64,000 nt of DNA from Hyphomonadaceae bacterium (GCA_019753175.1 JAIELK010000026.1:19251-83250), one strand, 5' to 3'. Positions 1 through 64,000 are shown, counted from the stretch's first letter. A program made the numbers and translations. Notes: generated by a model not told the origin, from the letters alone.

Positions 1-892
1 CCGGATGCTCGACTTGCAGACGCGTGTTCATCTCGATGAAAAAGAACTCGCCGTCCTCGTACAGGTACTCGACCGTGCCCACGCCCAGATAGCCGAGCTT
101 GGCGATGGCCTCGGCGGTGATCTTGCCGATCTTGGCGCGGTCCTCGGCGTTGAGCGCGGGGGAGGGGGCCTCCTCCAGCACTTTTTGGTGGCGGCGCTGC
201 AGCGAACAATCGCGTTCGCCCAGGTGGATGACGTTGCCGTGGCTATCGGCGACAATCTGAATTTCGATGTGACGCGGATGGGTAAGATATTTCTCCATGT
301 AGACTTCGTCGTTGCCGAAGGCGGCCTTGGCCTCGGCGCGCGCCGTGGAGAAGGCTTCGCTTAACTCTTCCGCCGAACGCGCCACCTTCATGCCGCGCCC
401 GCCGCCGCCGGCGGCCGCCTTGATCAGCACCGGATAGCCGATCTTCTTGCCCCATTTGCGCGCCTCTTCCTCATCGGCGAGGCCGCCATCCGAGCCCGGC
501 ACCACTGGCATGCCGGTGTCGATGGCTGCCTGCTTGGCGGCGATCTTGTCGCCCATCAGACGGATATGCTCGGCAGTTGGGCCGATGAAGGTCAGCCCGT
601 GTTGGGTGACGATTTCGGCGAACTTGGCGTTCTCGGAGAGAAAGCCGTAGCCGGGGTGGATCGCCTGCGCGCCGGTGATTTCAGCCGCTGCGATAATCGA
701 AGGAATGTGCAGGTAGGACTTCGATGCTGGCGCAGGGCCGATGCAGACACTCTCGTCGGCAAGACGCACATGCATGGCGTCGGCGTCGACGGTGGAGTGC
801 ACCGCCACCGTTGCGATGCCCATCTCTTTGCAAGCGCGGTGCACCCTCAGGGCGATCTCGCCGCGATTGGCGATGAGGATTTTCTCAAACAT
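1..892 (-). CDS. accC: acetyl-CoA carboxylase biotin carboxylase subunit; N-terminal ~297 codons, 3' end runs off the window
   Basis: The reverse strand from ATG (890-892) translates [33 protein letters not shown]...[19 protein letters not shown]...[11 protein letters not shown], an ATP-grasp biotin carboxylase. It lies downstream of accB. It is absent from the ORF track because it has no in-window stop. Confidence 0.95.
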
Positions 893-904
893 GGGGATAG
901 CCGC

Positions 905-1015
905 GCATGGCGAATGGCGAATGGCGAGTGGGGGTTGGCGCTTCGGCGACAGTGCGTGGCGTTCGCAAGCGGGCGCTCACCTCGCCCTTCGCCCTTCGCC
1001 ATTCACTATTCGCCC
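905..1015. repeat. imperfect palindromic REP-like element built from GGCGAAT/GGCGAAG units, in the accB-accC spacer
   Basis: The left arm is tggcgaatggcgaatggcgagtgggg. The right arm is ctcgcccttcgcccttcgccattcactattcgcc, whose reverse complement is ggcgaatagtgaatggcgaagggcgaagggcgag. A related element lies at 46422-46500. Confidence 0.6.
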
Positions 1016-1501
1016 TCATTCGATAATCGCCAGCGCTTCGCCGTACTCGACCGGCTGGGCGTCCGTCACCAGGATGGCGATGACCTTGCCGGCGCGTGGG
1101 GCGGGGATCGGGTTGAACGTCTTCATCGCCTCGACGACCATGATGGTCTGACCCTCTGTGACGGTGTCGCCGATCTTGATGAAAGCCGGCGCGCCGGGCT
1201 CCGGGGAGAGATACGCAGTGCCGACCATCGGCGAGGGCACAGCGCCGGGATGCTTGCCGGGATCTGCGGCAACCGTGCTTGCGGGCGATAGCGCCGCGGA
1301 TGCGGCTGTCGGAGCGACCGCCGCCGGTGGCGCGGCGTGCACCACGTGCGTCTGCATCGGCGCCACGGCCGCGGTCAGCGTACGCGCCAGGCGCAGTCGC
1401 AGCTCGCCGTGCTCGACCTCGATCTCGCTCAAGCCGGTATCGGACAGGATCGCCGCCAGTTCACGCACGAGATTGGGGTCGATGGTCTTCTTGTCGCTCA
1501 T
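1016..1501 (-). CDS. accB: acetyl-CoA carboxylase biotin carboxyl carrier protein
   Basis: The C-terminal biotinyl domain carries the EAMKTFNPI motif, preceded by an Ala/Pro-rich linker. ATG at 1501 (MSDKKTIDP) has an AGGAAA Shine-Dalgarno and is preferred over GTG at 1519. The gene order aroQ-accB-accC is conserved. Confidence 0.93.
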   Translation of the reverse strand: MSDKKTIDPNLVRELAAILSDTGLSEIEVEHGELRLRLARTLTAAVAPMQTHVVHAAPPAAVAPTAASAALSPASTVAADPGKHPGAVPSPMVGTAYLSPEPGAPAFIKIGDTVTEGQTIMVVEAMKTFNPIPAPRAGKVIAILVTDAQPVEYGEALAIIE

Positions 1502-1515
1502 GGGTTTCCTGTTGC

Positions 1516-1971
1516 TCACGGCGTGCTTTCTCGGGCGATGAGGGCGGCGGCCTCGATGGCGAGGAGGTAGGACGTGGCGCCGAAGCCAGCGATCACCCCC
1601 CGAGCCGCTCTACCCACCAGCGAGGCGTGGCGAAAGTCCTCACGCGCCGCCGGGTTGGAGAGATGGGTCTCGATCACGGGGACAGAAATCGCCTTGATCG
1701 CGTCGTGCAGCGCCACCGAGGTATGGCTGTAGCCGCCGGCATTGAGCACGACCGCCGCAGCGGCCTCGCGCGCCTCCTGCAGCCAGTTCACCAGGTCGCC
1801 TTCGACATTGGACTGGCGGCATACGATGCCGAAGCCGAGCTGCCCCGCCCGCTCACCGCACGCCTGTTCGATCTCGGCCAGGGTCACGCGCCCATAGATT
1901 TCCGGCTCGCGGGTTCCGAGCAGGTTCAAGTTTGGGCCGTTGAGAACGTAAATGGGCTTGGGGCTCGCCAT
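1516..1971 (-). CDS. aroQ: type II 3-dehydroquinate dehydratase
   Basis: 151 aa. [21 protein letters not shown]...[15 protein letters not shown]...[15 protein letters not shown] is typical of AroQ. Confidence 0.93.
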
Positions 1972-2032
1972 GCGCCTTCGAGCGGTTGATGGGGGGCCGG
2001 GGGGGCCTTAAGTCGGGCGGATAGGAAGCAAG

Positions 2033-2233
2033 ATGCGCGTCATCGTCAATGGAGAAGTGCGAGAAGCCCCCGCCGAGGCGACCATCGCGGACCTGCTCGC
2101 CTCGCTGGGGATCGATTCCAAGCGGGTGGCGGTCGAGCGCAACCTCGAAATCGCGCCGAAGAGCTTGTGGGGGGAGATCGCGCTGGCGGAGGGCGACCGG
2201 CTGGAGATCGTGCAGTTCGTGGGGGGCGGGTGA
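2033..2233 (+). CDS. thiS: thiamine biosynthesis sulfur-carrier protein ThiS
   Basis: 66 aa with a ubiquitin-like fold signature. It ends in ...VQFVGGG (C-terminal GG) and lies upstream of thiG. Confidence 0.85.
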   Translation: MRVIVNGEVREAPAEATIADLLASLGIDSKRVAVERNLEIAPKSLWGEIALAEGDRLEIVQFVGGG

Positions 2234-2686
2234 TGGGGGCCGATACTGCTAGGTCCGCGCAGGAAGAGGCGCAGCTGGCCTTTCTCAACGCCCTAAATGA
2301 AGGCGGCGGGATTGCTGAGGCAGCAGCATATCTGGATGCCGGTGGAGACATCAACGTCGCGATTGTGCCCATGATCGAACAGACGCTGTTGCACTATGCC
2401 ACAATCCATAGACACATCGATCTCATTGAATTGCTCGCGCGGCGCGGCGCCGATCTAGACGCTCGGAATGCATTTGGCATGACAGCCATGCACCTCGCTG
2501 TTCAGCACGAATTGGATGCCATCCTCTTGCAATGGCAGGAAGCTGATTTTCCATGCGCGAGGAAACTCTTTCGTCTAGGCGCCTCTAGTGACGTTGTTGA
2601 CAACAATGGCAAGACGCCGAGGGACTATGCGGGACCTAAGGGCACCCCTATGCGTGCGGCCTTCGATGAAGCACTGATGGATCCGG

Positions 2687-2694
<8 letters not shown>
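2233..2694 (+). CDS. ankyrin-repeat protein (2-3 ANK repeats), no signal peptide
   Basis: [43 protein letters not shown] and [19 protein letters not shown] match the ANK consensus. Its ATG overlaps the thiS stop (TGATG) and its stop overlaps the thiG start (ATGACTGA). The gene is visibly A/T-richer than its flanks. Confidence 0.75.
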
Positions 2695-4601
<1,907 letters not shown>

Positions 4602-4678
4602 CGGTTGCCGCTGCGGCCGGGTTGAGCCCGCGGCGCAAAAGGCGTTAGGTGTCCTCAAGGGATTGAGGGAGACCGTCC

Positions 4679-6352
4679 ATGACCATCCGCCTTGCCGCTG
4701 CCGCGGCCGCTTTGGCGCTTGCCGCGTGCGCGACGGCCGATCAGACCCGCCAACCGCCAGCCGTTCCGGCATTCGCGCACGCGCCGCTATCGGCCGCCGC
4801 GCTGATGGAGCATATCCGCACGCTTTCATCGGATGAATTCGAGGGACGGGCCCCTGGCACGAATGGCGAGCGACTGACAGTCGACTATTTGCAACGTGCG
4901 TTTGCCGGCGCAGGGCTCGAACCGGGCGTGACGTTGCCGGATGGAACACGATCGTGGCTGCAAGAGACCACGCTGGTGGCGGCGACCCTGACAGAAGCGC
5001 CAACGCTGACGCTCACGGGCCGAACCGGAGCGCGCCAGTATCAATACGCGACGCAGTTCTCGGCTTGGACGCGCCGGCTTGATCCAACCATCTCGGTGGA
5101 GAACGCGCCGCTGGTTTTTGTCGGTTATGGCATCAACGCGCCTGAGCTTGGCTGGAACGATTATGCCGGCGTCGACATGCGCGGGAAAATCGCCGTCATC
5201 CTGATCAACGATCCCGATTTCGAAGCGGGCGAGGATCGCGGCTTCGGTGGCCGCGCCATGACCTATTACGGGCGCTGGACTTACAAGTTCGAGGAGGCCG
5301 GCCGCCAAGGCGCGGCGGGCGCGATCATCATTCACGAGACGGCGCCGGCCGCCTATCCGTGGGCGGTGATCCAATCGTCAACCGGAAGCGCGCGTTGGGA
5401 CATCGTTCGCGCCGATCGCGGCGCAAGCCGGGCCGGGTTCGAGGGCTGGATTCACAACGACGTGGCGGTGGAGACCTTCCGAAGCGCCGGTCTCGACTTC
5501 AACACGCTGAAGGCGCGCGCGCAGGCGCGCGGGTTTAGAGCTGTGCCAATGAACGTCGCCGGTTCGCTGACGCTCAACACGCGCGTCGAACAGCGTACGA
5601 CAAACAATGTCGTCGCCATGCTTCCGGGCCGCGAGCGTCCCGACGAAGTGGTGATGTACTCGGCGCACTGGGATCACCTGGGCCGTTGCCCGGCCATCAA
5701 TGGCGACGACATCTGCAATGGCGCGCTCGACAATGCCACGGGCACGGCCGCGCTGGTCGAGTTGGCGCGCCGCTTTGCCAGCGAAGGAGCCGGAGAGCGA
5801 TCTGTCGCCTTTATCGCCTTGACGGCGGAGGAACAGGGGCTGCTCGGGGCTCTGTACTACATGCAGAATCCGGTCTTTCCGGCGCACAACACCATTGCCG
5901 CCATCAACATGGACGGCATCAACAATGCCGGCTTGACTCACGACGTGGAGATTGTCGGTTACGGCAAGAGCGAGATGGATGACCTCATTGCCGAGGCGCT
6001 CACCAACCAGGGCCGCCGCGTGGCGCCAGATTCCGCGCCGGAAGCGGGCTTTTTCTATCGCTCCGACCACTTGCACTTCGCTCAACTCGGCATCCCCGTG
6101 CTCTACACCTCGAATGGCATCGACATGGTCGAGGGCGGCGAAGCGCGCGGGCGCGCAATCAACGAAGCCTATGTACGCGACAATTATCACAAGCCCTCCG
6201 ACGAGGTGACCGACGCTTGGGACATGAGCGGCGGCGTGCAGGATCTCGATGCGCTCTACGCGGTCGGGCGGCGTCTCATCGATGGCAGCGAGTGGCCGCG
6301 TTGGCGCGACAACGCCGAGTTCCGCGCCGCGCGCGACGCCTCAGGACGATAA
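4679..6352 (+). CDS. M28-family aminopeptidase with PA domain, lipoprotein
   Basis: Lipobox LALAAC near the N-terminus. M28 metal-binding blocks are present: HWDHLG, DNATGTAALVELARRF, TAEEQGLLGA, INMDG and SDHLHF. Confidence 0.85.
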   Translation: MTIRLAAAAAALALAACATADQTRQPPAVPAFAHAPLSAAALMEHIRTLSSDEFEGRAPGTNGERLTVDYLQRAFAGAGLEPGVTLPDGTRSWLQETTLVAATLTEAPTLTLTGRTGARQYQYATQFSAWTRRLDPTISVENAPLVFVGYGINAPELGWNDYAGVDMRGKIAVILINDPDFEAGEDRGFGGRAMTYYGRWTYKFEEAGRQGAAGAIIIHETAPAAYPWAVIQSSTGSARWDIVRADRGASRAGFEGWIHNDVAVETFRSAGLDFNTLKARAQARGFRAVPMNVAGSLTLNTRVEQRTTNNVVAMLPGRERPDEVVMYSAHWDHLGRCPAINGDDICNGALDNATGTAALVELARRFASEGAGERSVAFIALTAEEQGLLGALYYMQNPVFPAHNTIAAINMDGINNAGLTHDVEIVGYGKSEMDDLIAEALTNQGRRVAPDSAPEAGFFYRSDHLHFAQLGIPVLYTSNGIDMVEGGEARGRAINEAYVRDNYHKPSDEVTDAWDMSGGVQDLDALYAVGRRLIDGSEWPRWRDNAEFRAARDASGR

Positions 6353-6360
6353 CCCCCGCG

Positions 6361-6396
6361 CGCGAGCGAAATGCGAATTACTCGCTCCCTTTTTTG
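6361..6396 (+). terminator. possible rho-independent terminator after the M28 peptidase gene
   Basis: gcgagcga-loop-tcgctc followed by cctttttt. The stem is short and the loop is 12 nt, so this is weak. Confidence 0.35.
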
Positions 6397-6474
6397 TTGC
6401 GAGACCGCAATGACGGTATAGTGTTCTGCGCTGGGAGGAGCGCTTACACGAGCGCCATTGCGTTGGGGGGATAG

Positions 6475-7617
6475 ATGAAAGCATGGAAGCGCGCGGCTGC
6501 GCTTGCGCCTGCGTTGATTGCGGCGGCGGGGTGCGAGACGATCGGAAACACAACCCGCGACTGGGCTGGGCTCGACGAGAGCCCAGTACGCACTGAATAT
6601 GATGACGGTCGTCCGGCCGGTGGTCTGCCTCGGGCCGGGAACGACGCCCGCGACAATCTGGTATCGGCGATTCGAGAGCTTGTCGGCGGCGGGTCCGCGA
6701 TCAGTGCCGAAGTACAGACGCGACGCGCACATGCGGTCTTTGCGCGCGCGGAGGAGTACTACCACGTCGGCCGTCTGGCCATGCGCTCGCAGTGCGAAAG
6801 CTTCATGCAGACGCTCGCTTCGGTCGATGGGCAGACCACGTTTGGGCGCGATCTAGCGAACAATTTCTTCGACACCGCCACCGTGGCAGCGACCATCTCC
6901 AATTCGCCCACCATCTGGGCGACAGGCCTGTCGGCGACGCAGAATTCGTTCAACTCGATCAGCGGCAGCACGGAGCGCTTTCTCCTGCTGACCGATTCCG
7001 TTGGGGCGCTGCGTGAACGCGTCGTGCATCGGATGGAAAGCGCCGAAAGCGACACGCCGTCGTTCGCGGAATACAAGAATGACGACGGAAGCCTCAAGGA
7101 TAGTGTGACGAGTGCGGTCGCGCTCGACATGGCGCGCCAGTCAGTCGAGGCGGTGCAACGCTATGGCGCGCCGTGCACCGAAGCAGGCCTGCGGCTTATC
7201 ATCGCCGAGGCGCTCAGCACCAATGGTATCGCCCGGCAGGCTCAGGAAGCGCGTCAGCGCAGCAGTGTCGAGGTGCTGGAGTCGATCATCAATACCACGA
7301 CCGTCGAGGGGCAAGAGCGCTATGTTGTACGCACGCGCGACCTTCAGCTGATGTATGTATGGGCGCTGACCGCGGGTGAGGAAGAACCCGAGGGCGAGAC
7401 TGGCAAGATCCGCAATCAGATCGAGTTCGAACTGCCCTATCTCGCCGCGCTCAGGGGCGGCGACGAGAGCCGGGTCTCCTACTACGTGCAACAGATCGCC
7501 AGCGAGCGGCCGCAATTGCGGGATGCGGTGGGTGCGGTGCGTGCAGAGTTGCTCGCCGCGTATCAGACGCGAACCACCGCCAATACGCCGCAGGCGCCGG
7601 AGCAACCGTCAGAATAG
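6475..7617 (+). CDS. hypothetical lipoprotein
   Basis: 380 aa with signal/lipobox LIAAAGC. I recognise no domain. Its coding potential is inferred only from its length and from the absence of a better-supported gene on either strand at this position. Confidence 0.6.
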   Translation: MKAWKRAAALAPALIAAAGCETIGNTTRDWAGLDESPVRTEYDDGRPAGGLPRAGNDARDNLVSAIRELVGGGSAISAEVQTRRAHAVFARAEEYYHVGRLAMRSQCESFMQTLASVDGQTTFGRDLANNFFDTATVAATISNSPTIWATGLSATQNSFNSISGSTERFLLLTDSVGALRERVVHRMESAESDTPSFAEYKNDDGSLKDSVTSAVALDMARQSVEAVQRYGAPCTEAGLRLIIAEALSTNGIARQAQEARQRSSVEVLESIINTTTVEGQERYVVRTRDLQLMYVWALTAGEEEPEGETGKIRNQIEFELPYLAALRGGDESRVSYYVQQIASERPQLRDAVGAVRAELLAAYQTRTTANTPQAPEQPSE

Positions 7618-7657
7618 GCGCGAGCATCGCAGCCAAGAATCGTTCTAGCCTCGCCAC

Positions 7658-9466
7658 ATGGCGCAGGCGGCGGTGATATCCACAGGGACGGCAAGCGCCG
7701 GCGCGTTTCTTGGCGTAGAGCGCTCGCTCACCGGAAGGCGATGGCGCGCCCGCGACGCTGACCTCTCGCTGGTTGAAGCGCTACGCCGGCGCTTTTCATT
7801 GCCCGAGATTGCCGCGCGATTGATGGCGTCGCGGGGGATCACGCTTGAGGCTGCGCCGGGGTTCCTTGAGCCGACGCTGAAGACGCACTTTCCCGATCCC
7901 TCTTCCTTCGCGGACATGGATGAAGCCGCGCGCGTGATTGAGGACGCGATCGTGCTCAATCGACGCTGCGCCGTGTTCGCCGACTATGATGTCGACGGCG
8001 GCTCGTCTGCAGCGCAGATCGTGCGCTATTTCCGCGCGCGCGGCCGTGAGTTGCTGATCTACGTGCCCGACCGGATGAAGGAGGGCTACGGACCTTCTGC
8101 GCTCGCGTTCGAACGCTTGAAGGCGCAGGGCGTCGAACTGGTTATCACCGTCGATTGCGGCGCAGCCGCCGAAGGTCCGCTTAACGCCGCCGCCGACATG
8201 GGCCTCGACGTTGTCGTGCTCGACCATCACTTGATGAGCGGGCCGCCGCCTAGAGCGCGCGCCGTGGTCAACCCCAATCGGCTCGATTGTCCGTCGGGCC
8301 AGGGCCACCTGACCGCCGCCGGCGTCGTGCTGGTGGCGCTTGCGGCGGTCAATCGCGAAGCGCGCCGGCGCGGGTCGATCGGGTCGAACAATTTGCCTGA
8401 TCTCGTGCAGACGCTCGATCTCGCCGCCATCGGCACGGTCTGTGATGTAGCGCCGCTCACGGGATTTAACCGCGCCATTGTCGCCCAAGGCCTCAAGGTG
8501 CTGCGCAATGGCAAGAACATTGGGCTTGTCGCGTTAGCCGAGAACGCCGGCCGTAAGGGGCACGCGAGCGTCTATGATTTCGGTTTCGTACTCGGGCCGC
8601 GCATCAACGCCGGTGGCCGCGTTGGCGATGCGTCGCTAGCGACGCGCTTGCTTTCAACCGAAGACGCCGATGAGGCGCGCGAGCTGGCTGCGACATTGGA
8701 AGCCCTTAACCAGGAGCGCCGCCAGCGCGAAGCCGAGATGTTGGCCGAGGCGGAGACGGCGGCGATCGCCGAAGCCGAGCAGCGCGCCGTCGTCATCGTC
8801 GGCTCTCACCTTTGGCATCCCGGAGTCATCGGCATCGCCGCCGGGCGACTCAAGGATAAGCTGTTGAAGCCAACAATCGTGCTCGGCGGGGTCAATCAGC
8901 ACGAGCCGGCGAAAGGTTCAGGCCGATCGACGCCTGGCGTCAATCTTGGCGCGGCGGTCGCGGCAGCGAAAGAGGCGGGGCTCTTGATCAATGGCGGCGG
9001 TCACGCAGCGGCGGCAGGGCTCACGGTGGAGTGGGCGCGCGTCGAGGCGCTGAAGGACTTCCTGTCGGAACGGCTCCAAGGTGAACTTGCGGCGGCCGAA
9101 GGCGAGGCGCGCGCGTTATCGATCGATGCGAGCGGCGGCATCGGCGCACTCGATCTGTCGCTCATCGATGCGCTCGACCGTATCGGTCCCTACGGTCCTG
9201 GTCATCCCGAACCGGTTTTCGCGCTCGCTGACGTGCGCGTGCCGTTCGCCAAGCTGGTGAAGGAAGATCACGTGCGCTTCACGCTTGAAGACGTGCGTGG
9301 GGCGCGCATCGGCGGCATCGCCTTCCGGGCGATGAAGGGTCCTCTCGGCGAAGCTCTTATGAAACGGGACGCGACATACCACGCGGCGGTGCGCGTCAAG
9401 AAAAACGAGTGGAACGAGACGGTGCGCGTGGAGGTGGAGATCGTGGACCTAGCGAAGGCGGGCTAG
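7658..9466 (+). CDS. recJ: single-stranded-DNA-specific exonuclease RecJ
   Basis: 602 aa. DHH/DHHA1 motifs are present: VFADYDVDGGSS, ITVDCG, LDHH and GGGHAAAAG. Confidence 0.93.
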   Translation: MAQAAVISTGTASAGAFLGVERSLTGRRWRARDADLSLVEALRRRFSLPEIAARLMASRGITLEAAPGFLEPTLKTHFPDPSSFADMDEAARVIEDAIVLNRRCAVFADYDVDGGSSAAQIVRYFRARGRELLIYVPDRMKEGYGPSALAFERLKAQGVELVITVDCGAAAEGPLNAAADMGLDVVVLDHHLMSGPPPRARAVVNPNRLDCPSGQGHLTAAGVVLVALAAVNREARRRGSIGSNNLPDLVQTLDLAAIGTVCDVAPLTGFNRAIVAQGLKVLRNGKNIGLVALAENAGRKGHASVYDFGFVLGPRINAGGRVGDASLATRLLSTEDADEARELAATLEALNQERRQREAEMLAEAETAAIAEAEQRAVVIVGSHLWHPGVIGIAAGRLKDKLLKPTIVLGGVNQHEPAKGSGRSTPGVNLGAAVAAAKEAGLLINGGGHAAAAGLTVEWARVEALKDFLSERLQGELAAAEGEARALSIDASGGIGALDLSLIDALDRIGPYGPGHPEPVFALADVRVPFAKLVKEDHVRFTLEDVRGARIGGIAFRAMKGPLGEALMKRDATYHAAVRVKKNEWNETVRVEVEIVDLAKAG

Positions 9467-9476
9467 CCGGCGACCG

Positions 9477-9551
9477 TGGCAGGCCCTAGGGGAGTCGAAC
9501 CCCTCTTTTCAGGTTGAAAACCTGACGTCCTAACCGATAGACGAAGGGCCC
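9477..9551 (-). tRNA. tRNA-Glu (anticodon UUC)
   Basis: The reverse complement is GGGCCCTTCGTCTATCGGTTAGGACGTCAGGTTTTCAACCTGAAAAGAGGGGTTCGACTCCCCTAGGGCCTGCCA. The anticodon loop is TTTTCAA, the T-arm is AGGGG/CCCCT, there is a G1-U72 wobble, and CCA is encoded. Confidence 0.9.
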
Positions 9552-9661
9552 ACGGAACCGCTGTTTCGCGGGGAAGCGGCCATATAGAGGCGTCCGGCGG
9601 CGCTGGCAAGCGGGCGAAAGCCGCCACTTCCGTGGGTCGCCCCACATGCTAGACAGGGTCA

Positions 9662-10141
9662 ATGTCCTGGGTCCAAGGCGCGCGCGCTTTATCCTTTGCA
9701 GTGCTTGTAGCGGTCGGCGGGTGCACCCAATCCGAACCCCAACCCGTGCTGTCCGAGGCCGGCCTTGAGATCGAGGAGCTGACGGTCGATACGGCCAACG
9801 GCCCCGTGCGCTTCACGGTGGAAATCGCCGACGACGATCGTGAGCGCGCGCGCGGGCTCATGTTCCGTCAAGCACTCGCCGACGATCGTGGCATGCTGTT
9901 CCATTTCCAGGAGCCGGAGTACGCGAGCTTCTGGATGCGCAATACGGTGATTTCGCTCGATATCATTTTCATCGGCGTCGACGGGCGCATCCTCAATATC
10001 GCCGAACGGACGACGCCTTACTCCGAAGAAGGCATCCCGTCCGTGGGTTTAACACGCGGGGTGCTCGAAATCCGCGGCGGCCGCGCTGCCGAGCTGGGCA
10101 TTAGCCCGGGCGACAAGGTCAATCACCGTATCTTCGAGTGA
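9662..10141 (+). CDS. DUF192-domain protein, lipoprotein
   Basis: 159 aa with lipobox VAVGGC. RGLMFR...MLFHF...FWMRNTVISLDIIFI...VLEIRGG is typical of DUF192. Confidence 0.75.
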   Translation: MSWVQGARALSFAVLVAVGGCTQSEPQPVLSEAGLEIEELTVDTANGPVRFTVEIADDDRERARGLMFRQALADDRGMLFHFQEPEYASFWMRNTVISLDIIFIGVDGRILNIAERTTPYSEEGIPSVGLTRGVLEIRGGRAAELGISPGDKVNHRIFE

Positions 10142-10145
10142 GCCG

Positions 10146-10177
10146 GCCGCGCGCCCGCCAATGTTGGCGGCGCGCGC
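10146..10177. terminator. GC-rich hairpin between convergent genes (possible bidirectional terminator)
   Basis: gccgcgcgcccgccaa-tg-ttggcggcgcgcgc with one bulge. It sits between the DUF192 stop (10141) and the dctM stop (10180). There is no clear T-tract. Confidence 0.4.
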
Positions 10178-10179
10178 AC

Positions 10180-11760
10180 TCAACGATAGAGCACGCCCGG
10201 TAGCCAAGTGGCGAGCGCCGGGAACAACGCGACCAGGATCAGCGCGAGGATCTGAAGGCCGATGAACGGGACCGCTCCCTTATAGATGTCGATCGTGCGC
10301 ACCTGGGGCGGCGCAACGCCGCGCAAATAGAAAAGCGCGAAGCCGAAAGGCGGGGTGAGGAAGGACGTCTGCAGGTTCACCGCCATCATCACGCCGAGCC
10401 ACAATGGGTCGGCGCCCATCATGATGAGCGGCACTGCCACCAGCGGCACGACGACGAAACAGATTTCGATGAAGTCGAGGAAGAAGCCGAGCACGAACAT
10501 CACCAGCATGACCGCGATCATCGCGCCGGTGAGGCCGCCGGGCACACCTTCCAGCATGGAAGCGACCCACTCATCGCCGCCCAAGCCGCGGAACACCAAG
10601 GTGAAGAGAGCGGCCCCGATCAAGATGACAAACACCATAGCCGTGATGTCGACGGTCGACCGTAAAGCTGGGCGCAAGTGCTGCGCTCGGGCGAGGATCC
10701 AGAACGCGCATGCAAGACCTGCCGCCGCAAGGATAGCCAAACCTGCGCCGAGGATGGTCACAATGAGAGCGAGCGCGCCATCGCCGCCGAACATCACCGG
10801 GAGGTTTACCGACAAGCGCAGAGCCGCGAGAAGGGCAAGCGCGCCGGCGCCAGCCAGGGCGAGCCGCGCCGGCCATTGGGCGCCGCGGCCGGAATCCCAT
10901 TCCATGCGCAGCGCCGCCAGAAAGGCGGCTCCTGCCGCGCCCACGGCTGCGCCCTCAGTCGGCGTGGCGATGCCAAATAGGATCGAGCCGAGCACCGCAA
11001 CGATCAAGATGATGGGCGCCGCAAGCGCACGCAGCACCCGATCCCAACCCGGCACGCCCGCTTCGCCTGCTGGAGCGGCGGAGGGATTCAGCCAAGCCGT
11101 GAGGGCTTGATAGATGAGATAAAGCCCGACCAGCAAAAGCCCCGGGATCAGCGCGCCGGCGAACAGATCGCCAACCGACACGACGGTGGGCGAAGCGACG
11201 CCCATTTGTAATTGGGCTTTCTGGTTCGCCGTGCCGATCACATCGCCCAGCAGGATCAAGACCACCGAGGGCGGAATGATCTGGCCGAGCGTGCCGGCTG
11301 CTGCGATCGAACCGGCGGCTAGGGATTTGGAATAACCTCGCCGCAGCATCACGGGCAAAGCGAGCAGACCCATGGTCACGACTGTCGCGCCGACCACGCC
11401 CGTCGATGCAGCGAGCAACGCCCCAACAAGCGTCGTGGCGTAGAGTAGGCCGCCGCGCGCGCGTCCGAACAGATCGCCCATGGTGGAGAGCAAATCCTCC
11501 GCGATCTTGGAGCGCTCCAGGATCACGCCCATAAGAATAAAGAGCGGCACAGCTGTCAGCGTGGCGTTGGTCATCGACCCGAAAATACGTTGCGGAAACG
11601 CCGCCAGATATGCGGGCGAAAACACGCCGAGCGACATTCCGATCACGGCATAAACCAGGGCGACGCCCGCGAGCGTGAAGGCCACCGGGTAGCCGCACAG
11701 GATCGCGCCGATGAGGGTCGCGAACATCAAGATGTCGAGAAGGCCGTGGATGTCGCTCAC
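10180..11760 (-). CDS. dctM: TRAP transporter large permease (COG4664-type, extended DctM)
   Basis: Polytopic membrane protein. GTG at 11760 is preceded by GGGGGAGGG and overlaps the dctQ stop (GTGA). The 591-aa ORF in the track is an upstream extension that overlaps dctQ. Confidence 0.88.
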   Translation of the reverse strand: MSDIHGLLDILMFATLIGAILCGYPVAFTLAGVALVYAVIGMSLGVFSPAYLAAFPQRIFGSMTNATLTAVPLFILMGVILERSKIAEDLLSTMGDLFGRARGGLLYATTLVGALLAASTGVVGATVVTMGLLALPVMLRRGYSKSLAAGSIAAAGTLGQIIPPSVVLILLGDVIGTANQKAQLQMGVASPTVVSVGDLFAGALIPGLLLVGLYLIYQALTAWLNPSAAPAGEAGVPGWDRVLRALAAPIILIVAVLGSILFGIATPTEGAAVGAAGAAFLAALRMEWDSGRGAQWPARLALAGAGALALLAALRLSVNLPVMFGGDGALALIVTILGAGLAILAAAGLACAFWILARAQHLRPALRSTVDITAMVFVILIGAALFTLVFRGLGGDEWVASMLEGVPGGLTGAMIAVMLVMFVLGFFLDFIEICFVVVPLVAVPLIMMGADPLWLGVMMAVNLQTSFLTPPFGFALFYLRGVAPPQVRTIDIYKGAVPFIGLQILALILVALFPALATWLPGVLYR

Positions 11761-12428
11761 GCCACGCCCTCCCCCGGCGGTAGACCGCCAGCCTGGGTCG
11801 CGGCGGGTGCGAGCCGCCGGATTGTGATCGCGGCGCGGCAAGCCTGGGCGGTCGCTTGCGCGAGCAGGCCCGCCGCAAAGACTGGAATGGCGGTCTTCAA
11901 CAGGAAGATAAGGGGCAGACCATCCGTCTCGGGGCTGCCTTCGCCGATTCGCCACGCCAGTTCGACCACCGGGCCGGCGGCGAACAGCAGCATCACAAGA
12001 ACGGGGGCGGCGAACAGCGCATAGCCCAGAAGATTGATCACGGCCTTGCCGCGCTCATCGAGCGATCCATAGAAAATATCGACTCGCACATGCGCATCGC
12101 GCAGAAGCGCTGCGGGCGCGGCGAGCAGGAAGCCCAGCGCATGGGCGTAGAGCACGCCTTCGGCGAGCTTGGTGAAGCTCTGGCCGAACGCATAGCGCAG
12201 CACCACCGTCGCGAGCATCCCGAACGCCATCGCAAGCAGGCACCAGCGGGCGAAAGTCTCAAAGGCGAGGGAGACGCGATCGATGATATCGATCGCTGGC
12301 CGTGCGACGCGCGCCGCATCCTCCCCCAGCGCCAGGATCAGAATGGGCAGCAGCAAAAAGGGCGCGAGCGCAAAGCCCATGACGGTGAAAAAGACGCCGA
12401 GCGGCTGTCCGATATCGTAGGGCGTCAT
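11757..12428 (-). CDS. dctQ: TRAP transporter small permease (DctQ-type)
   Basis: 224 aa from ATG at 12428 (MTPYDIGQPLGVFFTVMGF...) with four hydrophobic segments. It lies between dctP and dctM. Confidence 0.8.
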   Translation of the reverse strand: MTPYDIGQPLGVFFTVMGFALAPFLLLPILILALGEDAARVARPAIDIIDRVSLAFETFARWCLLAMAFGMLATVVLRYAFGQSFTKLAEGVLYAHALGFLLAAPAALLRDAHVRVDIFYGSLDERGKAVINLLGYALFAAPVLVMLLFAAGPVVELAWRIGEGSPETDGLPLIFLLKTAIPVFAAGLLAQATAQACRAAITIRRLAPAATQAGGLPPGEGVA

Positions 12429-12432
12429 CCGG

Positions 12433-13578
12433 TCAATCTTGTCCGAGCGCGGTTTGGCGCAATGCGTAGTACCGGCCCTCGACGCCCTCGGTCCAGGGCC
12501 GCAGCGTCCCCATTGCGTTGGTGAAGCTTTCGTAGATGCGCCTGCCGAGCGCGTCGCTGGCGCCAGCTTCGGCCCAGATCTCACGCGAGATGTTGGCCGC
12601 GGCCGCCATGATGTCGTTCGGGAAAGGACGGATGCGGATGCCGTGGTCGCGCGCAAGAACACCGAGCGCCTCGGCGTTGCGCCAAGTGAACTCGCCGATC
12701 GACCAGTCATTCACCGCCCGGCAGGATGCCCGCAGGATGCCCTGATGCTCTGCGGACAGGCCCTCGAACACCCGCTTGTTGACGCCGAGTGCAAGCATCG
12801 CGCCGGGCTCGTGTATGCCCGGCCCGTAATAGAACGGCGCCTCGCGATAGAAACCCAAGCCAAGATCGTTCCAGGGTCCGACAAACTCCGCTGCATCGAT
12901 CACGCCGGACTGCAAGGATTGGAAGATCTCGCCGCCGGGTATCGCAACCGCGGCGCCGCCGAGGCGGCGGATCAATTCGCCGCCAATGCCAGGAATGCGC
13001 ATCTTCAGGCCGCGAAAATCGGACAGGCTTCGCAATTCGCGTTTGAACCAACCGCCCGTCTGGTGACACGAATTGGCCGCCGCCATCGGCACGATGCCGA
13101 ACTGGGCGCCAAGCTCTTCCCACAATTGGCGGCCGCCGCCGTAATCGATCCAGGCTAGCTGTTCCATTGCCGTCATCCCGAACGGCACGGCAGTGAAGAA
13201 GGGATAGGCAGCGTGCTTGCCCTGCCAATAATAGTCCGCCGCGTGATACATGTCGGCCGCGCCTGTCGCGACAGCGTCGAAAACTTCGAAGGCGCCGACC
13301 AACTCGCCAGCCGCGTAGACCTTGATGTCGAGCGTGCCGCCGGAGAGTTCGGCCGCTGTCGCCGCCACGCGCTCGGCCGCTTCGCCAAGACCGGGCATGT
13401 TCTTGGGCCAGGAGGTCACCATGTTTAGCCGCAGCGCCGCGCCGGTCGCGGCCGCCCGTGCTCTCGGACCCGCCACGCGCTGTGTCCCCGCGCCCGCGAC
13501 CTGGGTATAGCCGAACCCGGCCCCAATGCCCGCCGCAGCACCCACCGCTACGCTCGTCAACAAAGTGCGCCGATCCAT
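12433..13578 (-). CDS. dctP: TRAP transporter solute-binding protein (TakP/COG4663-like) with twin-arginine signal
   Basis: MDRRTLLTSVAVGAAAGIG is a Tat-type leader. The mature part (LNMVTSWPKN...YHAADYYWQGK...GGWFKRE...) resembles the TakP-like DctP subfamily. Confidence 0.88.
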   Translation of the reverse strand: MDRRTLLTSVAVGAAAGIGAGFGYTQVAGAGTQRVAGPRARAAATGAALRLNMVTSWPKNMPGLGEAAERVAATAAELSGGTLDIKVYAAGELVGAFEVFDAVATGAADMYHAADYYWQGKHAAYPFFTAVPFGMTAMEQLAWIDYGGGRQLWEELGAQFGIVPMAAANSCHQTGGWFKRELRSLSDFRGLKMRIPGIGGELIRRLGGAAVAIPGGEIFQSLQSGVIDAAEFVGPWNDLGLGFYREAPFYYGPGIHEPGAMLALGVNKRVFEGLSAEHQGILRASCRAVNDWSIGEFTWRNAEALGVLARDHGIRIRPFPNDIMAAAANISREIWAEAGASDALGRRIYESFTNAMGTLRPWTEGVEGRYYALRQTALGQD

Positions 13579-13732
13579 CGCTGCCGCCACCCTTCCCGAA
13601 ACTGCTCAGCGCTCATTTAGCGCGCTTTGGCGCGGACGCCCAAGGAGTTAGGACGCGGTGTGCGATTACAGGGCTAAATTGTCGCCGTGGAGCGTGGGCG
13701 GGGCGGTCAAGTCACCGCATGTTCGCGGGAAG

Positions 13733-13809
13733 TGGTCGGGGCGGCGGGATTCGAACTCGCGACCCTTAGCTCCCAAAGCTAATGCTCTACCAGGCTGAGC
13801 TACACCCCG
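13733..13809 (-). tRNA. tRNA-Pro (anticodon UGG)
   Basis: The reverse complement is CGGGGTGTAGCTCAGCCTGGTAGAGCATTAGCTTTGGGAGCTAAGGGTCGCGAGTTCGAATCCCGCCGCCCCGACCA. The anticodon loop is TTTGGGA and CCA is encoded. There is one A-C mismatch in the T-stem. Confidence 0.9.
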
Positions 13810-13923
13810 ACGAGGGCGCTCCTGTTGCCACGGGCCGCGTCGGTCCGCAACGAGGAATTGCTCGATTGTCGAAATGGTTCAGGCTGTGTTTACTGCGGCT
13901 GCTTTTGAGGCCAGCGGCTGGCG

Positions 13924-14907
13924 ATGCAAGCATCCGATGTTCTCTCCGAGTCGGGAAAAAACTTGCAGGACCTCGCTTCCAAGCCTTGGCAATCCGACAC
14001 TCTGGCGCCCCCAGAGGAGATTTTCGCGGCCAAGGGTATGATCGGGCCCGAGGAGCGACGCTGCTACTTTTGGCTCGGGAAAAACTGGCTTTCGGGCCAG
14101 GGCTGCATCGTCGATGCTGGCGCCTTTGTCGGCGCGTCAACGCTTTGCTTTGCCTCGGGCGCGGCGACCGGCGGTCGCCGCGATTTCAAGGGCGAACCTC
14201 TGGTGCACGCTTACGACTACTTCAAAGTCGTCGACAAGTATGTGGGGGAGTCGATTTCCCGCGACTTCCACCCCATCGAGGAGGGCGAAAGCTATCTAGA
14301 GATTTTCGCAGCGCAGGTCGGTCCGTACATAGATATGATCCGCGCCTATCCCGGCGACTTCCTTACACATCGCTGGCGCGGCCTTCCTATAGAAATCCTG
14401 TTCATCGATATCGCCAAGACCGCAGAACTTTGTGCGCATGCCATCCGCGAGTTCTTTCCGTGCCTGATACCCGGGCGGTCTGTGGTCGTGCACCAGGATT
14501 ACTTCCACTGCTGGCACCCTTACATCCATGTCGGCATGCAATACCTAGACGACGAGTTTACACTTGTAGACGAGCTGGTGCCTTATCAGAGCCGCGTTTG
14601 GCGCCTCGCCAAGCCCATCCCGGCCGACAAGATCGCGCGGCTCGCGGCTTACGATTTCAGCATGGATGATCGCATCGCATTGCTCGATCGGTTGATCGAG
14701 AGTTCTTCGCCTACGAGCCGGCCGATGAACGAAGTGGTCCGTTTTTGGCAGATGTGCCTGGATGGCTCCCGCGAACAGGCGATGCGCGAGTTCGAACGCC
14801 TAGACGGCGTGTATGGGTTCAAGAACAGATACGAGCTCTGGGCGAGGCAGGCGCTGCAAGTCAGAGCAACGCTTACGAGCGACGATCGGGGGGAGAGCTA
14901 TGGCTGA
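13924..14907 (+). CDS. putative class I SAM-dependent methyltransferase (Methyltransf_24/TylF-like)
   Basis: 327 aa. It has a motif I-like GCIVDAGAFVGAST and a later acidic block ILFIDIAK. It is the first gene of the island. Confidence 0.6.
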   Translation: MQASDVLSESGKNLQDLASKPWQSDTLAPPEEIFAAKGMIGPEERRCYFWLGKNWLSGQGCIVDAGAFVGASTLCFASGAATGGRRDFKGEPLVHAYDYFKVVDKYVGESISRDFHPIEEGESYLEIFAAQVGPYIDMIRAYPGDFLTHRWRGLPIEILFIDIAKTAELCAHAIREFFPCLIPGRSVVVHQDYFHCWHPYIHVGMQYLDDEFTLVDELVPYQSRVWRLAKPIPADKIARLAAYDFSMDDRIALLDRLIESSSPTSRPMNEVVRFWQMCLDGSREQAMREFERLDGVYGFKNRYELWARQALQVRATLTSDDRGESYG

Positions 14908-14912
14908 GATCA

Positions 14913-15191
14913 ATGCGCACGTTGATCTGGAGAACGCGCGCGCTGTCTTTAGATTTTTTCGATCTTCACAGGAAAGAACTGACCCAGGCAACGTGGGCCG
15001 ATCCTGACATCGCGTTCGAGTTTGTCGCCGCGGGCGCTAGCGATCCACGTCTTGAAAAGGCCGTGGCTCTCATGCAGCGATTTTGGAGCACAATTGACCG
15101 TCGGCCGCCCCTCAAGGCCTGGAGAGATTGCGTTATGATCGCAAGGGATCCGAAGAGCTACCTCGTCCGCGCCGGGTCCTGGACCGGTTGA
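14913..15191 (+). CDS. hypothetical small protein (start and frame uncertain)
   Basis: 92-aa reading from ATG 14913. An alternative ATG at 14900 has a much better Shine-Dalgarno (GGGGGAGAG) but is in another frame, which stops at 15007. The two frames meet at a T6 run (14952-14957). Confidence 0.3.
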   Translation: MRTLIWRTRALSLDFFDLHRKELTQATWADPDIAFEFVAAGASDPRLEKAVALMQRFWSTIDRRPPLKAWRDCVMIARDPKSYLVRAGSWTG

Positions 15192-15302
15192 TCAGCGGTG
15201 CGTTCTCTTCAAGCAATGGGTGAGCCGCCGTGCGACTATGCCCTGAAAGCTTTCGTTGACGCCGCCAGCGGGCCTGTCCTTTAGTTGCGGACGGAGGTGG
15301 GC

Positions 15303-16019
15303 ATGGGCGTGCAGGAGGATACAGCGCTGGCGGAGCCGGAGGCGCGCGGCGAGGAGGCGGCTCGCGTGGCAGGCGCGCCGGACCCGAACCTCGAGGCGCT
15401 CCGCCAAGCTGTTGCTCTACTCGTCCGCCGCCTGGACCAACTCGGTGCAGATCGAGATGAGACCGCGTTCGCAATCGCGCAATCGGCAATGGCGAGGCTC
15501 ACACGGATAGAAGAAGACCACGGGAGACTGGAAGATCGATTGGCTTCTGTTGAGCGTCAGCTGCGCAATATCAAGTCGGCGGGTCAGGAGTTCTGGCGCT
15601 CCGAGGCGCTTTCATACCTGGCCGCTACAAGCGGCAATTGGACCTACGAAGCAACCGAACCAAACCTCTACTTTGAAGATCTGTTCGACGTTGACGTACC
15701 GCGGGGGCAGAAGCCAAGACGCTGGGTCGGCCGTAGCGGAAAGCTCTCCGGAGAACTCCTGTTCAATCGCACGCGTCCCGCGCGGCTTGGCGTTCAAGTG
15801 GCGGCGTTTGCACTTCCGAGCATTGCCGATACGCTGCAGCTCTCCATCGATGGCGAGCGCGTCGCTTGGGAGAGCACCCATAACAGATTGTATGTAGCGG
15901 TGGTGCCGCCGGCGAGCACACCCGGCCTGTCCTTTGAATTGTGCGTGGACATGAAGGGGGTCCCACCCGAGAAAGACGTGTCGTTCGCGTTCGAGCGAAT
16001 ATGGGTGCAGGCCGTCTGA
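15303..16019 (+). CDS. hypothetical protein with N-terminal coiled-coil-like region
   Basis: ATG 15303 is preceded by GGAGGTG. The N-terminal part is heptad-like and charged (LEALRQAVALLVRRLDQL...RIEEDHGRLEDRLASVERQLRNIK). I do not recognise the C-terminal ~130 aa. Confidence 0.55.
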   Translation: MGVQEDTALAEPEARGEEAARVAGAPDPNLEALRQAVALLVRRLDQLGADRDETAFAIAQSAMARLTRIEEDHGRLEDRLASVERQLRNIKSAGQEFWRSEALSYLAATSGNWTYEATEPNLYFEDLFDVDVPRGQKPRRWVGRSGKLSGELLFNRTRPARLGVQVAAFALPSIADTLQLSIDGERVAWESTHNRLYVAVVPPASTPGLSFELCVDMKGVPPEKDVSFAFERIWVQAV

Positions 16020-16029
16020 GGGCGCCGTC

Positions 16030-16941
16030 GTGAAGCTCAGCGTTATCATCTGCACCTGCGACAGGTACGATTTGGCATCGACGGCGGTAGCGTCCGTGGT
16101 GGCGAGCGCGGGCTTCGACAGCGCGACAATGGAAGTCGTGGTTGTCGACAACACGCCTTCTCCGCGCCGTTCGAATGTCGAATTCGATCCGGCAAGGTTG
16201 GTTGTGTGCGATGAGCTTGGCCTTTCGCGGGCCAGGAACACCGGCATTGCGGCAGCCAAAGGCGAGATTGTTGCTTTTCTGGACGACGATGCCCGAGCCC
16301 AAGACGGCTGGTGTACGGCGATTGTCTCCTCTTTTGCGCGCTTTCCAAAGGCGCAAGCCATCGGCGGCAAGACCACGCCGCACTTTGCGTCTGACGACTT
16401 GCCCAAGTGGTACTACCCGGAGTTAGCGGGCTATTACTCGTGTCTCGATTGGGGGGACGCCGCGCGCCCGCTCAACACGGGCGAGTGGATCGTCGGCGCG
16501 AACATGGCGTTCCGCGCGGCGACGCTGGCGCGCTTCAATGGGTTCGACGTGTCGCTGGGACGCAAGGGCGCCCACGGGCTGCTCAGCAACGAAGAGACGG
16601 CGCTAATGCGGGCGATCGGGCTAGACCATATCTATTACGTGCCTGAGATGCTCGCCGATCATCTCGTGCCGCACGAGCGTCTATCAGTTGCGTGGCTCCG
16701 AAAGCGGGTGTTCTGGCAGGCTGTTTCAGACGCGTTGTCCGGAGAACTTTGGACGACGCCCGCGGAAGCCGCGCGAGAGCTGCGGAATCTTGTCGCCTCC
16801 TCGCCGGCAGAGTTCAGGGGGCTGAAGCTCTTTCGGTTTGCGCCGCGTGCGCCCGCCGAGCTACGCGACCAGCTCAGAGCCATCTACTTGCAAGCCGTGC
16901 TGATGAGCGACGGCTTCGACATTGGCGAGGAGGCGCGATGA
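16030..16941 (+). CDS. family 2 glycosyltransferase
   Basis: LSVIICTCDRYD...VVVVDN...LSRARNTGIAAAKGEIVAFLDDDA is a GT-A fold with a DxD motif. The whole protein is paralogous to the C-terminal domain of the 22521-25934 protein. Confidence 0.85.
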   Translation: MKLSVIICTCDRYDLASTAVASVVASAGFDSATMEVVVVDNTPSPRRSNVEFDPARLVVCDELGLSRARNTGIAAAKGEIVAFLDDDARAQDGWCTAIVSSFARFPKAQAIGGKTTPHFASDDLPKWYYPELAGYYSCLDWGDAARPLNTGEWIVGANMAFRAATLARFNGFDVSLGRKGAHGLLSNEETALMRAIGLDHIYYVPEMLADHLVPHERLSVAWLRKRVFWQAVSDALSGELWTTPAEAARELRNLVASSPAEFRGLKLFRFAPRAPAELRDQLRAIYLQAVLMSDGFDIGEEAR

Positions 16942-18851
16942 CCGCCCGCCGAGCGCTGGTGCTGAGCCCGTTTGCTACCGTTCCCGCGGACGCAGGCCAG
17001 CGGCGCAGGGCGCTGCAAACCACGCGCCTGCTAGCGGACGCAGGCTACGACATCACCTTCGTGCTCTATGCGTTCGAGGACGGCTGGAAGGCGCGCGTCA
17101 ACGAGCACTGGCGGCGCGACTTGTTGCGGCAATGGCCTGAAACCTTGATCTGGCGCGCGGAAGGACGCGTAGGCCAACCGCCGGCGGAGGGCGAGTTCCA
17201 TCATTTGGACGAGTGGTGGGAACCGTCGTTGGAGACCTTGCTGACGAAGCTCGTCCAGTACAATGACTTCGCAGTTGTGGTGGTGCACAATGTTTGGCTG
17301 TCGCGCGCGCTCGACTTCCTGCCGAAGCGCACCGTGCGCGTGATCGACACGCACGACGTGTTTTCGCGCCGCATCGCCGCGTACCGCGCCGCTTCCCTGC
17401 AGCCGGACTTCTTCGCCATTCGCGAAGAGGCGGAGTTGTTCGGCATCGACCGCTCCGACATTGCGCTGATGATCCAGGGAGAAGAGGCCGAGTGGCTCAG
17501 TAGGAAGACAGACGCGCTGGTCGTGAACTTGCCTTACTTTGAAACTTCGCCGACGGCGCATGCGAGCAACGACTATCAATGCCCTGACAAGGTGGTGTTC
17601 GGCTTCCTTGGCTCGGCCCACCCGTTCAACCAGCATGGATTGAAGGCGTTCCTGTCAGCGCTGAAGCGCGAAGTGGGCGAACGGGATTCTCCCGTCGAGC
17701 TGTTGATCGGCGGCAAGATCTGCGAGAGCGTCGAGGGGCGTGGCCCTTGGACATTGTGCGGCTATGTCGGAGATGAAGCGGAGTTCTTCGCCAAAGTGGA
17801 CGTCGTGCTCGCGCCCGTGTTCGCCGGAAGCGGCTTTTCGGTAAAGACCTTCGATGCCATCCGCCACGGCAAGCCCTTGCTCGCCGCCGCGCACGCCGCG
17901 AAGGGCTTGGCGCTGACGCCAGAGGTTGTTGCGGAGACGCCCGCCGAGCTTGCGAAAGCCGTGGTCGATGTCGCCGAGCGGCGACCGCCGCTGGCGGCGC
18001 TGCGGCGGCCAATCGAGCGCGCGCGCATCCAGCTTCAGGTCGATTGCGAACGGGGAACGCAGACGTTCTTGCGCGCGCTCAAGCGTTTCGAGCGGGTCGT
18101 GATCTACGATTTGCGCGGTTTCAACGACAGGCGGGCGGCGGCGGTGCTGCTGTCTTGGACCGGCGCCATGCACGTGCTCAACGACATCGCACGGCAATAT
18201 GTGCTGAGCGATGCTCCGTGGGTGGCGGAGCTTGTGGCCAACGCCCCGCCCAGCGTGCATCATCTCACGCACCCCAAAGCGGATATCGTCGAACGTGCCG
18301 CGCTCGTGGTCAGCGCCGCCGCACAGGAGGGCGCGCAACCGGAAGACGCCTCGTCCCACCATGACGCGATCTGGGCGCGCGCGTTTGGATCCGCCGGCGA
18401 TGGTGTGCGTTGCGACGGGCGCGGGCTGTTCTGGCACAATTCACGCTGGGACCCGATGCTGAAGGGACTGATCGCTCAGCTTGCGCGTGACGGGCAGCCG
18501 ACATTGGCGGGAACGGTGCTGGTCTTGGCTGGCGACCGGGCCGCCCGCGTCGGGGCCGAGCTGGAGGCGCTGTTCGACGGCGCGGGCGCGGCGATCTCGC
18601 TCGATGACGAGACGACGTTCCTGGATTGCCTGGCGGCGGTTTGCCAGCGGGCGCCGAGCGTGGTGGTGCTGGAGGAGGCGACTTCGCCGCGTGCGCTGAT
18701 CCTGGCGCGGCTCTGCGTGGCGTGTTCGGTTCCGGTGCACGTGCCGCCGCCGCACAATCTGCCGAGCCAGGACCGCGCCGACCGCGCGTTCGAGACATTC
18801 TGGCGGGAAAATTTGTGGGGGGCGGCGCTTCGCGACCTTAGTGCGGTGTAA
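16938..18851 (+). CDS. GT1/GT4-like (GT-B) glycosyltransferase with ~240-aa unknown C-terminal domain
   Basis: ATG 16938 overlaps the upstream stop (ATGA). It starts ALVLSPFATVPADAGQRRR. The C-terminal Rossmann half is FGFLGSAHPFNQHG...VLAPVFAGSGFSVKTFDAIRHGKPLL. The upstream part of the 719-aa ORF overlaps the GT2 gene. Confidence 0.75.
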   Translation: MTARRALVLSPFATVPADAGQRRRALQTTRLLADAGYDITFVLYAFEDGWKARVNEHWRRDLLRQWPETLIWRAEGRVGQPPAEGEFHHLDEWWEPSLETLLTKLVQYNDFAVVVVHNVWLSRALDFLPKRTVRVIDTHDVFSRRIAAYRAASLQPDFFAIREEAELFGIDRSDIALMIQGEEAEWLSRKTDALVVNLPYFETSPTAHASNDYQCPDKVVFGFLGSAHPFNQHGLKAFLSALKREVGERDSPVELLIGGKICESVEGRGPWTLCGYVGDEAEFFAKVDVVLAPVFAGSGFSVKTFDAIRHGKPLLAAAHAAKGLALTPEVVAETPAELAKAVVDVAERRPPLAALRRPIERARIQLQVDCERGTQTFLRALKRFERVVIYDLRGFNDRRAAAVLLSWTGAMHVLNDIARQYVLSDAPWVAELVANAPPSVHHLTHPKADIVERAALVVSAAAQEGAQPEDASSHHDAIWARAFGSAGDGVRCDGRGLFWHNSRWDPMLKGLIAQLARDGQPTLAGTVLVLAGDRAARVGAELEALFDGAGAAISLDDETTFLDCLAAVCQRAPSVVVLEEATSPRALILARLCVACSVPVHVPPPHNLPSQDRADRAFETFWRENLWGAALRDLSAV

Positions 18852-18854
18852 CCC

Positions 18855-19763
18855 TCACATCCGCGCTTCAGCCGAGAGGACCGCATCAATCCATCGCGCC
18901 TGTCGATGCAACATCTCGCGCAACTCCTCTCGCCTTCCGTTCTGAACAAAGTCATATGCGTAGAAAGGCGCGAGATGTCGCGAGAATGAGTCGATATCTG
19001 CGTTGTTGGCCATCATAGCAGGCAGCCAACGTTCTCTATTGGCGGAGACGTCGGTCCCATTGGAAAAGGGTCGCCATTCATCTAGCGCAGGGCTGAGCGC
19101 CTGATAGAGGGCAATGTCTTGGTCGAAGTGTTTTGGCGCGTCAACTCGAATCGCCTCCGCTTGTTCAGTCAGGAAGTCCCCATGATCGGGTGCGCTCCAG
19201 CGCAGGTTGTCAGGGATCATTTTTTCGCCAGATAAGCCTATCAGCTCTAGCAGCCGACGTGCTGATTGTTCGAAACCAGCAAGGCTGTATATCAGATCAA
19301 ACAGGCGCGCGGCCTCGAGCGCCTTCTCCGCCAGCGATCCCTTGGCCTGTGCGTCGATCGTGGGGAACGCTCGCAGGAACTCAGCGCACATGACGTTCGT
19401 CCGCATCGAAAGAAACGCTTCTGCAGTGAGGGGAGTGCGGCCCGCCGCAATCGCCACCTTGCACATCTGGTGATATTCGCTGACCGCTTTCTCCACCGGA
19501 TCGCGAACACCTGTGAACCAGACCATGTCGCGATCGCGAAACACGCTGAAGAGCGACTCGTGCACGTAATGACCAAACACGAAGTCGACTTGTTTCCAGT
19601 CGAGGCGGCAAGGCAACTCTTGCCAGCTAAGAATTGCAGCGTCGACCGGTGCGGAGCAGATGTAGTGTTTGTGCGGCGACAAAGCGTCTGTAACAGCGTT
19701 GGCTAGGGTGGTTCCAGCGCACTTGGTGATATGCAAGCCTACAAGGACTGTCATTGATTGCAT
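18855..19763 (-). CDS. sulfotransferase-family protein
   Basis: It has a 5'-PSB-like motif GLHITKCAGTTL and a 3'-PB-like motif GVRDPVEKAVSEYHQ, with the spacing expected for PAPS-dependent sulfotransferases. An alternative start is ATG 19754. Confidence 0.75.
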   Translation of the reverse strand: MQSMTVLVGLHITKCAGTTLANAVTDALSPHKHYICSAPVDAAILSWQELPCRLDWKQVDFVFGHYVHESLFSVFRDRDMVWFTGVRDPVEKAVSEYHQMCKVAIAAGRTPLTAEAFLSMRTNVMCAEFLRAFPTIDAQAKGSLAEKALEAARLFDLIYSLAGFEQSARRLLELIGLSGEKMIPDNLRWSAPDHGDFLTEQAEAIRVDAPKHFDQDIALYQALSPALDEWRPFSNGTDVSANRERWLPAMMANNADIDSFSRHLAPFYAYDFVQNGRREELREMLHRQARWIDAVLSAEARM

Positions 19764-19808
19764 CCTGATCGCGCAACGAAGGCGCGGGGTGCTCCACGTC
19801 TGGCAATG

Positions 19809-20831
19809 CTAATCAGAGCTGAGCACCTCGCCCGCCCAAATATTCACGAAACGGTGCGCGGCGTCTTCGGTGGCGTAGTATTGTCCGATCCGAAGTTGAT
19901 CGAGTTCGGCATCGTCGAGGCGCACCGAGCGCTGGGATCGGCTATCGTACCAGCGAAACGCTTTTGTCAGTGCGACCCTGCCAGCCTTGAGTCCGTGCAC
20001 GAAGAAGCTGAATCCGGTCTCGATCGGTCCCGTCGCGCGCAGGATTGCCCAACCGTGTTTGCGGGAGAAGGCCGCTTCGACGGAGTCAGAAGCGCGCACC
20101 CACTTCACACCAGTGAAGTCGACGTTGTGAATTACGATCTCGATCTCGCGTGGGTATTTTCGGTGCGAGTTCGGCAGATCGCGGATCGTAAAGGAGTACG
20201 GAAGGTTGCCGATGATGTCGTCAAGGAACACGATACGGCCCGGATTCCAAACAACGACATGCTCGCCTTGGGTATCGAAGTTCCAACGGTGGAAGCCTGA
20301 ATAGGCGGCATTCTCCGCTTCGTTCTGGCAGACGTTGATGAAGACTTTCGCTCCAGGCTTCGCCACCCGCAGCATGTTCTGAATCGACAAAGGGGCGTCC
20401 GCACAGTGATCGAGAGCGTTCCTTGAGTGTACAAAGTGGAAGGAGTCAGCGGCAAAAAGCCTGTTCAAGTCTTCCGCCATGCCTTTGATTGCGCGATGCG
20501 GCGGCTCAACGCCATACTCTCGCATGAGGTCGCGATAGGCGTCCGCCAAGGGATCGACCCCCACGATGTTCAAAGATACGTCACCGCATTTTTTACCGAG
20601 CACAGAAAGCGGGCCACATCCCACATCGAGAACGCGCGCGCTTTCGTCACCAGCATGAGAACTTAAGAAGACCGATCGAACCGGTTCAGCGAGAGTCGAG
20701 GTGGGGCTGAGCAAATGCTCGATGTAAGGATCGCCACTTGCTTGCCGCTTCTCGAACACGCGCTTCCAATAGGCGAGTTCGTCATTCTCCATGCTCTCTT
20801 CAGCACTGAGAACTTGGGTCGAGTCAGCCAT
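19809..20831 (-). CDS. class I SAM-dependent methyltransferase with unknown C-terminal domain
   Basis: Motif I is RVLDVGCGPLSVLG, followed by IVGVDPL and FHFVHSRNALDH. Shine-Dalgarno GAAGGA lies 7 nt upstream of the ATG. Confidence 0.8.
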   Translation of the reverse strand: MADSTQVLSAEESMENDELAYWKRVFEKRQASGDPYIEHLLSPTSTLAEPVRSVFLSSHAGDESARVLDVGCGPLSVLGKKCGDVSLNIVGVDPLADAYRDLMREYGVEPPHRAIKGMAEDLNRLFAADSFHFVHSRNALDHCADAPLSIQNMLRVAKPGAKVFINVCQNEAENAAYSGFHRWNFDTQGEHVVVWNPGRIVFLDDIIGNLPYSFTIRDLPNSHRKYPREIEIVIHNVDFTGVKWVRASDSVEAAFSRKHGWAILRATGPIETGFSFFVHGLKAGRVALTKAFRWYDSRSQRSVRLDDAELDQLRIGQYYATEDAAHRFVNIWAGEVLSSD

Positions 20832-21006
20832 CGATCATCCTTCTGCACTCTCCTTAGTTGAGTGACAGCTGACTGCCTAGTCGCTCGCCGTCGCCCCTGC
20901 GTAACGCATCACCGTGGCGCGCTTATCTCAAGGCTTGCGTATGACGCGAAAGTTGCTGTTCTGTCAGCTTTGGCGCCAAGCCTCTGAGATCGCAGGTGAG
21001 AGAAAC

Positions 21007-22524
21007 ATGGCGGACGCTTCCTTCGACGGCGGCGCGCTCGACAGCTTCGACGGCATGATCACCGGCGAAGAGGCGCAATTGCTTCATCGTCTCGCGGCGG
21101 AGCTTGAAGCGGGCTGCATCGTGGAGATCGGATCGTGGCGCGGCAAGTCGGCAATCGCCATGGCGATGGGCGCCCGACTGCAGCCGCCCGACCGGCGATC
21201 CATCGTGTACTGCGTTGAACCACATGCGGAATTCATCGGGCTTTATGGCGGACGCTTCGGCCCGGATGACCGCAAGGCGTTTTTCGAGGCGGTCCTGCGC
21301 GCCGACTGCGCGGACGCTGTGGCGCTGATCAACCTGCCGAGCGCGGCGGCAGGGAGAGCGTGGTCACAGCCGATCGGGATGCTGTTCATTGACGGCGACC
21401 ACAGCGTGGAGGGGGTCAAGGCGGACGTGGAGCTGTGGACGCCGTTCCTGGTCGATGGCGGCTACATCGTCTTCGACGATGCGCTTGATCCCGAGGCCGG
21501 TCCCGCGCATGCGATTGCCCGCTTGCTGGCGTCAGGGCGATACGCGCGCGCCTGCGCCGCCGGCAAGGTGGTGGCGTTGCAGAAGCTCCCCGACACCGAA
21601 GCGGAACGGGCGGAGCGCACTCGCCGCAACGCCGCGGCCGCGGTTCGCGTGCGCGCGCTTGCAGCTGGATACGATCCCGAGGTCGCCGTGCGGAGGCTGT
21701 CGTACGGGTCGTTCGTCTCGCTGAAGCATCGCTACGTCTATGTGGAAACGCCGAAGGCGGCCTGCACCTCCTGGAAAAGGGTGATCGCGCGTGTCGAGCA
21801 GGCAAGTGTCGAAGAGAATTCTCCACCTTACCATCGCGAGAGCCGGTTGGAGATGCTTATCCATCAGCGGCGCTATGTCGACATCCCGACATTGCTCGAC
21901 GTTGAGGAAAGCGAACACGCCGCCATCCTCGATGGCGATCCCGAGTGGTTCGTGTTCGGGCTCTGCCGCAATCCGTACAGTCGGGTGGTGTCGGTGTTCG
22001 AAAACAAGGTTCGGCTGCGCGAGCCTCACTACGCCGATCTCCATCGCCGCTATGGCGGGGCCGGCGCTTACGCCGAGGTCAAGCAAGCGTTCGCTGCGTT
22101 TGTGCGCGAGGTCGTGAGCGTGGCGGCGTTCCGTAACGCCGATGCGCACCTGTGCCCGCAAACGGATCTGCTGATGCCTCGCCTCATGCCGTACACCAAA
22201 TTATTCAAAGTGGAGGAGATGGACGCGGCGTTGAATGCGTTCTCATCGCATCTGGCCGCTCACGGCTGCCAACAGGGCGTCACCCTGGAGCGCTTGAACG
22301 AAACCGTATCGTGGCCATGGCGCGCGTACTATGATGAGTTGAGCGCGGCCGCCGTCGCATCGGCCTATGAGCAGGATTTTGCGGCGTTCGGCTATGATCG
22401 CAGTGATTGGCGCAGCGACGCGAATGCAACCTCTCCTCCGGTTGATGAGAGCGCGTGGCGGGCGCAGGTCGTCGATCGCAACGCCATGATCGACCGGCTG
22501 TACGATTGGCTCGCGCAGCGCTAG
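21007..22524 (+). CDS. fusion protein: N-terminal class I methyltransferase (Methyltransf_24-like) plus C-terminal carbohydrate-sulfotransferase-like domain (Sulfotransfer_2-like)
   Basis: The N-terminal part has CIVEIGSWRGKSA...MLFIDGDHSVEGVKADVELW...GGYIVFDD. The C-terminal part has YVYVETPKAACTSWKRV (5'-PSB) and FGLCRNPYSRVVSVFENKV (3'-PB), closely resembling CHST-type motifs. ATG 21007 is preceded by AGGTGAGAG. Confidence 0.78.
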   Translation: MADASFDGGALDSFDGMITGEEAQLLHRLAAELEAGCIVEIGSWRGKSAIAMAMGARLQPPDRRSIVYCVEPHAEFIGLYGGRFGPDDRKAFFEAVLRADCADAVALINLPSAAAGRAWSQPIGMLFIDGDHSVEGVKADVELWTPFLVDGGYIVFDDALDPEAGPAHAIARLLASGRYARACAAGKVVALQKLPDTEAERAERTRRNAAAAVRVRALAAGYDPEVAVRRLSYGSFVSLKHRYVYVETPKAACTSWKRVIARVEQASVEENSPPYHRESRLEMLIHQRRYVDIPTLLDVEESEHAAILDGDPEWFVFGLCRNPYSRVVSVFENKVRLREPHYADLHRRYGGAGAYAEVKQAFAAFVREVVSVAAFRNADAHLCPQTDLLMPRLMPYTKLFKVEEMDAALNAFSSHLAAHGCQQGVTLERLNETVSWPWRAYYDELSAAAVASAYEQDFAAFGYDRSDWRSDANATSPPVDESAWRAQVVDRNAMIDRLYDWLAQR

Positions 22525-25500
22525 ATGTTCGCCAGCTTACGGATGGTCGATCTCAGCTGCGGATTGCGCTGCATCTCGCGCCGGACGCTCGCCAGCAGCT
22601 TGTCCTGAAACGACGCCTGCGACTTGCCGGTCTCGTCCAGCTCCACACCGCCGGCGAGCATGGCGATGACGATGTCGTACATGAGCCCGACATCGCGCCG
22701 GAACGCCTCCCGCTCTGTGTGGGCCTGCACGAAGCCAGGCGGCGGGGCGCCTTCAGGGGACTGGGCGAGTTCCTGGCGGAGCCGTTCGGCTGCGGCGCGC
22801 GCGTACGCTGACGCTTTCTCGGGGTCCTTGATGTAGTCGGAAACGGCTTGCCACGCGGCGCGGCGGCGAAACCAGCTCTGCTGCAGGCGCGCCGGTTCGA
22901 TCAGGTGCTCGACCGTGGCGTCTGGAGCGTAGATCGCGATGCGGCCAGCGTCGACAAAGCGGTCGATAACCGCGCTCTCTTCGTTGGACAGCAAAGCCGC
23001 GCCGGCGCCCACACGACCCAAGGCGCGCGAAAAGCCGCCGAGCGCAAGGAGCGTGTCGCGCTCGAACGCAATGTTGCATCCAGCCAGCCATTCGGTCTTG
23101 CCGAGTGGCCGCGTCCGCCCGCCCCAATCGACAATCGAGAGATTGCCGATGAGTTCATCCGGCAGCCAGTCGGGCCTCGGCGCGATCCAGCGGGGCGTGA
23201 TACGCCCGCCAACTACACCGGCTTTGGGACTGAACTGGCGGAACGCCGCGACGACATTGCGCGCCCAGTCCGAGGCAGCTACCGCGTCGTCATCGATATA
23301 CGCGACGTAGCGCGCGCTGCACGCCAGGGCGCCCACATTGCGGGCGTTGGACAGTCCGGGAATCGGTTCGAGCAAGTAGCGCACTCGCGTGCCCGCATAG
23401 CGCGCAGCGAAGCGGGCGGCCTCGGTCTGGTCCGGCGAGTTGTCAACGACGATGATGTCGAGGTCGTTTGCGTCAATGTCCTGCTGTAGCACCGACTCGA
23501 TCGCACCCGGCAAGACATCGTAGCGATTGTACGTGCAGATCACTGCCGCCAGCGGATGCGTTACGGGGACTGCGCGCGCCAGTGCTACCGCTGGCGCCGG
23601 CGTGGCTTTTCGCGCGAGCGGCGGCAGCTCCCATAAGGCGCCCTCCAACGATCCGGTGAGCGGAGGCGCTGATGGCGCCACGGTCATGTCGCCGAAGCTG
23701 GGTTGTGCGCGCAGGATCGCTTGTCGCCAATGCGCACGGTAGGCGTCGGGTGAGACATTGCGCTCATAGAGCGCGATGGCCGCTTCCGCACGGCGGCGCA
23801 ATGCGGCGTTATCCGTGAGCAGCTCGACCAGATCTGCGGCGAGGGCTTGCGGCGTCGCCGCCATCACGCGCTCGTAGCCAGTGACGTCGAGCCCGCGCAT
23901 GCTGACCGAGGTCGCGACGAACGGGCGGCCAAAGCGGAGCGCATCCAGCGCCTTGATCGAAACGCCGCTCGCTTCTTGGTCGGCGACCGCGAGCACACGG
24001 GCGCGGCCGAAAAAGTCGCCAAGCTCGTCGACGAAGTCGGCGAAGACCACGTTGTGGAGCCTCCGCAGGCGATCGGGGAGTAAGCGGGTGACGCGGCCGA
24101 TTACAGCGATGCGCGCTTGCTGGAGCGTGTCGTCCAGTGGGCGAACCCGGTCGAAGAACCACTCCACCGCGCGCGCATTGGCCCGGTGCCAGTCACCCCA
24201 CAGCAAGACATCGATGGTTTCGCGCTCGGCAAAGGCGGCGCTTAATTGGTTCGCGGTCACGACATCTGACCACGGTCGGAGCGTCATGTTTGCTTTCGGG
24301 GCCGCTGGGGCGATTAGAAACGCGGCCTTGGCGTGTGGGGCTATCGCATCGTGGTCCGCGGCGGTGAGGTTCACGCAGACGTCCGCGCGCCGCCAGAGGT
24401 CGCGCTGGTCTGAGTCCCGCATCGCGCGCGGTTCGCTGCCTAGATCGACGAAAGGGGGCCAGCCGTGGCTTTCGAGTTGCTGCAGCACGACGTCGTGGGT
24501 TTCAAGCACGACGGGGGCGGCGGACAGCCGTTGGGCGAACGCCATGTGGAAGGCGTGATTAACAACCGTGAGCTGCGCCGCGCGCGTGGCCCAGGCCAAG
24601 ACATCGGCGTCTTGCGGGTCTCTCGGTTTCGCCAACGAAAGCTCAAGTTCCAGCCTACGCACAGCTGATCGTCGTTTGTAGTCCTCCGTGCGACGCAGCT
24701 TTCTTTGATCGGCAGACCTCGCGGGGCGAACGGCGACGGCAAACAGATGCGGGCGGACCTCCGCCAGATCCTCTCGCAACAACGCGTCTCCGACGTGTCT
24801 CGGGCGATCGTGATGTTCGACAAACACCCGTGCGACGATGGCGCCGCCCTCAATCAGCGCCTCCGTTTGCGCATCGAAAACGGCTGAGCTGCCGACACGG
24901 CCCCAAAGTGCGGTAACCAACAGCACGACCGGGCCGAAGGCTTTGACCTCGAAAGAGGGCGAACCATTGAGCTCGCCGCTTCGGACGGCATCGATAAAAG
25001 CGGCGACGTCGCACCCACTGATCGCCTTCACATCGGCGCGCAGCGATTGGGATAGATGTGTGGCGGCGTCAGCGCTTGCCGCGCACAGAATGACCGCGGT
25101 GCAAGGTGAGCTGCTGCGGAGCTTATCAGCCAATAGACTGAGGTGGCGCTCGCTGGCGGCGAAGCCTTGGGCAAAGAAAATGTAGAGCGTCGATGGCGTT
25201 GGGCGAGCGAGGCCAAGTCGCCACACAAGGCTGAACAGGGGGTCGAAGTCTTCGATCGTTTTTGCCGTCCACGCAATGGCGTCGTCGGCAGTCAGCGTCA
25301 GCTCTTTACGTGTATGCTGAGCGCGCTCCTTGCGCGCAAATTGAGTCTGTCGTTTCGCGTGCTGGGGCGGCGCCAGCTCAAAGCCGAGCAGTCGAGTGGT
25401 GAAGTCCGCGGCTGGAAACAAAAAAAGCCGATAGCACGCCGACCACAGACGCTTGGCCGCAGCGAGCGCCGAAAGAACCATCCGGGTGAGTGATTGGGCG

Positions 25501-25934
25501 CTCCGCCGGTAGGCGCGCTCCAACACGCGCGCGGCTGGGCTGCACAGCGCATAGGCGGCCCAGTACACGCGGTTAAGGGCGCCAGCGACGCGTTCAAGGA
25601 TAGGAAACGCATACGACCAGAAGAGGCGCTTCAGAATCCTCGCCGATGGCCCGCACAGTGCGTAGGCGCGCCAGTAGAGCCAAACAAAAGGGCGGGAAGC
25701 AAAAAAGAGAAAACTCGCGCCAACGAAGCGCGCTCGGTATCCGATCCTGATCGCCAACCAGATTGGCACCGCGAGCACGACACTCGGGCTGCGACGCTCT
25801 TCGCGCCACACACGCCGCGACCAATCATCAAGGGACTCGATGAGATTCTGTCGGTCCGCTGCACCGCCGGTGAAGCTTTGAGACGTCAACTCGACGTTGC
25901 TAAACGTTCGGCGTGGCTGCCTGGACTCCCCCAC
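22521..25934 (-). CDS. 1137-aa multidomain glycosyltransferase: repeat-containing hydrophobic N-terminus, unknown domain, GT1/GT4-like domain, C-terminal GT2 domain
   Basis: GTG start. The N-terminus has an internal duplication (YWRAYALCGPSARILKRLF / YWAAYALCSPAARVLERAY). The central GT-B-like region is (...VVLETHDVV...VLAVADQEASGVSIKALDALRFGRPFV). The C-terminal GT-A domain is (AAVICTYNRYD...IIVVDNSPD...LSNARNVGALACSARYVAYIDDDA). Confidence 0.8.
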   Translation of the reverse strand: MGESRQPRRTFSNVELTSQSFTGGAADRQNLIESLDDWSRRVWREERRSPSVVLAVPIWLAIRIGYRARFVGASFLFFASRPFVWLYWRAYALCGPSARILKRLFWSYAFPILERVAGALNRVYWAAYALCSPAARVLERAYRRSAQSLTRMVLSALAAAKRLWSACYRLFLFPAADFTTRLLGFELAPPQHAKRQTQFARKERAQHTRKELTLTADDAIAWTAKTIEDFDPLFSLVWRLGLARPTPSTLYIFFAQGFAASERHLSLLADKLRSSSPCTAVILCAASADAATHLSQSLRADVKAISGCDVAAFIDAVRSGELNGSPSFEVKAFGPVVLLVTALWGRVGSSAVFDAQTEALIEGGAIVARVFVEHHDRPRHVGDALLREDLAEVRPHLFAVAVRPARSADQRKLRRTEDYKRRSAVRRLELELSLAKPRDPQDADVLAWATRAAQLTVVNHAFHMAFAQRLSAAPVVLETHDVVLQQLESHGWPPFVDLGSEPRAMRDSDQRDLWRRADVCVNLTAADHDAIAPHAKAAFLIAPAAPKANMTLRPWSDVVTANQLSAAFAERETIDVLLWGDWHRANARAVEWFFDRVRPLDDTLQQARIAVIGRVTRLLPDRLRRLHNVVFADFVDELGDFFGRARVLAVADQEASGVSIKALDALRFGRPFVATSVSMRGLDVTGYERVMAATPQALAADLVELLTDNAALRRRAEAAIALYERNVSPDAYRAHWRQAILRAQPSFGDMTVAPSAPPLTGSLEGALWELPPLARKATPAPAVALARAVPVTHPLAAVICTYNRYDVLPGAIESVLQQDIDANDLDIIVVDNSPDQTEAARFAARYAGTRVRYLLEPIPGLSNARNVGALACSARYVAYIDDDAVAASDWARNVVAAFRQFSPKAGVVGGRITPRWIAPRPDWLPDELIGNLSIVDWGGRTRPLGKTEWLAGCNIAFERDTLLALGGFSRALGRVGAGAALLSNEESAVIDRFVDAGRIAIYAPDATVEHLIEPARLQQSWFRRRAAWQAVSDYIKDPEKASAYARAAAERLRQELAQSPEGAPPPGFVQAHTEREAFRRDVGLMYDIVIAMLAGGVELDETGKSQASFQDKLLASVRREMQRNPQLRSTIRKLANI

Positions 25935-26068
25935 AGCGGTTTTTCCTAGCCAAGGTCTCTAGTGCGTCTGACCGAGCGCCCGTGGCCAAACGGACGCACG
26001 GGGTGTCTCCGTCGTGGAGGACCCGGCCTGCGATTGTCACATGAACTCTCGGTGAGCGTCGCCCGCGG

Positions 26069-26141
26069 TGCCGCCTGAGGGACTCGAACCCCCGACCCCC
26101 TGATTACAAATCAGGTGCTCTACCAGCTGAGCTAAGGCGGC
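26069..26141 (-). tRNA. tRNA-Thr (anticodon UGU)
   Basis: The reverse complement is GCCGCCTTAGCTCAGCTGGTAGAGCACCTGATTTGTAATCAGGGGGTCGGGGGTTCGAGTCCCTCAGGCGGCA. The anticodon loop is TTTGTAA. The genome continues CCG, so CCA is not fully encoded. Confidence 0.9.
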
Positions 26142-26308
26142 GCGGCGGTCCTTTTGCCAGCGTCACGGCGAACACGGAAGTGCGCAAAAGCCTGTGAGGT
26201 CCCGAGGTCGCAGCTTTGCGAGGCGGGGATAATGTGGTTAACCGCCATCTGCGCCTGCACATGGGGCATCAGGCGCAGACGCGGGCAAGCGCGCGAAGAG
26301 GTGGGCTC

Positions 26309-27793
26309 ATGAGCTTCTGGGGTTCCGTTTTCCGCGCCATCTTTGGCTCCCGAGGCTCGCGCACGTCGCCGCCACCACCGCCGCAGACGCCGCCGCCAGC
26401 TAGACCGCCGGCAGCGCCTCCCGCACCACCGCCACCACCGGCAACGCCTCCCGCACCACCGCCACCGCCGGCCTCGCCGCCTGCTGCGCCACCACCGCCG
26501 GCAACGCCTCCCGCGCCACCGCCACCGCCGGCTGAGCCGCCACCCCCGCCGCCGGTCACTCCCCCCACAGCGGACGCCACCACGCCTCCACCCGGATTTT
26601 CGCTCGACGCGCTGCGGGCGCAGGATCCGACGCGGCTACTCGACGATGCACTCATAGCCGCCGCGCAAGCGCTTGGTTTTGACGCCAACGTGCTCAAAGC
26701 CATTCTTCGCGTTGAAAGCGGCGGTCCGGGTTTTTCGGGCGGGCGCTTGCTGATCTCGTTCGAACCATTCTTCTTCAGCGAAGCGACCGGCGGTCAGTTC
26801 GACGCGTCGCATCCAACGATTTCGAACCAGAGCCGTGCGCCGCTCGGCGGCAACCAAGCGTCGCGCTGGACGAAGCTCGGGGAAGCCTATGCGCTCGATC
26901 CCGACGCTGCGCTCGGCGCCACCAGCTGGGGCGCGTTCCAGCTGCCCGGGCGCTATTATGCGGCGGCCGGTCATCCAAGCGTCTTTGCCTTCGTTCAGGA
27001 CATGGCTCAGTCGGAAGCGCGCCAACTCGCTGCGTTTCAGGCCTACGTCACGCGCGCGTCGCTCGTCGACGAATTGCAGCGTCGCGACTGGGTCGGGTTC
27101 GCCGGTGAGTTCGAGGGCGGTCCTAACGCGGCTGCGTACGCAACGGCGCTCGCCAACGCCTTCGCGGCGCTGCCAGCGCTGCTCGACCCCTATCTCTCGA
27201 CGCTACGGAAACAAAACAACGATCCCTTGCGACGCGCGGACTTCGAAGCCATCGCGGCCAATATGGGCGTCGAATGGGAAGCGCTGGCCGCGGTTGCGGA
27301 AGTAGAGTCCGGACCGCTTGGCGGTTTCACCAGCGACGGCAAACCGGTGATCCTGTTCGAGCGCCACCTGTTTTCGCGCAAAACCAACTCGCGCTTCGAC
27401 GCCAGCCACCCGACTATCTCCAACCGCACGCCCGGCGGCTATCCGCGCACGCAGGCCGAGCGTTGGGCGCAGCTGGAGCTGGCCTATTCGCTCGATCCGC
27501 TGGCGGCGCTGGAAAGCGCGAGTTATGGCCGCTTTCAGGTGCTGGGGCAGAACTACCCGAACCTCGGTATGGCGAATGCGAAAGACTATGTCGCCAAGCT
27601 CGCGCGTTCGGAACGCGACCAGCTTGAAGCGTTCGAAGGCTTCGTGCGCGCCAACAATCTCATCGATGAGCTACAGCGCAAGGACTGGGCGGGCTTCGCC
27701 AGCCGCTATAACGGCCCAGCGTACGCCGTGAATCGCTACGACGAGAAGATGGCGGAAGCGTATGCACGGCTGAAGGCGACACCGATCGCGTGA
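26309..27793 (+). CDS. proline-rich protein with two tandem DUF3380-type N-acetylmuramidase domains
   Basis: ATG 26309 is preceded by AGAGGTGGG. The N-terminus MSFWGSVFRAIFGSRGSR is followed by about 65 aa of PPPPxxPP repeats. Domain 2 is canonical (VAEVESGPLGGF...ILFERHLFS...SYGRFQVLGQNY...RYNGPAYAVNRYDEKM). Domain 1 is diverged (RVESGGPGF...SFEPFFFS...SWGAFQLPGRYY...EFEGGPNAAAY). Confidence 0.8.
   Translation: MSFWGSVFRAIFGSRGSRTSPPPPPQTPPPARPPAAPPAPPPPPATPPAPPPPPASPPAAPPPPATPPAPPPPPAEPPPPPPVTPPTADATTPPPGFSLDALRAQDPTRLLDDALIAAAQALGFDANVLKAILRVESGGPGFSGGRLLISFEPFFFSEATGGQFDASHPTISNQSRAPLGGNQASRWTKLGEAYALDPDAALGATSWGAFQLPGRYYAAAGHPSVFAFVQDMAQSEARQLAAFQAYVTRASLVDELQRRDWVGFAGEFEGGPNAAAYATALANAFAALPALLDPYLSTLRKQNNDPLRRADFEAIAANMGVEWEALAAVAEVESGPLGGFTSDGKPVILFERHLFSRKTNSRFDASHPTISNRTPGGYPRTQAERWAQLELAYSLDPLAALESASYGRFQVLGQNYPNLGMANAKDYVAKLARSERDQLEAFEGFVRANNLIDELQRKDWAGFASRYNGPAYAVNRYDEKMAEAYARLKATPIA
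26366..26595 (+). repeat. in-frame low-complexity CCG/CCA-rich tandem repeat encoding the poly-proline tract
   Basis: The units ccaccgccggcaacgcctcccgc(a/g)ccaccgccacc recur at least three times. The translation is PPPPPQTPPPARPPAAPPAPPPPPATPPAPPPPPASPPAAPPPPATPPAPPPPPAEPPPPPPVTPP. Confidence 0.7.
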
Positions 27794-27836
27794 CCCGCTT
27801 GCTGGCGTGTCTTAAGCGCTCTAGGTAGCGGGCTCC

Positions 27837-29543
27837 ATGGCCCGTTACCTGATCACCTCCGCGCTGCCTTACATCAATGGCATCAAGCATCTGGGCAATC
27901 TCGCCGGCTCGATGCTGCCTGCGGATGTGCACGCACGCTTCCGGCGCCTACAAGGCCACGAGGTGCTGTTCATCTGCGCGACCGACGAACACGGCACGCC
28001 GGCTGAGCTCGCGGCGGCGGAAGCAGGCCAAGACGTGCGCGCCTATTGCGATGCGCAGTACCAAATCCAGAAGGCCGCCTGCGACGGTTTCCGTCTGTCG
28101 TTCGACCACTTCGGGCGCTCATCCAACCCGCCGAACCATCAGCTGACACAGCACTTCTGCGAGGCGTTGGAGAAAAATGGCCTGATCGAAGAACGCGTGT
28201 CGAAGCAGATCTATTCGATCGACGACAGGCGCTTTCTGCCCGATCGCTACGTTGAAGGCACGTGCCCGGTGTGCGCCTTCGAACGCGCGCGCGGCGATCA
28301 ATGCGACAATTGCGGCACGCTGCTCGATCCGATTGAGCTGAAGAACCCACGCTCGAAGATCTCCGGGTCAACCAATGTCGAACCGCGCGACACCGCGCAT
28401 CTGTTCTTGAAGCAGCCGCTGATGCAGGAGCGCATCCGAGCGTGGGTGGATCAGAGTACGGAATGGCCGCCGCTTGCGCGTTCGATCGCCTACAAATGGC
28501 TGGACGAGGGCCTGATCGATCGCTCCATTACCCGCGATCTGTCTTGGGGTGTGAAGGTTACGCAAACCGGCAAGCCACGGCCCGGCTTTGAGAACAAGGT
28601 CTTCTACGTCTGGTTCGACGCGCCGATCGAGTACATCGGCGCGACAGTCGAATGGGCGGACGTGACCGGCGCTGAGTGGGAGCGCTGGTGGCGCGAAGAC
28701 AAAGGCGCCGACGATGTCACCTACGTTCAGTTCATGGGCAAGGACAACGTCGCCTTTCACACCGTGAGCTTTCCGGTGACGATCATGGGATCGGGCGAGC
28801 CGTGGAAACTTGTTGATCGTCTGAAGGCGTTCAATTGGGTGACCTGGTACGGCGGAAAATTCTCGACCAGCGAGAAGCGCGGCATCTTTATGGATCAGGC
28901 GCTCGAATTGCTGCCAAGCGATTACTGGCGCTGGTATCTGATGGCGAACGCGCCGGAATCGAGCGACGCGGCCTTCACGTTGGAGCAATTCCAGCAGACC
29001 ATTAACGCCGATCTCGCCAACGTATTCGGCAATTTCGTCAACCGCATCACGCGCTTTGCGGCGTCGAAATTCGAGGGCAAAGTGCCTGACGGAGGGACGC
29101 CGGGGCCGGCTGAGGCGACTCTGGCGGCGGAGTTCTACCAGCGGCTCGAGGCGCTCACCCATTTCCATGAGCAAATGGAGTTTCGCAAAGCCGCTGCCGA
29201 GCTGCGCGCACTATGGGCGGCCGGTAACGAGTACCTCCAAGTCGCCGCGCCCTGGACAGCGTTCAAGACCGACCGCGACGCAGCCGCTGTTGGCGTGCGC
29301 ACCGGGTTGAACCTCGTCGTGCTGTACGCGATCCTGGCGCAACCTTTCATCCCTGACGCGGCGAAGGCCGTGCTCGATGCTATGAACGTGCCCGACGGCA
29401 ACCGAAGGTGGCCGCTGGCAAGCGATAAGGCGCTGCTCGATGCGCTTCCCCGGGGATTAGCGTTCACGCCGCCGGACGTGCTGTTCAAAAAGATTGAAGA
29501 CGAGCACATTGCCGCCTGGTCGGAGCGCTTCGGGGCAGGGTGA
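27837..29543 (+). CDS. metG: methionine-tRNA ligase
   Basis: 568 aa. It has [18 protein letters not shown] (HIGH-type), a zinc knuckle [18 protein letters not shown], and KFSTSEKRG (KMSKS-type). Confidence 0.95.
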
Positions 29544-29608
29544 TGGACCTGGACGAGGCACACGCCGGTCTTTAAGAATTCGAAGCGGGAGCGAGGGCTT
29601 CGGCCCGG

Positions 29609-29968
29609 ATGCAGGGGGAATCGATGCAAGCCTATCTCGACCAAGCCGTGCAAATCCTCCGCGAGGGCTTCGCTCAGATCAACGATCCCAAGGGTTTGAT
29701 CCTGGCGCTCGCAGCTACGATCTTCTTACGCTCCTGGGGGCAGTGGATCCCAGTTTCGCTGCTGACCGTCGCGATCTACATTGCCATAGAGCATTTCGCT
29801 CCAGTCCTGGCTGGGCAACAGGAATTGGCGCTGCCGCCCATTATGGACCCAGCGTTTTGGACACGCGTGGGCGTGCTCTTCGTCGGCTTCCTGATCGTGA
29901 TCGGCATCTTCTTCTTCGTGAAACGACTGATCACATCCGCGATGGGCGGCGGCGCGAAGAAAAAGTAG
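29609..29968 (+). CDS. hypothetical small membrane protein
   Basis: 119 aa with three hydrophobic segments and a basic tail GGGAKKK. I recognise no family. An alternative start is ATG 29624. Confidence 0.45.
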   Translation: MQGESMQAYLDQAVQILREGFAQINDPKGLILALAATIFLRSWGQWIPVSLLTVAIYIAIEHFAPVLAGQQELALPPIMDPAFWTRVGVLFVGFLIVIGIFFFVKRLITSAMGGGAKKK

Positions 29969-29974
29969 CGTTGG

Positions 29975-30721
29975 CTAACGCCGCCGGTGGTGGCGAGCGG
30001 CTTCATAGAGCACGATCGCTGCGGCCACAGACACGTTGAGGCTCTCCATACGCGGGTCGATAGGAATGCGTGCGCGTTTCTCGCAGGCTTCGGCGACGCT
30101 ATCGCGCACGCCCTTGCCCTCGGCGCCGAGCACCACCGCGATCGGACGTCGGTCGGCGCAGGCGTCGGCCACGTCGAGGTTTGCTTCACCCTCGAGCGCG
30201 AGCGTCGCGTAGCCCCAGTCTCGCAACTGCTCGATGGCGCGCGACAGATTGGTCACACGGACGTTGGACACGAGTTCGATCGCCCCAGCAGAGGCCTTCG
30301 CCAAGGCGCCCGTGAGCGGAGGCGACTTACGGTCTTGCATGATCACAGCCCGCGCGTCGAAGGCGACAGCGCAACGGAATGCGGCGCCAACGTTTTGGGG
30401 ATCCGTGACGCCGTCCAGGATCAGGACCGGGCGCCAATCCGCGGGCGTACAGGCGCCCTCCAACTCCGCGGGCTCCAGCGGAAACGCTCGCACAGCTACA
30501 CCTTGATGCACCGCACCGGGCGGCAACATGCCATCGATCTGGTCGGGCGCCAGGATCTGTGCGTCCACGCCAGCCGGCAGCCTCGCCGCGCCATTGCGCG
30601 TGGCGACGATGCGTTCGAGGCGCCGCGCAGGGTTCGCCAGCGCCGCGGCGCAGGCATGGACGCCCCAAATCCAGGAGGGGCCGCCCGTTTCTTCCTCGAA
30701 CTGACGGCGCGGGGTGCGCAT
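29975..30721 (-). CDS. rlmB: SpoU/TrmH-family RNA 2'-O-methyltransferase, RlmB-like
   Basis: 248 aa. LDGVTDPQNVGAAFRCAVAF..., VVLGAEGKGVR and IPIDPRMESLNVSVAAAIVLYE are the SpoU motifs. Confidence 0.82.
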   Translation of the reverse strand: MRTPRRQFEEETGGPSWIWGVHACAAALANPARRLERIVATRNGAARLPAGVDAQILAPDQIDGMLPPGAVHQGVAVRAFPLEPAELEGACTPADWRPVLILDGVTDPQNVGAAFRCAVAFDARAVIMQDRKSPPLTGALAKASAGAIELVSNVRVTNLSRAIEQLRDWGYATLALEGEANLDVADACADRRPIAVVLGAEGKGVRDSVAEACEKRARIPIDPRMESLNVSVAAAIVLYEAARHHRRR

Positions 30722-30788
30722 CGGCGGCTTGAGCGGGGGAGGGGGCTTGGCTATAGGAGCGCTCCGCTTTGGGTGACCGGCGTCAGGT

Positions 30789-30817
30789 ATCAGGTGTCAG
30801 AGCGCCTGACACCTGAT
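30789..30817. promoter_or_regulatory. perfect 12-bp inverted repeat (atcaggtgtcag-agcgc-ctgacacctgat) just upstream of tRNA-Tyr
   Basis: The palindrome was read directly from the sequence. Its right arm overlaps a -35-like CTGACAC, which is followed by GCTA at 30822-30825, about 13 nt before the tRNA 5' end. Confidence 0.5.
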
Positions 30818-30837
30818 GTATGCTACCCGACACCTCT

Positions 30838-30923
30838 GGAAGGGTGGCCGAGTGGTTAATGGCAGCAGACTGTAAATCTGCCCGCGAGAGCGTACGCTGG
30901 TTCGAATCCAGCCCCTTCCACCA
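30838..30923 (+). tRNA. tRNA-Tyr (anticodon GUA), long variable arm
   Basis: GGAAGGGTGGCCGAGTGGTTAATGGCAGCAGACTGTAAATCTGCCCGCGAGAGCGTACGCTGGTTCGAATCCAGCCCCTTCCACCA. The acceptor is GGAAGGG/CCCTTCC and CCA is encoded. Confidence 0.93.
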
Positions 30924-31039
30924 TCTTCAGTCTTGAACACAGGCCGATAGCGCGTGCATGCGCACTGGGCCCAAAATCAGCTGCGAGACTTTTGGTTTCC
31001 GTGCAGATCGGGGCTCCCAGGTTGTGCGCTTGCGGGTGG

Positions 31040-31070
31040 GCGGGGATCGGTACTAAAAGCCGATCCCCGC
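31040..31070 (+). other. perfect 11-bp hairpin (gcggggatcgg-tactaaaag-ccgatccccgc) abutting the 5' end of tRNA-Gly
   Basis: Read directly from the sequence. It lies in the 150-nt Tyr-Gly spacer and ends 3 nt before the tRNA-Gly 5' end. There is no T-tract. Confidence 0.5.
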
Positions 31071-31073
31071 GGC

Positions 31074-31147
31074 GCGGGTATAGCTCAATGGTAGAGCCGC
31101 AGCCTTCCAAGCTGAAGACGAGGGTTCGATTCCCTCTACCCGCTCCA
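31074..31147 (+). tRNA. tRNA-Gly (anticodon UCC)
   Basis: GCGGGTATAGCTCAATGGTAGAGCCGCAGCCTTCCAAGCTGAAGACGAGGGTTCGATTCCCTCTACCCGCTCCA. The anticodon loop is CTTCCAA. Confidence 0.93.
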
Positions 31148-31161
31148 TCACCGCGCTGACG

Positions 31162-31362
31162 TCACTTCAGCACGAACGTCACTTTCATGTTGACGCGCCA
31201 CTCACTGATTTTGCCGTTCTTGCAGCTGACCTTAATGTCCTGAATCCATGCGCCTTCGACGTTTTCGAGCGTGTCGGAGGCCTTGGAGAGCCCCTGCTCG
31301 ATGGCGTCTTCCAGCCCCTTTTTCGAGCCGGCTGTGACCTCAATGACCTTAGCAACGGCCAT
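31162..31362 (-). CDS. dodecin-family flavin-binding protein
   Basis: MAVAKVIEVTAGSKKGLEDAIEQGLSKASDTLENVEGAWIQDIKVSCKNGKISEWRVNMKVTFVLK has the typical dodecin length and pattern. Confidence 0.8.
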   Translation of the reverse strand: MAVAKVIEVTAGSKKGLEDAIEQGLSKASDTLENVEGAWIQDIKVSCKNGKISEWRVNMKVTFVLK

Positions 31363-31522
31363 AAGCGTGTCCTCCTGTTGCAACCCGCCGATCAGGGTAG
31401 GGTGCTAAGATCGTCACCGCTAACGAAAACTAGAGGCGCTTCGCCGAGCCCCTATTGGGGCAGCTAATCAATTGCATTTGAAGGTTTTCTGCCTTTTATT
31501 CGGCAGGTAGCGGGAGGTCCAT

Positions 31523-32353
31523 TTGAGGCATTTGAGCTTGGCGTTCGCGATCATCGGGTGCTGCGCTGCTCTGGCTGGATGTTTGTTGGCTGGCGGTGCT
31601 GACGATGTCGAAGTGGACATACGTTGGAGCGAGATGCCGCGTCAGTTGCGGTTCGGCGAGGCCAATATGGTGGTCGAACGCGTCGAGCAACCCATCGAGG
31701 AAGCGGAGGTTCTCGCTTCCGTCCAAAGGCTCGTGGCGCGGCAGACCACCTGCTTCTCGTGGCCGGCGTTATGGCTGGACCCGGAAGGACCGCGCGGATT
31801 GTTCGTCGTGCGCTACGACCTGATGACGCGCGACTGGGGCGGCGATGTCGCAGAAGCCAGCCACCGTCGTATGCAAGAGTTCGTGGACCAAGGCTTCCTG
31901 ATTGAAGACCCTGCCCAGCGAGGGGAGGGCGTTGCGAGGTATAGGCTGACGGAGACTGGCGCTGCGCGGCTCAACGGTTCACCGTATCGAACGCAGCGCG
32001 CTCAATTCTGCGCGCCCGTGGAGCGGCGGGTGGTCGCGATCACCAACATGCAGTGGGGAGAGTTCAGCTGCGGCAATTTGCGTGTTCAGTTCACCCATGT
32101 CGCTGACGACTGGCCTTCTTGGGCACGCAGCGAGGAAAGCAGACGCCGAGTTGCGCAAAGGTGGGGTGCTGTCGGTGTAAGCGCACCGGGTTTCGTAACG
32201 CTTGCGCGACAATGGTTTCGCCCCGAGCAGATGCCTGCAGACATGCTGCGCAACGGTGAGTTGCGTTCGGTGTGCTTTGATGAGCAGCGACGCACCGTGA
32301 TCGGTGACGACTTGACGCTCGGCGCCGCTGCAAGTGCGGAGGGCGGGGGCTAG
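31523..32353 (+). CDS. hypothetical lipoprotein
   Basis: TTG start 5 nt after GGGAGG, with lipobox AALAGC. I recognise no domain. Confidence 0.5.
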   Translation: MRHLSLAFAIIGCCAALAGCLLAGGADDVEVDIRWSEMPRQLRFGEANMVVERVEQPIEEAEVLASVQRLVARQTTCFSWPALWLDPEGPRGLFVVRYDLMTRDWGGDVAEASHRRMQEFVDQGFLIEDPAQRGEGVARYRLTETGAARLNGSPYRTQRAQFCAPVERRVVAITNMQWGEFSCGNLRVQFTHVADDWPSWARSEESRRRVAQRWGAVGVSAPGFVTLARQWFRPEQMPADMLRNGELRSVCFDEQRRTVIGDDLTLGAAASAEGGG

Positions 32354-34215
32354 AAGCGCCTGCGCAGCCCGGCTGTGCCACGTCGCGGAGGGCCCGCGAA
32401 GGCTGCTGGCTGCTCATAGGTTTGATCGCCGGCGTTATCGAGGCGCACGAACATGTCGACATCGTCCCCCATCCGTAGCGTCGCTGCGAGAGCGATGACA
32501 TCGAAGGCGTCGACGCGGCCGAGAGCGTCAGCGAAGGCGCCATCGTTTTCATATGTGACATCACGGCGTTCGCCAACGATCGACCAGGAACCCGTGATTA
32601 GCAGGCGCTCTGACGGTCGCAGCGCCGCTTCGACGCGCCAAGCGTGCTCCGGCCGGCGGAGTAGCGGCTCGCCGCTGAGGCCGTTGCGGGCGTCCGTCCA
32701 ATCGTAGGAAACTCGGAGTGAGCCGCCGTCCCACTGAGTCCCGACGCGCACTTCCGCGCCGTTGATCTCCGCGCTCCCGGTATTGATGTTGCGCCGGTCA
32801 GCAAAGCTGTACTCGATCAAGTTGTCGATTTGCGTTCGAAAAAGCGTGGCGCCGAGCTGGAGATGATCGCCGCCGGCATCGAAGCCAAGTTCGAAGCTCT
32901 GCGAGCGTTCCGGTACGAGATCGGGGTTGCCGAGGTTGAAAAAGCTTCTTTCGAAGCGCTCGCTTAAGCTCGGCGCCTGGAATGCGGCGCCGTAAGAGGC
33001 ATAGACGCGGCCTGCGCCCAGCGTTTTCACCACACCGAGAGCATAGGTTACGTGGCTGCCGAAGCCATCGTAAGCGTCCGAGCGCAGCGAAGCGGTGGTC
33101 ACAAGACGAGGCGCGATCGTGAGCTGCGTGACAGCGAACGCGCCAAGGTGATCTTCAGCAACGTTGAGCGGGTCGGAAAACGGGGTGTCGACCTCGATGG
33201 CGTCACGCTCGTAGGCGACGCCAGCGTTGACGGTCCAGCGCGCGGCCTGATGCTGAACGAGCGCTTCGGCGAACGCGCGGTGCGATTGGGCCAAACTGGT
33301 CTCAGCGCCATCGTCCTCCTCGACCCGATCGCCGTAAAGCGCCCCGCCAGAGAGACGGACCCGCATGCTCTCGTTCAAGCGATGATCGATGCCCAGCCTC
33401 CAAAGCGCTTGAGTCGCGTGGTTCGCGAGATCTTCGTCATCGGCGCGGCGGTCGAAGAAGGCGCCGCCGGAGAAGGTGTCGAACGCAGCGCTGGATTCAC
33501 GAACTCGAAGCAAGACGTCTACGCCAATGTTCGCTGTCTCGTGTCTAGCGTTCGCCGAAACCGTTCCAACCGTGGCCCCATCAGCGTCGCCCGTATGTGT
33601 GGCGAAGCGCTCTGGAACGAGATCGTATCCCTGCGTCTCGAACCATTCTCCCGTGACGCCGTAATCGACGTTTTCGATTGAGCCGGCGGCGCCGGCGAGG
33701 GTCCGGGTCGTGTCGAGCAAGCCGATCGCGAACTCGGCCGTTCCTTCGAATGCGTCCTGTCCGCCGCGCTGCGGGATCAAGTTCACAACGCCGCCGACAG
33801 CGGCCGAGCCATAAACCGAGGAGGCAGGGCCGCGCAGGATTTCGATGCGGTCGAGACCGCCCAAGGTGTCAAGACCAAAGTCATAGAGACCATTGGGCGT
33901 TGAAGGATCGTTGAGGCGAACTCCGTCATAGAGCGCAAGCGCGTGTCTGGAGTTCGAGCCGCGCAGAAAAAGCGAGGCTTGCTGGCCCACACCACCCGAC
34001 TGGACCGCCGCAGCGCCGAGCGCTTCGGGTAAGCTTGTTATGGCTTCGGCCTCGATATCGCGGCGGTCTATGACCTCCACGCGGCCCGGCAGAGAGGCTG
34101 CTGCGCTGTCGCTTCGGGTGGCGGTAACAACGACCTCGTCGGGCTGTGCAACGGCGGGAAAAGCCGTGAGCAGGCTTGCGAACAACGCAGAGGAAGCAAC
34201 GCGAAGGTGACGCAT
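32350..34215 (-). CDS. btuB: TonB-dependent receptor, BtuB-like (cobalamin/corrinoid uptake)
   Basis: It has a signal peptide and a TonB box (DEVVVTATR), a plug and a 22-strand barrel, and a C-terminal ...GTAGLRRRF. It is preceded by a cobalamin riboswitch. Confidence 0.88.
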   Translation of the reverse strand: MRHLRVASSALFASLLTAFPAVAQPDEVVVTATRSDSAAASLPGRVEVIDRRDIEAEAITSLPEALGAAAVQSGGVGQQASLFLRGSNSRHALALYDGVRLNDPSTPNGLYDFGLDTLGGLDRIEILRGPASSVYGSAAVGGVVNLIPQRGGQDAFEGTAEFAIGLLDTTRTLAGAAGSIENVDYGVTGEWFETQGYDLVPERFATHTGDADGATVGTVSANARHETANIGVDVLLRVRESSAAFDTFSGGAFFDRRADDEDLANHATQALWRLGIDHRLNESMRVRLSGGALYGDRVEEDDGAETSLAQSHRAFAEALVQHQAARWTVNAGVAYERDAIEVDTPFSDPLNVAEDHLGAFAVTQLTIAPRLVTTASLRSDAYDGFGSHVTYALGVVKTLGAGRVYASYGAAFQAPSLSERFERSFFNLGNPDLVPERSQSFELGFDAGGDHLQLGATLFRTQIDNLIEYSFADRRNINTGSAEINGAEVRVGTQWDGGSLRVSYDWTDARNGLSGEPLLRRPEHAWRVEAALRPSERLLITGSWSIVGERRDVTYENDGAFADALGRVDAFDVIALAATLRMGDDVDMFVRLDNAGDQTYEQPAAFAGPPRRGTAGLRRRF

Positions 34216-34299
34216 GATGACGTCTCCGTTGTCGCGCCCGACCCAAGTGCGCGACCGATCCAGCGACAGCGGGGCGCCAAAGCGCGGGCCGCCCGCGTC

Positions 34300-34535
34300 G
34301 CTGCTGCGGAGAATCCGGTTCGCGCGGCTGATCCCGGCCGTCGAACGAGCGACGTGCGCCGGCAGGTCTCCTGGCTCGCGGGTCTTTGCCCGCCGCCGCC
34401 TTCCCGTCGGTAGACAGTGGCGTTGTGGCGTTGGGCTCGCCGCTTACAGTTGCGGGCACAGCCGCGGATTTGAGACCGTCGCCTCACACCGCGTTCCCTC
34501 TTCACGCCCCGAGGGGCGACCGTCGCGGCATTGCT
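34300..34535 (-). promoter_or_regulatory. cobalamin (B12) riboswitch in the btuB leader
   Basis: The minus strand carries the B12 box AGCCAGGAGACCTGCC (34361-34376). Upstream core blocks are present: GGTCGCCCCTCGGGGCGTGAAGAGGGAACGCGGTGTGAGG...GGCTGTGCCCGCAACTGTAAGCGG...GGGAAGGCGG. Confidence 0.85.
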
Positions 34536-34574
34536 TCTAGCATGGCGGAAGCGCCGGCCAAGACGCAAACGGAC

Positions 34575-34602
34575 TTGACGGCGTCCAAACTGCGGCTAAA
34601 GA
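34575..34602 (+). promoter_or_regulatory. candidate housekeeping promoter for tuf
   Basis: TTGACGG-N13-GCTAAAGA fits the Caulobacter-type sigma-70 consensus TTGACGS-N10-14-GCTANAWC at 6 of 8 positions in the -10 block. Confidence 0.4.
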
Positions 34603-34680
34603 CCCGCACCTTACGAGCGCTTCGGCCGGGCCTGAGCGCCTTTCAGCTTTTGGGCATCGTCGGAGAAACAGGACCAAAAC

Positions 34681-35871
34681 ATGGCCAAGGAAAAGTTTGA
34701 GCGGACAAAGCCGCACTGCAACATCGGAACCATTGGCCACGTCGACCACGGCAAGACGACGCTGACGGCGGCGATCACGATGACGCTCGCCAAGAAGGGT
34801 CAGGCCAAGGCGATGTCCTATGCCGACATCGACGCGGCGCCGGAAGAGAAGGCGCGCGGCATTACCATCAACACCGCCCACGTCGAGTACGAGACCAATG
34901 CGCGCCACTATGCGCACGTCGACTGCCCCGGCCACGCCGACTACGTGAAGAACATGATTACCGGCGCCGCCCAAATGGATGGCGCGATCCTGGTGGTGTC
35001 CGCCGCTGACGGCCCGATGCCGCAGACGCGCGAGCACATCCTGCTCGCCCGTCAGGTCGGCGTGCCGGCGCTGGTGGTGTTCATGAACAAGGTCGACATG
35101 GTCGACGACAAGGAACTTCTGGACCTTGTCGAGATGGAGGTTCGCGAACTCCTATCGTCGTACAACTTCCCAGGCGACGACGTACCGATCGTGAAGGGGT
35201 CGGCCCTGGCCGCAGTCGAAGGGCGAGACCCGCCGATTGGCGAAGACGCGATCATGGAACTGATGACCGCCGTCGACACCTACATTCCGCAACCGGAACG
35301 GCCGATCGACCAGCCGTTCCTGATGCCGGTCGAAGACGTGTTCTCGATCTCCGGCCGCGGCACGGTTGTGACCGGCCGGGTCGAAAAGGGCATTGTCAAG
35401 GTTGGCGACGAAGTCGAGATCATCGGCATTCGCCCGACCGTGAAATCGACCTGCACGGGCGTCGAGATGTTCCGCAAGCTGCTCGACCAGGGCCAGGCCG
35501 GCGACAATATCGGCGCGCTGCTGCGCGGCATCGATCGTGAGGGCGTGGAGCGCGGCCAAGTGCTGGCGAAGCCGGGCTCAATCACGCCCCACAAGAAGTT
35601 TGAGGCTGAGGTTTACATCCTTACCAAGGAAGAAGGCGGCCGTCACACGCCGTTCTTCACCAACTATCGGCCGCAATTCTACTTCCGGACCACGGATGTG
35701 ACCGGCATCGTTCAGCTGCCGAGCGGCGTCGAGATGGTGATGCCGGGCGACAACATCAAAATGACGGTCGAGCTGATCAGCCCCATCGCCATGGACCAGG
35801 GCCTCCGTTTCGCCATCCGCGAAGGCGGTCGCACGGTCGGTTCAGGCGTCGTGGCGAAAATCCTCGAGTAG
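34681..35871 (+). CDS. tuf: translation elongation factor Tu
   Basis: 396 aa. [33 protein letters not shown]...DCPGHADY...NKVD is unmistakable EF-Tu. Confidence 0.98.
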
Positions 35872-35900
35872 GGCTGACGTTCTGCTTTGCAAAGAAACGA

Positions 35901-35929
35901 AGGGCCGCTCTCACGAGCGGCCCTTTTTC
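35901..35929 (+). terminator. rho-independent terminator after tuf
   Basis: agggccgctc-tcac-gagcggccct followed by ttttt. Confidence 0.75.
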
Positions 35930-36020
35930 GTCCCGGGCGACGGGGGCGTGCATCTGCATCCCCCTTGAAGGGCATCTCTGGGCTCGAGAACCGCTCGGAC
36001 CGAGCGAGGGAGGCCATGGA

Positions 36021-37004
36021 ATGGAACGCTTTGTGTTCTTCGCCGCGATCGTGGTGGCGGTGATTTTCGGGATTGTCGCCTTGGCGCGACAAAGCGACTG
36101 GGGTGTCCATTTTGATGCAGATGGCGGGGGCGGTGTGGCGGCGCTTGCTGACACGGCGCCCGGACGGCTTGAACCCCTTGCGCTGAGCGGGGAGCGGCTG
36201 CGCCTGCGCCACCTGGCCGCCCGTGTCGAGATTTTGCCGGAAGAACGGGCGGATTTCCTGGTTGAGATCGAGAATCCAGGCGGTGCGCCAATGCCGCAAG
36301 TGACAGCCGAAGGTGGCGTTATCACGGTCGACGGCCAGCTCCGCGGTCGCATCGATGACTGCATCGATGGCGGCGCCGAACTCGACGGCTACGGCACGCT
36401 CGGTGCGGATCAATTGCCGCGGGTGGTGATACGGGCGCCCCGCGTCCTGAATCTAACCCGCAGCGGCGCGGGGACGACTGCCATTGGGGCCGCCCAGGAG
36501 GTGGATCTCGACGTATCCGGTTGCAGTGCCGTCGCCGTGGGGGATGTCGCTGGCGTGCTTAGTGTCGAGTTAGCTGGCAGCGGCTCGGTGCAGACCGCCG
36601 CCGCCAATTCTTTAAAGGCGTCCATTGCCGGGTCCGGCGAGGTCGCGACCGGCGCGATTGCAGCCGGCGCGGAGATTGATTTGGCGGGTTCTGGAAACGT
36701 TTCTATCGCATCTTTGACCGGCGATCTGTCGGTGGATTCGGCTGGTTCCGGTGATGCTGAGATCGGCGGCGGTCAGATCGGCGAAGCGCTGATAGATGTC
36801 GCCGGCTCGGGCAATGTCGTCATCGCTGCGCCAGTCAACCGTCTGGACGTCGATCTCGTGGGGTCGGGCAACGTCGAGGTGGACGCTGCGGTTGGAGCGC
36901 TGGAAGCGGAAATCGCGGGATCCGGCAACGTCCGGGTCGATAGCGTCACCGGCAGCGTCACCCGCGAAGTGTGGGGCTCTGGAGAGGTAAACATCGGAGA
37001 GTGA
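36021..37004 (+). CDS. GIN-domain (DUF2807) beta-helix protein with N-terminal membrane anchor
   Basis: MERFVFFAAIVVAVIFGIVALA is a membrane anchor. It is followed by reiterated (A/V)GSG(N/D/E)V units (GSGSVQT, GSGEVAT, GSGNVSI, GSGDAEI, GSGNVVI, GSGNVEV, GSGNVRV, GSGEVNI). Confidence 0.65.
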   Translation: MERFVFFAAIVVAVIFGIVALARQSDWGVHFDADGGGGVAALADTAPGRLEPLALSGERLRLRHLAARVEILPEERADFLVEIENPGGAPMPQVTAEGGVITVDGQLRGRIDDCIDGGAELDGYGTLGADQLPRVVIRAPRVLNLTRSGAGTTAIGAAQEVDLDVSGCSAVAVGDVAGVLSVELAGSGSVQTAAANSLKASIAGSGEVATGAIAAGAEIDLAGSGNVSIASLTGDLSVDSAGSGDAEIGGGQIGEALIDVAGSGNVVIAAPVNRLDVDLVGSGNVEVDAAVGALEAEIAGSGNVRVDSVTGSVTREVWGSGEVNIGE

Positions 37005-37022
37005 GCCAAAGCGCCAATCACG

Positions 37023-37047
37023 CTTGACGGGTTCCGCATGGCTAATG
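37023..37047 (+). promoter_or_regulatory. candidate promoter of the S10 operon
   Basis: TTGACGG-N10-GCTAATGT has the same -35 heptamer as the tuf and alpha-operon candidates. The -10 match is partial. Confidence 0.35.
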
Positions 37048-37185
37048 TACAGACCCCCGCTTCGAGCCGGCCGTAAGCTTCAGCTTAGACGCGGTTCGCA
37101 TTCACGCGGCGGTTACCCAGACTTGGGACTTCAGCGCGCGGGACTAAAGTCCCGTTCAGCCCGCGTTTTGCGAAACCTGCACGTA

Positions 37186-37222
37186 GCGAGCGCCGTCCGG
37201 TTCGGGCGGCGCTTCCGCTTTT
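37186..37222 (+). promoter_or_regulatory. terminator-like hairpin in the rpsJ leader (possible attenuator)
   Basis: gcgccgtcc-ggttc-gggcggcgc forms 9 bp including one G-U pair, followed by ttccgctttta. It ends about 25 nt before the rpsJ start. Confidence 0.45.
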
Positions 37223-37248
37223 AGGATCGGTGATCGGGACGTTTGGCA

Positions 37249-37563
37249 ATGATGCAACAAAACATACGGATCAGGCTGAAGGCCTTCGATCACCGCACGC
37301 TGGATATGTCGGCCAAGGAAATTGTGTCGACGGCCAAGCGCACGGGCGCCACGGTGATCGGTCCGGTGCCGCTGCCGACGCGCATTGAGAAGTTCACGGT
37401 CAATCGCTCGCCGCACGTTGACAAGAAAAGCCGTGAGCAATTCGAAATCCGCACATTCAAGCGCGTGCTCGATATCGTTCAACCGACGCCGCAAACTGTT
37501 GACGCGCTGATGAAGCTCGACCTCTCGGCAGGCGTCGATGTTCAAATCCAGGTCATGGGCTAA
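37249..37563 (+). CDS. rpsJ: 30S ribosomal protein S10
   Basis: [19 protein letters not shown]... The start was chosen by alignment with the usual [15 protein letters not shown] N-terminus; the ORF opens at 37243. Confidence 0.96.
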
Positions 37564-37569
37564 GCAGCG

Positions 37570-38367
37570 ATGGGCAAGCTCTCTCAACGCACCGGCGTCA
37601 TCGCTCGCAAGGTCGGCATGATGCGCGTGTTCGACGCAGACGGCGTGCACACGCCCGTTACCGTGTTGGATCTTTCCGGTTGCCAGGTGGTCGGCCGCCG
37701 CACCGTGAAGGCAGAGGAATTCAAGAACGCCGCCGGCGACGCAGTGGCGTTGAAGCCGAAGAAGTCGCGCAAGAACGAAGGCAAGCAAGCGAAACCTCGC
37801 GCGCCCCAGGCCGACGGTTATTCGGCGATCGTGCTCGGCGCAGGCGCCGCCAAGGCTAAGCGCGCGAGCCAAGCGGAACGCGGCCAGTTCGCGCGCGCAA
37901 AGGTCGAGCCAAAAGCGATCGTGCGCGAGTTTCGCGTTGCTGAAGAGAATCTGCTCCCGGTCGGCGCCAAGATCAGCGCCGGCCATTTTGTTGTCGGCCA
38001 AAAGGTTGACGTCGCCGGCGTCTCGATCGGCAAAGGCTTCGCCGGCGCCATGAAGCGCTGGAATTTCGGCGGTCTGCGCGCCACCCATGGTGTCTCGGTC
38101 TCGCACCGCAGCCACGGCTCCACCGGCCAGCGCCAGGATCCGGGCAAGGTGTTCAAGGGCAAGAAGATGGCCGGCCACCTGGGCGATGAGCGCGTGAGCG
38201 TTCAGAACCTGCAGGTCGTGCGCATCGACGCGGACCGCAATCTGATTTTCGTCAAAGGCGCGGTTCCCGGCGCCGAAGGCGGTTGGGTGGAAGTGCGTGA
38301 CGCAGCGAAGGCGCCGTTGCCCAAAGACGCGCCGATGCCGGCGGGTCTCATGCAGGCGGCGGAGTGA
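37570..38367 (+). CDS. rplC: 50S ribosomal protein L3 (265 aa, with Lys/Ala/Pro-rich internal insertion)
   Basis: Contains [54 protein letters not shown] and VKGAVPG. Confidence 0.96.
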
Positions 38368-38375
38368 GGGCGGAC

Positions 38376-39065
38376 ATGAAGCTCGATATTCAAACCCTCG
38401 ACGCCAAGAAGGCGGGTTCGATCGATCTTGATGACGCCGTGTTCGGCATCAAGGAGATCCGCGCCGACATCCTGCAGCGCATGGTGAAGTACCAGCTGGC
38501 TAAGCGCCGCGCCGGCACCCACAAGACGCTCTCGCGCGGCGAAGTCGCCCGGTCGCACTCCAAGCTCTACAAGCAAAAGGGCACTGGCCAGGCGCGTCAC
38601 GGCTCGGCGAACGCGCCGATCTTCCGTGGCGGCGGTCACGCCCACAATCGTCTGCCACGCGATTATGGTCACGACCTGCCTAAGAAGGTCCGCGCCCTGG
38701 CGCTGAAGCACGCGCTCTCCGCCAAAGCTATCGCCGGCGACATCGTGGTGATTGAAGCGGCGTCGTTGAAGGAAGCGAAAACCGCTGCGCTCGCAAAACA
38801 GCTCGGAAAGCTGAAGCTCGACAACGCCCTCTTCATTGCGGGCGCTGAGATTGATCAGAACTTCGCGCGCGCCGCGTCGAACCTCAAGAACATCGATGTG
38901 CTGCCGAACGCGGGTCTAAACGTTTATGACGTGCTCCGCCGCACCAAGTTGGTGCTTACGCCTGACGCAGTGAAAGCGATCCATGCGCGTTTCGCCGACG
39001 GCGCTGCGCCGGAACCGAAGAAGCGCGCGACAAAGACCAAGCAAGCTGAAGGGGCCGCAGCATGA
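38376..39065 (+). CDS. rplD: 50S ribosomal protein L4
   Basis: [24 protein letters not shown]...[12 protein letters not shown]... It has a basic C-terminal tail. Confidence 0.95.
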
Positions 39066-39358
39066 GCGCGCTCAAACACTACGACACCATCATCGCGCCC
39101 GTGATTACCGAGAAGGCGACCCTGCAATCTGAGAAGAACAAGGTCGTGTTCCGCGTGCCGCTGAACGCGACCAAGACCGAGATCAAGGAAGCGGTTGAGA
39201 AGCTGTTCAACGTCAAGGTTGGCGCGGTGAACACCATCGTTCGCAAGGGCAAGACCAAGTATTTCCGCGGCATTGAGGGCAAACGCTCCGACGTGAAGAA
39301 CGCGGTGGTGACGCTGCTGCCCGGCTACTCCATCGACGTGACGACGGGGCTTTCGTAA
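39062..39358 (+). CDS. rplW: 50S ribosomal protein L23
   Basis: 98 aa, [15 protein letters not shown]... Its ATG overlaps the rplD stop (ATGA). Confidence 0.95.
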
Positions 39359-40194
39359 TGGCGTTGAAGACTTTCCGCCCGACTTCGCCCGGTCGCCGCG
39401 AATTGGTGATCGTGGACCGCGGCGAACTCTACAAGGGCAAGCCGGTCAAGGCATTGACCGAAGGATTGACCAAGTCCGGCGGACGCAACAATGCCGGCCG
39501 TGTCACAGCGTTTCGCCATGGCGGCGGCCACAAGCGTTCGTATCGCAAGATCGACTTCAAGCGCCGCAAGTGGAATATGGAAGCCGTTGTCGAGCGGCTG
39601 GAATACGATCCGAACCGCACGGCGTTTATCGCGCTGATCAAGTATCGCGACGGCGAACTGGCCTACATTATCGCGCCGCAGCGCTTGAAGGCAGGCGACA
39701 CCGTCGTCGCCGGCGAGCGTGTTGACGTGAAGCCAGGCAACGCCATGCCGCTGAAGGCGATACCGGTCGGCACGATTGTCCACAACATCGAGTTGAAGCC
39801 GCTGAAGGGTGCGCAGATGGCGCGGTCAGCCGGCACCTACGCGCAGGTCGTCGGTCGCGACGCCGGCTACGCCCAACTGCGCATGGCGTCGGGCGAAGTG
39901 CGCATGGTGCCGGACGTGTGCATGGCGTCGATCGGCGCTGTGTCCAACCCCGACAACATGAACGAAGTCTGGGGCAAGGCGGGACGCTCGAAATGGCTTG
40001 GGCGCAAGCCGACCGTGCGCGGCGTCGCTATGAACCCAGTCGATCACCCCCATGGCGGCGGCGAAGGCAAGACCTCCGGCGGACGCCACCCGGTCACGCC
40101 ATGGGGCAAGAAGACGCGCGGTCCGAAGACCCGCAAGACCAAGCCGTCCGATCGCCTGATCATTCGTCGCCGTCACGCGAAGAAAGTGAGCTAA
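39358..40194 (+). CDS. rplB: 50S ribosomal protein L2
   Basis: 278 aa, with GGGHKRSYR and [25 protein letters not shown]. Confidence 0.97.
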
Positions 40195-40197
40195 CGT

Positions 40198-40476
40198 ATG
40201 CCGCGTTCTGTTTGGAAAGGCCCATTCGTCGACGGTTATCTGCTCGCCAAGGCTGAGAAAGTCTCTGGCAGCGGCCGCCGCGAAACGATCAAGACGTGGT
40301 CGCGCCGCTCCACCATCATGCCGCAATTCGTCGGCCTCACCTTCCAGGTGCACAACGGCAAGACATTCACGCCAGTGCTCGTGAGCGAGGACATGGTCGG
40401 CCACAAGCTCGGCGAGTTTGCGCCGACGCGCAATTATTACGGCCACGGCGCCGACAAAAAAGCCAAGAGGAAGTAA
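40198..40476 (+). CDS. rpsS: 30S ribosomal protein S19
   Basis: [16 protein letters not shown]...[10 protein letters not shown]...[11 protein letters not shown]. Confidence 0.97.
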
Positions 40477-40479
40477 GCC

Positions 40480-40878
40480 ATGGGCAAGCCTAAGGCGCCT
40501 CCGAAACAAGCCCCCAACGAAGCGCGCGCGGTGCTGCGCGCGGTTCGCATCAGCCCGCAAAAGCTGAACCTGGTCGCGCAGTCGATCCGCGGTCTGTCGG
40601 CGGAGAAGGCCAAGAACGAGCTGCGGTTCTCGCGCAAGCGCATCGCCAAGGACGTGCTGAAGTGTCTGCAGTCGGCGATGGACAACGCCGAGAACAATCA
40701 CGGCCTTGACCTCGACGGTCTGGTGGTGGCGCAGGCCCATGTCGGCAAGAATATCACCATGAAGCGCATGCATCCGCGCGCTCGCGGCCGCGGCGTGCGC
40801 ATCGAAAAGCACTTCTCGCAAATCACCATCGTGCTGCGTGATACGACCAAGCAGCCCGAGACGGCGGAGGCCGCCTAA
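40480..40878 (+). CDS. rplV: 50S ribosomal protein L22
   Basis: 132 aa, with [17 protein letters not shown] and [12 protein letters not shown]. Confidence 0.95.
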
Positions 40879-41672
40879 TGGGTCAGAAAGTCAATCCGAT
40901 CGGCTTGCGCCTCGGCGTCAACCGCACTTGGGATTCGCGCTGGTACGCGAATACCCGCGACTATGCGCGGCTGCTGCATGAGGACATCAAGATCCGCAAG
41001 TTCCTGCGCGAGAAGCTGGCTGCGGCCGGCATCTCCAAGATCATCATCGAGCGCCCGCTCAAGAAGTGCCGCGTCACCGTTCACACCGCAAAGCCCGGTG
41101 TAGTGATCGGCAAGAAAGGCGCCGATATCGAGAAGCTCCGCAAGGACCTTGCCAAGATGGCGCCCAACGCGGAAGTCCACTTGAACCTCGTCGAGGTGCG
41201 CAAGCCGGAAACCGATTCCAACTTGGTCGCCGAAGGCGTCGCTCAGCAGCTGGAACGCCGCGTTGCCTTCCGTCGCGCCATGAAGCGGGCGATGCAATCG
41301 GCCATGCGCTTGGGCGCGCAGGGCATCCGCATCAATGTGTCGGGCCGTCTGGGCGGGGCGGAAATCGCACGTATGGAATGGTACCGCGAAGGCCGCGTGC
41401 CGTTGCACACGCTGCGCGCTGACGTCGATTACGGCTTCGCCGAAGCTGACACCGCCTATGGCAAGATCGGCGTGAAGGTGTGGATCTTCAAAGGTGAGAT
41501 CATGGAGCACGATCCAATGGCGCAGGATCGGCGCGCGCTGGAAACCGGCGAGAACCGCGAGCGCCGCGATCGCGACGATCGTCCGCGTGCGCCGCGCGAT
41601 GATCGAGCGCCTGGCGATCGTCCGCGCCGCGGACGCCGTCGCACTGGCGAAGACGCCGAGCAGGAGGCGTAA
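40878..41672 (+). CDS. rpsC: 30S ribosomal protein S3 (Arg/Asp-rich C-terminal tail)
   Basis: [24 protein letters not shown]...[12 protein letters not shown]... Confidence 0.96.
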
Positions 41673-41678
41673 CCCATC

Positions 41679-42095
41679 ATGATGCAGCCGAAAAAAACCA
41701 AGTTCCGGCGCGCCCATAAGGGGCGCATCAAGGGGAACACCAAGGGCGGCGCGGCCCTCAACTTCGGCCAGTTTGGGCTGAAGGCGCTTGAGCCAAATCG
41801 CGTCAATGCGAGAGAGATCGAGGCTGCACGGCGCGCGATCACGCGTGAAATGAAGCGCCAGGGTCGGGTCTGGATCCGCATCTTCCCGGACGTGCCGGTG
41901 TCGAAGAAGCCTGTCGAAGTCCGCATGGGTTCTGGCAAAGGCGCGCCGGAATTCTGGGCGGCGCGCGTCGCGCCCGGCCGGATCATGTTCGAGGTCGACG
42001 GCGTGCCGGAAGCTGTGGCGCGTGAATCGCTACGCCTGGGCGCAGCCAAGCTCTCGGTGCGGACCAAGATCGTCGCCCGGGTGGAGGGCCTCTGA
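41679..42095 (+). CDS. rplP: 50S ribosomal protein L16
   Basis: [19 protein letters not shown]...[12 protein letters not shown]... Confidence 0.96.
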
Positions 42096-42316
42096 TGAAA
42101 CACAAAGAGATCCGCAAAGAGCTGGGCGACTTACGCGGCGGCGACGCCGGCCGTGTCACCGCCGAACTCGTCGACCTCAAGAAGGAGCAGTTCAATCTGC
42201 GCTTCCAGCAGGCCACCGGTCAGCTCGAGAAAACCTCCCGCGTGCGCGAAGTGCGCCGCATGATCGCGCGCGCCAAGACGGTGCTGCGCGAGAAGCAAAC
42301 GAAAGCGAAGGTCTAA
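42095..42316 (+). CDS. rpmC: 50S ribosomal protein L29
   Basis: 73 aa, [35 protein letters not shown]. Its start overlaps the rplP stop (TGATG). Confidence 0.93.
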
Positions 42317-42320
42317 AGCA

Positions 42321-42560
42321 ATGCCGCGCCGTGTTATGCAAGGAACAGTCGTGAGCGACAAAGGCGACAAGACTGTCGTGGTCCAGGTCGAGCGCACGTA
42401 TCTGCACCCGCTTCTGAGGAAGACGGTGCGTCGCTCGGCGAAGTTTCACGCCCATGACGAAGCCAACAGCTTCAAGGCTGGCGACATCGTCCAAATCCAA
42501 GAATGCCCGCCCAAATCCAAGCTGAAGCGCTGGGAAGTGGTCGGGCGCGTCGGAGCATGA
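42321..42560 (+). CDS. rpsQ: 30S ribosomal protein S17
   Basis: [25 protein letters not shown]...KFHAHDE...KRWEV. Confidence 0.95.
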
Positions 42561-42564
42561 TGTC

Positions 42565-42933
42565 ATGATCCAGATGCAAACCAACCTCGACGTCGCCGAC
42601 AATTCCGGCGCTAAACGCGTAATGTGCATCAAGGTGCTAGGCGGCTCCAAGCGTCGCTACGCTACCGTCGGCGACATCATCGTCGTTTCGGTCAAGGAAG
42701 CGATGCCCCGCGGCCGCGTAAAAAAGGGCGATGTACGCAAGGCGATTGTGGTGCGCGTTTCGAAGGACATCAAACGCAAGGACGGGTCGACCATCCGCTT
42801 CGATTCTAACGCCGCCGTTCTCATCAATAATCAAGGCGAGCCGATCGGCACGCGCATCTTCGGACCGGTCCCGCGCGAGCTGCGCGCGAAGAACCAGATG
42901 AAGATCATCTCGCTCGCTCCGGAGGTGCTCTGA
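42565..42933 (+). CDS. rplN: 50S ribosomal protein L14
   Basis: [28 protein letters not shown]... Confidence 0.97.
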
Positions 42934-43262
42934 TGGCGTCGCGTATTAAGAAGGACGACACCGTTATCGTCATCGCCGGCAAGGACAAAGGCCGCTCCGG
43001 ACGCGTGCTTACGGTCCTGACGAAGGAGGAGCGCGTCTTGGTCGAAGGCGTGAACCTAGTGAAGCGTCACACCGCGCCGTCGATGAAGCATCCCCAAGGA
43101 GGCGTCATCTCGAAGGAAGCGCCGCTGCACATCTCCAACGTCGCGCTGCGCGACCCGAAGACGGGTAAGGCGACCCGCGTCGGTTTCAAGATCGTCGGAG
43201 AGGGCGCGCAGCGCCGTAAGGTGCGCGTCGCGAAGGGTTCGGGAGTTCAGATCGATGTCTGA
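42933..43262 (+). CDS. rplX: 50S ribosomal protein L24
   Basis: 109 aa with a KOW motif ([21 protein letters not shown]). Confidence 0.95.
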
Positions 43263-43902
43263 CGCTCAGCAACAAAAACCGAAGGGCGGCGACAAGAAGC
43301 CGGCGGCGAAAGCCAAGCAAGCCGCGCCTTCGCGTCCGCGCGCGCCGAAGCCTGCGGATTACGAGCCGCGCCTCAAGTCCCGGTACAAGAGCGAGATCAA
43401 GAGCCGTCTCAAGGAACAATTCAGCTACACCAACGAGATGCAGATCCCGCGTCTGGAAAAGATCGTGATCAATATGGGCGTCGGCGAAGCGACGCAGGAC
43501 TCGAAGAAGCTGACGTCGGCTGTCGAGGCGCTGGCGCTTATCGCCGGCCAGAAGCCGGTGATGACCAAGGCGCGCAAGTCCATTGCGGCGTTCAAGCTGC
43601 GCGAAGGCATGAGCGTGGGCGCCAAAGTCACGTTGCGCAAGGACCAGATGTACGAGTTTCTAGATCGTCTGATCACGATTGCACTGCCGCGGGTCAAGGA
43701 TTTCCGCGGCCTCAACGGCAAGAGTTTCGATGGCCGCGGCAACTACGCCATGGGCATCAAGGAACACATCGTGTTCCCCGAAATCAATTACGACCAGATC
43801 GACCAGATTTGGGGCATGGACATCGTCGTCTGCACCACTGCGCGCACCGACGCTGAAGCCATGGCCCTGTTGAAGGAGTTCGATTTCCCGTTCCGGAACT
43901 GA
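43255..43902 (+). CDS. rplE: 50S ribosomal protein L5 (about 35-aa Lys/Pro/Ala-rich N-terminal extension)
   Basis: Contains [44 protein letters not shown] and [10 protein letters not shown]. Confidence 0.95.
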
Positions 43903-43949
43903 CCGGCGCAAGTCGGTCCACCCCAGAACGCATCGGGAGAAGTGAAAGC

Positions 43950-44255
43950 ATGGCGAAGACAAGCTCTATCGAACGCAACAAGAAGCGCGAGCGCTTGGCG
44001 AAGCAGTACGCCGCGCGTCGGGCTAAGTTGCGTGCGGCCGCACTCAACGAGGACCTGCCGCTCGAAGAGCGGTTCGCGGCGCGGCTCAAGCTTGCGCAAC
44101 TGCCGCGCAATTCCTCGGCCACGCGTGTCCGCAATCGCTGCGAACTGACCGGGCGTCCACGCGCGTTCTACCGCAAGCTGAAGATGTCGCGGATCGCGCT
44201 ACGGGATTTGGCCTCCAAGGGCCAGATTCCGGGCATGGTGAAGTCGAGCTGGTGA
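43950..44255 (+). CDS. rpsN: 30S ribosomal protein S14
   Basis: 101 aa, [16 protein letters not shown]...[27 protein letters not shown]...W. Confidence 0.95.
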
Positions 44256-44262
44256 GGGCGAG

Positions 44263-44658
44263 ATGAACCTGAACGATCCCATCGGCGATCTCATTAGCCG
44301 CATCCGCAACGCTCAGCTGCGTGGCCGCTCGAAGCTGACCTCGCCAGCGTCGACTCTGCGTGTGCGCGTCCTGAACGTACTCAAGAGCGAAGGCTACATC
44401 CGTGACTTCCGCGAGTTGCAGAACGGCGCCCATAAAGAAATCGAAATCGAGTTGAAGTATTTCGAAGGCGCGCCGGCGATCCATCAGATCCAGCGCGTGT
44501 CGAAGCCTGGCCGCCGTGTCTACTCTTCAATCAAGGATCTGCGCCTGGTGCGCAACGGCCTTGGCATCTCGATCCTGTCCACGCCGAAGGGCGTGATGAG
44601 CGATGCCGCCGCCCGCGACGCCAATGTCGGCGGCGAGATTCTCTGCGAGGTTTATTGA
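44263..44658 (+). CDS. rpsH: 30S ribosomal protein S8
   Basis: [18 protein letters not shown]...[11 protein letters not shown]...GGEILCEVY. Confidence 0.96.
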
Positions 44659-45191
44659 TGTCACGCCTCGGCAAGAAACCAATCCCCGCTCCTACCGGCG
44701 TCACCATCACGGTGAAAGGCCAGGAAGTGAGCGTAAAGGGTCCCAAGGGGACGTTGAACTTCCGCGCCCATGACGACGTGGAAGTATCGTTTGGCGATGG
44801 CGCGATCGCGGTGAAGCCGCGGCACGAGACCACGCGCGCGCGTGCGCTGTGGGGTACGACCCGTGCGGTGCTCGCGAACAATGTGAAGGGCGTCACCCAG
44901 GGTTTTGAGAAGAGCCTGGAAATGACAGGGGTCGGTTATCGCGCCGCGATGCAGGGCAAGAACCTGCAAATGCAGCTCGGCTATAGCCACGAGATTGTCT
45001 ACACGCCTCCCGAAGGCGTGACGCTGGCGACTCCAAAGCCCACCGAAATCAAGGTCAGCGGCTTCGACCCCCAAGTCGTTGGTCAGGTCGCTGCCGAAAT
45101 CCGTTCCTATCGTCCGCCCGAGCCGTACAAGGGCAAGGGCGTGCGCTATGCCGGCGAGCATATTCGCCGCAAGGAAGGCAAGAAGAAGTAA
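44658..45191 (+). CDS. rplF: 50S ribosomal protein L6
   Basis: [31 protein letters not shown]...[10 protein letters not shown]. Its ATG overlaps the rpsH stop by 1 nt. The ORF in the track opens at a TTG 3 nt upstream. Confidence 0.95.
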
Positions 45192-45196
45192 GTCCG

Positions 45197-45562
45197 ATGC
45201 CGCGAAAACTCGACCCCACCGCACGCCGCGCTCAGCGCACTCGCACTCGCATTAAGAAGCTAGCGAGCGACGGGCGCCTGCGGCTCTCCGTGTTTCGCTC
45301 TTCGAAGCACATATCGGCCCAGCTGATCGATGACGCCAACGGCGTGACAATCGCCTCAGCGTCGACGCTCGACGAGGCGTTCAAGAAGTCCGGCAAGAAG
45401 AGTTCGGACAAGACCGGTGCTGCCGAGATCGGCAAGCTGATCGCCGAACGCGCGATCGCCAAAGGACAGAAGAAGGTCGTGTTCGATCGCGGCCGCTACG
45501 TATTTCATGGCCGGGTAAAGGCCCTAGCCGAAGCCGCCCGCGAGGGCGGGCTCGATTTCTGA
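45197..45562 (+). CDS. rplR: 50S ribosomal protein L18
   Basis: 121 aa, with [18 protein letters not shown] and [26 protein letters not shown]. Confidence 0.95.
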
Positions 45563-45572
45563 GGACGACCCA

Positions 45573-46238
45573 ATGTCGGATGAAACTCCAGGCGCTAGCC
45601 CTGAGCAAACAGAACAGCCCCGACGCGGGCGCGGGCCCCGCCGCGGTGGCGGCGGCGGCGGCGATCGCGGGCGGCGTCAGCGCGAGCCTCAAGCCCAGGA
45701 AGAGCGCGCTGAAGGGGAGCTCGTTGACAAGCTCGTTGCCATCAACCGCGTCGCCAAAGTGGTGAAGGGCGGCAAGAATTTCGGCTTCGCCGCGCTGGTT
45801 GTCGTCGGCGACAAGAAGGGTCGCGTCGGCTTCGGACACGGCAAGGCCCGCGAAGTCCCGGAAGCGATCCGAAAGGCGACTGAAGAGGCCAAGAAAACCC
45901 TGGTGCGCGTGCCCCTGCGCGAGGGCCGCACCTTGCATCACGACGGTCATGGTCGTTGGGGCGCCGGCAAGGTGATGCTGCGTGCAGCGCCCGCGGGTAC
46001 GGGCCTTATCGCTGGGGGCCCGATGCGCGCGGTGCTCGAAGTTCTCGGCGTGTCTGACGTGGTTGCGAAGTCGAAGGGTTCGTCGAACCCCTACAACATG
46101 GTCCGCGCAACCTTCGACGCGCTGAAGTCGCAAAGTTCGCCGCGTCAGATTGCGAACCGCCGTGGTCTCAAGGTGGCGGACTTGGTCGGCCGCCGCAAAG
46201 ATGGCGCCAGCCTCGGCGAAGTTCCGGCGGAGGGCTAA
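45573..46238 (+). CDS. rpsE: 30S ribosomal protein S5 (Gly/Arg-rich N-terminal extension)
   Basis: Contains [49 protein letters not shown] and [12 protein letters not shown]. Confidence 0.95.
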
Positions 46239-46241
46239 GCG

Positions 46242-46421
46242 ATGGCGAAGAAGATCAAAGTGCGCCGTGTCGGCAGCCCAATTCGTCGCGAGAACAGCCA
46301 GCGCGCGACTCTGTTGGGCTTGGGCCTCAAGCGGGCCAACCAAGTCGTCGAACTCGACGATACGCCTGCCGTGCAAGGGATGATCCGCAAGGTCGGGCAT
46401 CTGGTGGAAGTTGTGAAATGA
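46242..46421 (+). CDS. rpmD: 50S ribosomal protein L30
   Basis: My own translation gives [59 protein letters not shown] (59 aa). It is not listed in the ORF track; the shortest listed ORFs are 60 aa. It is in the expected position between rpsE and rplO. Confidence 0.9.
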
Positions 46422-46500
46422 GCGAATGGGGAGTGGCGAGCAGCGACGTGGGATCGTTCCATTCGCCAAGCGCCATTCGCCTCGCCCGGAGCGAAGCGAC
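46422..46500. repeat. second copy of the GCGAATGG palindromic repeat family, in the rpmD-rplO spacer
   Basis: agcgaatggggagtggcgagcagcgac...ccattcgccaagcgccattcgcctcgcc has arms related to the element at 905-1015. Confidence 0.55.
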
Positions 46501-46986
46501 ATGAAACTGAATCAACTCGCGGACAATCCTGGGAGCGCGAAGAAGCTGATGCGCGTTGGGCGCGGCGTCGGCTCGGGCAAAGGGAAGACCGGTGGCCGTG
46601 GCGTCAAGGGTCAGAAGTCTCGCCGTGGCGTCTCGATCAATGGCTTCGAGGGCGGTCAGATGCCGCTGCACATGCGCATGCCGAAGCGCGGCTTCACCCC
46701 GCCAGCTCAGAAGCGGATGACGTGGATCAATCTCGCAAGCCTGCAAAAGGCTATCGATAACAAGAAGATCGACGCCGGCGCAGAGATCACTGAAGACGCG
46801 CTGGTCGCCGCCGGAGTGTTGCGGCGTAAGAAAGACGGCGTGCGCCTCCTTGCGCGCGGCGAACTCAAGTCCAAAGTGAGCATCACAGTGTCTGGCGCTT
46901 CGGCGGCGGCGGTGGCCGCTGTGGAGAAAGCCGGCGGCAAGGTGACGCTGCTCAATCCGCCTGCGGCGGACACCGCGGCGGCTTAA
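46501..46986 (+). CDS. rplO: 50S ribosomal protein L15
   Basis: [41 protein letters not shown]... The part of the track ORF upstream of this ATG reads through the repeat. Confidence 0.95.
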
Positions 46987-47048
46987 GACGTTCTCTGGAC
47001 GGGAGTTTCCGCGTTCAGCGGAATTAGGATTCGGAGCGCGCGCGCCTC

Positions 47049-48401
47049 ATGGCTTCAGCTGCAGAACAACTCGCCGCGAACATTAATTTTCAGGCTTTCG
47101 CCAAAGCCACCGACCTGCAGAAGCGCATCTGGTACACGCTGCTGGCGCTCGTCGTTTACCGCATCGGCACCTTCATCCCGATCCCGGGCATCGATGGCGC
47201 TGCGTTTGCGCAGGCGTTTCAAAGCCAGGCGGGCGGTATTCTGGGGATGTTCAATACATTCTCGGGCGGCGCCGTGGAGCGGATGTCGATCTTCGCGCTC
47301 AACGTGATGCCGTACATTTCGGCGTCGATCATCATTCAGATGATGGCGACATCCGTGCCTTCGCTGGAGCGGTTGAAGAAGGAAGGCGAGGTCGGCCGCA
47401 AGCAACTCAACCAGTACACACGCTATCTCACGCTGGCATTGGCGATCTTCCAGTCCTACGGCATCGCGTTGGGCCTGCAATCCAGCGCCGGGGTGGTGAC
47501 GAACCCCGGCATTTTCTTCGTTGCGTCCACGGTGATCACGCTGACCGGCGGCACCATGTTCCTGATGTGGATCGGCGAGCAGATCACGGCGCGCGGGGTC
47601 GGCAACGGCATCTCGCTGATCATCTTCGCGGGGATTATCGCCGAGATGCCGCGGGTGGTGTTCCAAAGCCTTGAGCTTGCCCGCACTGGCGACATCAATC
47701 CGTTGGCGATCTTCGTGATCGGTGCGGTAATGATGGCGGCGATCGTGTTTATCGTTTTCATCGAGCGCTCGCAGCGGCGGCTCGTGGTGCAGTACCCAAA
47801 GCGCCAGCAGGGCAATCGCATGTTCATGGGCGAAAGCTCGTTCCTGCCGCTGAAAATCAACACTGCCGGCGTTATCCCGCCGATCTTCGCCTCATCGCTG
47901 CTGCTGCTGCCGACGACGATCGTCAGCTTCGCCGGCATGGGCGAAAACACACCTGAGTGGCTTGATCAGATGCAGGGAATGCTAGGCTACGGCCAGCCGC
48001 TGCACATGGCCCTCTACGCCATTGGGATCGTCTTCTTCTGCTTCTTTTACACGTCGATCGTCTTCAACCCTGAAGAGACTGCCGACAATCTGCGCAAATA
48101 TGGCGGCTTCCTGCCGGGTATTCGGCCGGGCAAGAAGACCGCCGAGTATCTGGACTACGTGCTCACGAGGCTGACCGTGATCGGTGCGGCCTACATCACA
48201 TTGGTGTGTTTGCTTCCGGAAGTGATGATCGCCTACTACTCGGTGCCGTTCTACCTGGGTGGAACGTCGGTGCTGATCGTGGTGTCGGTGACGCTGGACA
48301 CGGTGGCGCAGATACAGTCGCACTTGGTGGCGCACCAATATGAAGGCCTGATCAAGCGCTCGAAGCTGCGTGGCAACAATCCAGGATTGCCGCGGAAATG
48401 A
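47049..48401 (+). CDS. secY: preprotein translocase subunit SecY
   Basis: 450 aa with 10 TM segments, including IPIPGID, SIFALNVMPYISASII and QRRLVVQYPKRQ. Confidence 0.97.
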   Translation: MASAAEQLAANINFQAFAKATDLQKRIWYTLLALVVYRIGTFIPIPGIDGAAFAQAFQSQAGGILGMFNTFSGGAVERMSIFALNVMPYISASIIIQMMATSVPSLERLKKEGEVGRKQLNQYTRYLTLALAIFQSYGIALGLQSSAGVVTNPGIFFVASTVITLTGGTMFLMWIGEQITARGVGNGISLIIFAGIIAEMPRVVFQSLELARTGDINPLAIFVIGAVMMAAIVFIVFIERSQRRLVVQYPKRQQGNRMFMGESSFLPLKINTAGVIPPIFASSLLLLPTTIVSFAGMGENTPEWLDQMQGMLGYGQPLHMALYAIGIVFFCFFYTSIVFNPEETADNLRKYGGFLPGIRPGKKTAEYLDYVLTRLTVIGAAYITLVCLLPEVMIAYYSVPFYLGGTSVLIVVSVTLDTVAQIQSHLVAHQYEGLIKRSKLRGNNPGLPRK

Positions 48402-48961
48402 ACCTGGTCCTGTTCGGTCCGCCTGCTGCGGGCAAGGGCACCCAGGCCAAGCGCCTCACGGCCGAACGTGGATATGTGCAGCTCTCGACTGGTGACATGC
48501 TGCGCGCGGCGCGAAAGTCCGGCTCCGAACTGGGTCAGCGCGTCGCTGCCATCATGGATGCGGGCAACCTGGTGTCCGACGAGATCGTGATTGCGCTGAT
48601 CGAAGAAGCGCTGGCCGCCAATAGCCGAGCACCAGGCTTCATCTTCGACGGCTTTCCCCGAACGGTCGCGCAGGCAGAGGCGCTCGATGCGATGCTGGGC
48701 AGGCATGGCCAGCAGATTGATTGCGTGATCCGTCTCGAAGTCGATAGCCAAAAACTAATGGATCGGGTCGCCAAGCGCTTTGCCGAAGAGGGCAGGGCTG
48801 ACGACAATCCGGACGCCTACAAGGTCCGTCTCGACGCCTATATTGCTCAAACCGCGCCTCTGCTGCCCTATTATGAACGCCAAGGAAAACTGGTGGGGGT
48901 CGACGGGATGTCGGACGTGGAGACGGTGGCGCGGGCCATTGCCGCAGCCCTGGACGTGTAG
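48398..48961 (+). CDS. adk: adenylate kinase (short-lid form)
   Basis: [20 protein letters not shown]...LSTGDMLRA...FDGFPRT. Its ATG overlaps the secY stop. Confidence 0.95.
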
Positions 48962-49000
48962 GCCGACCATTCGGTCGCGGGAGAACCGCGTTTCACCTGG

Positions 49001-49028
49001 TTGACGCGGCATTTAGCCCCGCTATATA
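49001..49028 (+). promoter_or_regulatory. candidate promoter of the alpha operon (rpsM-rpsK-rpoA-rplQ)
   Basis: TTGACGC-N13-GCTATATA is the best match in the window both to TTGACGS-N10-14-GCTANAWC and to a TTGACG-16-TATATA sigma-70 layout. Confidence 0.55.
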
Positions 49029-49119
49029 CGGCTCCCTTCGCGAACACCCATGCCGCGATGCTCCCCGAGCCGAATGGCCCGGCGGCGTCGCGTCTATTGC
49101 GTTTTGGAGCACCGCCTCA

Positions 49120-49500
49120 ATGGCTCGTATCGCAGGCGTCAATATTCCGACCCAAAAGCGCGTCGTTATCGCGCTGCAGTACATTCACGGCATCGGCCCT
49201 CACTTCGCCAAGGAGATTTGCGGCAAGGTCGGCATTGGCGACGCCCGTCGGGTCGGGGAGCTCACAGACGCAGAGGTTCTCCAAATCCGGGAGGCCATTG
49301 ACCGCGACTATACCGTCGAGGGCGATCTGCGCCGCGAGAACTCCACCAACATCAAGCGGCTGATGGATCTGGGCTGCTATCGCGGGCTTCGTCACCGTAA
49401 GGGCCTGCCGGTGCGCGGCCAGCGCACCCACACCAACGCACGCACCCGCAAGGGTCCCGCCAAGCCGATCGCCGGCAAGAAGCAAGCAACCAAGAAGTAA
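49120..49500 (+). CDS. rpsM: 30S ribosomal protein S13
   Basis: [26 protein letters not shown]... Confidence 0.97.
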
Positions 49501-49513
49501 GGACCAAGCCGCG

Positions 49514-49903
49514 ATGGCAAAGGAATCCACCCGCGTAAAGAAGCGCGAGCGCAAGAACATCGTGACCGGCGTCGCGCATGTGAGCGCGTCGTTCAACAAT
49601 ACGATGATCACCATCTCCGATGCGCAAGGTAACACGATCGCCTGGTCGAGCGCTGGCACCATGGGCTTCAAGGGCTCGCGCAAGTCGACACCGTACGCTG
49701 CGCAGGTCGCCGCCGAGGATGCGGGACGCAAGGCGATGGAACACGGCATGCGCACGGTTGAGGTGAATGTGTCTGGTCCAGGCGCTGGGCGCGAGAGCGC
49801 GTTGCGGGCGCTCCAGGCCATCGGCTTCACGGTGACGTCGATCCGCGATGTGACGCCGATCCCCCACAATGGTTGCCGGCCGCCGAAGCGCCGCCGCGTC
49901 TAA
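49514..49903 (+). CDS. rpsK: 30S ribosomal protein S11
   Basis: Contains [32 protein letters not shown] and [18 protein letters not shown]. Confidence 0.97.
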
Positions 49904-49961
49904 CTGATTTTTCGGGCTGCGCGCTCGTATGCGCGGCGCCCGCCATGGAAAAATGAGCATG

Positions 49962-50984
49962 ATGTCAATTGAAAAGAACTGGCTGGAACTGATCCGCCCC
50001 AAGAAGCCTGTCATCGAACCCGGCAGCCATGACCCGCAGCGTCGTGCGACCATGGTCGCCGAGCCGCTGGAACGCGGCTTCGGGCTGACTCTCGGCAATG
50101 CGCTGCGGCGCGTCTTGCTGTCGTCCCTCCAGGGGGCGGCGATCACGTCGGTACAGATTGACGGCGTGGTGCACGAGTTCTCGTCAATTCAAGGCGTGCG
50201 CGAAGATGTCACCGACATCGTGCTCAACCTGAAGCAAGTTGCCATCCGCATGCGTGGCGAAGGTCCAAAGCGCGTGATGCTGAAGGCCGACGGGCCGGGC
50301 GAAGTGAAAGCGTCGGCGATCCAAACGGTCTCCGATATGGAGATCCTCAATCCGGAGCACGTGATCTGCACGCTGGACGAGGGTGCTTCCATCCGCATGG
50401 AACTCACCATCGCCACCGGCAAGGGTTATGTGCCGGCCGAACAAAACCGTCCCGACGACGCCCCGATCGGCCTCATCGCGATCGACGCGATCTACTCGCC
50501 GGTGCGCCGCGTCGCCTATCGCGTTGACAATACCCGCGAAGGTCAGGTGCTCGACTACGACAAGCTCATCATCGAGGTGGAAACCAACGGCGCCATCCGT
50601 CCCGAGGACGCGATCGCGTACGCCGCGCGTATTCTACAGGACCAGTTGCAGGTGTTCATTACGTTCGAGGAGCCGAAGCAGAAGAAGGAGGGCATGGACA
50701 AGCCCGACCTGCCGTTCAATCCGGCGCTCCTGAAGAAAGTCGATGAACTCGAGCTTTCGGTACGCTCGGCCAATTGCTTGAAGAACGACAACATCGTTTA
50801 CATCGGCGATCTGATCCAAAAGTCGGAGGCGGAGATGCTCCGGACACCGAATTTCGGCCGCAAATCGCTAAACGAGATCAAGGAAGTGCTGGCCTCGATG
50901 GGCCTTCATCTCGGCATGGCGGTTGAGAATTGGCCGCCGGACAACATCGAAGACCTCGCGAAGAAATACGAAGACCAGATCTGA
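49962..50984 (+). CDS. rpoA: DNA-directed RNA polymerase subunit alpha
   Basis: [19 protein letters not shown]...[14 protein letters not shown]... The C-terminal domain has [23 protein letters not shown]. The start was chosen by N-terminal alignment; the ORF opens at 49929. Confidence 0.95.
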
Positions 50985-50994
50985 GGCAACACCA

Positions 50995-51411
50995 ATGCGC
51001 CACGGCGTCGGACACAAGAAACTCAATCGAACGGCGAGCCATCGCCAGGCCATGTTCGCCAACATGGCTGCTGCGCTGGTGAAGCACGAGCAGATCGTGA
51101 CGACGTTGCCCAAGGCGAAGGCCCTGCGGCCGGTGGTCGAGCGTCTGGTCACGCTGGCCAAGCGCGGCGACCTTGGCGCCCGCCGTTTGGTGATGTCGCG
51201 CATGCGCGACGAAACCCAGACCAAGAAGCTCTTCGAGACGCTAGCGCCGCGCTACAAGGCCCGCGCTGGGGGCTACACGCGGGTGCTCAAGGCAGGGTAT
51301 CGCCACGGCGACAACGCCCCGCTGGCGGTGATCGAGTTTGTTGACCGTGACGAGGAGGCCCGCGGCAAGGACAGCGGCCCACGCCCTGAAGCGATCTATA
51401 CAGACGACTGA
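50995..51411 (+). CDS. rplQ: 50S ribosomal protein L17
   Basis: [42 protein letters not shown]... Confidence 0.96.
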
Positions 51412-51435
51412 ACGGGGTTCACTGCTAAGCTTTTG

Positions 51436-51467
51436 AACGGGCCGCCTTGTGCGGCCCGTTTGCGTTT
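51436..51467 (+). terminator. rho-independent terminator after rplQ
   Basis: aacgggccgc-cttgt-gcggcccgtt followed by tgcgttt. Confidence 0.7.
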
Positions 51468-51556
51468 GAGCGCTGAGCTCACGCGCCTGTAACCCATCTC
51501 GCCATGTTTCCGCCCAGCGGCTCGGCCAAAGCCGAGTGAGTTGAGCGAGCTGCGGC

Positions 51557-53020
51557 ATGAAGATCACCCGTGACCTGCTGTTGAAGGCGTCTCCATTCGC
51601 GGCGCTGATCGTCGGCTTTGCCGGCGGCGCGCTGGCTGTGGCGCCGATGGCGAACACCGAACGCACGATCTTCCAACCCGAAAAGCAAGAACAGGATCCG
51701 TATCTCCAGCTCGTTCAGGCTGAGCCGCTGGTGAGGGCGGCGCCATCAAGTCGCGGCGAGGTCCAGCTCTCTTATGCGCCGGTTGCGGCCCGCGCGGGAC
51801 CGGCTGTTGTCAACGTTTACGCACAGCGCGTGGTGCGAGCCATGGCGCGTGACCCGTTTTTCGGTCGCTTCAGCGCGCCACGCGTCGAGCAATCGCTGGG
51901 CTCTGGCGTGATCGTCCGCGCCGATGGCGTGATCGTCACCAACAACCACGTGATTGAAGGCGCACAGTCGTTGCGCGTGGTGTTGGCGGACCGGCGCGAG
52001 TTCGACGCCACGCTAATGCTCGCGGATCCGCGTGTCGACCTGGCCGTGCTTCGCATCAATCCCGGCAGTGAGCGTCTACCGACGCTACCCTTCGCCAACA
52101 CCAACGATTTGCAGGTGGGGGATCTTGTTCTGGCGATCGGTAACCCGTTCGGCCTGCAGCAGACTGTTACCAGCGGCATTATTTCAGCGCTCGCGCGGAC
52201 CGAAGTCGGCGTAAGCGACTATGCCTTCTTCATCCAGACGGACGCGGCCATTAATCGTGGCAATTCCGGCGGTGCGTTGGTCGACATGTCTGGCGCGTTG
52301 GTGGGCGTCAATACGGCGATTTTCTCGGAGAGCGGCGGCTCCAATGGCATCGGCTTCGCCATTCCCTCCGAAATGGTGCGCCGCGTGGTCGAGTCCGCCG
52401 TGTCGGGTGGCACAACCGTGATCCGCCCGTGGCTCGGTGTAAGAGTCCAGACCGTCAATCAGGAAATCGCAAGCTCGCTTGGTCTGCGCCGCCCAGAGGG
52501 AGTCTTGGTGAACGAGCTTTACCCGCGCGCCGCGGGCGAACGCGCCGGCCTGCGTAATGGTGACGTCATCTTCTCGGTGGCGGGCACGCAAGTGCGCGAC
52601 GAAGCGGGCCTGCGTTACCAGTTCGCGACGCAGCGCCCTGGCGCGCGCGTGCCGCTAGCGATCCGGCGCGACGGTCGTTCCATGACCCTGACCGCCACGG
52701 CCGAGGCGCCCCCTGGCGGTGCGCCCGAGGCGCGCGAGCTTACCGGCCGCCACCCCCTGTCAGGCGCTCGCGTGGTGACGTTGACGCCCGCCACCGCTGA
52801 GCAGGCCGGGCTCGATCCCTTCGCCACCGGTGTGTTCATCCAGGCGCTTGATCGCGGCGGCGTTGCCGCGCGCATTGGGTTCCGCCCGGGCGACATCATC
52901 GACGCCATCAACGGCCAGCCCGTGCGCGACGCCGCACAGCTGGACCGCGCGCTTGCCCAGGCGCGCAGCTGGGTGATTGGCGTCGAACGCAACGGCCAGC
53001 GCGCCGAGATCAGGTTCTAA
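51557..53020 (+). CDS. degP: DegP/HtrA (Do-family) periplasmic serine protease with two PDZ domains
   Basis: 487 aa with an N-terminal anchor. The catalytic blocks are TNNHVI, DLAVLRI and INRGNSGGALV. Two PDZ-like regions are present. Confidence 0.9.
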   Translation: MKITRDLLLKASPFAALIVGFAGGALAVAPMANTERTIFQPEKQEQDPYLQLVQAEPLVRAAPSSRGEVQLSYAPVAARAGPAVVNVYAQRVVRAMARDPFFGRFSAPRVEQSLGSGVIVRADGVIVTNNHVIEGAQSLRVVLADRREFDATLMLADPRVDLAVLRINPGSERLPTLPFANTNDLQVGDLVLAIGNPFGLQQTVTSGIISALARTEVGVSDYAFFIQTDAAINRGNSGGALVDMSGALVGVNTAIFSESGGSNGIGFAIPSEMVRRVVESAVSGGTTVIRPWLGVRVQTVNQEIASSLGLRRPEGVLVNELYPRAAGERAGLRNGDVIFSVAGTQVRDEAGLRYQFATQRPGARVPLAIRRDGRSMTLTATAEAPPGGAPEARELTGRHPLSGARVVTLTPATAEQAGLDPFATGVFIQALDRGGVAARIGFRPGDIIDAINGQPVRDAAQLDRALAQARSWVIGVERNGQRAEIRF

Positions 53021-53060
53021 AATCTGGCGGCGCAGGCCGGCGAAGCGCATATTGTCCCGT

Positions 53061-54362
53061 GTGAGCGATTTGTTCGAAGCCGCAGGTTTGAGCCAGGGCG
53101 CGCAAGCGCCGCTAGCCGAGCGGCTGCGGCCGAAGAAGCTCGCCGAGGTGGTCGGTCAAGACCATCTCCTCGCGCCTAATGCTCCGATCGGGCGCATGGT
53201 AGCGCAGAAGCGGCTCGCATCGATAGTGCTGTGGGGGCCGCCCGGTGTCGGCAAGACGACAATCGCCCGCTTGCTTGCCGAGGCGACGGGACACGAGTTC
53301 CAACAGATCAGCGCCGTGTTCTCCGGCGTTGCCGACCTGAAGAAGGCTTTCGAGACAGCACGCGGCCGGCGCATAGCCGGCAAGGCGACGCTGTTGTTCG
53401 TGGATGAAATTCACCGTTTCAATCGTGCGCAACAGGACGGCTTCTTGCCCTATGTCGAACAAGGAATTGTAACGCTGGTTGGGGCGACCACGGAGAACCC
53501 AAGCTTCGAGATCAATGCTGCTTTGTTGTCCCGCTGCCAGGTGTTCGTGCTGAAGCGGCTGGAAGAACCGGCGCTGGAGTCTCTACTGCAGCGCGCCGAG
53601 ACTTTGATAGGCCGCACGCTGCCGCTAAGCGCTGACGCCCGTACTGCGCTGTGCAACCTCGCCGACGGCGACGGGCGCTATTTACTCACGCTGGCAGAAG
53701 AGCTTTTCGCGCAGCAGCCGGAAGCTCCGCTCGACGCTCAGGCGCTCGGCGAACTGCTGCAGAAGCGCGCGCCCGCCTACGACAAGGATCGGGAAGAGCA
53801 CTACAATCTGATCTCCGCATTGCACAAGAGCATTCGCGGCTCCGACCCGGACGCCGCGCTCTACTGGCTCGCGCGCATGGTGATCGGCGGCGAAGACTTG
53901 TTGTTTATCGCGCGCCGGATCGTGCGCGCAGCCGCGGAGGATGTCGGCTTGGCTGATCCGACGGCGCTGCTGATCGCCAATGCTGCGAAGGACGCGGTGC
54001 ATTTCATCGGCCCGCCGGAGGCCGAGCTGCACTTGGCGCAGGCGGTGATCCATCTTGCAACCGCGCCCAAGTCGAACGCAGCGTATGTTGCGTGGAAGGC
54101 GGCGAAGCGCGCCGCAGACGAAACCGGGACGCTCGCTCCGCCGCTGCACATTCGCAATGCGCCCACCGCGCTCATGAAGGAATTGGGGTACGGCGCAGGC
54201 TACGCCTATGACCACGATGCGGAGGGGGGATTCTCTGGTCAGACCCATTTCCCAGAAGGCATGGAACGGCGCGTCTTTTATGCGCCTGAGGGCCGCGGTC
54301 GCGAAGCCCAGATCAAGGAACGGCTAGAGCACTGGGCTAAATTGCGGGCGTCGCGACAATGA
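53061..54362 (+). CDS. rarA: replication-associated recombination protein A (AAA+ ATPase RarA/MgsA)
   Basis: GTG start. It has LAERLRPKKLAEVVGQDHLL, the Walker A GPPGVGKTT, the Walker B LLFVDEIHRFN, and HKSIRGSDPDAALYWLARM. Confidence 0.92.
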   Translation: MSDLFEAAGLSQGAQAPLAERLRPKKLAEVVGQDHLLAPNAPIGRMVAQKRLASIVLWGPPGVGKTTIARLLAEATGHEFQQISAVFSGVADLKKAFETARGRRIAGKATLLFVDEIHRFNRAQQDGFLPYVEQGIVTLVGATTENPSFEINAALLSRCQVFVLKRLEEPALESLLQRAETLIGRTLPLSADARTALCNLADGDGRYLLTLAEELFAQQPEAPLDAQALGELLQKRAPAYDKDREEHYNLISALHKSIRGSDPDAALYWLARMVIGGEDLLFIARRIVRAAAEDVGLADPTALLIANAAKDAVHFIGPPEAELHLAQAVIHLATAPKSNAAYVAWKAAKRAADETGTLAPPLHIRNAPTALMKELGYGAGYAYDHDAEGGFSGQTHFPEGMERRVFYAPEGRGREAQIKERLEHWAKLRASRQ

Positions 54363-55093
54363 CTCTGTCGCCTGACGACATTTCCTACACGCGTTCGCTG
54401 CTCCTCTTCGAAGACGCGCATTTGCTTGCGTTCAACAAGCCGTCGGGTCTCGCCGTACAGGGAGGATCAGGTGTGGAGCGTAGCCTCGAGACTCTGCTCG
54501 CTGCCTTCGCCAAGTCGAACGGTAAGCGCCCGCGCCTCGTCCACCGTCTCGATCGCGAGACCTCAGGCGTCATCGTCGCGGCGCGCACCAAACCAGCCGC
54601 GGCATTTCTGTCTGAGGCGTTCGCGAATCGCGCCGTGAAGAAAACCTATCTCGCTATCGTTTGCGGCGAGGCGCCAGAGCCTCCCGAAGGTGAGGTTGAC
54701 GCGCCGCTGAGGAAGGCGTCACGCAAAGGGCTCGACATCATGGAACTTGCACGAGCCGGTGAGGCTGGCGCGCAAAATGCACTAACGCGCTATCGCACAC
54801 TGGCGGCTTCCGGCGGGGCCGCGTTGCTCGAACTCGATCCGGAGACGGGGCGCATGCACCAGTTGCGCGTGCACCTGTCGAGCATCGGCCGCCCCATCGC
54901 CGGCGACGCCAAGTATGGCGGGCTGTTCCGGTTGGGCGGTGTAGAATTGCCTGGCCTCATGCTGCACGCTGCTGTGCTGGAACTGCCGCACCCGGCCGGC
55001 GGAGTACGCAAGTTCCGCGCCCCGCCGCCCGGGTCGTTCATCGAGGCTGCGCGATCGCTTGGACTTGATCGAGCGTTGCCGACTGACTCCTGA
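54359..55093 (+). CDS. RluA-family pseudouridine synthase
   Basis: LLAFNKPSGLAVQGG...LVHRLDRETSGVIVAART...TGRMHQLRVHL. Its ATG overlaps the rarA stop. Confidence 0.88.
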   Translation: MTLSPDDISYTRSLLLFEDAHLLAFNKPSGLAVQGGSGVERSLETLLAAFAKSNGKRPRLVHRLDRETSGVIVAARTKPAAAFLSEAFANRAVKKTYLAIVCGEAPEPPEGEVDAPLRKASRKGLDIMELARAGEAGAQNALTRYRTLAASGGAALLELDPETGRMHQLRVHLSSIGRPIAGDAKYGGLFRLGGVELPGLMLHAAVLELPHPAGGVRKFRAPPPGSFIEAARSLGLDRALPTDS

Positions 55094-55125
55094 TAGATTC
55101 ACGCGCCAGCTGAAGGATTGGCTCC

Positions 55126-55632
55126 ATGAAGACTGTGTTGTTTCCCCTGGTCCTGGCGGCATTGCTTGCGGCCTGCGTCACCAGCCCGCCACCCTATGCG
55201 CCCTCTGCGTCAGTTGACGTCGCCGGTTATTCAGAAACTCGGATCGAATCCAACCGCTACTTCGTCACGTATCGCGCGCCGGGCGGGGCCGATGCCGCGC
55301 TGCTCCAAGATTACGCACTTTTGCGTGCAGCGGACCTAACGCTGCAAAATGACCGCGATTGGTTCTGGGTCGATCGTCGCACAGTTGACGAACAGCCGGC
55401 GTCCCGCGGTCCAAGCGTCGGTGTAGGCGTTGGCGCTGGCTCATGGGGCAGACGCAGCGGCGCCAGCGTCGGGGTGGGCATCAACTTGCCAATAGGGCAA
55501 AGCGGACAGCGGGCCCGCGGGGCGACCCTTGAGGTGCGCCTTGGCGATGGTCCGAAGCCAGAGGCTCCCAACGCCTATGACGCGCGCTCGGTCGCGGCGA
55601 GCCTGCGGGCGCGGCTCAACACACCCCGATGA
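55126..55632 (+). CDS. hypothetical lipoprotein with Gly/Val-rich central segment
   Basis: Lipobox LLAAC. It has NRYFVTYRA and the central segment GPSVGVGVGAGSWGRRSGASVGVGINLPIG. Confidence 0.6.
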   Translation: MKTVLFPLVLAALLAACVTSPPPYAPSASVDVAGYSETRIESNRYFVTYRAPGGADAALLQDYALLRAADLTLQNDRDWFWVDRRTVDEQPASRGPSVGVGVGAGSWGRRSGASVGVGINLPIGQSGQRARGATLEVRLGDGPKPEAPNAYDARSVAASLRARLNTPR

Positions 55633-55855
55633 GGCAAGTGCTGTTGGTTGCGCCCGGCGGCGGCCATGGGGCGTTGGCGCACGATGCCCTGACTGGGAAA
55701 GTGCCGGCGGGCTCACCATTTGCCTGCCTGCGGCCAACGGTTTGCTCCCCCTTGGAACGGGCTATTGGACGGCTTCACCACCTTTTCGACGTTCTCGCTT
55801 GAGACGCTGTGGCTGATGGACTTAAGCCCTGGATGGGGCTGGCGCTAGGACGAGG

Positions 55856-56851
55856 ATGAGGTCGGTCGAGACCATCGAGGTGGCTGAAGACGACGGTGTG
55901 GCGCGGATCGACCGCTGGCTACGCCGGCGCTACCCGCACTTGACGCAAGGCCAGGTGGAAAAGCTGCTGCGCACCGGACAAGTGCGCGTGGATGGCGCGC
56001 GGGTGAAAGCGTCCGATCGTGTCGCGCCTGGCCAGAAAGTGCGGGTCCCGCCCTTGCCTGATGCGGCGCCCAAGCGCGATCCAGGCGCTCTGTCCGTCCG
56101 TGACGAGGCGTTTGTACGAGCTCTCGTGATCCATCGCGACAATGACGTCATCGTGCTTAACAAGCCGCCCGGGCTGGCCGTGCAGGGGGGAGAGAAGACG
56201 ACACGTCATCTCGATGGATTGCTGGAGGGATTGAAGTTCGACGCTGAAAAAAAACCAAAGCTTGTGCACAGGCTCGATCGCGACACGTCCGGCTGTCTTG
56301 TCCTCGCGCGTCATCCGCGGGCGGCGGCCGCGCTTAGTGCAGCGTTTCGCGATCGCGATACTGACAAGATCTATTGGGCAATTGTTGTCGGCAGCCCGCG
56401 CCCGATGGCTGGAGAGATTCGCGGATGGATGCGGAAAGCGCCCGGCGCCCGGGAGGCGGACCGCGAAATGATGCAGCGTTGCGTTCAAAGCGACGAGGGC
56501 GCTGTTCATGCGATTACGCAATACGCCGTGATCTCGGAAGCGGCCGATCGCGCAGCATGGGTCGCGCTGCGCCCCGTCACTGGACGCACGCATCAGTTGC
56601 GCTTTCATATGGCCGAGATTGGCCACGCCATTATTGGCGACCCCAAGTACAAGTGCGATCGGCCTACGCCAAACAACGTCGGTTCGACCCTGCTGTTACA
56701 CGCCCGCGCATTACGCCTGCCGCACCCATCGGGCGGAGAGCTCAAACTCATTGCGCCAACTCCTGAACATATGCGTGCTTCTTTCGACGCTCTGGGATTC
56801 GAAGAACGCGATGCAGGCGATCCGTTCGCAGCGTTCGAGGCTGGCAGGTGA
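55856..56851 (+). CDS. RluC/RluD-type 23S rRNA pseudouridine synthase (S4 domain plus RluA catalytic domain)
   Basis: The S4-like N-terminus is RIDRWLRRRYPHLTQGQVEKLLRTGQVRVDG. The catalytic block is HRLDRDTSGCLVLAR, followed by TGRTHQLRFHM. Confidence 0.88.
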   Translation: MRSVETIEVAEDDGVARIDRWLRRRYPHLTQGQVEKLLRTGQVRVDGARVKASDRVAPGQKVRVPPLPDAAPKRDPGALSVRDEAFVRALVIHRDNDVIVLNKPPGLAVQGGEKTTRHLDGLLEGLKFDAEKKPKLVHRLDRDTSGCLVLARHPRAAAALSAAFRDRDTDKIYWAIVVGSPRPMAGEIRGWMRKAPGAREADREMMQRCVQSDEGAVHAITQYAVISEAADRAAWVALRPVTGRTHQLRFHMAEIGHAIIGDPKYKCDRPTPNNVGSTLLLHARALRLPHPSGGELKLIAPTPEHMRASFDALGFEERDAGDPFAAFEAGR

Positions 56852-58656
56852 CTGCGGGCGCCGAGATCACGGCGATCGTGAATGCCAGTCGCGAACTACT
56901 GGCGCAGGGTGACGCTGAAGGCGCAGAGCGTGTGTTGAAGCCGGTGATCAGCCGCGTCAGCACTGACGGTGCGACGCTGCACCTCATGGGGTTGATCAAG
57001 AAGGCGCAGAACCAAGTCGTTGAGGCTGAACGCTACTTCCGGAAGGCTGTGGCCCACGGTTTGCGCGAGGGGCCTTATTACAACGACCTTGGCGTCGTGT
57101 TGCAAGCGCGCGGCGAGTATGTAGAAGCGGCGCGGGTGTTCCGCGCAGCGATGGCCTTGTTGCCGCAAATCACCACAGTCCGCGCCAATTTGGTGCGTTG
57201 TCTGCTGTCGGCGGGTGACTTAGCGAAGGCCGAGGAAGAGGCGCGCGCGTACCTCGCGATAGAGCCCGGCGCAGAAAGCTGGACATTGCTCTCGCAGGTG
57301 CACCGCGCCCAGGAGCGCCATGACGATGCGCTCGCGGCGGCTGAGGCGGCGCTCAAATACGGTCGCAAGCTGCGCGGGCTGCGATTCAACTACGCCGCAG
57401 CGCTTGACCGGGTCGGTCGCGGCGGAGAAGCGCTGCAGGTGTACGAACAGCTGGCCGCGGATGATCTCGATACGCAGGAGCTGGCGCTTAATTTTGTTCG
57501 CGCGCTTTACGCCGCCGGTCGAAAGACCGATGCGGAAACCGTGGCCGAGCGCGCCGTCCAGCAATGGCCTGGCTCGACCGTGCTGCACGGCGCGCTTGCG
57601 CGAATCCGGTGGCTGCGCGGTGAAGGAGAAGGCTGCGCCGCGGCGATGGAGGCCGAGTTGTTGTGGCGGCGCCCGAGCGACATCGCGCTGCGTATGGCCT
57701 GCGCCGACGCCTTGCATCGGGGCGGGCACATCGAGAAGGCGTTGAAGGCGCTAGAAGAGGCGCTGCGCTACGCGCCTGAAAACCCCGTGGTGATGACAGC
57801 GTACGCCATCATGCTGGATGAACTCGACCGGCCGCGCGATGCGCTTTCGGTCTTACGGCGGGTCGCTGAGCTTGCGCCGACCTCGCGAACCGCCCAACGC
57901 AACATGCTGTCAACTTTGCTGCGCGGCGGCCAACCGGCAGATGCATTGACGATCACCCGAGCCTTACGGGTCGAAGAGCCTGATGAGCAATACTTGATCG
58001 CCTGCGAGACGACGGCGCTCCGGCTCTTGGGCGATCCGGACTATCCGAAGCTCTGTGATTACGATCGGCTGGTGCGGACCTACGACATCCCTGCGCCGCG
58101 CCGACACTTCACCGCGGAGAGTTTCAACGCGTCGCTGACTGAGTTCTTGCGCAACCAACACCGCGTCAATGCTCACCCGCTCGACCAAACTCTGTCGAAC
58201 GGCAGCCAGACCGGGCGCAATCTGCTTCTTGCGCCCGACGTGATCCTGAAGGCCTTCATGGAGGCGATCGATGTCGCCGTCCGCGATTACATTTCGCGAT
58301 TGCCGGGCGATGTTGCCGAACCCTTGGTGCGCCGGCGGGGCAAGCACTATCGCTATGGCGGTCTGTGGTCGGTGCGCTTGATGCGCGATGGGTACAAACC
58401 AAGCCATGTCCACGACCGAGGCTGGATCAGCGCTGTCTACACCGCCGCCGTGCTGCCTGCCGAGCGACCGCGCAATCCGCACAATGGCTGGCTCAAGCTT
58501 GGCGAACCGAACCGACCGCCGCCGCGCTGCGGACCGGAACGCCTGATCGAGCCGAAGGTGGGGCAGCTGGTGCTGTTCCCGTCGTACTTCTGGCAGGGGG
58601 TGGTTCCCTTCGAGGGCGACGAACGTTTGACGGCTGAGCTCATGGTGACGCCGTGA
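56848..58656 (+). CDS. TPR-repeat protein with C-terminal 2OG-Fe(II)-oxygenase-like (2OG-FeII_Oxy_5/TIGR02466-like) domain
   Basis: The N-terminal ~400 aa are TPR-like helical repeats. The C-terminus has HVHDRGWISAVYTAAV...GWLKLGEP...GQLVLFPSYFWQGVVPF. Its GTG overlaps the upstream stop (GTGA), and its stop overlaps the next start. Confidence 0.7.
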   Translation: MTAGAEITAIVNASRELLAQGDAEGAERVLKPVISRVSTDGATLHLMGLIKKAQNQVVEAERYFRKAVAHGLREGPYYNDLGVVLQARGEYVEAARVFRAAMALLPQITTVRANLVRCLLSAGDLAKAEEEARAYLAIEPGAESWTLLSQVHRAQERHDDALAAAEAALKYGRKLRGLRFNYAAALDRVGRGGEALQVYEQLAADDLDTQELALNFVRALYAAGRKTDAETVAERAVQQWPGSTVLHGALARIRWLRGEGEGCAAAMEAELLWRRPSDIALRMACADALHRGGHIEKALKALEEALRYAPENPVVMTAYAIMLDELDRPRDALSVLRRVAELAPTSRTAQRNMLSTLLRGGQPADALTITRALRVEEPDEQYLIACETTALRLLGDPDYPKLCDYDRLVRTYDIPAPRRHFTAESFNASLTEFLRNQHRVNAHPLDQTLSNGSQTGRNLLLAPDVILKAFMEAIDVAVRDYISRLPGDVAEPLVRRRGKHYRYGGLWSVRLMRDGYKPSHVHDRGWISAVYTAAVLPAERPRNPHNGWLKLGEPNRPPPRCGPERLIEPKVGQLVLFPSYFWQGVVPFEGDERLTAELMVTP

Positions 58657-59369
58657 CAATGGGAGAGAACAAGTTGCGGCGCTTCTACAAGGCGGCGCAG
58701 GTGAGCAAGAGTGCGGATGGCTTCGGCGTGCTGCTGGACACGCGCGCGCTGCGCACCCCCGGCGGCGCCGTGTTCTGCGCGCCGACCCAGGCGCTTGCGG
58801 TAGCGGTAGCGCGCGAATGGGACAGCCAGGGCGCTGTGATCGTCCCTGCATCGATGCCGCTGACGCAGATCGCCTTCGCCGCGCTCGACGGCGGCGAAGC
58901 GGCGCGGGCCGAACGCGTCGCCTACGTGGTCAAGTTCGGCGAAACAGACCTCTGCTGTCACCGCGCCGATGCGCCGGCGGCGCTGGCCGCACAACAGACC
59001 GCGACCTGGGACCCGCTGATCGCCTGGGGTGAGGAGGCGCTTGACGTTCGTCTGCCTGTTGTAGCCGGGATCATCGCAGCCAAAGTCCCAGGCGAAGCGC
59101 TAAAGCGCCTGCGCGATCGAGCGTTGGCGCTCGACGATTTCCGGCTGACGGCGCTGGCGCAAGCTACGGGGCTCGCCGGCTCGGCGCTGATCGCGTTTGC
59201 GCTGATTGAGGAACGGTTGGCGGCAGGCCAGGCTTACGTCGCCGCCGCGCTCGACGATCTGTGGAGCCTAGAGCATTGGGGCGAGGACGAGGAGGCGCGC
59301 GCAAGGTTGGAGCGGCTGCGGGGGGATTTGGAGGCGGTGGCGCGGTTCGTGGCGTGCTTGTCAGAGTGA
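58653..59369 (+). CDS. ATP12-family F1-ATPase assembly chaperone
   Basis: RRFYKAAQVSKSADGFGVLLDTRALRTPGG...EWDSQ...MPLTQIAFAALD is typical of ATP12. The start is GTG 58653 or ATG 58659. Confidence 0.78.
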   Translation: MTMGENKLRRFYKAAQVSKSADGFGVLLDTRALRTPGGAVFCAPTQALAVAVAREWDSQGAVIVPASMPLTQIAFAALDGGEAARAERVAYVVKFGETDLCCHRADAPAALAAQQTATWDPLIAWGEEALDVRLPVVAGIIAAKVPGEALKRLRDRALALDDFRLTALAQATGLAGSALIAFALIEERLAAGQAYVAAALDDLWSLEHWGEDEEARARLERLRGDLEAVARFVACLSE

Positions 59370-59382
59370 ACAACATCCGTCA

Positions 59383-59503
59383 TTCCGGGGCTCGCGAAGC
59401 GAGAACCCGGAAACCAGGTGATCGTAGACGCCGCTTGTTTGCTCCTGGGTTCCGGATCGCGCTCCGCGCGTCCGGAATGACGCCCGTGGATGTGTGGAGT
59501 GAA
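59383..59503. repeat. about 120-bp nested inverted-repeat (REP/MITE-like) element of the cgtcattccgg...ccggaatgacg type
   Basis: The outer arms are acatccgtcattccgg / ccggaatgacgcccgtggatgt. The inner arms are cccggaaaccagg / cctgggttccgg. There is also a small hairpin ctcgc-gaa-gcgag. Confidence 0.7.
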
Positions 59504-59508
59504 GTTGA

Positions 59509-61041
59509 ATGAAAGACATCATCGCCGCCCTCGAAGCCAAACGCGCCGCCGCGCGCGCCGGCGGCGGGGAGAAGCGCCATGCCGCGCAACATGCGAAGGG
59601 TAAGCTCACCGCGCGCGAGCGCATTGATCTCTTGATGGACGAAGGCTCGTTCGAGGAGCTCGACATGTTTGTCGAGCATCGCTCGGCCGAGTTCGGCATG
59701 GAGAAAACCAAAATCCCCGGCGACGGCGTCGTCACCGGCTGGGGGACCATCAACGGCCGCCTCGTCTACGTGTTCTCCAAGGATTTCACCGTGTTTGGCG
59801 GCTCGCTCTCGCTCGCGCACGCTGCCAAGATCGTCAAGGTGCAGGACATGGCGCTGAAAAACGGCGCGCCGATCGTCGGCATTTTCGATGCCGGCGGCGC
59901 GCGCATCCAGGAGGGCGTCGACAGTCTCGCCGGCTATGCCGACATTTTCATGCGTAACATTCTGGGCTCGGGCGTGGTGCCGCAGATCAGCGTCATCATG
60001 GGCCCGTGCGCGGGCGGCGACGTCTATTCCCCGGCGATGACCGATTTCATCTTCATGGTGAAGGATACAAGCTACATGTATGTCACCGGCCCCGAAGTGG
60101 TGCGCACGGTGACCAACGAGATCGTCACCCACGAGGAATTGGGCGGCGCGCGCGTGCATGCGGCGAAATCCGGCGTCGTCGACGGCGCCTTCGAGAACGA
60201 TTTCGAAGCCCTGACGCAGATGCGCCGGCTGATCGATTTCCTCCCCGGCTCCAATCGCGACAAGCCGCCGACGCGTCCCCATTATGACGACATCAACCGC
60301 GAAGAGCCCTCGCTCGATCGCCTGATCCCCGACAATCCCAACAAGCCCTACGACATGAAGGAGCTGATCGAGAAAGTCGTCGATGAAGGCGACTTCTTCG
60401 AAATTGGCGCGGAATTTGGGCGCAACATCATCACCGCGTTCGCGCGCCTGGACGGCGCGCCGGTGGGCGTGGTTGCCAATCAGCCGATGGTGCTGGCCGG
60501 CGTGCTCGACATCGATGCGTCCCGCAAAGCCGCGCGCTTCGTGCGTTTCTGTGATGCGTTCAACATTCCGATCGTGACCTTCGTCGATGTGCCGGGATTC
60601 TTGCCGGGTACGCGCCAGGAGCTGGGCGGGTTGATCAAGCACGGCGCGAAACTTCTGTTCGCTTATGGCGAAGCGACGGTGCCGAAGGTGACAGTGATCA
60701 CGCGCAAGGCTTATGGCGGCGCCTATGACGTGATGAGCTCGAAGCATTTGCGCGGCGACGTGAACTATGCGTGGCCGAGCGCCGAGATCGCGGTGATGGG
60801 GGCCAAGGGCGCGGTTGAGATTATTTTCCGCGCCGACATCGGCGATCCGGAGAAGATCGCGGCGCGCACGAAGGAATACTCCGACCGCTTCGCCAATCCG
60901 TTCGTCGCCGCCTCACGCGGCTATATCGACGACGTGATCATGCCGCGCGAAACCCGCCGCCGCATCATCCGCGCGCTTTCCACATTGAAAAACAAGCAGC
61001 TCGAAAACCCCTGGAAGAAACACGATAACATTCCGTTGTGA
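59509..61041 (+). CDS. pccB: propionyl-CoA carboxylase beta chain / acyl-CoA carboxyltransferase
   Basis: 510 aa, with [49 protein letters not shown] and [13 protein letters not shown]. Confidence 0.93.
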
Positions 61042-61052
61042 GGGTGGCGACT

Positions 61053-61718
61053 ATGCGAGTTTTGCTGGCGTTGCTTGTTGCGTGTTGTTCGCCTGCTGGG
61101 CCTGCCGCGTCTGGTGCAAATCAGTCAGAGGTGGCCATAGCGAGCGAAGTTTCAGCGCGCGAATTGCTGGAAACGATGTTTATCGACAACGGAGCCTTGG
61201 TTGTGTCGGCTAGGCGTGGCTTCGAGACATCTGGGCAGCAGATTTGGGAAAGCTGGGCCAACGACCCTGGCTTCGCAAGTATCAGCGCCACCCGGCGCGA
61301 GGCGATCCGCGTCTATCTCGCCGACGATTACCCACGCGAAGCAACCGAGGAAGTCTTGCGTGGAGCGCCGCAAGCATTGGATGCGGCGGGTCCGCGAGTT
61401 TCGGCAATGTTGAACGAGACACAGATTGCTCAATTGGATGGATTTCTCGAGTCGGATGAAGGGCGAACTTGGTTCGTTGCGGCCATTGCGTCTGGTGATG
61501 GCGAGTATGCGCCGACCCCTGCGGAGTCACGCGCGATCGACCGCTTCGCCTCGCAGACGAATGGTCAAGTGTGGACCGAGGAGTTCAACCAGCTCGTTGA
61601 ACAAATCGCCTATGATGTGATTGCATACCGAGCAGCTGCTGTACGCCACAGGCTTTTCGCCAGAGTGTGTGAACTTGCCGGCGACGAGTGCCCGCCGGGT
61701 TTCGTTCCTGAACGGTGA
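61053..61718 (+). CDS. hypothetical lipoprotein
   Basis: MRVLLALLVACCSP. ATG 61053 is preceded by GAGGGTGG. I recognise no domain. Confidence 0.55.
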   Translation: MRVLLALLVACCSPAGPAASGANQSEVAIASEVSARELLETMFIDNGALVVSARRGFETSGQQIWESWANDPGFASISATRREAIRVYLADDYPREATEEVLRGAPQALDAAGPRVSAMLNETQIAQLDGFLESDEGRTWFVAAIASGDGEYAPTPAESRAIDRFASQTNGQVWTEEFNQLVEQIAYDVIAYRAAAVRHRLFARVCELAGDECPPGFVPER

Positions 61719-61754
61719 CGTTAGCTCGGTGAACGACGATACGCGCTCGTAGAA

Positions 61755-61913
61755 CCCTCTCCCTCCTTTGGGAGGGAGAGGGCAGGGTGAGGGTGGGGTA
61801 CGAACGCCCGCCGGCATGAGCACAGTAAGAACGGCTGGGCTCGCGAAAAGACAAACATCACCCATCACCGCCGCGACCTCACCCTAACCCTCTCCCCCTC
61901 GCGGGGGAGAGGG
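61755..61913. repeat. two inverted copies of a ~40-nt hairpin element (ccctctccc...gggagaggg plus agggtgaggg)
   Basis: Hairpin 1 is ccctctccctcc-tttg-ggagggagaggg followed by cagggtgagggtgggg. Hairpin 2 is ccctctcccc-ctcgc-ggggagaggg preceded by cctcaccctaa. The two are in mirror orientation about 100 bp apart. Confidence 0.7.
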
Positions 61914-61983
61914 AACGCGCCGTCACCCCACATTCCCGCCTCAATCCGCGCGCCACAATCACGCTCGCGAGGAACAGGGAGGC

Positions 61984-62250
61984 ATGCTCATGCGGTCGCT
62001 CGTTTGCTCTCTTGTGGCGCTCGCATTCGTGTTCGCGGCGCACCCGGTCCATGCGCAATCGCCCGAAGACATGATGCTGCGCATGGAGACCGCGATGGCG
62101 GAGGCGCAGGCGCAAGCCTCGCGCCCCGGCGATGAAGCGCTCTCTTGCGAAGCGCTCGAAGCCGAGATGATCGCCGTTACGCAGGACCCCGCGTTCCAAG
62201 CGCGCGTCGCGGAGAATGGCGTCTGGGTGCGGGCCAGATCGACCAGATGA
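61984..62250 (+). CDS. hypothetical secreted small protein
   Basis: 88 aa with signal peptide MLMRSLVCSLVALAFVFAAHPVHA. Its stop overlaps the next ATG (ATGA at 62247-62250). Confidence 0.5.
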   Translation: MLMRSLVCSLVALAFVFAAHPVHAQSPEDMMLRMETAMAEAQAQASRPGDEALSCEALEAEMIAVTQDPAFQARVAENGVWVRARSTR

Positions 62251-62537
62251 ACGCTCTCGCCGGTCGCGCCCGCGCGCAGATGGGCATGAGCATGATCCTG
62301 GGGATCGCAAGCTTGTTCATCCCGGGCGGCGGCTACGGCCAGATGATCGCCCAGCGCGCCATCGCCGCCGGGCAACAAGCGCAGACTGAGCAGCACATGG
62401 CGCAGATGATGCGCATGGCGGAGGGCATGATCCCGTTGATGCCGCAAATGATGCGCGGCCAGCGCGTCTACGAGTTGGCGCAGGCCAAGCAATGCGCGTT
62501 CGTCGCCGAGACGGCGCAGTGCGCTCCGGCTGAGTGA
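62247..62537 (+). CDS. hypothetical Met-rich small membrane protein
   Basis: 96 aa from ATG 62247. It has one hydrophobic segment (MSMILGIASLFIPGGG), then a Met/Gln-rich region HMAQMMRMAEGMIPLMPQMMRGQ and a C-terminal CxxxxxxxxC. Confidence 0.5.
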   Translation: MNALAGRARAQMGMSMILGIASLFIPGGGYGQMIAQRAIAAGQQAQTEQHMAQMMRMAEGMIPLMPQMMRGQRVYELAQAKQCAFVAETAQCAPAE

Positions 62538-62615
62538 GCAACCGTCGCGATCGTGACTGACCCGTAACGTCTGTCCGGAGCGCGTCCTGCTAACCTAATC
62601 GCGGGGAGGTCGCTC

Positions 62616-63068
62616 ATGCGCCAGATCATCGTTGCCGTCCTGCTGGCGTTCTCTGCAGCCGCGGTTCAGGGCTGCGCCACCAGCGGGCAGATGATCGCCC
62701 GCTCCAGCGTGATGGACACAGCCAACGACGTTACCAGACGCTACGCCGCCGCCTGGAACGGCGGCGACATGTACGCGTTCGGCGCGCTGTTCACGGAGGA
62801 CGCGCGTTATGTGAATTTGGAGGGCGCGTTCGTGCGCGGGCGCAGCGCCATCGCCAACGTCCATGGCGCCAACCGTGCGCGACAGGCCGCTGGCGCGCGC
62901 ATGACTGCGTCGCTCGAAGGCGCGCGCGCCATCACCGACGACACGATCGTTTCTGTGATGCAAGTGCGGTTCTCGGATAACGCCAACGCCGCACGTATCA
63001 CGCTGACCTTGGTGCGGCGCGAAGGACGCTGGCAGATCGCGCAAGCGCAGGCCTCCGCATTGACGTGA
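62616..63068 (+). CDS. SnoaL-like/DUF4440 (SgcJ/EcaC-type) protein, lipoprotein
   Basis: Lipobox AVQGC. The pattern RYAAAWNGGDMYAFGALFTEDARYVN...GRWQIAQAQAS is typical of NTF2-like DUF4440 proteins. Confidence 0.6.
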   Translation: MRQIIVAVLLAFSAAAVQGCATSGQMIARSSVMDTANDVTRRYAAAWNGGDMYAFGALFTEDARYVNLEGAFVRGRSAIANVHGANRARQAAGARMTASLEGARAITDDTIVSVMQVRFSDNANAARITLTLVRREGRWQIAQAQASALT

Positions 63069-63073
63069 GCTAG

Positions 63074-63562
63074 CTAGTCGGCCTTGCCGAATGGCTTGAT
63101 TGGTTCGCCGAGTTCGTAGAACTCGGTCCCCTTGTCCGTCTGCATGAGCAGGTAGCGTTTGTCGTCGTGGGGGTAGGTCAGCACATCGATGGGCCGGTCT
63201 TCGCCGCCCATCAGGTAAACACACTCTTCGTCGAATGCGTTGCGCATCAGATGCGGAACGGACGGCGTGGCAAAGCCCATGAAATCTCCGGGGCCGACCT
63301 CGTAGGTGTCGCCGTCGATCTCGGCCATGGCGCGGCCCGAGATCACGTAGATCCACTCCTCTTCCAGCATGTGCGCATGATAAGCGAAGCTGTCTTTGCC
63401 TGGCGGCAGACGAACCAGGCTCACATGCGCGCGGCTCATGCCGGCGAGGCGCGACAACGCCGCGGCGCGGAACAGCGAGTTCGGGTTGAGCTTCTGGGTG
63501 AACGGCCGCATTGTCGGCGCGATATCGCCAGCGCGCCACAGGGGCTTCTTCCCGTCAGCCAT
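63074..63562 (-). CDS. cupin-domain protein
   Basis: 162 aa from ATG 63562. It has VRLPPGKDSFAYHAHMLEEEWIYVISGRAMAEIDGDTYEVGPGDFMGF. The upstream part of the 277-aa track ORF overlaps bpt. Confidence 0.72.
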   Translation of the reverse strand: MADGKKPLWRAGDIAPTMRPFTQKLNPNSLFRAAALSRLAGMSRAHVSLVRLPPGKDSFAYHAHMLEEEWIYVISGRAMAEIDGDTYEVGPGDFMGFATPSVPHLMRNAFDEECVYLMGGEDRPIDVLTYPHDDKRYLLMQTDKGTEFYELGEPIKPFGKAD

Positions 63563-63563
63563 G

Positions 63564-64000
63564 TCAGAATACCACCGGCTCGTAGGCGCGCCATTTGCCG
63601 GCCACCAGAACTTCGAGCGGGCGAAAATCCGTCTTATAGTCCATCTTTTCGGCGCCAGGGATCCAATAGCCGAGATAGAGGTGGGCAAAGCCGGCTGCGC
63701 GCGCCTGCTGAACGTGGTCGAGAATGACATAGGCGCCGAGGCTGCGCCGCGCGGCGTCCGGATCGAAAAACGAGTAAACCATCGACAATCCGTTGCCGAG
63801 CACGTCGACAAGCGCGGCCGCCGCGAGATCACCGGCGTTGTCGCCGCCGTTGTAGCGATATTCGATGATGTGCGTGCGTACGGCGCTTTCTTCGACCATC
63901 GAGACATAATCGCCGAAGCGCATCTCTGCCATGCCGCCGGCGGGATGACGCGCGTTCAGGTAGCGTTTCAGCAGGGCGAATTGCTCTTCGCGCGCTTCCG
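63564..64000 (-). CDS. bpt: arginyl/leucyl-tRNA-protein transferase Bpt (C-terminal part; 5' end outside the window)
   Basis: DLAAAALVDVLGNGLSMVYSFFDPDAARRSLGAYVILDHVQQARAAGFAHLYLGYWIPGAEKMDYKTDFRPLEVL is an ATE_C-type signature. Confidence 0.78.
   Translation of the reverse strand, partial: EAREEQFALLKRYLNARHPAGGMAEMRFGDYVSMVEESAVRTHIIEYRYNGGDNAGDLAAAALVDVLGNGLSMVYSFFDPDAARRSLGAYVILDHVQQARAAGFAHLYLGYWIPGAEKMDYKTDFRPLEVLVAGKWRAYEPVVF

What the first reader, a model, noticed from the sequence alone, without database searches (positions are those of the whole stretch)
13810..26068. An ~12 kb island between tRNA-Pro and tRNA-Thr encodes glycosylation, methylation and sulfation enzymes but no export, initiation or precursor genes
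Nine ORFs lie between tRNA-Pro (13733-13809) and the 3' end of tRNA-Thr (26069), in mixed orientation. By eye they are A/T-richer than the flanking core genes, most clearly at 18.8-21 kb; I did not compute GC. The domain inventory I can read is as follows.
- Three class I SAM-methyltransferase domains: 13924-14907, 19809-20831, and the N-terminus of 21007-22524.
- Two PAPS-type sulfotransferase domains with clear 5'-PSB and 3'-PB motifs: 18855-19763 and the C-terminus of 21007-22524.
- Two GT2 and two GT-B modules: 16030-16941, 16938-18851, and both fused in 22521-25934.
- A coiled-coil protein.

I see no Wzx/Wzy or Wzm/Wzt exporter, no WbaP/WecA-type initiating transferase, no nucleotide-sugar genes, no cysC/cysDN, and no integrase. 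Dedicated carbohydrate sulfation is uncommon in bacteria. Combining two sulfotransferase lineages with three methyltransferases around polymerase-like multidomain glycosyltransferases suggests a sulfated and methylated surface glycan. Alternatively it could be a terminal capping system analogous in logic to the WbdD kinase/methyltransferase chain terminator. The product cannot be inferred from this window.
Basis: partly seen in the sequence, partly recalled or inferred. Interest (0 to 1): 0.78.

Follow-up and report, generated by a model that had tools for sequence, protein, structure and literature searches.

The report
Glycan-decorating gene cluster lacking its exporter
This 12 kb stretch of a Hyphomonadaceae genome holds the sugar-adding, methylating and sulfating enzymes of an uncharacterised cell-surface polysaccharide pathway, but the transporter genes that sit beside its closest relatives elsewhere are missing here, at a point where gene order breaks down.

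Summary
The gene inventory is real. There are eight solid ORFs and one doubtful one between tRNA-Pro and tRNA-Thr:
- two GT2 and two GT4 glycosyltransferase modules;
- a methyltransferase–sulfotransferase (MT-ST) fusion;
- a second, divergent sulfotransferase;
- one clear and one weak extra methyltransferase;
- a protein with a coiled coil and a beta domain.

No exporter, initiating transferase, nucleotide-sugar, PAPS or integrase gene occurs anywhere in the 64 kb window.

The two closest homologous loci found (53–71% identity for g1, g8 and g9) keep the same g8/g9 layout. They continue directly into wzm–wzt, the ABC exporter genes. In the window that position is tRNA-Thr, at a synteny breakpoint. 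Two more distant loci also link the g3–GT2–GT4 triad to wzm–wzt.

I read the island as the cytoplasmic assembly and decoration half of an ABC-transporter-dependent polysaccharide cluster. Its exporter is either elsewhere in the genome or lost.

A terminal cap of the WbdD type is possible but unproven. Distant sulfotransferase homologues do occupy the terminator position next to Wzt proteins that carry a carbohydrate-binding domain. The nearest relatives, however, have a short Wzt without that domain.

The acquired-island idea is only weakly supported. Composition is mostly native and there is no integrase or att repeat, yet the block is absent at this site in three relatives.

Verdict: a new variant of a known kind, of moderate interest.

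The parts
13733..13809 (-). tRNA-Pro(tgg), left boundary. Its 5' end, not its 3' end, faces the island.
   Evidence: ARAGORN; Rfam.
13924..14907 (+). g1: divergent class I methyltransferase-like protein, 327 aa. Its homologues are a conserved partner of the MT-ST fusion.
   Evidence: Weak Methyltransf_24 match, below the cut-off. The motif I region aligns to O-methyltransferase 2hnk. It is 66-71% identical to genes in L101/L102 and 41% to L004.
14913..15191 (+). g2: doubtful small ORF of about 92 aa within ORF 14745-15191.
   Evidence: No Pfam or NCBIfam hit. Codon usage z -3.0. The locus-tag numbering of the deposited MAG leaves room for one gene here.
15285..16019 (+). g3: protein with a coiled coil and a beta domain (conserved RWVG motif). 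First gene of the conserved triad g3-GT2-GT4. Function unknown.
   Evidence: Only coiled-coil matches in PDB. 60 representative clusters among 1.84 billion proteins. Always encoded upstream of a GT2, in most loci followed by a long GT4 (L094, L095, L097, L017/L004, L016, L098). In L094 a g3-like beta-domain match also lies at the C-terminus of the GT4.
16030..16941 (+). g4: soluble GT2 glycosyltransferase, 303 aa.
   Evidence: PF00535, E 3e-15. 38% identical to the L004 GT2.
16938..18851 (+). g5: GT4 (GT-B) glycosyltransferase, 637 aa, with an uncharacterised C-terminal extension of about 290 aa.
   Evidence: PF13692, E 3e-10. Homologous to the L004 GT4 of 721 aa. No predicted TM segment.
18855..19763 (-). 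g6: divergent PAPS-type carbohydrate sulfotransferase. Motifs: 5'-PSB HITKCAGTT and 3'-PB VRDPVEKAVSEY. It has the lowest GC in the block.
   Evidence: Only 17 database clusters. Homologues follow the GT4 in L094 and L095.
19809..20831 (-). g7: class I SAM methyltransferase (Methyltransf_23/11) with an unassigned C-terminal half.
21007..22524 (+). g8: fusion of a MeT1-like O-methyltransferase (residues about 10-195) and a Sulfotransfer_2 domain (about 235-465). Motifs: TPKAACTS and CRNPYSRVVS.
   Evidence: Pfam. MeT1 6g7d, E 4e-11. AF2 pLDDT 88.6, and Foldseek top hit MeT1. The PAPS-motif residues K250, R321 and S329 are invariant or nearly invariant in 23 homologues.
22521..25934 (-). g9: 1137-aa two-module glycosyltransferase. 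An N-terminal amphipathic region is followed by GT4 (about 576-708) and GT2 (about 793-1030). It is the likely main polymerase.
   Evidence: Pfam. 53-55% identical over its full length to the 1138/1220-aa proteins of L102/L101, which are followed by wzm-wzt.
26067..26141 (-). tRNA-Thr(tgt), right boundary and synteny breakpoint. It occupies the place that wzm-wzt hold in L101/L102.

Best explanation
The block is the cytoplasmic assembly and decoration half of an ABC-transporter-dependent (Wzm/Wzt-type) cell-surface polysaccharide cluster, either O-antigen-like or capsule-like.

**Inferred mechanism.**
- Backbone: g9 (GT4+GT2) and the triad g3-g4-g5 (coiled-coil/beta-domain protein, GT2, long GT4) build a glycan at the inner face of the membrane. 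All are soluble or peripheral proteins, and the glycan is presumably polyprenol-linked.
- Decoration: g8 (O-methyltransferase fused to a PAPS sulfotransferase), g6 (second sulfotransferase), g7 and perhaps g1 (methyltransferases) add O-methyl and O-sulfate groups, using SAM and PAPS.
- Export: the finished chain would leave through Wzm/Wzt. In the two closest homologous loci these genes lie divergently next to the g9 homologue. Here that position is tRNA-Thr at a rearrangement breakpoint, so the exporter must be encoded elsewhere or has been lost. The same applies to the initiating transferase, sugar-nucleotide synthesis and PAPS synthesis.

**Shown:** domain identities, motif conservation, gene-neighbourhood conservation, and absence of exporter genes in the 64 kb.

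**Inferred:** the pathway type, the lipid-linked intermediate, and the nature of the product. A mannose-rich backbone is only hinted at, by the MeT1-like methyltransferase and by NTP_transferase/AGE-family genes that could supply an activated sugar such as GDP-mannose, found in sister loci. Also inferred, and unresolved, is whether the modifications are terminal caps or decorate each repeat unit.
For: 1. L102 and L101 are the closest loci found. They carry a g1 homologue (66-71% identity), then MT_24, a sulfotransferase and a methyltransferase, then a g8 homologue (58-60%), then a convergent g9 homologue (53-55%, 1138/1220 aa). ABC2_membrane (280 aa) and ABC_tran (249 aa) follow directly.
2. 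L004 and L017 combine the g8 homologue, g1 homologues and the g3-GT2-GT4 triad with wzm-wzt. They also carry WcbI, a GHMP kinase, two NTP_transferases and an AGE-family epimerase or isomerase.
3. In 12 further metagenomic loci the MT/ST homologues lie directly downstream of wzm-wzt.
4. No island protein has a predicted TM segment, and no Wzx/Wzy-like ORF is present.
5. Both sulfotransferases keep the 5'-PSB and 3'-PB motifs.
6. The methyltransferase domain is closest to the oligomannoside 1-O-methyltransferase MeT1 (function from PMC9883506).
7. All ORFs are full length relative to their homologues, so there is no sign of decay.
Against: - No wzm/wzt anywhere in the 64 kb.
- Triad loci L094, L095 and L097 also show no ABC exporter within the sequence available. 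That is up to 10 kb on each side for L094 and L095; L097 is a 5.8 kb contig.
- One 52%-identical MT-ST homologue (L001/L014) sits among TetR, FMO, Sulfotransfer_1 and acyl-CoA dehydrogenase genes with no glycosyltransferases, so the fusion is not restricted to glycan clusters.
- No biochemical data exist for any member.
- The rest of the genome could not be inspected.
Confidence: 0.62

Rival explanations
1. The MT-ST fusion, with g6 and g7, is a chain-terminating capping system that is functionally analogous to WbdD. Sulfate and/or methyl groups are placed on the non-reducing terminal sugar. This stops polymerisation and marks the chain for export. This is a refinement of the main explanation rather than an alternative to it.
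For: - In distant homologous loci the order is wzm, then wzt carrying the Wzt_C carbohydrate-binding domain, then a methyltransferase of about 205 aa, then a giant protein of 770-1736 aa. That giant protein runs N-terminal Sulfotransfer_2, then a region of weak, sub-cut-off coiled-coil-type Pfam hits (seen in 2 of the 5 giant proteins), then WbsX/GT2/GT4/RgpF modules. This is the layout of terminator-polymerase proteins.
- Separate MT and ST genes in those loci correspond to the fused g8 here.
- WbdD itself is a bifunctional kinase and methyltransferase that regulates chain length (PMC3482155).
- Wzm/Wzt often requires a modified terminus that is recognised by a binding domain (PMC9445017).
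Against: - The closest relatives (L101, L102, L004, L017) have a Wzt of 247-252 aa without Wzt_C.
- g8 has only one 25-residue C-terminal helix and no extended coiled coil.
- Two sulfotransferases plus two or three methyltransferases are more than a cap needs, which suits per-residue decoration better.
- g3 shows no similarity to Wzt_C (hhalign probability 0.5%).
Confidence: 0.25
2. The cluster makes a product that needs no dedicated exporter. Candidates are an intracellular methylated and sulfated oligo- or polysaccharide, like the mycobacterial methylmannose polysaccharide, or a glycan built directly on a protein or lipid. On this reading the missing export and initiation genes are a genuine property.
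For: - Three independent triad loci besides the window (L094, L095, L097) show no ABC exporter within the available flank.
- All enzymes are soluble.
- The best match of the methyltransferase domain is MeT1, from the four-gene cytoplasmic MMP cluster of methyltransferases, a mannosyltransferase and a hydrolase.
- L095 has a glycoside hydrolase (GH16) next to the module.
Against: - The closest homologues of g1, g8 and g9 lie next to wzm-wzt. So does the triad in L004/L017, and another ABC/HlyD exporter accompanies it in L098.
- The L095 GH16 has a signal-peptide-like N-terminus, so it acts outside the cytoplasm.
- No cytoplasmic sulfated polysaccharide is known to me in bacteria (my own knowledge).
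Confidence: 0.12
3. The block is a recently acquired, tRNA-targeted genomic island.
For: - It is bounded by two tRNA genes, and the 3' end of tRNA-Thr faces the block.
- It is absent next to tRNA-Thr or Mur in three related MAGs that have enough flank: L008, L010 and L011.
- Flanking housekeeping proteins are 64-95% identical in relatives. The best homologues of the island proteins in 5.8 billion sequences reach only 41-60%, and 66-71% for g1 in L101/L102.
- g6 and g7 have lower GC and GC3.
- A sister triad lies next to an IS66 TnpB gene.
Against: - No integrase or recombinase gene and no att-like direct repeat of either tRNA.
- Five of the eight solid genes have native GC3 and codon usage.
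- In the relatives the whole left flank differs: cytochrome c, AcrAB and NAD kinase stand in place of RecJ, TRAP and tRNA-Pro. The site is therefore a rearrangement breakpoint, not a clean insertion.
- Whether tRNA-Pro and tRNA-Thr are adjacent in any relative could not be tested.
Confidence: 0.2

Closest known systems
E. coli O9a O-antigen cluster (wzm-wzt-wbdD-wbdA...), the prototype ABC-transporter-dependent pathway with a terminal cap
   Same: - Soluble, multi-module glycosyltransferases.
- A bifunctional modifying enzyme that combines a methyltransferase with a second group-transfer domain.
- Homologous clusters place these genes next to wzm-wzt.
- Initiation and part of the precursor supply are encoded elsewhere.
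   Different: - The second domain is a PAPS sulfotransferase, not a kinase, and there is no sequence homology to WbdD.
- There is no long coiled coil on the modifying enzyme.
- The nearest relatives have a Wzt without the carbohydrate-binding domain.
- The exporter is absent from this locus.
- Extra sulfotransferase and methyltransferases are present.
WbbB-type terminator-polymerase proteins and the Aeromonas salmonicida cluster Wzt - 'hypothetical protein with sulfotransferase domain' - WbbB (PMC4483657)
   Same: A sulfotransferase-domain gene sits between wzt and a large multi-domain glycosyltransferase. The authors of that paper could not explain it, because no sulfate was reported in that O-antigen. 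Distant homologues of g8 found here show the same layout, or a direct fusion of sulfotransferase, a coiled-coil-like region (weak Pfam hits) and glycosyltransferase modules.
   Different: In the window the sulfotransferase is fused to a methyltransferase rather than to the polymerase. I made no sequence comparison with the Aeromonas protein. The terminator role is untested in every one of these systems.
Mycobacterial methylmannose polysaccharide cluster (MeT1, MmpH, pMeT3, ManT; PMC9883506)
   Same: - The methyltransferase domain of g8 is the closest sequence and structure match to MeT1 (25% identity, E 4e-11).
- Methyltransferases are clustered with a GT-B transferase.
- The locus has no exporter.
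   Different: - That product is cytoplasmic and is not sulfated.
- There is no MmpH-like hydrolase here.
- The glycosyltransferases here are different and larger.
- Sister loci carry exporters.
Known bacterial sulfated polysaccharide clusters (Vibrio sp. KMM 8419 and Cobetia marina capsules, cyanobacterial synechan; PMC11641403, PMC11766843, PMC13125312)
   Same: Glycosyltransferases are clustered with PAPS-type sulfotransferases for a sulfated extracellular glycan.
   Different: - Whether these clusters use a different export route was not checked here; the papers were seen only as titles and abstract starts.
- No MT-ST fusion or g3-type protein was noted in those titles and abstract starts.
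- I made no direct sequence comparison.

Membership tests
ABC-transporter-dependent (Wzm/Wzt) polysaccharide biosynthesis cluster | A Wzm (ABC-2 permease) and Wzt (ATPase) pair encoded in the cluster. | tested here: not met
   Absent from the whole 64 kb (tblastn). Present next to the homologous genes in L101, L102, L004 and L017.
ABC-transporter-dependent (Wzm/Wzt) polysaccharide biosynthesis cluster | The complete glycan is assembled by soluble or peripheral, often multi-module, glycosyltransferases, with no Wzx flippase or Wzy polymerase. | tested here: met
   Four GT modules in three proteins. No hydrophobic TM-like segment in any island protein. No polytopic ORF.
ABC-transporter-dependent (Wzm/Wzt) polysaccharide biosynthesis cluster | Initiation on undecaprenyl phosphate by a WecA/WbaP-type enzyme, and ligation to lipid A-core or another anchor. 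| not testable with these tools
   No such gene in the window. The rest of the genome was not available.
WbdD-type chain terminator | A catalytic domain or domains that modify the non-reducing terminal sugar. | tested here: inconclusive
   The MT and ST domains are intact. Sequence cannot show whether the site of modification is terminal or internal.
WbdD-type chain terminator | An extended coiled coil that positions the terminator relative to the polymerase (a molecular ruler). | tested here: not met
   The g8 model has a single helix, residues 480-504. The only coiled coil is in the separate protein g3.
WbdD-type chain terminator | A partner Wzt with a C-terminal carbohydrate-binding domain that recognises the cap. 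| tested here: not met
   Wzt is 247-252 aa without Wzt_C in L004, L017, L101 and L102. Wzt_C is present only in loci with distant sulfotransferase homologues.
PAPS-dependent carbohydrate sulfotransferase (Sulfotransfer_2 / heparan sulfate 2-O and 6-O sulfotransferase-like) | The 5'-phosphosulfate-binding motif (PKxxxT-type, with a conserved Lys) and the 3'-phosphate-binding motif (RxPxxRxxS). | tested here: met
   - g8: TPKAACTS and RNPYSRVVS, with K250, R321 and S329 invariant or nearly invariant.
- g6: ITKCAGTT and RDPVEKAVS, with K11, R84, P86 and S92 conserved. These align to both motifs of 5t03.
PAPS-dependent carbohydrate sulfotransferase (Sulfotransfer_2 / heparan sulfate 2-O and 6-O sulfotransferase-like) | A sulfotransferase fold. 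| tested here: met
   - g8: PF03567 at 53.9 bits against a cut-off of 22.
- g6: AF2 pLDDT 88.7. Most of the top Foldseek hits, including the eight best, are sulfotransferases (E 1e-4), but TM-scores are only 0.36-0.44.
Integrase-mediated tRNA-linked genomic island | An integrase gene and a direct repeat of the tRNA 3' end at the far boundary. | tested here: not met
   No integrase among the ORFs. The only repeat between the boundaries is the generic similarity of the two tRNAs.
Integrase-mediated tRNA-linked genomic island | Atypical composition, and absence from the same site in relatives. | tested here: inconclusive
   Only g6, g7 and the 14-15 kb stretch deviate. The block is absent in L008, L010 and L011, but the whole left flank is non-syntenic there.
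Mycobacterial MMP-type intracellular polymethylated polysaccharide cluster | MeT1, pMeT3, ManT and the MmpH hydrolase together in a four-gene cluster. | tested here: not met
   Only the methyltransferase domain resembles MeT1. No hydrolase is present. The glycosyltransferases are of different architecture. The cluster definition comes from PMC9883506.

The most novel reading that the evidence does not exclude
Sulfation by Sulfotransfer_2-type domains could be a previously unrecognised way of terminating and marking glycan chains in Wzm/Wzt pathways. On this reading the MT-ST fusion of this island would be a stand-alone version of that terminator, a sulfate/methyl counterpart of the phosphate/methyl cap made by WbdD.

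The g3 protein would then tie the terminator or the nascent chain to the GT2/GT4 polymerase. The basis for that idea is that g3 is always encoded with a GT2, usually followed by a GT4, and that a g3-like domain match also lies at the C-terminus of one GT4.
Probability: 0.2. Interest if true: 0.7.

Novelty: new variant of a known kind. Interest (0 to 1): 0.45.

Why it matters
Sulfated bacterial surface glycans are known chemically, mostly from marine bacteria, but their genetics are thin. I found no paper in the searched library that assigns a role to sulfotransferases in Wzm/Wzt-dependent pathways. The one gene of this kind that was noticed, in Aeromonas salmonicida, was left unexplained.

This island and its sister loci define a recurring, uncharacterised toolkit:
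- an MT-ST fusion;
- a rare second sulfotransferase family with 17 database clusters;
- a g3 family with 60 representative clusters, always paired with a GT2, usually followed by a GT4.

If the sulfotransferases act at the chain terminus, this would add a new chemical cap to the known set (methyl, methyl-phosphate, beta-Kdo). It would also give testable candidates.

If they decorate every repeat unit, the cluster is simply one more O-antigen or capsule variant in an uncultured soil or freshwater alphaproteobacterium.

Tried and rejected
- **Exact-sequence look-up of window proteins.** It failed for g8 and g7, so the source MAG is not indexed. The remaining 27 kb of its 91 kb contig, and the rest of the genome, could not be inspected.
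- **g3 as a detached Wzt carbohydrate-binding domain.** Rejected at sequence level: hhalign probability 0.5% against eight Wzt_C domains. No Pfam or PDB sequence match exists for its beta domain.
- **Profile of the g8 sulfotransferase domain against PDB sequences.** No hit. In the Foldseek list the methyltransferase domain dominated, so structural support for the g8 sulfotransferase domain rests on Pfam and the motifs only.
- **att-site search.** Nothing beyond the similarity of the two tRNAs.
- **Contigs of related MAGs ending near the island (L006, L007, L009, L012).** I first read these as a sign of a variable locus. Three of them end inside the Pro-rich repeat of the neighbouring muramidase gene, which is an ordinary cause of assembly breaks. 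Only L009 ends exactly at tRNA-Thr.
- **Literature searches.** Searches for sulfotransferase with wzm/wzt, with chain termination, and for Hyphomonadaceae sulfated glycans found no characterised precedent.
- **PDB sequence searches with g5 and g1.** Nothing useful.


Full report
**Source and setting.**
The window is 64% GC. Outside the block it carries housekeeping genes: ThiG, RecJ, a TRAP transporter, MetG, RlmB, Tuf, the ribosomal protein operons, SecY, RpoA and a DegP-like protease. The proteins g8, g6 and g3 are identical to entries from a 'MAG: Hyphomonadaceae bacterium' on a 91,303-bp contig. The right flank runs Mur-MetG-RlmB-tRNA-Tyr/Gly-u276-BtuB-Tuf. It is syntenic in seven related MAGs labelled Terricaulis, Hyphomonadaceae or Caulobacteraceae, at 64-95% protein identity for all but u276 and BtuB, which are 37-49% identical.

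**Checking the observation.**
The two tRNAs lie where stated. Pfam confirms the following:
- GT2 (g4);
- GT4 (g5);
- a class I methyltransferase (g7);
- the Methyltransf_24 + Sulfotransfer_2 fusion (g8);
- the GT4 + GT2 giant (g9).

Two assignments were below Pfam thresholds. The first is g1, which is only Methyltransf_24-like. The second is g6, and I tested it further.
- Seventeen homologues exist in 5.8 billion sequences.
- Their profile matches heparan sulfate 6-O-sulfotransferase across both PAPS-binding motifs (E 8e-4).
- A confident AF2 model (pLDDT 88.7) retrieves heparan sulfate 2-O and 6-O sulfotransferases first, although TM-scores are low at 0.36-0.44.

The g8 model (pLDDT 88.6) has its methyltransferase domain closest to Mycobacterium hassiacum MeT1. 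MeT1 is a sugar 1-O-methyltransferase of the methylmannose polysaccharide pathway (PMC9883506). The motif residues of the g8 sulfotransferase domain are invariant or nearly invariant in 23 homologues.

g3 has an N-terminal coiled coil and a beta-rich domain with no known relative. A ninth small ORF is doubtful.

The claimed absences hold for the whole window, not just the block.

The A/T-richness is local. It covers g6-g7 and the 14-15 kb stretch. The rest has native GC3 and codon usage.

**What the neighbours of homologues say.**
This was the informative step. The closest loci found are L101 and L102. They carry a g1 homologue (66-71% identity), further methyltransferase and sulfotransferase genes, a g8 homologue (58-60%) and a convergent g9 homologue (53-55%; 1138 aa against 1137 here). 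An ABC-2 permease and an ATPase, that is wzm-wzt, follow directly.

In the window the same g8/g9 arrangement ends 133 bp before tRNA-Thr. The exporter is missing exactly at that junction.

A second module is the triad g3-GT2-long GT4.
- It recurs in L094, L095 and L097, where no ABC exporter was seen within the available flank; in L094 and L095 it sits with a g6-type sulfotransferase.
- It recurs in L098, where g3-GT2 sit with a separate GT4 and an ABC/HlyD-type exporter.
- It recurs in L004 and L017, together with the g8 and g1 homologues, wzm-wzt, and genes for making an activated sugar.

The window's block is therefore a composite of these two modules. g6 and g7 lie inverted between them.

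**More distant relatives.**
Twelve metagenomic loci place MT/ST homologues immediately downstream of wzm-wzt. In several, Wzt carries the Wzt_C carbohydrate-binding domain. It is followed by a separate methyltransferase and then a 770-1736-aa protein. That protein consists of Sulfotransfer_2, then (in two of the five) a stretch with weak coiled-coil-type Pfam hits, then WbsX/GT2/GT4/RgpF modules.

This is the layout of terminator-polymerase systems. WbdD is a kinase and methyltransferase that sets chain length (PMC3482155). Capped termini are read by the transporter (PMC9445017). An unexplained sulfotransferase-domain gene between wzt and wbbB was reported in Aeromonas salmonicida (PMC4483657).

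**Interpretation.**
The best-supported reading is that the block is the assembly and decoration part of an ABC-transporter-dependent surface polysaccharide pathway (confidence 0.62). The exporter, initiator, sugar-nucleotide and PAPS genes must lie elsewhere, or the exporter was lost in the rearrangement. The ORFs are intact, which argues for a working system with its partners elsewhere.

Whether the modifications form a terminal cap is open.
- For: the distant fusions favour a terminal role for this sulfotransferase family.
- Against: the nearest relatives have a short Wzt without a binding domain. g8 lacks a ruler-like coiled coil. The number of modifying enzymes suits per-residue decoration.

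A non-exported product remains possible, because three triad loci show no exporter in the available flank. It is less likely, given the links to wzm-wzt.

**Acquired-island question.**
There is no integrase and no att repeat. Three relatives with enough upstream sequence lack the block. Two of them (L010, L011) have tRNA-Thr preceded by cytochrome c, AcrAB and NAD kinase genes, and their upstream regions are syntenic with each other. Nothing upstream in any of the three matches the window's first 26 kb.

The block thus lies at a rearrangement breakpoint. Its proteins have no close homologues anywhere: 41-60% at best in the database searches, and 66-71% for g1. This is consistent with an accessory, horizontally exchanged cassette, but recent tRNA-targeted integration is not shown.

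**Limits.**
The rest of the genome could not be searched. No structure was obtained for g3, the g9 N-terminus or the g5 C-terminus. All functional statements are inferences from sequence, predicted structure and gene neighbourhood.

Noticed in passing
window 34344-34539 (-): Cobalamin riboswitch (120.9 bits) directly upstream of the BtuB-like TonB-dependent receptor at 32350-34215(-). This is an ordinary arrangement.
   Followed up: no
window 26216-27793 (+), repeat at 26369-26572: The gene next to tRNA-Thr encodes two PF11860 N-acetylmuramidase domains behind a Pro-rich low-complexity repeat of about 90 residues. Contigs of three related MAGs (L006, L007, L012) end inside this gene, and one (L009) ends exactly at tRNA-Thr.
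   Followed up: partly
window 56848-58656 (+): A 602-aa fusion of many TPR repeats with a putative 2OG-Fe(II) oxygenase domain (PF13759). It lies between a pseudouridine synthase gene and an ATP12 chaperone gene.
   Followed up: no
L041 8545-12867; L062 7688-15160; L079 7861-13990; L087 9227-14422; L085 9223-13618: Metagenomic clusters with wzm and wzt followed by giant proteins made of Sulfotransfer_2 and glycosyltransferase modules, with weak coiled-coil-type hits in L062 and L087. Pfam confirmed Wzt_C only in L041 and L033; the Wzt of L085 and L087 is short (262 and 242 aa). A separate small methyltransferase lies between in L041 and L046 only. The sulfotransferase sits where chain terminators normally sit, so these are candidates for a sulfate cap.
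   Followed up: partly
L001/L014 10001-11524 and neighbours: A 52%-identical homologue of the MT-ST fusion lies among TetR, flavin monooxygenase, Sulfotransfer_1 and acyl-CoA dehydrogenase genes, with no glycosyltransferase nearby. Part of this family may act on small molecules.
   Followed up: no
L094 3437-13312: A sister locus combines the g3-GT2-GT4 triad with three sulfotransferases (Sulfotransfer_2, the g6 type, and a PRSGTT-motif protein of 257 aa) and two Methyltransf_21 genes. A g3-like beta-domain match (E 1.9e-6) also lies at the C-terminus of its 865-aa GT4.
   Followed up: partly
L097 111-452: An IS66-family TnpB gene lies directly upstream of a g3-GT2-GT4 triad. This hints that the triad moves as a cassette.
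   Followed up: no
window 31523-34215: An unknown lipoprotein-like gene (u276) and the BtuB-like receptor are inserted between tRNA-Tyr/tRNA-Gly and tuf. The arrangement is conserved in the related MAGs whose sequence extends that far.
   Followed up: no
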